Below, piece by piece: positions 1 through 58,470 of a DNA stretch of 58,470 nucleotides. A program made the translations under genes and the position numbers. This DNA comes from Octopus bimaculoides. Lineage: Eukaryota. Every line of letters starts with the position of its first letter. Within the stretch, counting starts at the first letter, position 1. Where the stretch lies: contig NC_068993.1 of NCBI RefSeq assembly GCF_001194135.2, forward strand, positions 9,585,731 to 9,644,200, written 5' to 3'. The notes beneath the pieces were generated by a model. That model was not told where the DNA came from, did no database searches, and was given only the letters and a program-made list of their open reading frames with translations.

Positions 1-91
1 TTCCTTTCAGAGTAATTTCCCACAGTAATATGAAATTAGAGCATTAGAGTTTTGTCGGGAAGTGTGTTCGGGGAAGCCGTGCTGGTGGAGT

Positions 92-997
92 TTAGTGGGG
101 ATAAATTTCGGCAATGTGTTCGAGAAATGTATAGAAATTCTCGAAGTTTTTCTTCGTAGTAAATCCATACATTTCTCGATACATTGACTCATCGACACGG
201 GACCATTTCAGGTCGCCCGATGATCCAGTCACATACTTCAGCCGTCTTTTAATTCGGGACCAATAGGCCTCAATGTGATTCGTACAAGCACCAGTTTTAG
301 GGTCGACGAAATTCGTTGAGTGGTTAACCGTTCTGTGAATGTAACTCAGCTGTTGTAAATTCCTATAGCTGGCCCATTTGTCAGTATGTACTAAAGTACC
401 CGGTAAAACATTTTCAATCATAACGCCTTCAAGTGTTGCTGCGCTTCTATCAGGTACACGTTGAAGGAACCCTTTTTTTCAGTGGTGTCATAGCAGCCGA
501 CAACCCACGTTTGATGGCCTATTCGCCCTACGTGGCTCTTCCTTTTAAAGAGCAAGCTCTCATCTATTTCCACCTCATGACTTGGACCACCGAGCGGAGC
601 TTTATCTCGAAGCATCTTCCTCGAACACACTTCTCGACAAAAACTCATACCACTGGATCGCAGTTTTATTATCTACTCCAGTATATAAAGCCGCAGTAAA
701 TATAGGTGCCTCGAACACGAAATGAAAGACGATATGAAATATTTTTTGCAATGACAACTTTGACTTTTCCATAAAAGTCTTCGTCCTTATAGAAATGTTT
801 TTCCTACAATTTCCGCACCGCCACACAAATCCATTCAGCGATCTGGCCGACTTCTTCAAAGTCATAAAGTGTGTGCAAACAAACGTTTTACAGGTGGCAA
901 TAATGCCGTTGGCTTTCAAAAATTCGAGTATTCTTTCTGGAGAAAGCTGCTTCAATACTCCTTCAAGTGGCAAACACATTTTCAATTTCACGAACAC
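92..997 (-). mobile_element. ISXO2/IS1595-like (Merlin-type) DDE transposase, frameshifted
   Basis: Three overlapping minus ORFs (602-997, 418-648, 92-421) join into one transposase: N-terminal WRCGNC zinc-ribbon-like segment, then VEIDES, VHTDKWASY, HRTVNHS and TNHIEAYWSRIKR (D-D-E triad intact). Frameshifts fall in a T5 run (643-639) and an A7 run (479-473). The element's 3' end is outside the window. Confidence 0.9.
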
Positions 998-1189
998 GAT
1001 CCTTTGCGCTGGTTAACTGATTCCTTGTCGCTGGTCAAATGATTCTCTTTTAGGGTTGTGTGCATGTGCGCAAAAGGGAACAATTTGGCCGTTGGAATCA
1101 TTGTCAAATGATTGCCTTCGACACAAAATTCCTTTTCATTCTAAATGACCTGATAAACACTTCTTCTCTAATTGATCTACTCGGAAACA

Positions 1190-2011
1190 AAAGATCGCCG
1201 TTTCCAGCTCATCATTATCCACCTTGGTCTCGGCTCTACCACAGGGCTGATTTTCAAGAGTAAAGTCACTAGACTGGAACTTCTCAAACCATCGATGTAC
1301 AGTGCACTCGTTCGCCACATCTTCACCAAGCACTTCATTGATGTTTTGAGCTGTTTGGGATGCATTGGTTCCACGACAGAACTCATTCATATTCATAAAC
1401 AACACGAATTTTTTTTATCTATCCATGGGGTCACAAAAATTGATTTGGAAGAGAAAACTCACAATATAATCAGACACCATGAATTCCATTTCGAAAAGTG
1501 ATTATGTAACTCTTCAATGTTATAAAATAAAGAATTGTAAGCATAAAACTTTAGAGTTAAAGACTATCAAACTTGGTGCTTAAGAAAATGGTAAGTTTCG
1601 TTCTTAATGGTGGAGGCACAATGGCCCAGTGGTTAGGGCAGCGGACTCGCGGTCATAGGATCGAGGTTTCGATTCCCAGAACGGGCGTTGTGAGTGTTTA
1701 TTGAGCGAAAAACCTAAAGCTCCACGAGGCTCCGGCAGGGGATGGTGGCGAACCCTGCTGTACTCTTTCACCACAACTTTCTCTCATTCTTTCTTCCTGT
1801 TTCTGTTGTGCCTGTAATTCAAAGGGTCAGCCTTGTCACACTGTGTCACGCTGAATATTCCCGAGAACTACGTTAAGGGTACAGTTGTCTGTGGAGTGCT
1901 CAGCCACTTGCACGTTAATTTCAGGAGCTGGCTGTTCCGTTGATAGGATCAACTGGAACCCTCGACGTCGTAAGCGACGGAGTGCCAACAACAACGTTCT
2001 TAATGACCTGA
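1190..2011 (-). mobile_element. Mariner (Tc1/mariner) 5' fragment interrupted by a SINE
   Basis: Degenerate frame from ATG at 1426 reads (E)FCRGTNASQTAQNINEVLGEDVANECTVHRWFEKFQSSDFTLENQPCGR, a mariner transposase N-terminal HTH. The terminus TA|TCAGGTCATTAAGAACGAAAC is restored once the SINE at 1610-1994 is removed. Truncated near 1190, no catalytic domain. Confidence 0.85.
1610..1994 (+). mobile_element. tRNA-derived SINE family A, full length
   Basis: A-box TGGCCCAGTGG, B-box GGTTTCGATTCC, (CAA)n tail and an 11-bp TSD CGTTCTTAATG (1599-1609 / 1995-2005). Similar copies at 7325-7712, 17319-17580 and 58113-58470. Confidence 0.93.
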
Positions 2012-2149
2012 TATTAAGGGCAATAACTTTTCGGTGGAAGGGACATAATACCAAATAATCATTTCATGTTAGTTAATTGTCTCCCTTGATTTGTGAAACT
2101 CTCCCGTTTCTTGCATTCGTGTTGCAATTGTGACCTCGGCTCTGTCAGG

Positions 2150-2270
2150 ATGGGAAATGCAGCTGGTCATGTTATCTTTGAATTTATGCATCCAGAACTC
2201 GCCCCAGACCATAACAACCCTCCAACTTTCGATCCAAACTTAGGATTTCCCAATGGACGCAAAGAGCGAG
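2150..2270 (+). CDS. NDUFB7: NADH:ubiquinone oxidoreductase subunit B7, exon 1
   Basis: MGNAAGHVIFEFMHPELAPDHNNPPTFDPNLGFPNGRKER matches the NDUFB7 N-terminus (PTF..D.GFP.RKER; Gly2 as in the myristoylated mammalian subunit). Donor G|GTATGT, phase 1. Confidence 0.95.
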
Positions 2271-3297
2271 GTATGTACCCGTTATTTTTTCTGCTTAAAA
2301 CCACTGCTTCCAATGACCTTCTCCACTTAATTCGTCACTGAGATCATTCCTTCGTCTGTTTACCTTTGCGAATTAATTGTATACACGAGTTTTATATCTA
2401 TAAATGTGGCCGAACGAAGGAGTGGACGAAGGATATTTTTAATAAGACCATCTGTCTATTTTTCACGAATGATTCTCTTTGATAATTATGGCCATTGTTG
2501 TTATTGTTCAGTTATCCCCAAGTCAACCGCCCTGACGGAACAAGCATCTGTTCAAAAGCATTGAAATCGTCATTACCACGTTCTTTCCATCTCGATCATT
2601 TCGCATCTACGACTGCACTGTCCAACGTGCCTTTCTTCCCATCTTTTTATTTTCTCTCAAAACAATAGAATGCATTTTGAGGGATCATTGACTGATATTT
2701 CTAGCAGATCCAATGCCTACGTAGAGGCTCTAACTTGAGCGCGTGCGTGTGTTTATTTTCCTTTCTTTTTAATGTCCAAACGTTAACTTATGCATTTATT
2801 AAATATTTTTCTAGCGCGAAAACATATGGGTGGGATATGGGTTTAATCCAACGTTTGAACCCCCAAACATAGCTACTTGATTGTTCCTAAGTATACTACT
2901 GGTAAATATTTCATTGCCCATGAAAACAATAAAAAGAAGAAAGAGCAGAAAAATGTGAAAGGCAGAATAATTCCAGTGGGTTTTGGAATCAGAACGGAGA
3001 CACGGTTCGATTCTCATCCGTTTTTGGCTTTGTGCGTTTGGATCATGGTTAATCTCTCTCTCTCTCTGTATATATATAAAACAAATAATAAATGAGTATA
3101 TGCATATATACGTACAAGTATGTGCATACCTACATCTACCTGTATATACAGGTGCATATCTGGGTATAGGACGTTGCAAACAAAACGTAGAAAAAAATAA
3201 TAATAACCAGAGTACAGAAAACACACAGGCCACATAGAGAACATTTTCCTTCATCAGCTACCCCCATTCTAACACAGGCGTTTCGAAGAGTTAGGGC

Positions 3298-3331
<34 letters not shown>

Positions 3332-3340
3332 ATATACATA

Positions 3341-3570
3341 GGAAAATATGGCAATCGGAAATCTCCTCTAGCAAGAAAGCAATATTCCACAATGCATTTT
3401 TAGTACCAGTGTTGATCCCAACATTTGGGATACTTGATTGGTCTGTAGAGGAAATCCACTCCATAGATATCAAAACCTGCAAAATCCTGGCAACAACTGG
3501 GAACTTCCACAGAAACAGTGATGTTGACAGGCTCTACCTAAGAAGAAATGAAAGTGGTAGAGGCCTTCTG
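3341..3570 (+). mobile_element. R4/Dong-like (RLE-type) non-LTR retrotransposon fragment, RT C-terminal region
   Basis: RKIWQSEISSSKKAIFHNAFLVPVLIPTFGILDWSVEEIHSIDIKTCKILATTGNFHRNSDVDRLYLRRNESGRGL; the D.DRLY..R..GGRGL motif is typical of this group. Confidence 0.75.
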
Positions 3571-3599
3571 GCCTTCTGTCAAAATTGGAAACCCTTATT

Positions 3600-3634
<35 letters not shown>

Positions 3635-3639
3635 TATTA

Positions 3640-3778
3640 TTAAGGTGATGATCTGGCAGAACTGTTAGCACATCAGGCGTGTCACCTGTCGCTATGTTCT
3701 GAATTTAAATTCTGCCGAGGTTGACTTTGTCTTTCATCCTCCCCCCATACTTCAAGCTTTGTGCCTGTAGTAGAAAGG

Positions 3779-3820
<42 letters not shown>

Positions 3821-4030
3821 GTAGCGGTGAGCTGGCAGAATTATTAGCATGCCAGGTAGAATACTTAGCAGCATCTCATCCGTCTTTATGTTGTAAGTTC
3901 AAATCCTGCCAAGGTCCACTTTGCCTTTCATTCTTTCAGGGTCAATAAAATAAATACCAGTTAAGCCCTGGGGGTTGATATAATCAACTTAACCCTCCCC
4001 AGAATTGCTGGCCCTGTGCCAAAATTTGAA
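3640..4030 (+). mobile_element. SINE family C, two partial copies separated by (ATT)n
   Basis: GGTGAGCTGGCAGAAT...TGAGTTCAAATTC...GACTTTGCCTTTCATCC core. Further copies (approximate): 6585-6715(-), 7040-7250(-), 11642-11742(-), 15405-15817(+, tandem), 16050-16240(+), 31025-31300(-), 34200-34425(-), 37095-37510(+, tandem), 50400-50525(+). Confidence 0.8.
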
Positions 4031-4181
4031 ATTCATATTTACATGCTGTTACTTATATGCTTTGTCATGACATTATATTTTGGATGTTTTTGTTTATTCT
4101 GTGTTTTTTTTCCCTTCTAGTAGTCATGACATTATATTTTGGATGTTTTTGTTTATTCTGTGTTTTTTTTTTCCCTTCTAG

Positions 4182-4350
4182 TAATGATTGCAACACAAGA
4201 GGAGTTAAACGAGCTGAGCATCCCGCTAGAGAAACGGGATTATTGTGCTCATCTATATGTAAAATGGCTGAAGTGTCGTCAACAGAATTACCCAATGTGC
4301 CAGAGATGTCATCATGAAAAACATGACTACGAACAGTGTGAATACGATGA
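4182..4350 (+). CDS. NDUFB7: NDUFB7 exon 2 (twin CX9C)
   Basis: (V)MIATQEELNELSIPLEKRDYCAHLYVKWLKCRQQNYPMCQRCHHEKHDYEQCEYD: two C-x9-C motifs. Acceptor TTCTAG, donor GA|GTAAGT; phases fit exons 1 and 3. Confidence 0.97.
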
Positions 4351-4394
4351 GTAAGTATTGAGTATTTTCTTATTTAAGAAAGAGAGATCTTTCT

Positions 4395-5005
4395 GTTTAG
4401 GTCTTTCCACAAGACTGTTTCTACACATTTTTCCCATTCATCTCAAACTTCCATAATGGTCCTCAGCTCCTGTACCCCTTCCATACCAGAATCCTCCAAG
4501 TTGTCGATATAGATCGTCTTCCTCCTATCTCTCCTGGTTCTTCCTTCCATCGGTTGCCAGAGCACTAGTTTAGCAATTTCATTGGTGTGTCTGATCCAGC
4601 TAGCCTCATCCTTCTATGCTGTATCTTCAATGTTACTTGTGATAGTCCCTGGTATGAGTCGGCGTTTGTTGTATGACTCTTCCAGGAGACATTGAGTGCT
4701 ATTCTAAGCATCTTCACATAACAACCGTCCAACAGCTTCTTCAATGCTTTAGTGAGCGTCTATGTTTCAACCCTGTATAGAAGAACCGACTCCACTGTTG
4801 CCGGAAACAACCTCACTTTCAATTTCCTGGCTAACTTTGAACTCCATACCTTTCTCAATTTATGGCATGTGCTCCAGGCAAGAGCTTTCCTTGCGACAAC
4901 ATATTGTTCAGTACTTTGTGTCCACACACCAAGGTATTTGAAATTTTCAACTACCTTCAGCGACTTACCATCTCTTATTTTTACTGACACAGGCATTTCG
5001 TGGTT
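4395..5005 (-). mobile_element. RTE-like LINE 3' fragment
   Basis: VENFKYLGV...ARKALAWSTCHKLRKVW...TVESVLLY..ETWTLTK: degenerate RT C-terminal region with frameshifts. Confidence 0.75.
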
Positions 5006-5218
5006 GAAAGAGAGATGAGAAAGGAATAAATGATTATCTTCTCAACTTCATTAGCTTACAGTTGTTTCTGCTATGAGATGCAGTGGATTCAGAGTCAAGT
5101 GCCTCAATAACACCTTATAGCATCATTGGAAACTTGAATGTGAAGTGCAGTTTATTTAGGAAAAAAATTACATTTGTGCCTATATAGGGAATGGCATCAA
5201 CAATGAGAAAAGCCTATA

Positions 5219-5383
5219 CAGGCACAGGAGTGGCTGTGTGGTAAATAGCTTGCTTATCAACCACATGATTCCAGGTTCAGTCCCACTGCATGGCACCTTG
5301 GGCAAATGTCTTCTACTAATAGCCTCGGACTGACCAACGCCCTGTGAGTGGATTTGGTAGACAGAAACTGAAAGAAACCTGTC

Positions 5384-5426
<43 letters not shown>

Positions 5427-5510
5427 TGTATATATGTACACATACATATGTAAATATTTGTGTGTGTCTGTGTTTGTCCCCCTACCATCGCTTGACAACT
5501 GATGCTGGAA
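5219..5510 (+). mobile_element. SINE family B (tRNA head + CORE-like block + internal (TA)n)
   Basis: GGCTGTGTGGTAA...GGTTCAGTCCCACTG..GGCACCTTGGGCAAGTGTCTTCTAC...GGATTTGGTAGAC.GAAACTGAAAGAAGCC then (TA)n. The most abundant repeat here. Other copies (approximate): 8670-8975, 12280-12430, 18330-18718(-), 21340-21580(-), 27345-27500(-), 28435-28580(-), 30610-30775(-), 35327-35695, 41285-41540(-), 43950-44095, 44850-45005(-), 45455-45870(-), 47950-48115, 51140-51310, 54535-54690(-). Confidence 0.85.
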
Positions 5511-5649
5511 CTAGGAATGTGAATGGGTGGGGGTTTCCAAGAATTTTTTCCNNNNNNNNNNNNNNNNNNNNNNNNNNNNNNNNNNNNNNNNNNNNNNNNN
5601 NNNNNNNNNNNNNNTTTTTTTAAAATTTCATTTCTGTTTATATTTTCAG

Positions 5650-5746
5650 CTTTGTACTTCGAATGAAAGAATACGAACGAGAAAGACGGTTAAAGATGCG
5701 TACCGAAAGAATTCAAGCAAAGAAATTGGCTGAAGATTTAGAATGA
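5650..5746 (+). CDS. NDUFB7: NDUFB7 exon 3 (last coding exon)
   Basis: (D)FVLRMKEYERERRLKMRTERIQAKKLAEDLE*, matching YVMRMKEFERERRL of mammalian NDUFB7. Acceptor TTTCAG; total CDS 387 nt = 128 aa. Confidence 0.96.
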
Positions 5747-5867
5747 TGCTAAAAGGATTAAGATAGTTCTAATTTTTTTTTTTTTTTTCCAAAGGATTAG
5801 TGTTAAGTTCTTGGAGAAATGAGTTCTATTCATTGGTTTTCCTTTTTGAAAATCAATGTTTACAACA

Positions 5868-5873
5868 AATAAA
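5868..5873 (+). terminator. Likely NDUFB7 polyadenylation signal
   Basis: AATAAA 122 nt after the stop codon, followed by a T/GT-rich tract. Confidence 0.55.
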
Positions 5874-6744
5874 GATAAATTATTTCATTTGTGTTTTATA
5901 CCTGAAATGTTGTTATTTTTGTTTTGTTGTTTTTCTTTGTTTATTTCCCTATCAGAAGCTTCTTAACCTAACCTGTCTGAGATTCCATCTGGCTTCTGAT
6001 TCTCTGATACAAGCTTCCTGTTTTAAAATGGTTTAAATCACAACCTTCCTTCAAATTTTCATGTTAATTCACTTTCCAAACATCAGTTTTTTTTTTTTTA
6101 ATAACAAAGTTATTTTATTAAATTCTTTATTATTTTCAAAATTAATTGAAACAATGGCAGTGTATTTCAATAGAAATATGGCAACATATTTCCAATAAAA
6201 TAAGTACCAGGTTTAGAAAGAAAATAAATAATGGGGTTAATTTGTTTAACTAAACCCTTCAAGGTGATGCCCCAGCATGGTCGCGATCCAATGACTGAAA
6301 CAAGTAAAAGATAAAAGATTATTTTCTAAATTAACTGAAGCAATATTTCAGCAGGACTATGCCTCCCCCCCTCAACAATGCTCTAAATGTCATAGTTTGG
6401 AAGCTACAAGTTTGATCATAAAGATTGTCTGACCTCCATCCTTGGGTTTCGTGGGCTTTGTGAGAAGGTGCTGAGTTTTGTTGAAACACAAAATGGTCTT
6501 CCACTGCATACTTTATTAACCCTTTAAGCATGGCCATATCTGGCCCAAATATTCTACCCATTTTATGTTCAAACTAACCGAGTACTTATTTTATCAAACC
6601 TGAAAGGATCAAGGGCAAAGTCGACCTCAGCAGCATTTGAACTTAGAATGTAAAGACAGACAAATTTCACTGAGCATTTTGCCCAACGTGCTAATGATTC
6701 TGCCAGCTCACCGCTTTTAATAATAATAATAATAATAAATTGAA

Positions 6745-7019
6745 GTGAGAAATACACAGGTTGTGGGCCTGTGAAGAGAGTGGACATGATACCAATAGCG
6801 ACTGGCATGGTTGGAAGTATCAGTACCCAGCTACCAATGTGGCTTAAAAAGATTGGTACAAATGTAAAGATAGAACACCTACAAAAGTCAGCATTGCTTG
6901 GAACTGCAAGAATTCTCCACAAGGGTTTTGAAGCATGATCAGTAAACAAGTGTCACCTTAGTCTTCTGGTTGACACTTTCCATCATACCCAGCAGAATAA
7001 GCTGAGAGTTTCCATGAAG
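6745..7019 (+). mobile_element. R4/Dong-like LINE 3' end flanked by (TAA)n
   Basis: VDMIPIATGMVGSISTQLPMWLKKIGTNVKIEHLQKSALLGTARILHKGFEA* (6780-6938), the QK..LLGTA.IL C-terminus of RLE LINEs. (TAA)n runs lie on both sides. Confidence 0.75.
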
Positions 7020-7324
7020 TAATAATAATAATAATAATGGCTTCAAACTTTAGTACAAGGCCAACAATTCTGAAAGGAAGGGGTTAGTTGATAACATAGA
7101 TCCCAGTGATTAACTGGTGATAATTTTATCAACCCCCAAAAGGATAAAGATCAAAGATGACCTCAGCAAGATTTGAACTCAGAACATAAAGAGTCAGAAG
7201 AAATGCTATTCAAGCTTTTTGTCCGACTTGCTAATGATTCTGCCAGCTTACAGAGACCCAGAAAAAACACCATGAAGTATACTATTTGATGCTCTGACAA
7301 TTTGTAACATTTATAAGGTGAAAT

Positions 7325-7712
7325 TGTTGTTGTTGGCACTCCGTTGCTTACGATGTTGAGGGTTCCAGTTGATCTGATCAACGGAACAGCCTGCTCGTGA
7401 AATTAACGTGCAAGTAGCTGAGCACGCCACAGACACGTGTACCCTTAACGTAGTTCTCGGGGATATTCAGCGTGACACAGTGTGACAAGGCTGACCCTTT
7501 GAATTACAGGCACAACAGAAACAGGAAGTAAGAGTGAGAGAAAGTTGTGGAGGAAGAGTACAGAAGGGTTCGCCACAATCCCCTGCCGGAGCCTCATGGA
7601 GCTTTAGGTGTTTTCGCTCAATAAACACTCACAACGCCCGTTCTGGGAATCGAAACCACGTTCTTATGACCGCGAGTCCGCTGCCCTAACCACTGGGCTA
7701 TTGCGCCTCCAC
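7325..7712 (-). mobile_element. tRNA-derived SINE family A, full length
   Basis: Reverse complement of 1610-1994 with an 11-bp TSD TAAGGTGAAAT (7314-7324 / 7713-7723). Confidence 0.93.
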
Positions 7713-9412
7713 TAAGGTGAAATGTAAACTGGATGTAAAGGTATTGTGGAAGGTTTTCTGAAGGGACCAGAGAAACATTTAGAGGAGGTATTCAGGATAT
7801 TAGAGTTTGTTTAGATAACACAACATGTAAGAGATGCTACATTGAAATCCATTTCTAACTCTGGCTTATGTGGCTTAAATTGATATTGAACAAATGATGA
7901 TGGTGGTGTTGGTGGTGGTGGTGGTGAAGATCATGATGTTTAACTCCATATCATCTCTGTTTGAACAGACCCTGAGTAAACAGTATTCCAGGCATGATGT
8001 GGCAACCCTGTCCCTTTGTGTAGATCTAGGGTTACATTTACTAAATATTTGTCCTTTTCTGAAGACAGGATGGTATGATTTAAGGGAGATTTAGATTCTA
8101 TTTCCACCTGGTCAAATAGCAGTTTTAATGATGGTGGTGGTGGTGGTGGTGATTAAGAGTAAGCAATGTCAAAAGGAACCATGGACCCAATTTTTGCTAT
8201 TGAGAAAGAAATAAACCAAACTAAAATGTAATTGAAAATTCAACATGAAAATATCAGGCAAAATTCAAAACATATAACAAAAAGAATAGAAGTCTAGAAC
8301 TGGTTAGATGGATGTTTGGGAATTTTGGTTTGAACGGTTTAGGCTGCATGTTGGTACCCATGCTAAAACTGATTCCATTTTATGTTTTCAATGAATGTGC
8401 TGGTGACATGTGAAAAGCATCCTTCGAACATTGGGCCTCACGGAGGCAATGATAAGTGACCGAGACCTTTGGGGATATGCCGTGCTCGAGAAGACCCCTC
8501 AAGCCAAGTGAAATTGTATCATGGCTGATGCTGGTGTCACATAATTGGCACCTGTGCCAGTGGTATGAAAAAAGCTCTAATTACACACTTGGAAGGACAA
8601 ACTAGAAAAGAAAAATGATTACATGATTAAAAACATATATCTAATGGTTAACAATCAATGTATCAAAGGTCCAGCGTGGATGTATGGTAAGAGGTTTGCT
8701 TTCCAACCACATGGTTCCAGGTTCAGTCCCACTGCATGACACCTTGGGAAACTATCTTCTACTACAACCCTGGCTGACCAAAGCCTTGTGAGTAGATGGA
8801 AATTTGTGTGTATGTGTGTGTTTACATCCCCATAATTTAGTGGGACTGTACAAGAGATCAATAGAAGAAGCACGAGCCTTAAAATATCAAGTACTGGGGT
8901 CAATTCATTTGACTAAAACCTTTCAAGGTTATGCCCCAGCATGGCCACAATCCAATGACCTAAACAAGTAAAAGCAAAGAAAGATATTGTCATACATATT
9001 GCTCAAGTAGATGCGATCGCTGATTCACAAGCACTCGTAGACAGACTTTTTAAAAAACAAGTCTAGAGTTGTTTGCTTAGGAGAAGATTTTTCCGCTCTA
9101 TAAATTTCTCGGTAACATGCAGAAGTATTTGTTATGGTAGTAGTTGGATCTTGTGCTTGAAAAATATAACTTGTAAACCCAGGGTCTCGTAAAACAGATA
9201 CTTGTAAAATGAGATATTATTGTATCTAAAAAAAAAAATTAAATGCTTGTATAATATTGACATAAAGTCGGATAAATCGACTGAAGTTGAAGTTTAATTT
9301 GTTTCCGTTAATTTCTTTTAAAAAACCCCACTTAACTCGAAACGATTTCAGTTGAGCTATGTCTGTATATCAGATTACTTATTCAAGTATCAAATGTTAT
9401 TTATTTGATTAG

Positions 9413-9650
9413 GAACTTAATCACATAGAACACCGTCTACAGTGCAATTGTCAACAAAAACATTTACACCGGTCGTACATGTGGTTGTAAGAGAGAGAGA
9501 GTAAGTATTCCGACTGTGTTTTACACGTATAAAGATTATTATTGCTGAACACCATTTGAATTTGTTATCAGTTATTCTTAAATAGATTTACGTTTTCAAA
9601 GAGTTAGATCACAGTTTCGACGAGCACAAATCCATATGTGATCGAACTTG
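9413..9650 (+). other. Two candidate spliced leader exons upstream of ASNSD1 (9413 or 9429 to 9500; 9586-9650)
   Basis: Donors AGA|GTAAGT (9501) and TTG|GTAAGC (9651); acceptor TTATTCTTAAATAG (9585); 85-nt intron; CpG-containing non-repeat sequence. Coding status unknown. Confidence 0.5.
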
Positions 9651-10037
9651 GTAAGCCTTACTTAACTTTCATTTTTGCGTTACCCTCATTGTTCTGCTGG
9701 TCATTGGCCTCTTTGATGAAGTTGACCAGAGGCTAAACAAGTAAAGAACTAGATCTCTCTGGTTTGTTACTTGTTCCATCCATATCAGGACGGAAAATGA
9801 GCAGATCATTGGTCATTGCAGAAATACCTATGATCATAGGTTTACTCAATCGGGTTTGACCCTGGGCTAAACGATCTCCAACAAAACGAAGGCAAGTCTG
9901 ATCTGCGACTCAGCTGAAGTCATGTTGCTATAATATAAAGCCTTTCGGAAATGCATGAAAACTCAATTTAGTCTTATTCTGAAGTTTTATGCCAATGTTA
10001 AGGAAATATTCTATTTTTAGTTGTAGTGGCGCGTGTG

Positions 10038-10114
10038 GCCGCCATCTTGGGAAGTGCCATTGCGTATGTGCAAGGGACTAGCCGTCAGCGGAAGTACCCG
10101 AGCACGCATGCGCA
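10038..10114. promoter_or_regulatory. Housekeeping-type promoter motif cluster (YY1, ETS, NRF1-like)
   Basis: GCCGCCATCTTG (10038-10049), GCGGAAGT (10088-10095) and GCACGCATGCGCA (10102-10114) in a CpG-rich island about 320-400 nt before the ASNSD1 ATG. Confidence 0.6.
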
Positions 10115-10435
10115 ATGCAACTGGTAGAGAGAAAGCTATAGCGTCCGATCTCTTTTTCATCCAGCAGCCGTCGTGTCTGTCCCAACTCGACCCCGACATG
10201 TGGTCGAAGCTTCCTTTGGTATTCTAGCGGCATGCCTGTTCACCCAGGAACGAAACGGCTCTACACCAACTTAGAATAAACTATGTTCTGTTGTTACCGT
10301 TATCCCTCGTGTTGTTGTATTTCTGGATTTAATGAGTAATATAAGAACTGGGGAGAGACGGCCAAGCTATCATATCTCAGCCAATTCTTATATAGTAATT
10401 TCCATTTGTTGTAATGCAGTGAACCAAAGAGTACC

Positions 10436-10492
10436 ATGTGTGGAATCTGTTGCATTCTTGGACCTAAGGAAAAAATTGAACAACACGATAAG
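10436..10492 (+). CDS. ASNSD1: Asparagine synthetase domain-containing protein 1, coding exon 1
   Basis: MCGICCILGPKEKIEQHDK: Ntn-hydrolase MCGI start. Acceptor TGCAG at 10419, donor AAG|GTAAAT. Confidence 0.93.
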
Positions 10493-10759
10493 GTAAATGC
10501 ATATTGTTGATAAAACGAATATATATTATCAGTCGTCATTTCTCGCAAGAAATTATTAAAAAAGGAAAATTTAAGAAAGATATCGTATTATTTAATTTCT
10601 TTTTGTTTTGTCATATAACTCCTCTTCATTAAGAGCACTGTTTTTAGCATGCTGTTAATATCTGCTTCTCTCTCTCTCTTTCTCTCTCTCTATATATATA
10701 GATAGATAGTTAGATAGACACACATTATTATATATATATATTTTAAATTCTTTTGATAG

Positions 10760-10960
10760 AATTTGGTTTTGGAATCACACATTAGTCACCGTGGTCCAGA
10801 TGCTTCCAACTGGACAACGCTCAGTGTGTCTGAGGAAATCAGTGCAACCCTGTATGGCTTTGTTCTTCATCTGAGAGGTCAGCTAACCATGCAACCACTG
10901 ACCGACCAAAATGGTAACATACTATTATGGAATGGAGAGATATTCGATGGTTTACCAGAG
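10760..10960 (+). CDS. ASNSD1: ASNSD1 exon 2
   Basis: NLVLESHISHRGPD...GFVLHLRG...QPL...LLWNGEIF: class II glutamine amidotransferase motifs; phase 0/0. Confidence 0.95.
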
Positions 10961-12066
10961 GTGAGCTGTTATATTCTATTATACTATGTTTGGCATGAAT
11001 TGAAGGTGTGCAGCTTTGTGGTTAGGGTGTTGCACTAACAACCACAAGATTGTGGTTTTGATTCCTGGACCAGGTGGTGTATTGTGTTGAGTGAAACACT
11101 TCACTTCACATTGCTCTGCAGTCACTTTGATGCATACCAGGTGTCTGTACAGGTAATGTCAATTCAATGGAGAGAATGAACTAATGTACAGCTCAAAAAT
11201 TTCATCACTATACGCAAATGATTTGTTTAGGTTGATCAGCAAAAAATTGCAGAATCCTTTTCTGTCTTTTATGAGAGGAGAGTCTAGAAAAAAAAATTTC
11301 TACTATGTACCCCGCTGTATTATGTATTGCATAATACTATGTCCTACATTATACCTTACCTTAGTATTTCATTGTTTCTCTTTCATGATACCACTCACTT
11401 TTGGTTCATTGGTTTGTTACACCAACACAGGAGCCTCAATGTGTTCACTCAATCAGTCTACAAGAAAGAGCAGCTAAATCCTTCTGGTCTGAGTAATCTT
11501 TACCATTAATTTTTCAAGCACCGGAAAATGTGTACTAGTGTTGTACAAAGGTTGATTTTCTTAAGGGATATAAAAAGGGCCTGTGGTTAGTCAGAAGAAC
11601 TAATTAGATCTAGCTGAAACTAATAATTATGTTTTCTATAGACACAAAGCCTGAAATTTTGGAGGAGTGAGAGGGTGCCCGATTGCCTCAATCCTAAGGC
11701 TCAACAGGTACTTATTTTATCAACTCTGAAAGGATGAAAGGCNNNNNNNNNNNNNNNNNNNAAGGTTGATTTTCTTAAGGGATATAAAAAGGGCCTGTGG
11801 TTAGTCAGAAGAAATAATTAGATCTAGCTGAAACTAGTAATTATGTCTTCTATAGCAACAACGTGAATGGCTCTGAGTCGAATCGACAAAGAAGCAAAGG
11901 GCAGGGAAAGTAAACTGTTTTTATTAATGGAACGCTAGACATTCTAGAAAGTTCCAAGAGAAACGCGAAGCTTCTTGAATGAGCAGAGAATCGTGCCATG
12001 GTTGGTGTTTTTGCTTGCATCGATAATTGCTGTTACGTCATCGTTTTTTTTTTTTTTCCTTTTCAG

Positions 12067-12189
12067 TTACAAGAAGATGACAATGACACTGAAGCATTGC
12101 TGACAGCCCTGTCACACTGTCACACCGATGAGGAGATCTTGTCTCTGCTCTCACATCTACAGGGCCCCTGGGCTTTTATTTATTGGCAG
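12067..12189 (+). CDS. ASNSD1: ASNSD1 exon 3
   Basis: LQEDDNDTEALL...LQGPWAFIYWQ; TTTCAG acceptor, CAG|GTTAGT donor. Confidence 0.95.
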
Positions 12190-12899
12190 GTTAGTATTGA
12201 TTCTGTTTGTTTGTTATAAGCAACAATAGCACCTTCCTTCCTTCCTTCCTTTCCGTTCCGTTCCATTTCTTTCCTTTCCTGTGTAGCTGTGTGGTAAGAA
12301 GTTTGTTTCCCAACAGCATGGTCTGGGTTCAGTCCCACTGCGTGGCACCTTGGGCGAGTGACTTCTACAATAACCTCGGGCGAACCGAAGCCCTTGTGAG
12401 TGGATTTGGTGGATGGTAATTGAAAGAAACCAGTCATCATCATCAGCATCATCATCATTTAACATCTGCTTTCCATGCTGGCATGGGTTGGATGGTTTGA
12501 CTGGAGCTGACTAGACAGAAAACTGCACCAGGCTTCAATATCTGTTTTGGTATGGTTTTTGTGGCTGGATGCCCTTCCTAACACCTCCCCCCCTACACAC
12601 ACACATACACACCTGTGTCACTCTCATACAAATTATGCCTTTCAATTCCAATATTCTGTGAAAACATGTCTGGCCATGGAGAAATGTTTATCTTACTTGG
12701 AACCAGGTGAAGGTTGGTGACAAGAAGGGCATCCAGCTGTAGAAAATCTGCTTTGACTGACCCATGCAAGCATGAAAAACTGGATGCTAAAAATGATGAT
12801 AAAAAAAAAAAGAAACAATGGAAATTGATTCACTTTTTTTTCAAAGCTTAATATAATATTTTCTACTCAATTATTTTTAATGATTCCTTATTTTGTAAG

Positions 12900-13019
12900 G
12901 TTGAAAGAAAGCAACTGTGGTTCGGACGTGATGTTTTAGGACGAAGAAGTCTTTTGTGGCATCTCCCGGAATCTTTGGAGGATTTTTTCATCTTAAGTTC
13001 TATCAAAGTTGGTTCGCAT
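12900..13019 (+). CDS. ASNSD1: ASNSD1 exon 4
   Basis: VERKQLWFGRDVLGRRSLLWHLPESLEDFFILSSIKVGSH (GRD..GRRSLLW motif); donor CAT|GTAAGT. Confidence 0.95.
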
Positions 13020-13953
13020 GTAAGTTACATATGATATTTTTCTTCTTCTTGCACTGGTTTACAAAGAATTTAGTCAATTTTATCAACTCCACCAGTAATT
13101 TTTCTGGTTCTTAGTTTTTAGATCTTAGAAATGAATGACTAAATCCATCCAGGCATAAAGGAATGTAACTGAAGCCAAATTGCATAAGATAGTTTTGTTT
13201 AACTATTCCTCATCTATACACTCACACATTTATCTGTCTGTCATCGTCATTATCATCATCTAAAGTCCATGTTCCATGCAAGCATGGGTTGGACACTTTA
13301 ACCTTTTCGTTACTGTTTTTATTTTGAGATGCTCTGTGTTTCTTCCAATTACTTTAAATATAACGAAGAATTTAGTAAAATAACTTAGTTATCATTCAGC
13401 TAATGTTAGGAACATAAATTGTGACTAAGGTTTGGTGGAAGATTTTAATTCAGAACTTATGTGGTTATCATAAGTTTTTGGGGCTATATCATTGCTTCTA
13501 CTACCATTTGTAGTTTTCTTATTGGGATCTATCTTGTTATGTAAAGTAATTTTCCTACTCACATGGCCATTATTATAGTTTCTTAACCTAGGTGCTCATC
13601 TTATGTGGTGTTCTCACTACATAAATAAATGAAGTTTGTACGAAACGTATGTACTGCTATAACCTAATACATTTTTGTTGCTTTTCTTCAAATTTCATAT
13701 ATATATATATATATATANNNNNNNNNNNNNNNNNNNNNNNNNNNNNNNNNNNNNNNNNNNNNNNNNNNNNNNNNNNNNNNNNNNNNNNNNNNNNNNNNNN
13801 NNNNNNNNNNNNNNNNNNNNNNNNNNNNNNNNNNNNNNNNNNNNNNNNNNNNNNNNNNNNNNNNNNNNNNNNNNNNNNNNNNNNNNNNNNNNNNNNNNNN
13901 NNNNNNNNNNNNNNNNNNNNNNNNNTTTTTTTTTTTTTTTTTTTTTTTGGTAG

Positions 13954-14699
13954 AAATACACAGAAATTCCAGCTGTAGGAATTTTCCGTATGAAATTTGA
14001 AAACGAAACGAAGACCTTACCATACCAATTAATTCTTCATCCTTGGAAAGAAGCTGTGTGGCCAATGACCGGGGAATACCTTGACGATGTCTTGCAATCA
14101 AATCCAAATATTATCTCTGGATTACACCCAGAAATATTAGAAATTTCTTCACCAACAACAAACACGTTCTTACCTTCAATATGTAAAGACATGCCATCTT
14201 CAAACTATGAGCATCCACCAACAGATAAATTAGATGTTTCTTATTTAGATTTTTTGTTGAAATCAGACTTGGGCCTTCAAACTGAAGCTGAGAAACTAAT
14301 TGACTTTTTAGGACAATCCGTAAAGACTCGTATCTTAAATCAAATCCCAAATTCTCTATTAAGTTGCAAAAATTTATCTCTTAACACTTTGTCAAAATAT
14401 AACATTTCATACAAGACATGCTGTTCTGGAGATGTAGTGGAACCATTTTCTAATTTGCATTGTGGAACTGATTCCGTTTCACAATTACATTTAATTGAAG
14501 AATCGAATCCAGACCACTTGGTAGTTTCTGAAGAATCGCTGCCATTGCAGAAGAATAGTAGCTGTGATTCCGAGCATATTTCATCCGAGACCAAAGTAAC
14601 TGATCTTCACAAACCGACAATTTATTTAGGAGATGCTAACGTTGCCATTCTGTTCTCTGGTGGTCTTGATGCCGCTGTCATTGCAGCTCTTGCTGATCG
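13954..14699 (+). CDS. ASNSD1: ASNSD1 exon 5 (long linker + start of synthetase domain)
   Basis: KYTEIPAVGIFRM...VAILFSGGLDAAVIAALAD(R); in frame with ORF 13990-14703; phase 2 donor CG|GTAACG. Confidence 0.93.
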
Positions 14700-15240
14700 G
14701 TAACGAAATGATTTGTGATTTTAATTTCTATTTTATTTTATTTTTATTTGTTTCAGTCATTTGACTGTGGCCATGCTGGAGCACCGCCTTGAAGTGTTTT
14801 TGTTGAACAATTAGACCCCCAGGGCTTACTTTTAAGCCTAGTACTTATTCTGTTGGTCTCTTTGCTGAAGCGCTAAGTTACAGGGACGTAANNNNNNNNN
14901 NNNNNNNNNNNNNNNNNNNNNNNNNNNNNNNNNNNNNNNNNNNNNNNNNNNNNNNNNNNNNNNNNNNNNNNNNNNNNNNNNNNNNNNNNNNNNNNNNNNN
15001 NNNNNNNNNNNNNNNNNNNNNNNNNNNNNNNNNNNNNNNNNNNNNNNNNNNNNNNNNNNNNNNNNNNNNNNNNNNNNNNNNNNNNNNNNNNNNNNNNNNN
15101 NNNNNNNNNNNNNNNNNNNNNNNNNNNNNNNNNNNNNNNNNNNNNNNNNNNNNNNNNNNNNNNNNNNNNNNNNNNNNNNNNNNNNNNNNNNNNNNNNNNN
15201 NNNNNNNNNNNNNNNNNNNNNNNNNNNNNNNNNNNNNNCA

Positions 15241-15290
15241 GAACAACAACAACAACAGAAGAAGAAAAAAGAAGATAAAAGAAACAATGG
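15241..15290 (+). CDS. ASNSD1: ASNSD1 exon 6, 3' part only (5' part in gap 14892-15238)
   Basis: EQQQQQKKKKEDKRNN(G)|GTAAGA; phase 2 end matches exon 7. The expected PIDLLNVAF segment is not visible elsewhere and would lie in the gap. Confidence 0.65.
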
Positions 15291-16442
15291 GTAAGATGAT
15301 TCTCCAACTGCTTCTTATTTTATTTTCTTCCTTTTTACATCATTTAAAAAAATTTTTTGTTGCTGTTCTTATTTAATCCCAGGTTTTTGTGTAGCCTCAG
15401 GCTTAGGTGGTGAGCTGGCAGAATCGTTAGCATGCTGGGCAAAATGCTTAGTGGTATTTCGTCTGTCTTTACATTCTGAGTTCAAATTCCGCTGAGGTCG
15501 ACTTTGCCTTTCATCCTTTCGAGGTCGATAAATTAAGTACCAGTTGTGTACTGGAGTCGATCTCATCGACTGGTCCCCTCCTCCAAAATTTTGGTCCTTG
15601 TGCCTAGAGTAAAAAAAAGAATCGTTAACATGCCAGGCAAAATGCTTAGTGATATTTTGTCTGTCCTTATGTTCTGAGTTCAAATTCCGCCGAGGTCGAC
15701 TTTGTCTTTCACCCTTTTGGGGTTGATAAATGAAGTACCAGTTGTGTACTGGGGTCAATGTAATCGGCTATCCCCCTCTCCCCAATCTTCAGGCCTTGTA
15801 CCTATAGTAGAAAGGATTGAGTTAAAACTTGGGGTGTTTTTTATTTTTTATTTTCTGGGCATTATTTCCTTTTTTACTTGCTGGGTCTGGAGTAAGGGGC
15901 AGTACCCATGGCTTTTACAGACCCTCTGAAATTGGTAAAATTGATGCCATTAACATTCTGCTTAAACTACTACAAATTAAACACCTGCAGAAAAGACATG
16001 ATGAGCATGATGGGAGTTCCAGAAGGTCAGTATTATGGAGAGGAAGGCACTGAGCTGGCAGAATCATTAGCACACCAAGCAACATGCTCAGTGGCATCTC
16101 ATCTGTCTTCATGTTCTGAGTTCAAACTCTACCAAGATTGACTTTGACTTTCATCCTTATGGGGTTTATAAAATAAGTACCAGTTTATCACTGGGGTTGA
16201 TATAATTGAAACTGCTAGCCTTGTGCCAAATTTTGAAACCAACATTGTGGGGAAAAAGATTGGTCATATTTTACAGTTAATCAGGCCTGAGCTAGGATTA
16301 AACAACAACAATTGTAGAATTTAGAATTTTATTATTTCATTAATTTGTTAAATTGTGCCTCCTTTTTATTCTGTTTTACTTCTTTTCTTTATGATAATGC
16401 AAATTAAAAACAGTGATATATTTTTTTTCTTTTTATCTTAAG

Positions 16443-16563
16443 ATTAGGAGATGATCATACAACAACATCTGCTGATAAAAACCCTTTCTTAGTCCCTGAT
16501 CGATTGACCGGTTACACTGCCCTTGAAGAACTTAACCCTCGTAGAAAATGGAACTTTGTTGAG
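16443..16563 (+). CDS. ASNSD1: ASNSD1 exon 7
   Basis: LGDDHTTTSADKNPFLVPDRLTGYTALEELNPRRKWNFVE (VPDR.TG...L.EL...R.WNFVE motif). Confidence 0.93.
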
Positions 16564-16859
16564 GTAAGTTACTAGAAATGCTCTCTGTTTTCACTTTGTC
16601 TTTATGTCTCTCAATCTCTCTCTCTTTCTCTCCTGCTCTGTGAATGCTCAGTCATGCTTACATGTTAATCCAGTGAGCAGGTAATATGGTTGATTGAATA
16701 ACTGAATCATCTTTGTCAATAGATGGAGATCCCTCCATTCTCTTTCCTGAAGTGTTGCTGTTAACACAAACATATTTCTCCCAACCATTAACCTTAATCT
16801 CATCTTGAGAAATGAAAGCTGTTTTCTCCACATTTACATTTAGAAGATGACCCCTCCAT

Positions 16860-17130
16860 CCTTTGGTCAGGAATGGGATTGCACCTAGAAAGTTCCCCTC
16901 CAAGGCACAAGTCCGAGCAAGGTTGTTTTATAGAAGACCAGCAGCCTTCCTTCTCTCCACACCACTGATGTTATCCAAGGGAAAGGCAAAGGGGCCGATA
17001 CAGCTTGGCACCAGTGACGTTGCAACTCATTTCTACAGCTGAGTGAACTGGAGCAACGTGAAATAAAGTGTCTTGCTCAAGAATACAACACACAGCCCAA
17101 TCCAGGAACTGAACTCACTAGATCATGATT
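16860..17130 (-). mobile_element. SINE family E
   Basis: GTGTTCTTGAGCAAGACACT core with GGAACTTTCTAGGTGCAATC tail; copies at about 32395-32715 and 40815-41155. Confidence 0.75.
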
Positions 17131-17222
17131 GTTACATTTATAATCTCTTTTAATCAATAGAAAAAATCTTTCACCTTTAAAGAGTCACAACACTTAAACA
17201 TGTATTTTTAATTTTTTGGTAG

Positions 17223-17257
17223 ATTAATGTAACCAAAGACGAACTGCAAGAAATCAG
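17223..17257 (+). CDS. ASNSD1: ASNSD1 exon 8
   Basis: INVTKDELQEI(R); 35 nt, phase 0/2, CAG|GTAAGA donor. Confidence 0.9.
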
Positions 17258-17318
17258 GTAAGATACTGACTTCTTTTTATCTCTATTTCATGTTATATAT
17301 ATATATTTATCTAAACCC

Positions 17319-17580
17319 ATGGAGGTGCAATAGCCCAGTGGTTCAGGCAGTGGACTCGCAGTTGTGGGATCATGGTTTCAATTCCCAGACCGGGCGTTGT
17401 GAGTGTTTATTGAGCGAAAACACCTAAAGCTCCACGAGGCTCTGGCAGGGGATGGTGGCGAACCCTGCTGTACTCTTTCAGCACAACTTTCTCTCACTCT
17501 TTCTTCCTGTTTCTGTTGTGCCTGTATTTCAAAGGGCCAGCCTTGTCTCACCCTGTCATGCTGAATCTCCCCAAGAACTT
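17319..17580 (+). mobile_element. SINE family A, 3'-truncated, fills most of ASNSD1 intron 8
   Basis: Matches the 5' two-thirds of 1610-1994. Confidence 0.85.
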
Positions 17581-17644
17581 CTTAATGCCAATCACTTTAC
17601 AAAGTTTATAAATCTTCTTCATGTGTATGAAATATTATTTTCAG

Positions 17645-17789
17645 GCAGAAATGTGTGTCCCATTTGCTCTATCCATTGTGCTCTGTGTTAGACGACAGCA
17701 TTGGATGCGCCATATGGTTTGCAAGTCGAGGCCTTGGAATTCTGGGAAATGGCCCCAATAAAGGAAAGCTGTTTTACAGTCGAGCTAAG
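17645..17789 (+). CDS. ASNSD1: ASNSD1 exon 9
   Basis: QKCVSHLLYPLCSVLDDSIGCAIWFASRGLG...YSRAK (LDDSIGCA.WFASRG motif). Confidence 0.95.
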
Positions 17790-18198
17790 GTAATTTGTAG
17801 AACATTATTCTTTTATTTATTTATTTTTTTCATTAGTTTCAATCATTGGAATGTGGCCATGCTGGGGCATTGTTTATGAATAGTTTTTTAATCCCTGGTA
17901 CTTATTTTCTGAATGACCTCAGTCAGTGAAGGACAAAAGCCACACCACTCATGCCAAAGGGAAGCAGTCAACACAGATAGGTATACCATGAGGTATTTTC
18001 ATTCAATACAGGAATATCTTGTGACCCTGAATTAATGAACATGGTTGGGAAGCCATGTCTGCACTAAGTAAATATAGATAAACAAATAAAAAAAAATACG
18101 AAGGGAAAGATAATCCTTGTTTATGTGACTCAATAAAATGAAGTTTATTAAGCCTGGCTTTTGTCTTGTTTTTCATTGACTCTTCCATCTTTCTTCAG

Positions 18199-18266
18199 GT
18201 AATCTTATGTGGAATGGGAGCAGATGAGTTATTTGCTGGTTATTCAAGACATAGATCCTCATTCAG
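18199..18266 (+). CDS. ASNSD1: ASNSD1 exon 10
   Basis: VILCGMGADELFAGYSRHRSSF (G.GADE..GY motif). Confidence 0.96.
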
Positions 18267-19082
18267 GTTTGTATCAGAAATTGTTATGTATTTAATGTTT
18301 TCATTTGTAGGTATTTACTCTTTACTCTTTTACTAGTTTCAGTCATTTGACTGTGGCCATGTTGGAGCACCGCCTTTAGTCGAGTAAATCAATCCCAAGA
18401 CTTATTCTTTGTAAGCCTAGTACTTATTCTATCGGTCTCTTTTGCTGAACTGCTAAGTTACGGGGACGTAAACACACCAGCATCGGTTGTCAAGCGATGT
18501 TGGGGGGACAAACACAGACACACAAACATATATATATATATATATATATACATTTGACAGGCTTCTTTCAGTTTCCGTCTACCAAATCCACTCACAAGGC
18601 TTTGGTTGGCCCGAGGCTATAGTAGAAGACACCTGCCCAAGGTGCCACGCAGTGGGAATGAACCGGGAACCATGTGGTTGGTAAGCAAGCTACTTACCAC
18701 ACAGCCACTCCTGCGCCTTGTCCAATTTTTTTTTCCATGGTTTGGATGAGAAACTGTTGAAGCAGTGTTCTGTGGCAAGATGCTTTTCCTGACACCAACC
18801 TTTACTTGTTTTCCAGGAAGGTATTTATTTCCCTGGACTTTTATATGACAAATAATTCAAAATTGGACATGTTTTTACAGCAGATATAAGCATCGTCACT
18901 CATTGAAATATTATTTTGTTTTATGCTTTTAAGTATATAAACAATATCACAACATTGGAAGACAAATGCACAACCTCCTCCTTTTCTGTGAGATTTAAAA
19001 ATAGTAATTTTGATTTTTGTTTGTTACATTCTTGTTAATTACTTAATTAATCTTCTGATTATAAAATTTGTTCTTTGTTCAG

Positions 19083-19166
19083 TAAAGATGGCTGGCAGGG
19101 GCTTATACAAGAATTGCAAACTGAAGTAAACCGTATATCTGCACGGAACCTTGGACGTGATGATCG
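19083..19166 (+). CDS. ASNSD1: ASNSD1 exon 11
   Basis: KDGWQGLIQELQTEVNRISARNLGRDD(R). Confidence 0.96.
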
Positions 19167-19997
19167 GTAAGTCACCCATTTCCTTGATGTTTTAGTCCTT
19201 TCATAACCATATTTCAATTGGAAATCTCTTTGTGGTTCAAATAATATTGACAATATTCAAGAAGTTGGAAGGATTTAGTAAAATAACTATGTTACTGACC
19301 TGGTATTTGAAACAAAACGTAACTAAAGGTTTTTCATGATGGAAAATCTTAGAAATAGCAACGAAATTTCCCTAACAGATTAAATGAATGTTTAGAAGCT
19401 CCCATATATGTATTTATATGTGTGTGTGTGTACATATAAATGTATATATGTGTGATATATATACATACATACACTCAGGGACTAGTAGACCTGACACCGT
19501 TCAGTATTCAGTGTGCTTTCAAAGCAATGATTAGTAATATTACGAAGCCGGTATGCTTTTGAATCTCTTTAACAACTCACAATAATGACTTTTATTCCTA
19601 CCTCAGTTCATCTAATTGTATATATCTATCGTTACTTTTCATAAAGAGCCTTTACTTTTTTTGATTTCCAATGTGCACTTTCGCTTATTTTTCCCTCTAC
19701 ATTTCCAGGTGTAGTTTCTATTTTGTTTTTGTAACATATTTCTATTATATATATATATATATATACACATACATACACGAGTAAGTATATAAATGCAAAA
19801 CAAGGTGGGGGAAAATAGTACTTGAATACCAAAGGCAGAGTAATATTATTAAAGCTGCAAAAACATCACAAAGAACTGTGACTCAGTTTCATGTTCCCGT
19901 TTGTCAGACAGTTGTGATCAAGCTTTAATAAAAAAAAATATGTGTGTGTGTGTGTTTTATATGTGTATTATAGCAGTCATCATTGTTAACTTTACAG

Positions 19998-20088
19998 TGT
20001 TATATCAGACCATGGCAGAGAAGCACGTTTTCCTTATTTGGATGAAAAATTTATCAACTTCGTTGCTCAAATACCTGCTTATAAAAAG
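19998..20088 (+). CDS. ASNSD1: ASNSD1 exon 12
   Basis: VISDHGREARFPYLDEKFINFVAQIPAYKK. Confidence 0.96.
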
Positions 20089-20137
20089 GTAAGTCTGCTG
20101 ACAGTATTTTTGTTTTGCTTTAAACCTTTGTCTATCC

Positions 20138-20434
20138 CAGTGGTTCTCAACTGGGGTTCATGTGAGATTTTTGGGGATCTACACAATAAAATAGTAAATT
20201 CGGGACCCACAATAGTATTTTAAGGGCCTCTAAAACAGTTTTGCTTTAGATGTATTGGTATGTATTGCAAGAAACAGCTGAGTTTCATTCTCTAACAATT
20301 TACACTGTTAATGGATGTAAAACAAAATAGGAATATAAAACTAGGTTCTAAACATTGAATGGCTATGGGTGTCCACCAGAATAAAAGAGTAATCAAAGGG
20401 GTCCATAGGTAAAAAAAATGGTTGAGAACCCTTG
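20138..20434. mobile_element. hAT (Charlie-like) MITE
   Basis: TIRs CAGTGGTTCTCAAC / GGTTGAGAACCCTTG. Right flank CTCTAGAC fits the NTCTAGAN 8-bp target; left flank GTCTATCC is a decayed match. Confidence 0.75.
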
Positions 20435-21634
20435 CTCTAGACCACATGAGTGAACGTACAATTTGCTGGATCCATGTCCAATCCATGCTAGCAGGGAGTA
20501 TGGGCAATGCTCATAATGTGTATGTATATATATATATAAAGTGCCTGTTTGGTGTCATGTAAAAGCAGCCTGCACACTCTGTAGAGTGGTTGGCATTAGG
20601 GAGGGTATCTGGCTGTAGAAACCATGTCAAAGCAGACTGGAGTCTGGTGCCACTTTCCAGCTCTGGTCAAACCATCCAACCCATGGACGTTAAATGATGT
20701 TGATGTATATCATCATCATCATTTAACATTTGTCTTCCCTGCATAGTATTGAACCTAATCAGGAAAACAAAACTCCACCTGAGACATGTAAAAGTTATAT
20801 TATCCCTTATCTACAAGGACAACGCAATGGTTATGACGAATAAGGTGCAAACTTATCACCGTGTGGTCGACAAATACGTGCTGTACCTTATTACATTCCT
20901 GACCATTGTGTGTGTCCCTCTCGCTCTTTCATAGAATTAAACAGAAATATTTAAAAGCATTTTATTTGAGAATCTATTGCATCAGTTTTGGTTCTTGCTG
21001 CTTTCTCTAGTTTCTAAGTTGTACAGGTTGACCATTAAAGCATCGAGTCTGGTGACACGCATTCTGCATTTGAAACTTGGCAAAGTTGACTTTCATCCTT
21101 CTGGGAATTGATAAAATAAAACACACTGTTAATGTTAGCAAAATCAATTTTAACTGTGCCCAAAGATCTTGGTTTAAAGATCACCTTAGCTATATGAAAT
21201 TTTCAAACACAATAAAAATGACAAGTCAAATATATTACACGTCATGAATATGAATATAGTTAAGAAGTTTCCTCAATCAACACCATTGCTTGACCAATGC
21301 CATTGGAGTAAAATTTGTTAGACTGAAATCAGGCACTTTTACTGAACCACTAAGTTACAGGGACATAAACACACCAGCATCGGTTGTCAAGCGATGTTGG
21401 GGGGACAAACAGACATATACATATACGATGGGCTTCTTGCAGTTTCCGTCTACCAAATCCACTCACAAGGCTTTGGTCAGCCTGAAACTATAGCAGACAC
21501 TTGCCCAAGGTGTAACGCACTGGGACTGAACCTGGGACCATGTGGTTGGTAAGCAAGCTACTCACCACTCCGGCACCTATTTATAGCAAATATATATATA
21601 TATTTTTTTTTTCCCCTCTGCTCTTTCTCTCCAG

Positions 21635-21823
21635 GTGGACCTGACTCTGCTGCGAGGTGTTGGTGAAAAGTTATTGCTTCGGTTATGCTCGTTTAAACTT
21701 GGTTTCACTAAGACTGCTGTGCAGCCTAAAAGAGCCATTCAGTTTGGATCCCGCATAGCGAAACTAGAAGATTCAAAAGAGAAGGCAAGTGATGTATGCG
21801 CTCGATTAAAACCTAGCAGTTAA
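21635..21823 (+). CDS. ASNSD1: ASNSD1 exon 13 (last coding exon)
   Basis: [16 protein letters not shown]...[32 protein letters not shown]. Confidence 0.96.
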
Positions 21824-21944
21824 CCACTGCAGTTCTTTAAACTATTTTGATTATTATTTCTTGCTTTGCTTCGATTGGTTTGGAAGGCATTGTGCATGTG
21901 GCCATTGGATGCCTTCCAAAACTGGGGAGATGAATCATCATCAT

Positions 21945-22082
21945 CATCGTTTAACGTCTGCTTTCCATGCTAGCATGGGTTGGACGATTTGACTGAGGAC
22001 TGGTGAAACCAGATGGCCACACCAGGCTCCAATCTGATTTGGCAGAGTTTCTACAGCTGGATGCCCTTCCTAACGCCAAGAA
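21945..22082 (+). mobile_element. Repeat family D (reverse-complemented SINE/LINE-tail with (ATG)n end)
   Basis: (CAT)n-TTTAACGTC.GCTTTCCATGCTAGCATGGG...GGATGCCCTTCCTAACGCC. Other copies at about 12450-12585, 20540-20700, 30120-30600, 31310-31760, 37565-37945, 42880-43110, 44470-44660, 48120-48350 and 51310-51550. Confidence 0.7.
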
Positions 22083-25000
22083 TGAGTGTACTATTTCCCT
22101 TCCAAAGTTGTAAGTAGAGAATTCTAGAGGGGATGATACTGGCTGTGTGGTTGTCAGTTCAGTGGACTGGAGCAGTGTGAAATAAAGTGTCTTGCTCAAG
22201 GACACAAGCACATTGCTGGGAATTGAACTCATGACCTTACAAATGTCAACTGAATGTGCCACGTGCCCAAATGTATACAATAGTAAAGATCAACATACAC
22301 AAGATATATAAAAGGGAGTTAGGGGATGGATATATATATATATAAACACATACACATGGACTGTAAAAGAAGATACTTGCTCAAGGCACCATGCAGTAGG
22401 GCTGAAGCCAAAACCATGTGAATTGGGAGCAAATTTTGCACAAGAAACAAATACCAATATTATATAGGTGCAGAAGTGGCGGTATGGTAAGTAGCTTGCT
22501 TACCAACCACAGGATTCCTGGTTCAGTTTCACTGAAGAACAAACACACACACAGGCTTCTTCCAGTTTTCATCTACCAAATCCACTCAAGGCTTTGGTTG
22601 GCCCAAGGCTATGGTAGACACTTGCCCAAGGTGCGACACAGTGGAACTGAACCCAGAACCATGTGGTTGGGAAACCAGCTTCCTACTACACAGCTACACC
22701 TGCACCTTTGTATTGTAATTATTAGTAATCAGTTAATACGCCATTGTTGCATAAACAACTATTTATCAGTTTTGGTGTACATTACCTAGGATTCTTGGGA
22801 AAAGAAGAATCATTATGGGAAAGAGCGAGCACATTGGATGGCAACAATGATATGAAATAATAATAATAGCTGAATAAACACTGATCCCTTTTATTGAGAA
22901 TAGCAGAAAACTGAATGAGTTAATAACAATGAAATAATTCCAAGTTTAGCAGCAACAAGACCANNNNNNNNNNNNNNNNNNNNNNNNNNNNNNNNNNNNN
23001 NNNNNNNNNNNNNNNNNNNNNNNNNNNNNNNNNNNNNNNNNNNNNNNNNNNNNNNNNNNNNNNNNNNNNNNNNNNNNNNNNNNNNNNNNNNNNNNNNNNN
23101 NNNNNNNNNNNNNNNNNNNNNNNNNNNNNNNNNNNNNNNNNNNNNNNNNNNNNNNNNNNNNNNNNNNNNNNNNNNNNNNNNNNNNNNNNNNNNNNNNNNN
23201 NNNNNNNNNNNNNNNNNNNNNNNNNNNNNNNNNNNNNNNNNNNNNNNNNNNNNNNNNNNNNNNNNNNNNNNNNNNNNNNNNNNNNNNNNNNNNNNNNNNN
23301 NNNNTATCAGCCAACTGCTTCTAACAAATCACTCTCCAAATTCTCAACAGAAATATGCAATCATATTCAGACCAACCCCCAATTTTTGCCGCCAAATTTC
23401 TACACTGACAAAAAAACAAGACACTTTAGGTGGGAATCTTAAAAAGTAAACCTTTAAAATACTGTTACAGAAAAAAAAAACAAGTTGTATATAGACAAGT
23501 TTTTTTTTTTTTTTTTTTTTCAAGTCAATACTGTAAAATATTCCACATGAAAGCTTGTTATAGAAGCTTTTAAGAAAAATGTTGAGGATCAGTGTGTGTG
23601 TGAGAGAGAGACAGAGAGACAGAGACGGGCTGAGGGCAGAATTTGTAAAGCATCAGATAAAACAGCACAGTATTTGATGGTCACTTCCCTTCAGGTTTCT
23701 GGGTTCAAATCCTGTCTGGTTCTACTTTGTCTTTTATTGTTCTGAAGTTGATGCAAAATAAAATGCTGGGGAAAGATGTGATTAACAACACCTTAGAAAA
23801 CTGTGTGGCCCCCCCCAATAGGGGCTACAGTTTGAAGCCAATAAAAAAAAATGCATTTTATAAATTGCTATAAGCCCAGAAATATTTTGTAACAGCCCTT
23901 TTACTAAATAAATTAAGGGGCTTCAGATTAATGAAAGCAATAATAATAATCATTGAAAACAAAACTACCCTTAAATCATTTAAATTATCACTTTATACAC
24001 ATTGTAAAGTAGTTGGAATAAATCTAATGGTAACATGGAAAGAAGTAGAAACCTCATTTGTTTTGAAACTCTTTTATATTTTTGTTTTTTTTTACATTAT
24101 CTCAATGTTGTGAGGCAAAAAGTTTGGTGCACTTTAAAAAAAATTTTTTTTAGAAGAATTAAAAAGCAATTGTTCGTGAAATCTCAAAGGAATAGTAATG
24201 TCTTTATGTGTCATGTTTTTTTCTTAATTTTTTTTAAAAGTTTAATTAAGCTTAATTGCATACAATCTGGGCATGTATATAATGAATATAAATACAGACT
24301 CTATATACATATATATGTATATATAGACATATATATTTATGTGCGTGTGTGTGTGTATATGTGCATATATATATGTAATTATGTGCAACGCATCAGGTAC
24401 ATTCACATTAACGCACTATGTCTTTGTACATGTATGTCACATACTTGTCAAGCAAAAATATTTGTATAGTCATATAAAACAATAAAGAAAAAGAATCTTA
24501 TCTTACATTGGCATATATATACAGATATTATAAAAAGTCTTCTTCTAGCATATGTACACATACACAAAACTTCAAAACCACATAAACACAATATACACAT
24601 CTGCACTAAACATGCCCACACACACATGTATAGATATACATACATACACACATATATCACACATACATGCATAGACACTTATACATACACGCTTCATAGT
24701 CATTGTATATCAATGTTAAATTCATATCCAAACTGTATTGATACATTGTACAGATTACAGTGATACATTGTGATTTTGGAACTGATATTGCAGAAACTCT
24801 GCCCAGTCCAAGATAGCAAAAGTTTTTTGAATGAATGAATGAACGAATGAATGAATGAAAAGTAGTTAAGGTTTTTCTTTCATATGTACTAATTGCTGTT
24901 GCTGCTGCTTGAGGAAGGAGGAGATCAGATAAATAACAACAGGCATCAAATGGCCAATCAATGAGTAAAAATAATAATAAAAAGAATTAACTTCTTGTAA

Positions 25001-26250
25001 ATGACGCACACACACACGTGTGTGTGTGTGTGTGTGTCATACATATATATATATATAAAACAAAAAAACTGACAGGAATTTGTCCAACTGACATTGGAAT
25101 AAATGGAGAGCCCATGACAGAGATCTCAAACAAACAAAGCAAAAAAAAAAAAAATGAGAAATATACAAGACGTCTACAATGGCTGTAGGGAGGAAAAATG
25201 TCTTGTAAAAGGAAAGAAAATGCAACAAAAAAATAAAAGAAAAAAATCATTAGTCACCACCAAGATATTACAGGAAATGGTTGGGAGCCAGGGAAAAAAG
25301 TTACATTTTTCATATTCAAGATGGCCCATAGGAGTAGCATTATAAGCCATTCTAAGCAGTATTTTGTGTAATTAATTAGGTAATTAATGGCACTACACAG
25401 TTGATGAAGGAAGAGGAATGCAGGAGGTGCGACTTTAAAAGAAAAACATTTGTAAAAANNNNNNNNNNNNNNNNNNNNNNNNNNNNNNNNNNNNNNNNNN
25501 NNNNNNNNNNNNNNNNNNNNNNNNNNNNNNNNNNNNNNNNNNNNNNNNNNNNNNNNNNNNNNNNNNNNNNNNNNNNNNNNNNNNNNNNNNNNNNNNNNNN
25601 NNNNNNNNNNNNNNNNNNNNNNNNNNNNNNNNNNNNNNNNNNNNNNNNNNNNNNNNNNNNNNNNNNNNNNNNNNNNNNNNNNNNNNNNNNNNNNNNNNNN
25701 NNNNNNNNNNNNNNNNNNNNNNNNNNNNNNNNNNNNNNNNNNNNNNNNNNNNNNNNNNNNNNNNNNNNNNNNNNNNNNNNNNNNNNNNNNNNNNNNNNNN
25801 NNNNNNNNNNNNNNNNNNNNNNNNNNNNNNNNNNNNNNNNNNNNNNNNNNNNNNNNNNNNNNNNNNNNNNNNNNNNNNNNNNNNNNNNNNNNNNNNNNNN
25901 NNNNNNNNNNNNNNNNNNNNNNNNNNNNNNNNNNNNNNNNNNNNNNNNNNNNNNNNNNNNNNNNNNNNNNNNNNNNNNNNNNNNNNNNNNNNNNNNNNNN
26001 NNNNNNNNNNNNNNNNNNAAAAACAAACAAACTGAATCTTCATTAGTCATGGCGCTACAAAGGACAAAACACATTTTACTGAACAATTTTTTTGTTTTGT
26101 TTTGTGAAATTTTTTTCCATTTTTTGTTTTTACCTGTTTAGTGCATCTGCTTTTTCTCTTTCTTTCTTTCATAGCAATACTAAATAATGCTAAGAAATCT
26201 GCCAATCCGCCAGTGAAGCATAATACAAAAAATGCATTGTAGTCATCATT

Positions 26251-26291
<41 letters not shown>

Positions 26292-26607
26292 TAACACTGG
26301 CCTGCATGTCGTACGGCTCAGGAAATACCAACAGAACATTGGAGATGATTCTGATAAAACATTAGAAGACTATTGGAGCTCAGTGTGGCATACAGTAAGT
26401 AAAGCTGTCTACAGGCAGAATAGCTACACTGGTTGTATTCTGGCCTTTGAAGTGCGAATCCCCGTGCTTATAAAGAAGGGGGTGACTGGAGTTGCAGTCA
26501 TACTTCTTGAATGTAAGAGCTGAAGGTGCTGATTTGAAAGCTCAAGACAGTCACAGAGATAAAATTGTTTTCCACGACAGTAGCCATAAAGATTCTAGAG
26601 CAAAATG

Positions 26608-26711
26608 TCATGATTGCTTGCAAGAATTAAATGTAAAGCGCCGTACTTTTCCCTTCCGTTTCTTTTTCGAGACTTTCTCTTCGGGTTCTTCTTTGACAAC
26701 TTCTTTCTCAA
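26608..26711 (-). CDS. STK11: STK11/LKB1 exon 9 (last coding exon, CAAX)
   Basis: (V)EKEVVKEEPEEKVSKKKRKGKVRRFTFNSCKQS*; strong acceptor TTTTGTCTTTCACAG; phase 1 matches exon 8; polybasic stretch plus CKQS. Confidence 0.9.
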
Positions 26712-27298
26712 CTGTGAAAGACAAAAGTATAAATTATAATTTGAAGGAAAAAAAAAAAAAAAAATCTAAATTAAATATCAGAATAAATATTACTTTCAAA
26801 TTTTGACACNNNNNNNNNNNNNNNNNNNNNNNNNNNNNNNNNNNNNNNNNNNNNNNNNNNNNNNNNNNNNNNNNNNNNNNNNNNNNNNNNNNNNNNNNNN
26901 NNNNNNNNNNNNNNNNNNNNNNNNNNNNNNNNNNNNNNNNNNNNNNNNNNNNNNNNNNNNNNNNNNNNNNNNNNNNNNNNNNNNNNNNNNNNNNNNNNNN
27001 NNNNNNNNNNNNNNNNNNNNNNNNNNNNNNNNNNNNNNNNNNNNNNNNNNNNNNNNNNNNNNNNNNNNNNNNNNNNNNNNNNNNNNNNNNNNNNNNNNNN
27101 NNNNNNNNNNNNNNNNNNNNNNNNNNNNNNNNNNNNNNNNNNNNNNNNNNNNNNNNNNNNNNNNNNNNNNNNNNNNNNNNNNNNNNNNNNNNNNNNNNNN
27201 NNNNNNNNNNNNNNNNNNNNNNNNNNNNNNNNNNNNNNNNNNNNNNNNNNNNNNNNNNNNNNNNNNNNNNNNNNNNNNNAATACAGACACAAATATAT

Positions 27299-27329
<31 letters not shown>

Positions 27330-27873
27330 CACACACACACAACGGGCTTCTTTCAGTTTTCATCTACCAAATCCACTCACAAGGCTTTGGTTGGCCTGAG
27401 ACTATAATAGAAGACACTTGCCCAAAGTGCCACACAGTGGGACTGAACCCGGAACCATGTGGTTGGGAAGCAAGCTTCTTACCACACAGCCACACCTGTA
27501 ATAATAGTTTTAAAAAAAACAAAAAAACACCACTTCAAAGATTTCTGGAGTTGGTGAAGCCATGCCAAAACAATGGGTGGTAAGCAAAGTGTAGTTTGCA
27601 GGGCAATCCCTCTGTAGAGTCCAGAACCTGCTTGGCAATTGCAGGGGTCAGCAGATAGAAGACCATCCCGCTGGCTGAGGAGGTAGCAGAGGTTACTTCA
27701 AGGTGGCTGTGGATTAGAAGGGGCAAGCTTTGGAAGGGGTAGGACTAACTGGACACAAGGTGGGGTTTGATTAACCTTGGCTGGGTCACCTGTGCTGTAA
27801 CAATTCTGCTAGCTTGGTGCCTTAAAAGTATATATATATATATATATGGGATAGATATATAAAGCTAACATAC

Positions 27874-28055
27874 CTTCAGGATCCAACAAGACATCTCCGT
27901 CTTCTTCCTCTTCAAACTCCTCTTCACTGTTTGCCTTTTCATTGTGTAAGACATCAAGATATAATAAAACAGTCATGTTGCGTAAAGTATCACCATTTGG
28001 GGCTGCAGGTAGCGACACCCGTTCACAGGTCTGTGGATGATTCTTCTGTACCCAG
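27874..28055 (-). CDS. STK11: STK11 exon 8
   Basis: WVQKNHPQTCERVSLPAAPNGDTLRNMTVLLYLDVLH...DPE; aligns with human WFRKKHP...SMTVVPYLEDLH. Confidence 0.93.
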
Positions 28056-28748
28056 CTGCAAACAGAAAATAGAAACTGATGAGATTGTCCAAATGTCGGA
28101 CGAGGATTTGTCAGTAAGATTTTGGTTTTACACATTCATCTTTATACATGAACAAGGACCTCCAATTTTCGTTATTTACATCGTTTTAGCATTCACTTTT
28201 CTGTGCTTGCATGGGCTGGACAGAATTTGTTGAAGCAGCCTTTCTATGGCTGGATGCCTTTCATGTCACCAACCCTCACCTGCTTCCTAGTAAGGTAATA
28301 TTTCCCCATGACCAGATACATGTTCAAGGAAGACTGGAAACAGAGGAGGCTGCAAGCATGAAGTAACACTTGCACATAACTATCACAGAATGTTGGGGCA
28401 AGGAGACAGTAACGCATGCACATACGTGCACACACACACTTCTTTCTCTTCACTCACACGGTTTTGGTTAGCCCGAGGCTATAGTAGAAGACACTTGCCC
28501 AAGGTGTCATGCTGTAGGATTACATCTGGAACTATGTGGCTGGAAAACAAACTTCTTACCACAGAGCCACACCAGCACCTATCTACATGTTTTTTCTTGC
28601 AGATGTTCAGCTTAAGCATCAACTGCATCAATCTCCCCCAGTCTAAGAAGGTCAACAAAGATCATGGATAGCCACTGCTCTTCGTTCCATCAATATAGAT
28701 GTACACTCAATGAATAACTAAAATATGTTCTGATATATAATAATAATA

Positions 28749-29005
28749 GCACAAGGGGCTGATTGCTACCTAGTTCAGATACCAGGAAACCCCAAAATGG
28801 CAGAAATTCAAAAGATAGTGCTCATGGGAACTTCCCATATCCTACATAAAATATTGTCTATGTAATCTCAAATTTAAAAAAAAACATAATTTTCTTATGG
28901 TTTCTTAAACATTCTCTAGAACAACATTATGTACAAAACCAAATGTATGGCACCTTAGGCATAACACCAACATGAACTTCTAACTTGTTGTCTCTTGAGG
29001 TCTCA
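28749..29005 (+). mobile_element. R4/Dong-like LINE 3' end
   Basis: IPGNPKMAEIQKIVLMGTSHILHKILSM* (28779-28865), preceded by a short (TAA)n. Confidence 0.7.
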
Positions 29006-29421
29006 ATAAAAAATAATAACCAGAGTGTCATGCCTACAAAGAGAAATCTATCAAGTGTATTCTCTGAGACATCACAACACTGGTTGTCACCATTTTCGGC
29101 CCCTTACAAATGGCAATGAGAATCTTCTCTACTGAACCTGCTTTAGGTCGTCACAAGTTCCAACGAAGAAACTGGATATATTTTTGTGTTTTTGAGAAAC
29201 AAAGAGGAAAGATAGGAAAATGAAAGAAAGAAAGGAAGATGAGAGAGATGAAAGGAGTGAGAGGAGGGAGAGGGAAGAGAAAATGTGAAGGGAAGGAGGA
29301 GAGTGGGAGATGAGCAAGAGAAGGGTGATGAGAAGAGAGAGGGCAACAGAGATAAAGCATGAGTGAAAGGAAAGCAGTAGAAGAGAGAGAGGGGGGAGTA
29401 AATGAAAATACACACACATAC

Positions 29422-29479
29422 CCATGTTTTCTAATCTTTTGAATAGATAACCTTTTTTCTGGATCATATTCTAACATAC
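29422..29479 (-). CDS. STK11: STK11 exon 7
   Basis: GMLEYDPEKRLSIQKIRKH; 58 nt, phases consistent with neighbours. Confidence 0.96.
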
Positions 29480-29834
29480 CTACAACAGATAAGGAAAAAA
29501 AAAAACAGATTACATTCATTTATTTCTTCTAAAAATACCTTTGCATAAAATTGTTTTTGCTATTGTAAAAATAGTGGACATAAACAGATCAATTTAATTG
29601 TTAAAATCTTTACAAACTTTTACAGTCAATTTCCTTTCTGCAGTCATTTCCCCCATATAACCACCTCACACACTAATAAGTGAGCCAGTAAACTAATAGT
29701 TCAAAACTTCAGATTAAAAACGACAAGGTTATTTTAGCAAATTCTTCCTTATTCTTAAAATCAAATGAACCAAAGGCAGCATATTTTAATGGAAACATGA
29801 TAGCAAAAGGGTTAAATAAACGATTCTTTCTTAC

Positions 29835-29962
29835 CCTGTATTAAGTCAGTTAAACTCGGGCAAAGAACATCAGGTATCACATATTTCCCTTTGCCTATGT
29901 TTTCAAACAACTTGTAAATATTGTCCCCTTCAAATGGATATAATCCAGTCGTTATGTTATAT
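29835..29962 (-). CDS. STK11: STK11 exon 6
   Basis: [42 protein letters not shown]; 128 nt. Confidence 0.97.
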
Positions 29963-31507
29963 CTGAAACAAAAACAAAGAACAGTGTATGTAATTCTAAG
30001 TTTATATCAGCAAAAGTGTGTGTCTGTATGTATGTATATATAAGTAATGTAAAAGCCTGTTGCATGATAAGGAAAACATATGAATCAGTGGTGTAAAGTA
30101 ACAATGATGATGATCATCATTTGATGCCCATTTTTCCATGCTTGCATATGTCAAGCAGAATTTATTGAAGCAGATTTATCTACAGTCAGATGCTCTTCCT
30201 GTCACTAACCCTTACCAGTTTCCTAGCAAAGTTATATTTTCCCTCATAGCCAGACAGGTTTTGCACAGCAGACTGGAAACAAACAATCCCGCTTGTATGA
30301 TGGTGATGCTCATTTACAACCATCACATGAGGTCTTGAGACAGGGACACACAAACACATGCATCATCATCATCGTTGTTATTTAACGTCCAATTTTCCAT
30401 GCATGCGTGAGTCAAACAGAATTTGTTGAGTTAGAGACTATAGTTGGATGCTCTTCCTGTCATCAACTCTTTGTTTCCAACTAAGGTAATATTTTCCCCG
30501 TGACCAGACATATTTTCATGGAAGACTGGAAACAAAGGACACCACTTGAATGACAGTAATGTTCATTTACAACTATCTCATGAAGTCAAAGAAACGTTAA
30601 CAAACATAGAATGGGCTTCTTCCAGTTTCCATGTAGCACATCCACTTGCAAGCCTTTGGTCAACCCAGGGCTACAGTAGACACTTACTTACCCACAATGC
30701 CATGCACTGGGATTAAACTGAAGACCACAGGGTTGGGAAGCAAGCTTCTTAAACCACACAGCCACACCTGTACCTCATGATATGCATCAATACAAACAAC
30801 AAAGAGACAGCTGAAGGCATTGATGCATTCAGTGTTGTAAATTTATCTTACTCTCAAGTCAGTATAAAGGGAAAAAAAAAAAACCAGATGTAACACAAAG
30901 TGAAGATTGTAATAATTTATAATGTGTGAACATGTTGAGACTAGCTCTAGAGCTCCTTAAACCTTGATCAAGAGATAATGCTGTGCCCTAATAATAATAA
31001 TAATAATTATTATTACTATTTCTATTATAGGCACAAGGCCTGAAATTTGGAGGAGGGGACCAGTTGATTACATTGACCCCCAGTGCATACTTAATTTATT
31101 GACCCTGAAAGGATGAAATGCAGTTAAGCATTATGCCCAGTGTCTTAATGGTTCAGCCAGCTCGCCACCTTGTCCCTTTTACTATAGGCACAAGGCCTGA
31201 AATTTTGTGGGAGGCGGCTAGCCAATTAAATTGACCTCACTGACCAACTATCATTTATTTTATCGACTCTGAAAGGACGAAAGGCAAAGTCGACCGCAGA
31301 ACATATCACCGTCGTCGTTTAACGTCCGCTTTCCATGCTAGCATGGGTTGGACGATTTGACTGAGGACTGGTGGACCAGGAGGCGACATCAGGCTCCAAT
31401 CTGATTTGGCAGAGTTTCTACAGCTGGATGCCCTTCCTAACGCCAACCACTCCGAGAGTGTAGTGGGTGCTTTTACGTGCCACCGGCACGAGGGCCACTC
31501 AGGCGGG

Positions 31508-31760
31508 TACTGGCAACGGCCACGCTCGAAATGGTGTATTTTACGTGCCACTTGCACAGGAGCCAGTCCAGGGGCACTGGCAACGATCTCGCTCGGATGT
31601 CTTACTGGCAATGGCCACGCTCGAAATGGTGTATTTTATGTGCCACCTTCACAGGAGCCAGCCCATCGGCACTGGCAACGATCTCGCTCGGATGTCTTAC
31701 TGGCAAAGGCCACGCTCGAAATGGTGTATTACGTGTCACCTGCACAGGAACCAGTCCATC
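31508..31760. repeat. 95-bp tandem repeat (about 2.6 units) inside a family D element
   Basis: Units start at 31511, 31606 and 31701 (TGGCAAYGGCCACGCTCGAAATGGTGTATT...). Confidence 0.9.
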
Positions 31761-31819
31761 GACAACTGCAAAGCATTTTTTGCCCAGCATAATAGTAACA
31801 ATTCTGACAGCTCGCCACC

Positions 31820-31864
<45 letters not shown>

Positions 31865-31988
31865 TGAGATTTGAGGAGACTTGTTGTCACCAAACCTCAA
31901 GATAAGACACCTGATAACTAGATTAGCATGCATGAGCATAATGATAGTAGTAGTAATAAATAAATAAAGAAATGAAAAGACAGTTTAC

Positions 31989-32125
31989 AATGTTACTCCT
32001 GCTGACCAGACGTCCACTTTAAAACCAGCATAACTTTCAAGTCCATTGGCAATCTCTGGTGGTTGAAAGGCAGGAGATCCTTGACTGGCATGGCAAGTGT
32101 CATCTTCGGCAAACCATCCAACAGC
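31989..32125 (-). CDS. STK11: STK11 exon 5
   Basis: [45 protein letters not shown](L); 137 nt. Confidence 0.96.
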
Positions 32126-32775
32126 CTATGAAGAATTTAAATAGAAAAAGAGAAAGAAAAATTTTAAAAAAACTGGTTAAAACTGTTTGAATCATTTTTG
32201 ACCAAATATGTAACAAAATACAAACTTCAATTATTTCATTTAATTTTTCGTTAAATAATCAAGAATTTAGAAGAGTTTAGTAACTTCTCAGTTATTAAAC
32301 TAGTGTTTGGCATTTACTTTATGATGCTCAGTTACAATCATTTCATGATGTCTACACAAGGGCACATGCATATATATAGATATAAAGGGTAAAAATGACC
32401 ATGAGATTGCACCTAGAAAGTTCCCCTCCGAGGCACAAGTCCGAGCAAGGTTGTTTTTTACGGAAGACCAGCAGCCGTCCATGCATACCAGCCTCCCGTC
32501 TCCACGCCATCAATTTTATCCAAAGGAAAAACAAAGGCCAATACAGCTTGGCATCAGTGACATTGAAACTCGTTTCTACAGCTGAGTGAACTGGAGCAAC
32601 GTGAAATGAAGTGTCTTGCTCAAGAACACAACACACAGCCCGGTCTGGGAATCAAACCCACTACCTCATGATTGTGAGCCTGACACTTTAACTACTGAGC
32701 CATGTGCCTTCACACATACATTTGGGTGTGTGTGTGTGTGTGTGTGTGTGTGTCAATTGTCTCCCAGTCCCCAGA

Positions 32776-33078
32776 ACTGCCAGTTCACATGATTTCACTC
32801 TGCTATGCATTCTTCAGTGACAGCTGTCCAGTAGCAACATAACAGCTGGATCTCCCATCAGAGTCATATAGAATCTCAGTGTCTATTTAGGCACTGAGAC
32901 TGAAAATAGCCAGTGGGTTTATTAAAAAATAATTGATAGTGATGATATTTGCAACACCAGTGCCTGAATAGACACTGAGATTCTATATTTTGTTGACAGG
33001 AGATTCAGCTGTTATGTCAGTGATGGACATCTGTCACTGAGGAACCCACAGCAGGGTGAAATCATGTGATCTTGCAGT
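32776..33078. repeat. Fold-back (MITE-like) inverted repeat in STK11 intron 4
   Basis: About 120-bp imperfect arms; inner 30 bp (32867-32896 vs 32958-32987) has one mismatch; 61-nt spacer. Confidence 0.85.
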
Positions 33079-33358
33079 GCCAACAGCCAAAGCAAATGAT
33101 TCTCATCTGTCAATGACATAATTATAAGTGCTTTTTTGCACCACAAGTCTTTATGAGAGATCTTCTCAAGGCAAATAGCGTAGTATTTTCTGTTCTAACA
33201 CAACCGCCATCTTCGGTTGGAGATCAAGAGTACAAAAAGGACAGCTGTTCCAACATTCTACTGATTTTGTGGAACTTAAAATGAAGAGTAAAAATCAGAT
33301 TAGAAAAGAAACAGGAAAATTAAACAATCAAACAATCAAAGTAGAAAAAATGTTCAAC

Positions 33359-33491
33359 CTCAGCAACTCCAAGATCTGATATTTTCAAGGTTTCATCAGT
33401 CGTCAGCAATAAATTGCCTGGTTTGATATCTTTATGAGCAATGCGTTGGCTGTGGAGGTATTCAAGACCATCAATCAACTGATCAAAGTAT
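33359..33491 (-). CDS. STK11: STK11 exon 4
   Basis: [44 protein letters not shown]: LKB1-specific HKD and DLG motifs; 133 nt. Confidence 0.98.
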
Positions 33492-34075
33492 CTGCAAATA
33501 TAGGGCACAGAAATATTAAAACAACATGAAGACAAGGAAAACAAGAAACAAAAACACAAAACACAGAACATCTCAAGTGTATGCTTTTCTGTATGGAAAG
33601 AAAAGATGAGGAGAGAAGAAAGAAGGACAAATATATCTCAACCAGATGGCTAGCACAAATATGAGAAAGAGGGTTGGTGGTGGTAGTGGTGATGGCACAA
33701 GTATGACTAACAGAAAAAAGAAAATGAGATTGTGAGGAATCAAGAGCCTGATTTACTCTTGTGTGTTATATGAGGGTTAATCTAAGCACTGTGGAGGCAC
33801 AATGGCCCAGTGGTTAGGTGTGATGGTGCAGTTTTGATGGTTGTAGTTATACAGATGTGCTAACAGATGAGGACTATAGTGATGATGGTGTAACAGGCTC
33901 AGCCGAGTTAGCTTAGCCTAGCTGTTGATGATGATGGCAGTGATATTATAACAATCTTGTGTTATACCAAGCGACCTAGCCAAGAAATGATGATGATGAT
34001 GATGACAACAAAAGATGAATACATATACATGTAAAACATTTTTTGCAGTATATTGGTAATAATACGGTTACTCAC

Positions 34076-34165
34076 CCATGGGCCTGCCAAACTGGAAACT
34101 TTTTCTCTGGAGTATTTTCAAGCATCTCTTGCAATTCGCCAACACAGAACTCCATCACCATATAC
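34076..34165 (-). CDS. STK11: STK11 exon 3
   Basis: [29 protein letters not shown](G); 90 nt. Confidence 0.97.
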
Positions 34166-34900
34166 CTGTGATATCTTAGTTAAGGAACGAATATTCAAAA
34201 ATGATAGAAATTTCTCCCCTGCCTAACAGGGTCTGAAATTTGGGGGAGGGTGATAGTCGATTACATCGACCCCAGTACTCAACCGGTACTTAATTTATCG
34301 ATCAAGAAAGGATAAAAGGTGAAGTTGATCTTGGCGGAATTTGAACTCAGAACGTAGCAAAGGGGCAAAATACCACTAAGCATTTTGTCCAGTGTGCTAA
34401 CAATTCTGCCAGCTCACCACCTTCATAACAATAATAATAATAATAATATTCCAATGTTTTTGTAAACAATTTAATCAATAGCAGCTAGCTGCAGCAACAA
34501 CAACAATAACACCAACCACAATAAAGTCAAGCAGCTGAAAGCGATTAAAAGTAATAATATAATTTGTAGATGTCAAGAACCTTATGAATTTCATTAACAC
34601 TGACCTTTGCAAATGTGAAACATTTCAGACTTCTGAACAAAGCATACAAGAAATGTTACAAAATAGGCATAGCTAAGTGGCTAAGATATTCAGTTCTCAA
34701 CTACGTAGTTCTGGGTTCAATCTCACTGCATGATGCCGTTTGGGTGTTATTTTAACTGATTAAAAAACTTTTTGGCCCACTGAGTAAAGTAGCTCAGATT
34801 TAACTAATAGTTAACTAGCCTGCTTGTTTGCAGAAGAGTTGAGAAAGAAATGAAAAGAAAGAAAAACATACAAGATGTTGGCAAATGAATATAAGGATAC
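34166..34900 (-). other. STK11: U12-type (minor spliceosome) intron, GT-AG subtype, STK11 intron 2
   Basis: 5' splice site GTATCCTT (34900-34893); branch point TTCCTTAAC (34187-34179) ending 13 nt before the 3' splice site; no polypyrimidine tract. Confidence 0.93.
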
Positions 34901-34984
34901 ATTTTCTGTTTCTCTTCATTGTAAAGAACATCAATCAATTTAATGATGTTCTTATGGTGGAGCTGTTTAAGTAGACTGATCTCC
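34901..34984 (-). CDS. STK11: STK11 exon 2
   Basis: [27 protein letters not shown](M); 84 nt. Confidence 0.97.
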
Positions 34985-35286
34985 CTAGAAACACAGAAAG
35001 AGAAATAAAAAATAAATAAATAAATATATATGTGTAAATGTAAAAAAAACATATAAGTGCACAAACAAACAGACACAGGTCACCAACTCTTCATCAGTTA
35101 TTGACCAGAGGGTCCAACGCAATTTTGCACACACACACACACAAAATTACTAACAGTTCTTTTTTATTCAATTTTAATAACAACGAAAAAAAAAATGCAA
35201 AAACAATCAATTACAAGTTCTCATTCTTTTTTATTGAAAATATTTGTAACAAAAAAANNNNNNNNNNNNNNNNNNNNNNNNNNNNN

Positions 35287-35327
<41 letters not shown>

Positions 35328-36076
35328 GCAGGTGTGGCTGTGTGGTAATTAGTTTGCTTCCCAACCACATGGTTCTGGGTTCAGTCTTACTGCATGGCAG
35401 CTTAGGCAAGTGTCTTCTACTATAGCCTTGGGCCGACCAAAGCCTTGTGAATGGATTTGGTAGACAGAAACTGAAAGAAGCCCATCGTATATGTGTGTGT
35501 CTATATTTGTCCCCCCACCATTGCTTGACAACTGATGCTGGTGTGTTTATGTCCCCATAACTTAGCGGTTTGGCAAAAGTGACCAATAGGATAAGTACTA
35601 GGCTTACTAAGAATAAGTCCTGGGGTCAATTTGCTTGACTAAAGACAGTGCTCCAGCATGGCTGCAGTCAAATGACTGAAACAAGTAAAAGAATATATAT
35701 ATATAAAGTAGAAAAGTCCAAGGGTTGATTCATTTGACTAAAAATTCTTCAAAGCAGTGCCCCAGCATGGCCGCAGTCTAATGACTGAAACAAGTAAAAG
35801 ATTATCTACCTAATCTATCTATATATGTATATTATTTTTATGATCACCTGCAATTTGTATTACATACATCTATAAAAAACACACACACACACACATATAT
35901 ATGGTTACAACTGAATAGTTGAAACAAAAAAGCAAAAACAAATAAAAAAGACTACACACGCACATGTTTCAAAGTTATACTTATTTGGTGACTTGATTCG
36001 AGATTTTAAACCTGAAACAATTGTCTGTCATGGGTTGTATTCATAATAGCCACACACACACACACACACACCTATT

Positions 36077-36490
36077 TATTACCTCCGCCTTAGCGGAGGC
36101 AAAGGTATTGTTTCCAGTTGTTTGTTTGTCCATGGACAAGATATCTCAAGAACTGTTGGATGGATTCGAATGAAACTTTCAGGGATATTTGGCCTCATAA
36201 CTGCCACGAGCTGATTAGATTTGGGGATCGATCCAGTACTGGACAAGGCTTCTGGATTATTTTTCTTGTTCTTTTTTACTTAATTTTTNNNNNNNNNNNN
36301 NNNNNNNNNNNNNNNNNNNNNNNNTAATTTTTGAGAGTGGTCAGGTTCATTTTTAGTATTCTCGTTTGTGAGAGCAATCGAGTTTAAATCAGATATTCTC
36401 ATTTTAGAAATCATCTCTGGCTAATCGTTGAGAGGACGTTAGTGTTACCTTGGAGGAAGTTTCTGCTCTCCGAGTGCGCTTATTTTTGTT
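36077..36490 (+). mobile_element. DINE-1/HINE-like (Helentron-associated) non-autonomous element
   Basis: Starts TTATTA-CCTCCGC-CTTA-GCGGAGG (perfect hairpin), then a GTTTGTTTGTCC micro-repeat; ends GGAGG...CTCTCCGAGTGC. Internal N gap. Confidence 0.55.
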
Positions 36491-39052
36491 TTTGTTAGCT
36501 ATGTTAATCAGGTGTCAACATTTTTTTCTCATATTTTGTCACACATCTGTAGACTGCTTTGTTGCGGACACTATTCCTCTGCAGCTGTTGAAAATCACTT
36601 GTTACCCCCCTCCCCACCACCACCACCACCACCACACACACGTATGAGCACTGGCACTCCCTGCAGCTGAAGGGAAAAATTCTGACACAGAACGAGCGAC
36701 AGAAAGATGTGAGAGATATATAAGAAATTATATGTATGTGTACATATATATACATGTGAATGTGTATACATGCACTATATATCTGTGTGTAATTGCTCCC
36801 TCATTGGCTCACAGTTATAGGTAATAAATTAGTAATTGCTTTCTTAGCTTACAATGTCAAGTTTAAATATTAGAAAGTTATCTTAGATAAGTAGGCCATC
36901 AAGTTCTAATCAGTGAGCTAAGACCTTACTTTAGTAGTTTATTGACTCAGTTTTGCTTCTTTTCAATAATCCAAAATTGATTCAACCCTTTTATTATCAT
37001 ATTTCTGTTGAAATATGTAGTCTTTGTTTCAATCAATTGCGAGAATAGACTTTAGTAGAATTCTCATTATTTCTCATTATTAAACTGGGGTCAAGGCAGA
37101 ATCGTTAGCATGCCGGGTGAAATGCTTAGCGGTATTTCCTCTGCCACTAAGTTCTGACTTCAAATTCTGCCGAGGTTGACTTTTACCTTTCATCCTTTCG
37201 GGGTCGATTAAATAAGTACCAGTTATACACTGGGGTCAATATAATCAACTTAATCCGTTTGTCTGTCCTTGTCCCCTCTGTGTGTAGCCCCTTGTGGGCA
37301 GTAAAGAAATAAGAAACGTTAGCAGGCCAGGTGAAATGCTTAGTTGTATTTTGTTTGTCTTTATGTTCTGAGTTCAAATTCTGCCAAGGTCGACTTTGCC
37401 TTTCATCCTTTCGGGTCGATAAATTAAGTACCAATTGCATACTGGGGTCGATCTAATTGACTGGCCCCATTCCCCCAAAAATTTGGGCCTTGTGCCTAGA
37501 GTAGAAAAGAATTTCTCTTGGGATATACTACCTTTTATTTTAATGAGTTTTGAAAATAAAGAATTCATCATCATCATTTAGCATCTGCTTTCCATGCTGG
37601 CATGGGTCAGACGGTCTAACTGGAACTGGTAAGCTGGAGAGCTGCATCAGGTTCCAGCTAGATTTGGCATGGATTCTATGGCTGGATGCGCTTTCTAATG
37701 CCAAACACTCTAAGAGTGTAACGGTATTGTTTATGTGCCACAGGCATGGGTGCCATATACATGACACCAGTAACGGTCATGACTACCATTTCACTTGGCA
37801 TGATGAAGCTTCTCATGCACAGCATTGCCTTCGTGAGGCCCAACATTCGAAGATCATGCTACCGGCAAACGGCCACAATTATGATTTCATGAGTGCAATT
37901 CACATGACACTAGCAACGGTCACGACTACGATTTCACTTGGCTTGGAAAATAAAGAATTATGAAATTTTTATGGAAGGTTTTAACTTTTTACTTTAAAGC
38001 AGGGAATTTTTTTTATCAGAGAACCAAGGGTGTTCTCAGGTCAAAAAAAAAAACAAAAAAAAACTTTATTTCATCAATATTATTGGTTTTACATGTTTTA
38101 CACATGCTAGCATTGTCTGGAAATATCTAAAATATAACCATTTTCCATCCAAGAGCTCAACACCTGCACTATAACACTTTCCCCACCGCAGGCACTTATT
38201 TCTCCAAACTGAAACCTTATATTACTGAATGAAGTAATCTGACAGTGAAATATAATTTAACAACAGATAAGCACAACAATTTCTTTCTTTCTTTCTGTCT
38301 GTCCTCAGGTGATCTTGAAATAGAAAACAGCACCTTTGACCTCCCACCTAGGTGAGTTGGGAGTTCAGTCTATTTTACAGTTCAACTAGTGGCAAATCAA
38401 ACTTAATACCATCAGAAATTGCTATACTAGTTCCAGTTACAGAAACAACAACAGATATAATCTGTGACTATCTTTTTTTCCCCTTCTTTTTTCTCTTTAG
38501 ATTAATCTACTTTTGGAAGGAAAACAATATACAATGACTGCAATGATAAAATAACATCAATGATCATTAAGACAGCGCTCACAAAAGAAAAATTATTAAA
38601 AAAAAAAAGCAGAAAAAGCACAAAAGATTTCTATACACACACACAAATCAGAAAGACTGCTTCTACGAGTATATTTGACCCAAAAAACTTTCTATTGCTA
38701 TCACTCGACAGCAGGGGAAATTTTCCAAAGGGTTTCTTGTATATTTCTAATTTTTTTTTTTTTTTTTTTCTCTGACAATCAACTTATTTTTACAAGATGA
38801 AAACCCCGTAAGAATAGGGAGAAGAAAAAAATGTTTTATAAACGAACGATAATTCATTAGCAAGGACAATAAAATACCACACACAAAACCCCTCATCCAG
38901 TCATTTCACTAAGTTCAGCAAGTTAATAGGAGACTTCAAAAGAGAGTGCTTGAGTGCATTTTTAGTCAAAGTGAACATCAACAAGAGTAACCAATGTATA
39001 TACATAATACAGAAGAGATAAAGAGATAACTAGACTAATACAGCTCTCTCTC

Positions 39053-39089
<37 letters not shown>

Positions 39090-42000
39090 TTGTATAAATA
39101 AGACAAATAGATGGTACATGCTGAGGCAAGAAGTTTTGTGAGTTAATGGTAGCTCAAAAAAGACTTAAGTAGTCAGAACAATCCTGACAAAATTGGAATT
39201 TAAACATACATGATAAACAATGTCAGATGAAGACAGACTTAACTTCTGTTGTGTGTGTGTGTGTTGCAAAGTTATTTTAACCACAGACCACTCCAGTTTG
39301 GTAAAATGGATGATAGGATGACTCAGCAAACATATCCATTTTACCCATGCTGGTGCAGTTTTAAATACAGTTGCTGATGGTGGTGATGATGAGGATGATA
39401 AAGAACTTTGTCCTATTTAGATGTTGCAGCAAAAACAAAAGAGATTGTCATGCGATTCTTACAGTTTTAAAATAAACCATCAAATATGTTATTCAATGCA
39501 AACACACGCACAAAAATGAAAACAAAACTACATGTTCCAAATCAAGGTGAAAATAATAATAATAATAATAATTTGAAGAGAAGATATGTGAACTGATAAG
39601 ACTGCAGTATTTCTCCATCATTGCTTGCAGGCTTGCAGCAACAGAAGTCCTAACAGCATTATTAGCAAAGTGACCTTGTTCAGTTAACAAAAAAGAGTGC
39701 CAAGGAAGCAATAATGTTTAGTGTAACTAATAAGTAGACAAAGGGTGCAGTGTTTTATTTCATGCACACTGACAGTAAATCAACTCCACCAATGCATTAA
39801 GTCCATCTGACAACAAAGAATGCAGCCACCCACTTCGATGGACTGGACAGATAACAACGAAAAACATTTAAAATAGGCCAGTTTTGCAGATTAGTCGGTG
39901 ATGGTAGTGAAGCCAGCTGCTAAAGGTGCCAGAATCCAGAGTTCCAAATCGTGAGAAAAAAGGCCAGTTTTGTGGTGAAGTTAAACAGGTCAGAGTTCTA
40001 AATCATTAGAAAAAGTAATTTTAGACCAGGTTTAGAATGTCAAACAAACCTGGCCTTGCAATATCCATTTCAGCTCTGTTGTGTTCTGATAGTAACACTA
40101 TTGCTAGGCTGTATATCAGATCAAATCAGTGACCTTTCTCATGAAGAGGAGAGACATGCTTGCATGGGCAACTGTTAGTATCTAAAAATTGGAAAAAACA
40201 ATTAAAAAAAAAATCTTGCCCAGATTTGCACCTGTCTAGACAAGATTTATCTCCACATGGATATCCTTTTAGAAGTTTCAATCACTGGAGTGCTGCAATC
40301 TTTCGAGGATTTTGTCCGTTATATCAGCCCTTTGTCTAATACTTACTGACTGCAAAAGAAGCAATGTAAAAGAATGCCGCCAAATACGTCAAGCTATCTT
40401 GTTTGATCTGCTACCAACACTTTTACAATTTGTGAGTGCGTGTGTGTGTTTTGTGAAATATTCTAGAGATGTAAACAACCATAGGGAAAAAACAAAACAG
40501 GACAATGAACTCTGTGACAGGAATTAAATCCAGACACATTATTTGCTTAGCAGGAAAATGCTTTATCATTTACACCACATTGAGTTTTTGGATTTCCTCT
40601 AGCAGCTAATTCATTACACTCACACACGACACACCTTTATTGTAGGGATACATATCAAATACAACAGTAAAAGACCAACGGATGTTAAAACAGCATAAAA
40701 TGGTCTTTATGTAAAACAACAACAAACCCGAATTAAGAACAGAGGTTATTTTCTAACGATATAAAGAATATTTTCAATATTATCTCATGTTAAAAGAGGA
40801 TTATTAAATATAAGGGTAAAGACCCCCCTTTGGTCATGAACGACCCTGAGATTGCACCTAGAAAATTGTCCTCCAAGGCACAAGACCAGGCAAGGTTGTT
40901 TATGGAAGACCAGCAATCACCCATGCATACCAGTTTCCCTCTCCAAACCACTGATGTTATCTAAGGGAAAGGCAAAGGCTGATACAACTTGGCACCAATG
41001 ATGTCGCAACTCATTTCTACAGCTGAGTGAACTGGAGCAACGGGAAATAAAGTGTCTTGCTCAAGAACACAACATACAGCCCGGTCCAGGAATTGAACTC
41101 ACTCACCTCATTATTTGAGCCTTATGCTCTAACCACTAAGCCATGCACCTTCACTATTAAATAAGACAATCAATGATACTTATACATAGAATTAATGAAA
41201 CACCCCCCACCACACACACCTAATCTGCAAAGTGATCTGATGAAGACTTTTCAAGGTCCTAAGATTATGTGCCAAAAGGGCCAAGAATTTAAATTTTTTT
41301 TACTTGTTTCAATCATTGAACTGCAACCATGCTAGGGCATCACCTTGAAGGGTTTAGTTCAACAATACTGGTTGTCAAATGGTGGTGGAGACAAACACAA
41401 AGACACACATATAACACACAATGGGCTTCTTTCAGTTTCCACCTACCAATCCACTCACAAGGCTTTGGCTAACCAAAGGTGCCACACAATGGGACTGAAC
41501 CCAGAACCATGTGGTTGGGAAGCTTGTTACCATATAGCAACATGTGAAATTAAAACAAACCCTACCCCTCTGGTCTGTGAAGGTATGATCTGAGATTTGG
41601 CTGCTATTTCTAGCACATTGACAAACCATATAGATTTGGGATCTTGTTTATGGTCAAATGCACCCTAATTGAGCAGATGTATGACCAAAGAGATATCTTC
41701 TGGCCTTGGCCATCCTTTTTTTTTTTTTATGTCCAAGACTGCATTATCATTTTATTTTCTAATACAGTAAGGTGTGATCTGAAAGAAACCTGGTTGCTAT
41801 TTCTAGCAGATCAAGCAACCATATAGAGGACTCGCCAGTTGTCTCCTCAAGTAACCTGGAGATAGCAGAAGGGAAAATCAGAATACCATACAAACAAGTG
41901 ACAAAGAATAAACAGAGCAACCAAGGCCAGAAACAATTCTATAAACTAACTTATGCTGACATGAAAAACAAAAACAAAAATGCTGACAAATTACTTAAGT

Positions 42001-44780
42001 ATTAAAGGCGAGCATTGTACAGTTTCTAAAGAATTGCTTCTTTGTTGTTTTTTTGGGGGGGAGGGGGTCTTTCTGCTTTCTGTTTCTATGGTAACTCTTC
42101 AATGTCAGTGCTGATCATTCATCGATATTCAGAAACGGTTAGAAAAAAATGTATTCTTTGAATAAGATTAGCTTAATTTACAAATCAATTTATACNNNNN
42201 NNNNNNNNNNNNNNNNNNNNNNNNNNNNNNNNNNNNNNNNNNNNNNNNNNNNNNNNNNNNNNNNNNNNNNNNNNNNNNNNNNNNNNNNNNNNNNNNNNNN
42301 NNNNNNNNNNNNNNNNNNNNNNNNNNNNNNNNNNNNNNNNNNNNNNNNNNNNNNNNNNNNNNNNNNNNNNNNNNNNNNNNNNNNNNNNNNNNNNNNNNNN
42401 NNNNNNNNNNNNNNNNNNNNNNNNNNNNNNNNNNNNNNNNNNNNNNNNNNNNNNNNNNNNNNNNNNNNNNNNNNNNNNNNNNNNNNNNNNNNNNNNNNNN
42501 NNNNNNNNNNNNNNNNNNNNNNNNNNNNNNNNNNNNNNNNNNNNNNNNNNNNNNNNNNNNNNNNNNNNNNNNNNNNNNNNNNNNNNNNNNNNNNNNNNNN
42601 NNNNNNNNNNNNTATATATATATATATATATATGTTTGTGTGTGTGTGTTTGTCCCTGCCAACATTGCTTGACAATCAATGCTGGTGCCTTTAAGTCCCC
42701 GTAACTTTGCAGTTTAGCAAAAGAGACCGATAGAATAAGTACTAGGTTTACCAACAATAAGTCCTGGGGTCGAGTTGCTTGACTAAATGCGGTGCTCCAG
42801 CATGGCTGCAGTCAAATGACTGAAACAAGTAAAAGAATAAAAGAATATGTGCACGTGTGTGTGTGTGTATAGGTATACATGTGAGTGAGCGTATGTGTTT
42901 GTGCCTCTTTGTTCTGACATCATGTGATAGCCATAAATGAGCATCATTGTAATTCGTTTCCAAATTCTCTGTGAGACCATGTCTAGCCATGGAGAAATAT
43001 CAACTTGTTTGGAAACAGACAAAGGATGGCGACAGGAAAGGTATTTGGCCATAGAAAAATCTGTCCAAGCCATGCACCCACAGAACAATGGACAATGATG
43101 ATGATGACGAAGAATTTCTTTTAGATACAAAACCTTTCATCGGACTGTTTAACCAAAACTGTACTGTAATATAAAGTATTGATGTCTGTATGATCTGTTA
43201 ACCATTCCATTATAACTGGGTCACTTCAGAATAGTCAGGAATATTCTTTATTTTAATAATATTCTTTACTTCTTTACACAATATGTTATTCATTTTTTTC
43301 TTTCTTTTCTTTCTTAAATACTGCTACAGCTGGCTAATTTCCAGGTAGATTTTGGAAAAACAAGATAACAGTATTTGGCAGAATGACAATGAAAGTTAAT
43401 AAAATAAACTAAAATAAAATAATAAAAAAAAAACATCCCCCCCCCCCAAATGAAATAACAAAATAATAACTTAATGTTTTTTTTGTTAAGTAAAGACCGT
43501 CATAAGAATAATTAACCATAGGTATTTCCCTCTCGTTTCTTTAATAATAGGCCAGTTCGCCCCTCCGTTCTGTTTAATTGCCTCGCTTTTGTTACTTTGA
43601 AGCAGTGTTATGGTGATTGCCAATTGCATTATCTTGCCTGCAACCTAACAAGATAATAAAACTTAAGTAGAAACACTTTACAGAGGAAACAACAGTAAAA
43701 ATAAACTAACCCAAAGCCTGGCTATTTTTAAAACAAGTTTTAAAACATTTTTACCACTTGTTAAAGATCAACATAAGAATAATTCTAAAAGCTAATTTCA
43801 TCAACTCGTTTGATTTTAAGCTGCCCGAATTAAAATCAATTTAATGTATTTCGGCTATAAAGAAAAATGCATTGATTTTTTTTTTTTTTTGTGATTGCTT
43901 GTTACTTAAAAGAACCTTCCACCTGTTGAAATAAATAAGTTAATCTAGATGCAGGCATAGCTGCAGGGTAAGAAATTTGCTTCCCAACTACATCGCTCCA
44001 GGTTCAGTCTGACTGTGTGACACTTTAGGCAAGTGTCTTCTACAACAGCCTTGGGCTGACCAAAGATCTTATTTGGTAGATGGAAACAGAACGAAGCATT
44101 ACACCATCTCTCTCTTACACTTCTGCTGTTTCCTACTCTCTCTCTCCCTCTCCTTCTCTTGTTTTTCCTCGGACTAGGTAACCAAGTATCACCTTTACAC
44201 CAGCACCCTTGTTTCTGGCCTCTTACTTCTGCTTCTCTCTCACTGGGTAACCATGTACCTCCTGTATATCAGGACACCAATTTCTCTGTCACACACTAAC
44301 CTTTCATCATCTGATACTAGATCACCTCCTCTAAGTAGAATATTTTGGCCGTGCATGGCTGGTTTAAATACTAAAGGGTTAGAGCAGCAAGTTTATGGCA
44401 TAGAACCTGTGACTGGGTTGGTTGGTATCAAGAGGGTTATTTCAGCAGTCAGTCCATACATATCATCATCCTTATCATCATGGTTTTAATGTTTGCTTTT
44501 CCATGCTGGCATGAGTTGGACAGAGTTAAGACAGACTTTTTTCGGATCCTTTCCCGTTGCTAACCCTCACCAGTTTCCAAGCAAAGTAATATTTCCCCAT
44601 GGCCAGACATGTTCTCGCAGAATATTGGGAATGAATAAATGACACAGCTTATATGACAGTGACACACACACACACACACACATATATGTAAAACATAAGG
44701 GACTATCCCAAAACGATTACCGGTTTGTTCTCAGTTAGGTATTCAAAATATGTTATTTCATAGTAATCCTTATTAATATT

Positions 44781-44847
<67 letters not shown>

Positions 44848-45654
44848 CACACGGGCTTCTTTCAGTTTCCATCCAACAGATCCCTTCACAAGGCTCTGGT
44901 CAGCCTAGAGTTATATCAGAAGAGACTTGCCAAAGGTGTTACACAGTGGGACTGAACCTAGAACTGTGAGTTTGGAAGTAAAATTTTTAACCACATGACC
45001 TAACCTTCTACCATTTACAGCTGCTACTGATAATGATTTATTCTTACAATAGGTAAAAAGCTGCACTATTGTATTAGAGAGAAAGAGAAAGGAGGGGAGA
45101 GAAAGAGAGAGCAAAGGATAGAGAGAGTTGGGGTGGGGGGTAGCTGACTGAACCAAATTCAGCACATGACTATTGACTTGTTGGCTCTGACAGTGTGTGA
45201 ACTCACAAGAGTTAGAAGATGGAACTAAACACACCACAGTATGCTGACAACAATGTCTTTCCTTGCTAGAGACAAGATCAACTTTGACAGGGAGAAGAAA
45301 CAATCAATTATGGTGACCCAGTATGGGAGTTATTTATATGTTTTACGTCACAAAATTGTGAACAATGGTGTCATTTGGGCTGATCAATGGTTCATTGCCT
45401 TTGTGACAATGGAACGTCACCTCCTACCCCTTCCACACATTATTCTTTTACTTGTTTCTGTCATTTGACTGTGGCCATGCTGGAGCTCTGACTTGAAAGC
45501 GTTTTAGTCAAACAAATTGACCCTAGGACTTATTTTCTTTTTAGGCCAAGTACATATTCTATCAGTTGCTTTTGCTGAACTGCTAAGTTATGGGGACGTA
45601 AACACACCAACACTGGTTGTCAAGCAGTGATGAGGGAACACACACATATATGTG

Positions 45655-45725
<71 letters not shown>

Positions 45726-45924
45726 GATGGGCTTCTTTCAGTTTCTGAATCTGCTCACAAGGCTTTGGTTGGTCTGAGGCTACAGTAGGAGACACTTGCC
45801 CAAGATGCTACGCAGTGGGACTGAACCCGAAACCATGTGGTTGGGAAGCAAGCTTCTTACCACACAGCCACTTGTACCAAACCGGAAACCATGTGACTGT
45901 GAAGCAAACTTGTTAATCATACTG

Positions 45925-45963
<39 letters not shown>

Positions 45964-46138
45964 ACCATCATGGGCCAGATGGAATTTTCTGAGGTAGATT
46001 TTCTATAGCCTAAAACCTTTCCTGTCATAATTCTTGATTAGCTTCAAAATTAATGGGAATGTAGAGGATGTTTAATCCATTGAGATTATGGCTGCAAAAG
46101 AGTTAATGTCCTATTATAGCAGGGAGCAGCCTTATTAA

Positions 46139-46359
46139 CCCTTTTGATACCAATCTGCCTAAGACCGCCCCAAGTTCTATGACAAACTTACTACTGTTTT
46201 AAAGTAGTCTAAATTATTATCTTCCATCCAAATTTTATGCTAAATTATTCCAGACACCAGCTTAATGATTATAAAGTTATTTAACTAAATAATTCATTGT
46301 TTTAAAAATTAATTGAAACAAAGGCAGCATATGTCAACAGAAATACGGTAACAAAAGGG
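46139..46359. mobile_element. piggyBac-type MITE
   Basis: TIRs CCCTTTTGATACC / GGTAACAAAAGGG flanked by TTAA on both sides. Partial copies at about 6045-6190, 13300-13460, 29700-29815 and 36940-37070. Confidence 0.85.
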
Positions 46360-47291
46360 TTAAATATATTGGAAATGTGTCCACTGATATTGTCAGTGAG
46401 CTTTTTAATAATTGCAGAGTGGTTACTGTTTTTTCATTCAGCTCATATAGACAAAGTGTTTTTATGTGTTTAGGTCTAATGTTATGTGTAGGAAATTTGC
46501 TATGTTTAGGCTGGTCTATGGTAATTTTAGACCAAGTTGTCAATGTACTAATTAACATCCGATAAGGATTTGATGCCAGAAGCACAACCTAAGACTGACA
46601 AAAGCTATGAAATACGACACACCACTGAGTAGATCGGTTTCATGCAAATGACAAGGAGACACACTCCCACCTGCATAATCAGATTTAATTTCAGCACAAG
46701 GTCAATTATTTTAAGGGGAGGGGCAAGTCAACTACTTTGACCATCAGTACTCCACTAGCACTTACTGTAAAAAAAACCATGTAATTTACGCATTTCTTTC
46801 ACAAAAACTAAAATAAACTTTGCGGGGTGCATAAATTACATGAGATCGTTTCCAGAATTTTTTAGAGATTTTTTTTTGTTGAAAAATGACATAAATGTAA
46901 ACATTTGTACTGGAAGTTGACTCATTTGTTTAACTAAACCTTTCAATGTGTTGCCCCAGCATGGCCACAGTCCAATGACTGACTAACAAGTTGGGAGCCA
47001 GTTGGGTGGCACTGGCAACACTCATGCTTGAATAATGCTTTTTACGTGCCACTGGCACACACACACACATATATATATGTGCTGGTGGCACGTAAAAAGC
47101 ACCATTTGCCATGATAGATCCTTAGCCACTAAACCTTTTTCTATTTTCTCTCCCTGCTTATTTCTGTGTTCCTCTCTGTCGAAGAGCATAGGCTCGAAAT
47201 GTAAAAGACCTTCTCACTTCCCGAGCGTTAAACTAATACATCTGTTTGTTGTTTACACACCTGTCTTCATCTTTTGTTTTTTTGTAAATTC

Positions 47292-47368
<77 letters not shown>

Positions 47369-49445
47369 TATATATACCTAAAACCAAAGATCACTCACTT
47401 TTGCACAAATCATATCTGGAGGACATAACATGGAAATACTTTGCAATTTCACAACCTCATCTTGCAGGCTTTTCCTCTTTGAGTACCTCCATTATTATGC
47501 CCTAACATTATTCCATATAATCAATTATTTAATTACGTATCTACATATTCAGTCAGTTAATTACTTGTCTATTTAATTAACTGTACATTAATTTTTTTTA
47601 CAATATTTTACCTTATCTCTCTTAAATACTTCTACATATTCATTTTGCCAACAAAAATTACAGCACAAACCATATTTAGTATACTTTCAATTATCTCCCT
47701 TCGAAAGTAGTAGGGAATTATTTCCCCTGCTTTACTGCCCCCACCCTCTTTTTTGTTGTCTCATGTCACATCTAACATTACAAATGCAAGAGCTTGGTGC
47801 CCAATAAGATGTTATGCTTCTATGGCATCTCTATGTATTTACAGTTACACGTCCACACTCTAAACTGCCATACAGCAGGTTAGTTTCCTGAGGGCACATT
47901 ACATGTGGGAACTGAAGCACACCAACTCATGGCACCAGTTTTTATATAACATAGGTGCAGGTATGGGCGTGTGGTAAAGGGTTCAGTTCCACTGCACAGC
48001 ACCTTGTGCAAGCGTCTTCTTCTATAGCCCAAGTCAGACAAAAACGTTTTAAGTGGATTTGGTAGGCAGAAACTGAAAGAAGCCCTTTGTGTGTGTATGT
48101 GTGTGTGCGTGTTTGTCTAACTGTCTAGCCATTGCATGATTGTTGCAAATGACATGTCATTCGTTTCCAATATTCTGCCAGAACATGTTTGGGCCATTGG
48201 GGGAAATATAACATTGCTTGGAAACTGGTAATGGTTGGCAACAAGAATGGCGCTGGGCAGCAGAAAATCAGTCTTGATAAACTCCATCTGACCAATGCCA
48301 TGCAAGCATGGATAAACACACTTTCAGATGGTGGTGGTGATGATGATGATGAACAACTGCACACATATACAAAGAGTTAGAAACAATTTCTACCTATCAA
48401 ATTCCAGTGACGTAGTCAACCCAAGGATAAGACAGAAGACAATTGATCAAGGTGCCATATAGTGGGATTGAGCCTAGTACCATGTACAGCAAAACCACAC
48501 AGCCATGCCTGTAGTTATCTGACTGACCTTGAAAGATGGACAAATTACGGTTAGAAATTTGTATTAAAAAAAAAAAAACAACAGGCATCATGTAGTGCAT
48601 TCTCTTCCACAGAGTTGCCCAACACAACAATCTTTTAATAATGATCCTTTCTATTATAGGCACAAGGTCCAAAATAGGGGTTAATCAATTAGAACAACCC
48701 CATTCGTTACTAACCTGGCCGTAGCCAGCCGAAAAACTTTTTGGTTCATAAGCCCAACCTGGCCATAACCGGCCGAGAGTACCCATTGTTATTTAAATGT
48801 AAATTTGAACCCAAATCTCATTAGTACATTCGTTAAAACACCTGATTTCACTTTGAAAACAGTTGAGTTATTGTATCCGACATTGTTTGGCGTGATATTT
48901 GACCTTGGAAGGATGAAAGACAAAAGTTGGCCGTGGCGAGGCTTGAACTCAGAACACAGTGTCTGATGAAAGACCTCTAGGCTTTTTGTCCAACATTCAA
49001 ATGATTCTGTCAATCTGCTGTCCTTAAATTTTCCTAACATAAGTACAAGGCCTGAAAGTTTTAAATAATGGGGATAAGTCGATACAATGACCTTAGTACT
49101 TGACCGATACTTTATTTTAACAACTGATTGTTAAATCTCCTTCCATACCCATTGTTTTAAAAGAGGAATGAACACATTAGATAATGTAGTCCAAGATATC
49201 CTAGCACAGACAGGATGCTTTTGACCATTGGCCTGTTCAGTCAAGGATGACTTGGGACTAAACCCCAGCATGGCCACACTCCAGTATTTGATTAATACTT
49301 ATTTTATTGACCCTCCAAGGAGAAGATAAGCAAGACTGAATGTGATGGGATTTGAAGTAAGGGGATATGACCAGACACCAAAGTAGTGCATTGTCTAGAG
49401 CTCTACTGACCATTGTCTTCAATTATAATAATCCTCCCTTACTAT

Positions 49446-50323
49446 AGGGCTTTCCTATAAGTAGGTTATCTCCCTTGGCTAGGCGGCGCTCCATGTAGAT
49501 AATTAAACTTCCGGAGGCTACCCACGCCATTGTTATTGTTTTACGTCTTATCATGGATATAAAGCAGCTTGATGATTCAGCTATCGAAGTACTTATTGTG
49601 CCTGAGTTAAAGAAATATTTAAGATTATATGGACAGTATGTTACTGGAAGAAAGGCGGACNNNNNNNNNNNNNNNNNNNNNNNNNNNNNNNNNNNNNNNN
49701 NNNNNNNNNNNNNNNNNNNNNNNNNNNNNNNNNNNNNNNNNNNNNNNNNNNNNNNNNNNNNNNNNNNNNNNNNNNNNNNNNNNNNNNNNNNNNNNNNNNN
49801 NNNNNNNNNNNNNNNNNNNNNNNNNNNNNNNNNNNNNNNNNNNNNNNNNNNNNNNNNNNNNNNNNNNNNNNNNNNNNNNNNNNNNNNNNNNNNNNNNNNN
49901 NNNNNNNNNNNNNNNNNNNNNNNNNNNNNNNNNNNNNNNNNNNNNNNNNNNNNNNNNNNNNNNNNNNNNNNNNNNNNNNNNNNNNNNNNNNNNNNNNNNN
50001 NNNNNNNNNNNNNNNNNNNNNNNNNNNNNNNNNNNNNNNNNNNNNNNNNNNNNNNNNNNNNNNNNNNNNNNNNNNNNNNNNNNNNNNNNNNNNNNNNNNN
50101 NNNNNNNNNNNNNNNNNNNNNNNNNNNNNNNNNNNNNNNNNNNNNNNNNNNNNNNNCAAACCAAAAAAAGAATCCTGACCACAGAGTGTGGGTAATTATG
50201 TCAAATGTCACTGGCAATGTGCATTCAGCTGATTGCAACTGTTAAAGCAAGTCACTGAGCATGCGTACATGTCATACAGGAGAGTTCCAATCAGGGGTGG
50301 ATAACACCTTATAGGAAAGCCCT
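49446..50323 (+). mobile_element. TIR DNA element carrying SAP- and SWIM-like coding remnants (ISL2EU/PHIS-like, non-autonomous)
   Basis: Perfect inverted ends AGGGCTTTCCTATAAG / CTTATAGGAAAGCCCT. ORF from 49553 reads LIVPELKKYLRLYGQYVTGRKAD (SAP-like); after the gap HRVWVIMSNVTGNVHSADCNC* (first half of a SWIM). Family assignment is inference. Confidence 0.65.
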
Positions 50324-52281
50324 ATAGGCACAAGACTTAGCGCTTTTTTTTTTTTTTGCTTAGGATAGGGAGCTAGTCAATGTAATAGTTTATCTGCTAA
50401 TCTATCAGGGTCAATAAATTAAGTACCAGTTACGCACTGGGGTCGATATAATCGACTTAATCCCTTTGTCTGTCCTTGTTTGTCTTCTCTATGTTTAGCC
50501 CCTTGTGGGCAATAAAGAAATAACAGCCAGATCTCCCTCAAACCACATCATACCACCTTAAAAAAAAAAAAATGTTGGATTATGTGGTTCAGTGTCTCCA
50601 ACATGTATGAAAAAGAAATACAGGGTGGCCACATCTGAAATGCCCTTGATCAAAGGTCTGCTCTATCGTGGTTCACCTGTGGCTAAACAATAACAAAGTT
50701 TTCCTTCTTGGAATTGTTCACTGAAAGAATATTATCAATCTGTCTTGCCACAAGCTGCAACGTCCTTGTTATCAAGTCACACTAGCTATAATTACCAATT
50801 CTATTAACTTCACCCTGCAGTTTTGATTCCAGCAAGAACCAAGGCAGAAACATGAGATACCAAGCTAGGTTAACAAAGTATCTAGGCCAGTTGTTTCTCC
50901 CACTATTATTGTGCCAAATTCCCATCATGCTTTTTGGGCAGGATAAATTTGTGATGTAAACTGTGCAATGCAAAAGTAGATTTTGAAAAGGTTAATACTA
51001 TTTATAGCAATGGGGAGGGGAAAAAAGGGGAAGAAAAAAAACAAAAAAACAATGCAATTGAATTTTGATTTTCTGTTTGACTCAAACACAAATATAGAGT
51101 GTACACAACACAGGCATGTGTGTGTATATACCCTCACACACAGGCATGGCTGTGCAGTTTAGAAGTTTGCCTCCCAATGGCATGGTTTCAGGTTCACTCC
51201 CTCAGAGTGGCACCTTGAGCAAGTATCTTCTATTATAGCACCTGACTGACATAAAACCTTGTGAGCAGATTTGGTAGATGGAAACTGAAAGAAGCCTACC
51301 ATGTGTGTGCGTGCATGCTCCAGTGCCTACTTTACTTGATGTTATGCAATAGCTGTAAATGAGTGTCACCGTCATACGAGCGGTGTCCTTCATTTCCAAA
51401 AGTCTGTAAAAACATGCCAGGTCATAAGGAAATATTGCCTTGCTTGGAAACAGGTGAGGGTTGACCACCGGAATGGCACTGGGCTATAGAGAATCTGCCA
51501 AAGTAAATTCCATCTCAGTCGTGCAAGCATGGAAAAGTGGATGTTAAAACAAAATGAGTAGCAGGATCCATGAATATTTCACAGAATTAATGGTAAACCT
51601 ATTGGGTCATTTCTGAAAACTTTATCCAAAAAATCCGAAAGTGTAGCCTGTCTTGTGTCTGTATGGAAAGATAGTCACTCATCTGCTACTCATTGAAAAG
51701 TGAAAGAAATTGGAATACGATGATTACTTAATGCACTTTATAAAAACGCTTTATATATTTTATGCACAATTTTATAGACTTAATTCACAGAACTCATAAA
51801 AATCCTGTACATATGATACAACCTTTAGTTAAATTGCATATATCTACCACGTAAATAAGCGTGAATATTTCACGGAATTGCACTTATGCACATGCATTAA
51901 GTGACAGGTGATATAAAAAACTAACTTCAATAACAAAAAGACATTTTTCACTATCCAATCACCACTGTCATCATCATCTCTCTCTCTGCTTTTCTTTAAC
52001 CTCACCATATGACACTGAGTGTGCAGTAAAGAGACTTCCCTCTATTTGCACAAGAGCCCCAGACCAGCAATTCATTTTGTTCCGAGGTGATCTGAATACA
52101 TGGTATCGATAAGCCACAATGAAGGCAAAATATCGATATCTACTATTCTTGATCACTTAGGGGCGAATTGTCTCGCCTGATCTTGGATACTTGGTGCTCC
52201 TTAACACTCAGTGTTGTGTAGGGACCCTTCCCTGGATGTTATCCAGCAGCGAGTGGGTGTTTAAACAAAACGCATACACTA

Positions 52282-52427
52282 TGTATGCTGTCAACTTAAT
52301 GTGAAAGTCCCCTGAAGGGAATAATACTACTGTTGGTTAGACCAAGGAAGTGGTGCAGCTTCCTAGGTCTAACCAACAGTAGTATTATTCCCTTCAGGGG
52401 ACTGTCACTTTAAGTTGACAGCATACA
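52282..52427. repeat. 146-nt near-perfect fold-back in STK11 intron 1
   Basis: 69-bp stem with 3 mismatches including a perfect 38-bp run (52306-52343 / 52366-52403); 8-nt loop. Confidence 0.95.
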
Positions 52428-52673
52428 ACTACTTCATCGTATCACTACTGCATAAATCTCTCTGAGAGATTTGGAAATGTATTATTTCTAAGGTTGTTAA
52501 TGTTAGGAAATAAACTAAGTTTAACTCAAGACGACATCTTTCTTTTGGCTGGCAAGGGGCTATTATAGAAGTAACTTGTCCAACGTGCCATGCAGCAAGA
52601 TTGAACCAGATACCACATGGTTGGAATGCAAGCTTCTTAGCCACCCAACCATACCTGCACAATAAATAAATAA

Positions 52674-52710
<37 letters not shown>

Positions 52711-54478
52711 CACACACACACACAAGACATATCATAAAAGTTATGACCTGGTTACAAGCAATGGTATATGAATCACAAACTATAGCAGAACAGGGATAAT
52801 TATTTCTACAGTATATAAATCATAAGCAAATAATTTCCTTACTGTGTCAGTGACCTTTCTACTTAAACAAACAGTAAATTCACTAATTAGTAAGACACCG
52901 AAGAAGAACAGCTCGCATACCACAAGTTTTTATATCACACACACATGTACACAAGACGACAACTAAAAGTACACACAAGAACTACCTTACTAAACGAAGC
53001 AGCTTAGAATAAAGGGAGGAAGGGAGTGGGGAATGATAATAATAATAATAATAATAATAATAATCAATAAATAAATAAATAACAACAGAAAGGAAAAAGA
53101 AAGAAGAAACATTGAACCAGAGTAGTGCTATGTTAAGAAGCCAGGCATAGGTAAGTACTGCTAGCTGAAGTATGTTGATAACAATGAAACAATGGTTCCA
53201 AGGTAATATTGAAAAGAAAAGGAAAACATTATGAGGTTGGGGTGAAATTAGTTAGTAATGAAGGACAAATAAGTTAGATGCTGCTGCTTATGATGTTCTG
53301 TAGGAACATGCAAAGACACTTCAGAAATAGCATTTTCTTTCTTTAGATCAAAGCTTAATAGTCCTTAGTGTTTTTCCCTATTGGTGCCAAACCAAGTCAA
53401 ATGGGTTTAACTAAAAGATTACATATCTCTATTGTAAATAAATTCTTCTCCATGGCTCAGAGAGAAATAAGGGGAGCGTAAAAACCAGAAGAGGCAGAAG
53501 TCTATCAAAAGTTTACTTAAGATTGGGAGAGGTAATTCATTGTGTTCTTGAGCAAAACACTTTATTTCATGTTGTTACGGTCCATTAAGCTGGCGAAAAT
53601 GCGTAATCCTATGATGGACTGGCATCCTATCCAGGGGGAACATATACACCACAGAAACCAGAAAACTAGCCTTATGAGTCTATATGTTTCAGAAAGATGC
53701 TTTATCCTTTTAAATGTCAGCTGGTTATCTAACTGATCAGGGCTTTTTTAAGGAAGGAGACACTAAGTTTCAGGATCTTTGTCAATACCACCTAGGGACC
53801 TCCAATACTAAGAGCTTCATAATACCTGCAGCCAGGGTCTTACAAAAATCTTAATCCAGCTCTGGTCCTTATCAATACTTTTTAGAACATTATTATTAGA
53901 TAAGGACACCATCAGGTTTTCTTATCGTTGTTTAGCTCTGCATCAAATTATTTGTTTCTGGTGCGTACCATCACCTCTTTCTTCAGATCTTGCTATTTAT
54001 TGTTGAACAGTGAAATAATTATGAGATAATTCTCTCACAGTCAGGTGAAAAGGAGAAATGAACAACACAAATATTGTTGAATTTTATAGCTCTGCATTGT
54101 GATGCTGGTGGATCTCCTTCATTCGACGACGAGGAGGATTCAGTCATTCAATGAAGTGAATAACCTGCACCCGAATTAACGTGTAAGTGGTTGAGTATTC
54201 CAAAGCCATATACACCCTTGACGTAATTCTCAGGTGAATCAGCGTGACAGTGAATACAAGGCTTAACCTATAGAATTATAGGAACCACCAGTCCAACAGG
54301 CTTCTGTACATTTTCCATCCATCCTGCTTTACTTACAAGGTATGGGTGTATCCAAAGGCCTTAGATAGCAAGATTTACCCTAAAATGCCAAGCAGCAAGA
54401 ACGAACCCAGGACCTCGTTATTGTAAAGTGAACTCCTTCACCGCCTAACCATGCTGTGCTTACAACTCCACAATAATG

Positions 54479-54534
<56 letters not shown>

Positions 54535-56135
54535 GACGGGCTTCTTTCACGTTTTCATCTACCAAATCCACTAATAAATCTTTAATCAGCCCGCGGCTAT
54601 AGCAGAAGAAATTTGCCCAAAGTGTCATGCAGTGGGACTGAACCCCAAACCCTGTGGTCGGGTTCTTACCACACAGCCATAATACCTGCTCCTTTCACAT
54701 TTAAGAAAAAAAAAATTTTTTTTGAATGCCTAACGTTCAGAAGAGAAACCCAACGACCGTTTCTTTTTTTTAAATGCTTAATATATAAAAAAAAAAAAGT
54801 TACAAGGGGATTGTTTAAAGCAAAAACACAAAAAAAAAACGCGCTTAAATGATAAAGTATCGATTAGAAAAACCCCCAATTCATTCTGATTTAAAACCGA
54901 GTTTAATCTTGCTAGTCTAACCTTACTAATAAACCCTCGATCACTTTAACACTTTACCAACTGCAAAGCTGTAGCTTCTCTGCTTCACTCGCTCTGCTGC
55001 CATTTAAGAAACAGATCGAACACCAGAGATCGATTCGATATTCAAATCTTTTACTGTAAATTCGTTGTCTCTGACAATTCTCAACAGTTTGTTTTGTGTG
55101 TGTGTGAGAGAGAGAGAGAAGAAAGACAAGAATATAATTTCCTGGGGGTTAAAAAAAGCTCTTATTTTACAAGATAAAGCAACGACACACACATCTCAGG
55201 ATACACAAATTCAAAATAAAACTGTCAACAAGTAACAATACAACAAACACCAAACAGACCCCCAGAATTGTGTAAGGCCCAAAAGGGGCGAGGAAAAACA
55301 AGAGGTTTCATGTTTACTGTTTCCTTGGGCCTAGCCATCTACACAATACACAATGTTATAGATAACAATACCAGTAAGAGGGTAGGGGTATATAAATAAG
55401 CCAGTAGAGATGCAAAAGTGAAAAATGAGAAAAATGTGTAAAAACATTTTTTTAAATAAAGGGATTTTCATCTGGCTTTGAACCTTAGGAATATACATAT
55501 TTTGTTTAATTTGTAAAAAATTTTGTCCAGCATATCAAAATAGTTCAAAAAGATGAATTACAGGGGACAATAAATAGAAACCTTAAACTTGGGGCCTTTT
55601 CTCTCTCTTTTTTTTTTTTTGGTGGTGAGTCAAATATTTAGCATCAAACATACATAAATTGGTGTGGGGGTGGAGGTATATACTTTTTTTTTCTTTTAAA
55701 ATGTATTTGTTACATGCATGCTTATCAGGTCAACTTCTTTTGGCATTTCCACGGTGGGGAGTGATTTACCCTATATGTAAAAAAGGCTTTAGAGCGTGAG
55801 TAGAAATGTGAAATGGTAAGGTGGAACTGCGAAGGCGATACCTCTTCAAGACGGCATTGATAAATGAAAGAATTATAACCAGAAATGGAAATTGAAGAAA
55901 AAGTGAACCCGGCCGCATAGGGCTTACACTATAACGGGGCTGCGAAACTGCATTAGCCCCATTATAACTCTATGGCGTCTGTCATATAAACACTGAGTAA
56001 TTCCCTAAATCCAAACATGACTTATTTACAAGGGCAGAACGAATATATATATATATATATATGTATAAATACCTACATACTTTACAGAAGTACATGCATA
56101 ATACACATAAATACAAATAGAATTGTAATACCGAC

Positions 56136-56722
56136 CTTTTAACATTCTTAATTCCACTGGGTATCTTCCGAAGTTTTTTCTTCTTGAGGATTTTAACAGC
56201 CCTCCGGCAAAGGTTTTCAGTGTCCAATACCTCTTTCACCTTACCATAAGAGCCCTCTCCCAGAACATCACCCATCAAATACTTGCCGACGTGCTTCGCC
56301 CGACGGCGACGGTACACAATTTGGTCGGAATCAACACGTCGGAAGATGAGTGCTGATGACAGCGGTTCATCGTCGTTAATGAAGTCCAAGTGACCAGGCT
56401 GATAGTAGCTGGACTCTTGGTCAGCTTCTTCGAATTCTCGACGCATCGAGGCCATTTTCTGATCGTACTCGAATTCGTCTAACCCATCTTCATTGCAACG
56501 ACGATAATCCTCTTCATAATTGTCGTGTTCTTCGTCTCCGTGGTCTTCTGCATAGTCCTGTGACAAGCCACAGTGTGTGGTTCCAAGTTCACTTTCTTCT
56601 TCGTCGTCGTCGCCCCCACAGTGAGCTTCTCTGTCCAGAGGAGACACGTCTCCCTGACCGAGTCCACCCTCGTCTCTGTCGTCGGTCATAGGTTGGGTTG
56701 AGAGTTCATTTACTTGATCCAT
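56136..56722 (-). CDS. STK11: Serine/threonine kinase LKB1, exon 1
   Basis: Acidic N-terminus, then [69 protein letters not shown](R); donor AG|GTCGGT, phase 2. Nine exons sum to 1503 nt = 500 aa. Confidence 0.97.
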
Positions 56723-58112
56723 GTTTGATCGTTTTTTATCAGTGAAATATTTGACTTCAATTGTTTATCACTTTGCAGTATTAAAAACAAGCTGCTTGTT
56801 GATTTAATTTTGATGAATTTGTATTTTCCCCCTTTTGGTTATTATCAAGTATACACTGATCCCTTGTTTGTTTTCTTCAAGAAAACAATAACAACACGAA
56901 CAAATTCAATGATTGAAAGCAGATTAAAAAAAAAAAAATATTACATGACAAACGCTTCCATGCGCCTACAAATATAAATATAAAATAAAAAGGTGGGATA
57001 AATGCTGCTTTCGGTTGGAAAACAAAACTTTCGCTTTATTTAGAAGTTTCCGCAGGCAAGGAATAATTTACCTTGAGATAGTTTTTTTTTTTTGTTTGTT
57101 TGTTTAAGGGAATGAAAAAGAATCTTTAACAGGGAACTTTCCAGATGTGATAAAGAAAAAAGTGAGGAGAATGGATAATAAATAATAGAATAAAAAAAAG
57201 TAATAACAATGAAGATATAACAGTGAATTGGAGCGAGAAAGATAAAAACAGTTACGCTGTTTCCTTTTTTTTCTTCTTTTTCTTTTTCAGTTTAAAGTTA
57301 TTTAAATTAAGAAGTGCAACCAAATATTTTTACTCATGTTATTTAAATGAGAAGAGAACTTGTAACCAATATAAATATATATATATTTATACAGACAGTG
57401 CAATATACAAATATATCATATTTTGTGCATATATATATATATATTTAGGGGGCAGCCAAATATATATTTGTGTGTGTTTTATATGTATGTATGTATATTA
57501 TTGCCTAAATTGTTAGGGGTGAGATACTATTGTAGTGTGTACACTAGAAGTGTATATGATAGGCATCAGTAGAAGAGAGAGCATGTATGTGTTTAATTTC
57601 TGCTGTGGTAAACAGATAGATGGATGGAGGATATATATCTATATAAAGTATGTATGTATATGTGTATGTATATATTTGGATGTTGTCCCTTTTTCAATGT
57701 TGACCGGTGATGATGGCAGGAGTAGTGATGGCGGCGGCGACGGCGTAGTAGAAGGAGGAAACGGCACAGGTGAAAATTGCTGCGGTAGTCAACGAAACAT
57801 TTAACAAAGAAGGTACTATTGTTTGAGGAGAGAAAAGTGGTTTCACTGGTGGTAAATACTTAACAAGATGCATAGATATGGTTGTGGCAGGAGTCGGTGG
57901 TAGCGTTACAACAAAAGGAACAGTCGGCATTTGCTTGAAACACATCTCCGACGCCATGTTTTCAACACAATACCAAAGTGAGGCCAGCAACGTTCACGTG
58001 ATTAAAAAAAAGTACAAGGGAGACAACTCAATATTAATTGGATGAGGGTTTTTTTTTTTATCCCCACTTCGGTTGAAAACATATTTGCATGTAATGAGGA
58101 AACACCTAAGGA

Positions 58113-58470
58113 TGTTGTTGTTGTTGTTGTTGGCACTCCGTCGCTTACGACGTCGAAGCTTCCAGTTGATCCGATCAACGGAACAGCCTGCTCCTGAAAT
58201 TAACGTGCAAGTGGCTGAGCACTCCACAGACACGTGTACCCTTAATGTAGTTCTCGGGGATATTCAGCGTGACACAGTGTGACAAGGCTTACCCTTTGAA
58301 CTACAGGCACAACAGAAACAGGAATAAAGAGTGAGAGAAAGTTGTGGTGAAAGAGTACAGCAGGGTTCGCCACCATTCCCTGCCGGAGCCTCGTGGAGCT
58401 TTAGGTGTTTTCGCTCAATAAACACTCACAACGCCCGGTCTGGGAATCGAAACCACGATCCTAATACCGC
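58113..58470 (-). mobile_element. SINE family A, runs off the window end
   Basis: (TTG)n tail then near-identity to the reverse complement of 1610-1994. Confidence 0.92.

Follow-up and report, generated by a model that had tools for sequence, protein, structure and literature searches.

The minus-strand interval 34166-34900 is very probably (we put it at about 0.93) intron 2 of the octopus STK11/LKB1 gene in the form of a U12-type intron of the GT-AG subtype. Both its splice signals and its orthology with minor introns of other animals point to a dependence on the minor spliceosome. STK11/LKB1 is a kinase with a tumour-suppressor role, and disease mutations occur in its minor intron in human. 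All coordinates below refer to the window, that is, the whole 58,470-nt stretch of DNA that was analysed.

Gene structure and junctions of intron 2

The LKB1 kinase lies entirely within the window. A tblastn search with the human LKB1 protein as a probe revealed a chain of minus-strand exons running from ~56.4 kb to ~27.9 kb. The top database match of the window protein was STK11 of Octopus sinensis (99% protein identity), and the STK11 coding DNA of the window and O. sinensis was 95-100% identical, so that the window belongs to a close relative of O. sinensis within Octopus and not to that species itself. The gene holding the interval is STK11/LKB1 of Octopus. Its exons, introns and splice signals are listed in Table 1.

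Table 1. Features of the STK11 locus, in window coordinates (a slash marks a splice junction).
Feature	Position	Strand	Description
STK11 coding exon 1	56136..56722	-	start ATG at 56722; octopod-specific acidic N-terminal extension
STK11 intron 1	34985..56135	-	21.2 kb, U2-type, N gaps inside
STK11 exon 2	34901..34984	-	84 nt; ends in AT of the split Met codon
STK11 intron 2	34166..34900	-	735 nt, predicted U12-type GT-AG, phase 2, in the Met codon of EKQKM/Y
Predicted U12-type 5' splice site GTATCCTT	34893..34900	-	followed by ATAT; predicted pairing site of U11 and later of U6atac
SINE-like dispersed repeat and (AAT)n microsatellite	34230..34450		inside intron 2; passenger DNA, no splicing signal
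Predicted U12-type branch point sequence TTCCTTAAC	34179..34187	-	branch A presumably 34180, at -15 in the intron
Spacer and 3' splice site TAAGATATCACAG	34166..34178	-	last 13 nt; polypyrimidine tract absent
STK11 exon 3	34076..34165	-	90 nt; opens with G of the split Met codon
STK11 intron 3	33492..34075	-	U2-type GT-AG (GTGAGT...pyrimidine tract...CAG); internal comparison, ends defined by the same transcript contigs
STK11 exons 4-8	33491-33359, 32125-31989, 29962-29835, 29479-29422, 28055-27874	-	U2-type introns 4-7 between them
Two more STK11 coding exons	near 26.7 kb and 21.1 kb	-	beyond exon 8

In a splice-consistent model, the exons following exon 3 measured 133, 137, 128 and 58 nt. 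The resulting series of 84/90/133/137/128/58 nt is identical to that of the human STK11 exons. Spliced alignments showed eight intron positions, in phases 2,2,2,0,2,1,2,1, to be common to all ten intron-bearing loci; the window shares the position and phase of seven of these eight, which are the ones that can be checked there. The junction between exons 1 and 2 was apparent from raw reads whose loose ends, upstream of the exon 2 border, continued with the terminal sequence of exon 1.

The acidic extension encoded by exon 1 amounts to ~80-90 aa (...DDDEEESE...) in octopod STK11 proteins (507-509 aa), and the ~390-470-aa orthologues of the other sampled animals are without it. Elsewhere in the window, a long ORF at 13990-14703 (plus strand) ends in ...AILFSGGLDAAVIAALADR, a nucleotide-binding motif of asparagine-synthetase-domain proteins; at the O. 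sinensis and Argonauta loci, a GATase_7/Asn_synthase gene is convergent with STK11 and overlaps its 3' end. Runs of N total ~3 kb (e.g. 35258-35286, 14900-15250, 25400-26050, 26800-27330, 42200-42650 and 49650-50160), a pattern typical of a short-read scaffold assembly. Intron 2 and its flanking exons are gap-free.

Read on the reverse complement, exon 2, intron 2 and exon 3 are laid out as ...GAAGAGAAACAGAAAAT/GTATCCTTATATTC ... TCGTTCCTTAACTAAGATATCACAG/GTATATGGTGATGGAG..., and the intron divides the Met codon as AT/G. Four independent RNA runs from different studies (X1, X2, X3 and X7) each yielded one long contig in which 735 nt were skipped and 34161 was joined to 34897. The junction in these contigs is ambiguous by 4 nt because GTAT begins both intron 2 and exon 3. 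Of the five cuts that this allows, 34166-34900 alone has canonical ends, which read GT...AG on the minus strand. The octopus junction was also considered as AT-AC, and this reading was rejected: a 2-nt shift gives AT...GT, and all the shifted cuts are non-canonical. Raw reads from three 2026 RNA-seq runs were mapped to narrow unique stretches, and every one of those found on exon 3 (20 reads) and exon 2 (16 reads) stopped at the exon edges. Intron 2 is a real intron, removed at exactly the 34166-34900 junctions. A first-pass annotation of this DNA had placed it after EKQKM, between exons of 84 and 90 nt, and had proposed a cDNA check; the exons are as it described, and the predicted junctions are matched by the contigs of the four runs and by the raw reads.

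When raw reads were mapped to the whole region 33200-35100, repeats inside the intron swamped the signal and the true intron 2 junction did not emerge. It was resolved by the transcript contigs and the narrow unique stretches instead. The repeat at 34230-34450 is covered very deeply by multi-copy reads and contigs, which differ from one another at many letters. More generally, introns 1 and 2 contain SINE-like repeats (e.g. ...GGCAGAATTGTTAGCACACTGGACAAAATGC...) and (AAT)n/(ATG)n microsatellites, at 34230-34450, 34680-34740 and 35320-35440, on which RNA-seq reads and contigs of other genomic origin pile up thousands-fold, hiding true junctions.

Splice signals of intron 2

The hallmarks of minor introns are a 5' site (A/G)UAUCCUUU, a branch site UCCUUAAC and the absence of a polypyrimidine tract, with a distance of 10-20 nt between branch and 3' site and an optimum of 11-13 nt (PMC8199999). 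The 5' site of intron 2 matches /RTATCCTT(T) exactly from +1, and its branch sequence is a perfect TTCCTTAAC, which is TCCTTAAC-like. The branch A at -15 is inside the 10-20 nt range and slightly outside the optimum; the gap between motif and junction is 13 nt. The U12 5' site, perfect branch point and GT-AG ends described in the first-pass annotation were all recovered at the coordinates it had given, on the minus strand.

Splice site strength was assessed on exact spliced alignments of ten annotated STK11 genes of other animals and of the window. A U2 5'-site matrix was built from the 77 other STK11 introns of these alignments. On this matrix intron 2 scored -0.9 bits, as compared with a mean of 7.2 (sd 2.7, minimum 0.7) for the 77 U2-type introns. 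On the U12 5'-site matrix, which was derived from orthologues of intron 2 outside the octopods and so restates the consensus and is not an independent model, it scored +12.0 bits, against a maximum of 0.4 among the U2-type introns. This is the comparison of U12 and U2 scores that the first-pass annotation had called for, and it favours U12. The pyrimidine fraction between -18 and -4 was 0.47 for intron 2, which ties the lowest value of the 77 U2 introns (mean 0.73). A C is found at +5 in 1/71 and at +6 in 4/71 U2 introns; intron 2 has both. Finally, among the introns of the window, a perfect TTCCTTAAC at the proper distance is present in intron 2 alone.

Counted over the whole window, RTATCCTT was observed 3 times (4.9 expected) and TTCCTTAAC twice (0.76 expected), and neither U12 motif was enriched window-wide above chance or shuffled sequence. 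Enrichment alone therefore cannot support a U12 call, and the evidence lies in the position of the motifs: the joint chance of finding both rightly placed in a given intron is roughly 2e-9.

Two more ATATCCTT octamers are present in the window, at 2429-2436 (minus strand) and at 40261-40268 (plus strand), a count equal to chance expectation; the one at 40261 falls inside STK11 intron 1, in antisense orientation. Introns 4 and 5 have 5' sites that are unusually low on the U2 matrix (gag/GTTGAA at 33353-33358, 1.6 bits, and att/GTAAAC at 31983-31988, 0.7 bits, both on the minus strand). They are identical in O. sinensis, and are accompanied by strong pyrimidine tracts and no U12 signals. An Rfam scan of the window returned zero hits, for snRNA genes as for other families.

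The conservation of the intron among octopods was also analysed. Intron 2 is 735 nt long in the window, 3970 nt in O. sinensis and 984 nt in Argonauta hians. Its interior cannot be aligned between Octopus and Argonauta; GTATCCTT, invariant in O. sinensis and Argonauta, and the block formed by the branch site, spacer and AG are kept (Table 2). The spacer of the window is identical in O. sinensis and near-identical in Argonauta. Kept ends amid a drifting interior are the pattern that would be expected of functional splice signals. The homologous parts of O. sinensis intron 2 (locus 38878-42847) and window 34166-34900 are 87-95% identical, and the surplus of ~3.2 kb in O. sinensis is partly repeat-derived. 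The O. sinensis branch site differs from that of the window by one C-to-T change.

From what is established for minor splicing, the U11/U12 di-snRNP would bind GUAUCCUU and UUCCUUAAC cooperatively, with the branch adenosine in UUAAC bulged out. The AG located ~14 nt past the branch site would be picked by proximity, with no pyrimidine tract involved. The U4atac/U6atac.U5 tri-snRNP would then join and complete catalysis, U6atac replacing U11 at the 5' site. Molluscs are relatively rich in minor introns, and O. sinensis is included, with human and Lingula, in the pairwise minor-intron conservation matrix of a survey that applied intronIC to over 3000 genomes (PMC10639083). Therefore, the minor-splicing machinery is expected in this octopus.

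The orthologous intron in other animals

The intron splitting the same Met codon in phase 2 was extracted from the genomic loci of 11 other animals, one of which proved intronless; the survey covered deuterostomes and lophotrochozoans. Phase 2 in the Met of EKQKM/Y was found in 11/11 intron-bearing species examined, and the exon bases flanking the intron (...AT/ and /GTA) are alike in all lineages. Nine other species, which represent 5 phyla, carry the same U12 motifs in their copy of the intron. All four AT-AC orthologues combine a ATATCCTT 5' end with a U12 branch site (Table 2).

Table 2. Ends of the orthologous STK11 intron in the sampled animals (a slash marks a splice junction).
Intron type	Species	Intron ends
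AT-AC U12	Callorhinchus milii (elephant shark)	ATATCCTTTA...TTTCCTTGACtcagtctaAC
AT-AC U12	Saccoglossus kowalevskii (acorn worm, hemichordate)	ATATCCTTTT...TTTTCTTAACcttattttttttAC
AT-AC U12	Lingula anatina (brachiopod)	ATATCCTTTA...TTGCCTTAACtttcttcAC
AT-AC U12	Paralvinella palmiformis (annelid)	ATATCCTTGT...TTGCCTTGACttgtttAC
GT-AG U12	Liolophura (chiton)	GTATCCTTTT...GTCCTTAACcaacaaacAG
GT-AG U12	Sinanodonta (bivalve)	GTATCCTTGG...TTCCTTAACacatctaAG
GT-AG U12 (predicted)	Argonauta, O. sinensis, window	5' GTATCCTT in all three; 3' blocks TTTCTTAAC-CGAGATATCCCAG (Argonauta), TTCTTTAAC + spacer (O. sinensis), TTCCTTAAC-TAAGATATCACAG (window)
U2-type	Haliotis (gastropod)	tt/GTATGTAAAT...ttgccttggttacAG
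U2-type	Lottia (gastropod)	GTAAGTGTTC...ttttaaaattttcAG
No intron	Owenia fusiformis	gene is one continuous ORF

Within the sampled species, AT-AC ends occur in two deuterostome and two non-molluscan lophotrochozoan phyla, and GT-AG U12 ends in molluscs only. The divergence of chitons from conchiferans is the basal molluscan split. Since AT-AC is found outside the molluscs and GT-AG U12 on both sides of this split, parsimony points to an AT-AC intron in the bilaterian ancestor and to a single switch to GT-AG in the molluscan stem. An A to G change at +1 and a C to G change at the last intron base would have switched the subtype in stem molluscs, leaving the junction unmoved. Later, in gastropods, changes at +5/+6 (GTATCC to GTATGT or GTAAGT) and the gain of a pyrimidine tract would have moved the intron to the major spliceosome. 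The STK11 intron thus quite probably documents a full decay path. An AT-AC U12 intron would have been kept in vertebrates, hemichordates, brachiopods and annelids; chitons, bivalves and cephalopods would have held its GT-AG U12 form, acquired once, for more than half a billion years; and the intron would have become U2-type in gastropods. If GT-AG U12 is indeed such a long-lived stable state, the idea that a switch of subtype is just a brief step on the way to conversion would have to be qualified.

The first-pass annotation had read the intron as a deeply retained STK11 minor intron with GT-AG in place of AT-AC ends, and had suggested a survey of bilaterians to polarise the switch. The shared codon and phase and the survey agree with that reading, the dependence on the minor spliceosome being predicted from sequence, and the direction would be from ancestral AT-AC to GT-AG in stem molluscs.

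The STK11 gene of Owenia fusiformis (locus 301-1551) is a 416-codon uninterrupted ORF from which all eight conserved introns are gone, which suggests a retrogene or wholesale intron loss. At the Haliotis rufescens locus (2413-2580), the acceptor and the first ~40 nt of exon 3 (ggttacag/gtacctagt.atggaat.ctgtgt...) are present in three tandem copies of ~67 nt, and the last copy alone runs in frame into the remaining exon 3. The Haliotis sequence TTGCCTTGG, located 6 nt from the 3' site, is possibly a decayed form of the branch site that reads TTGCCTTGAC/TTGCCTTAAC in Paralvinella and Lingula.

Two other explanations of the U12-like signals were weighed. Intron 2 might represent a GT-AG intron of a "hybrid" or "minor-like" kind that is on its way to conversion, and be spliced wholly or partly by the major spliceosome. 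Such a state is conceivable, as intron classes form a continuum (PMC11347168), the GT-AG subtype supplies the most frequent U2 converts among U12 introns (PMC2831892) and two gastropod orthologues are already U2-type. However, the 5' site of intron 2 falls below all 77 U2 introns on the U2 score, its C residues at +5 and +6 are rare in U2 introns, and the pyrimidine tract is missing. Moreover, exact U12 signals are kept in the chiton, the bivalve and the octopods, implying continuous selection. We therefore regard splicing by the major spliceosome as improbable. That an ordinary weak intron resembles U12 motifs by chance is more improbable still: each motif is indeed no commoner over the window than in shuffled sequence, but the joint probability of ~2e-9 and the recurrence of the same motifs in nine other species of five phyla effectively refute it.

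A distinct question is whether a U12-type intron 2 acts as a rate-limiting, regulated bottleneck for octopus LKB1 expression, as the first-pass annotation had proposed together with a measurement of intron retention by RNA-seq. According to PMC8199999, citing Patel 2002, minor introns can splice about two-fold slower and have been proposed as bottlenecks; the single minor intron of STK11 is, in addition, retained across bilaterians. However, unspliced reads at the ends of intron 2 amounted to 0/36 of the exon-overlapping reads, in shallow steady-state cDNA of low power, and the U2-type intron 3 behaved alike at its 5' end. Contig depth over unique intron sequence was 0-4, against 109 for the mRNA contig (run X1), so that intronic depth does not exceed a few percent of mRNA depth. 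In these low-power steady-state data, neither reads nor contig depth revealed any unspliced excess of intron 2 over the neighbouring U2 introns. Minor status also appears dispensable in some lineages: because the gastropod intron is U2-type and the Owenia intron is gone, dependence of LKB1 on the minor spliceosome is not indispensable. The bottleneck is thus doubtful; the retention measurement lends it no support, and data this shallow do not disprove it.

Comparison with known systems

Minor-intron conservation, subtype switches and U12-to-U2 conversion are already established; the first two have been on record since 1998 and are covered by genome-wide catalogues. The octopus STK11 intron 2 is a clean example of this known evolutionary pattern and not a new type of feature, and it opens no new question because conservation and subtype switching have been known for so long. 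In the literature and survey supplements searched, we did not find the STK11 intron of molluscs named individually, and Octopus is absent from the list of IAOD. What is new here is the probable history per lineage, from AT-AC to GT-AG U12 in stem molluscs and to U2 in gastropods. It would make a tidy and datable natural series in which a minor intron changes subtype and then converts to major, and would place the dependence of STK11 on the minor spliceosome at least as far back as the bilaterian ancestor. Its practical value lies mainly in annotation and teaching. Cephalopod gene models should mark intron 2 as U12-type, and the molluscan STK11 series could be a test set for intron classifiers.

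The closest known system is human STK11 intron 2, which PMC12366057, citing Hastings 2005, describes as a U12-type AT-AC intron between c.374 and c.375, at Met125. The position and type that the first-pass annotation attributed to the human intron agree with this source, and the codon and phase match those of the octopus. In both species the intron separates the 84- and 90-nt exons of the same gene after the second base of a Met codon, and in both it carries the U12 5' core TATCCTT together with, near the 3' end, a branch site of the UCCUUAAC type. The two introns differ in their ends (AT-AC in human, GT-AG in octopus), in the position of the branch A (-10 in human, c.375-10A, PMC12366057; -15 in octopus), and in length and repeat content.

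In the intronIC catalogues (PMC10639083), which include an Octopus genome, octopus STK11 intron 2 is the kind of case that is counted. The conversion of GT-AG U12 introns to U2-type through changes at +5/+6 was proposed by Burge et al. 1998 and quantified by Lin et al. 2010 (PMC2831892). According to the latter, AT-AC introns seem to go through a GT-AG U12 stage before U2 conversion, and both subtypes are found within 36 U12DB clusters. The STK11 intron shares this GT-AG U12 stage and displays all three states. Mechanistically nothing sets it apart from the pathway described by these authors; it would add one more gene example, dated to the molluscan stem and the gastropods.
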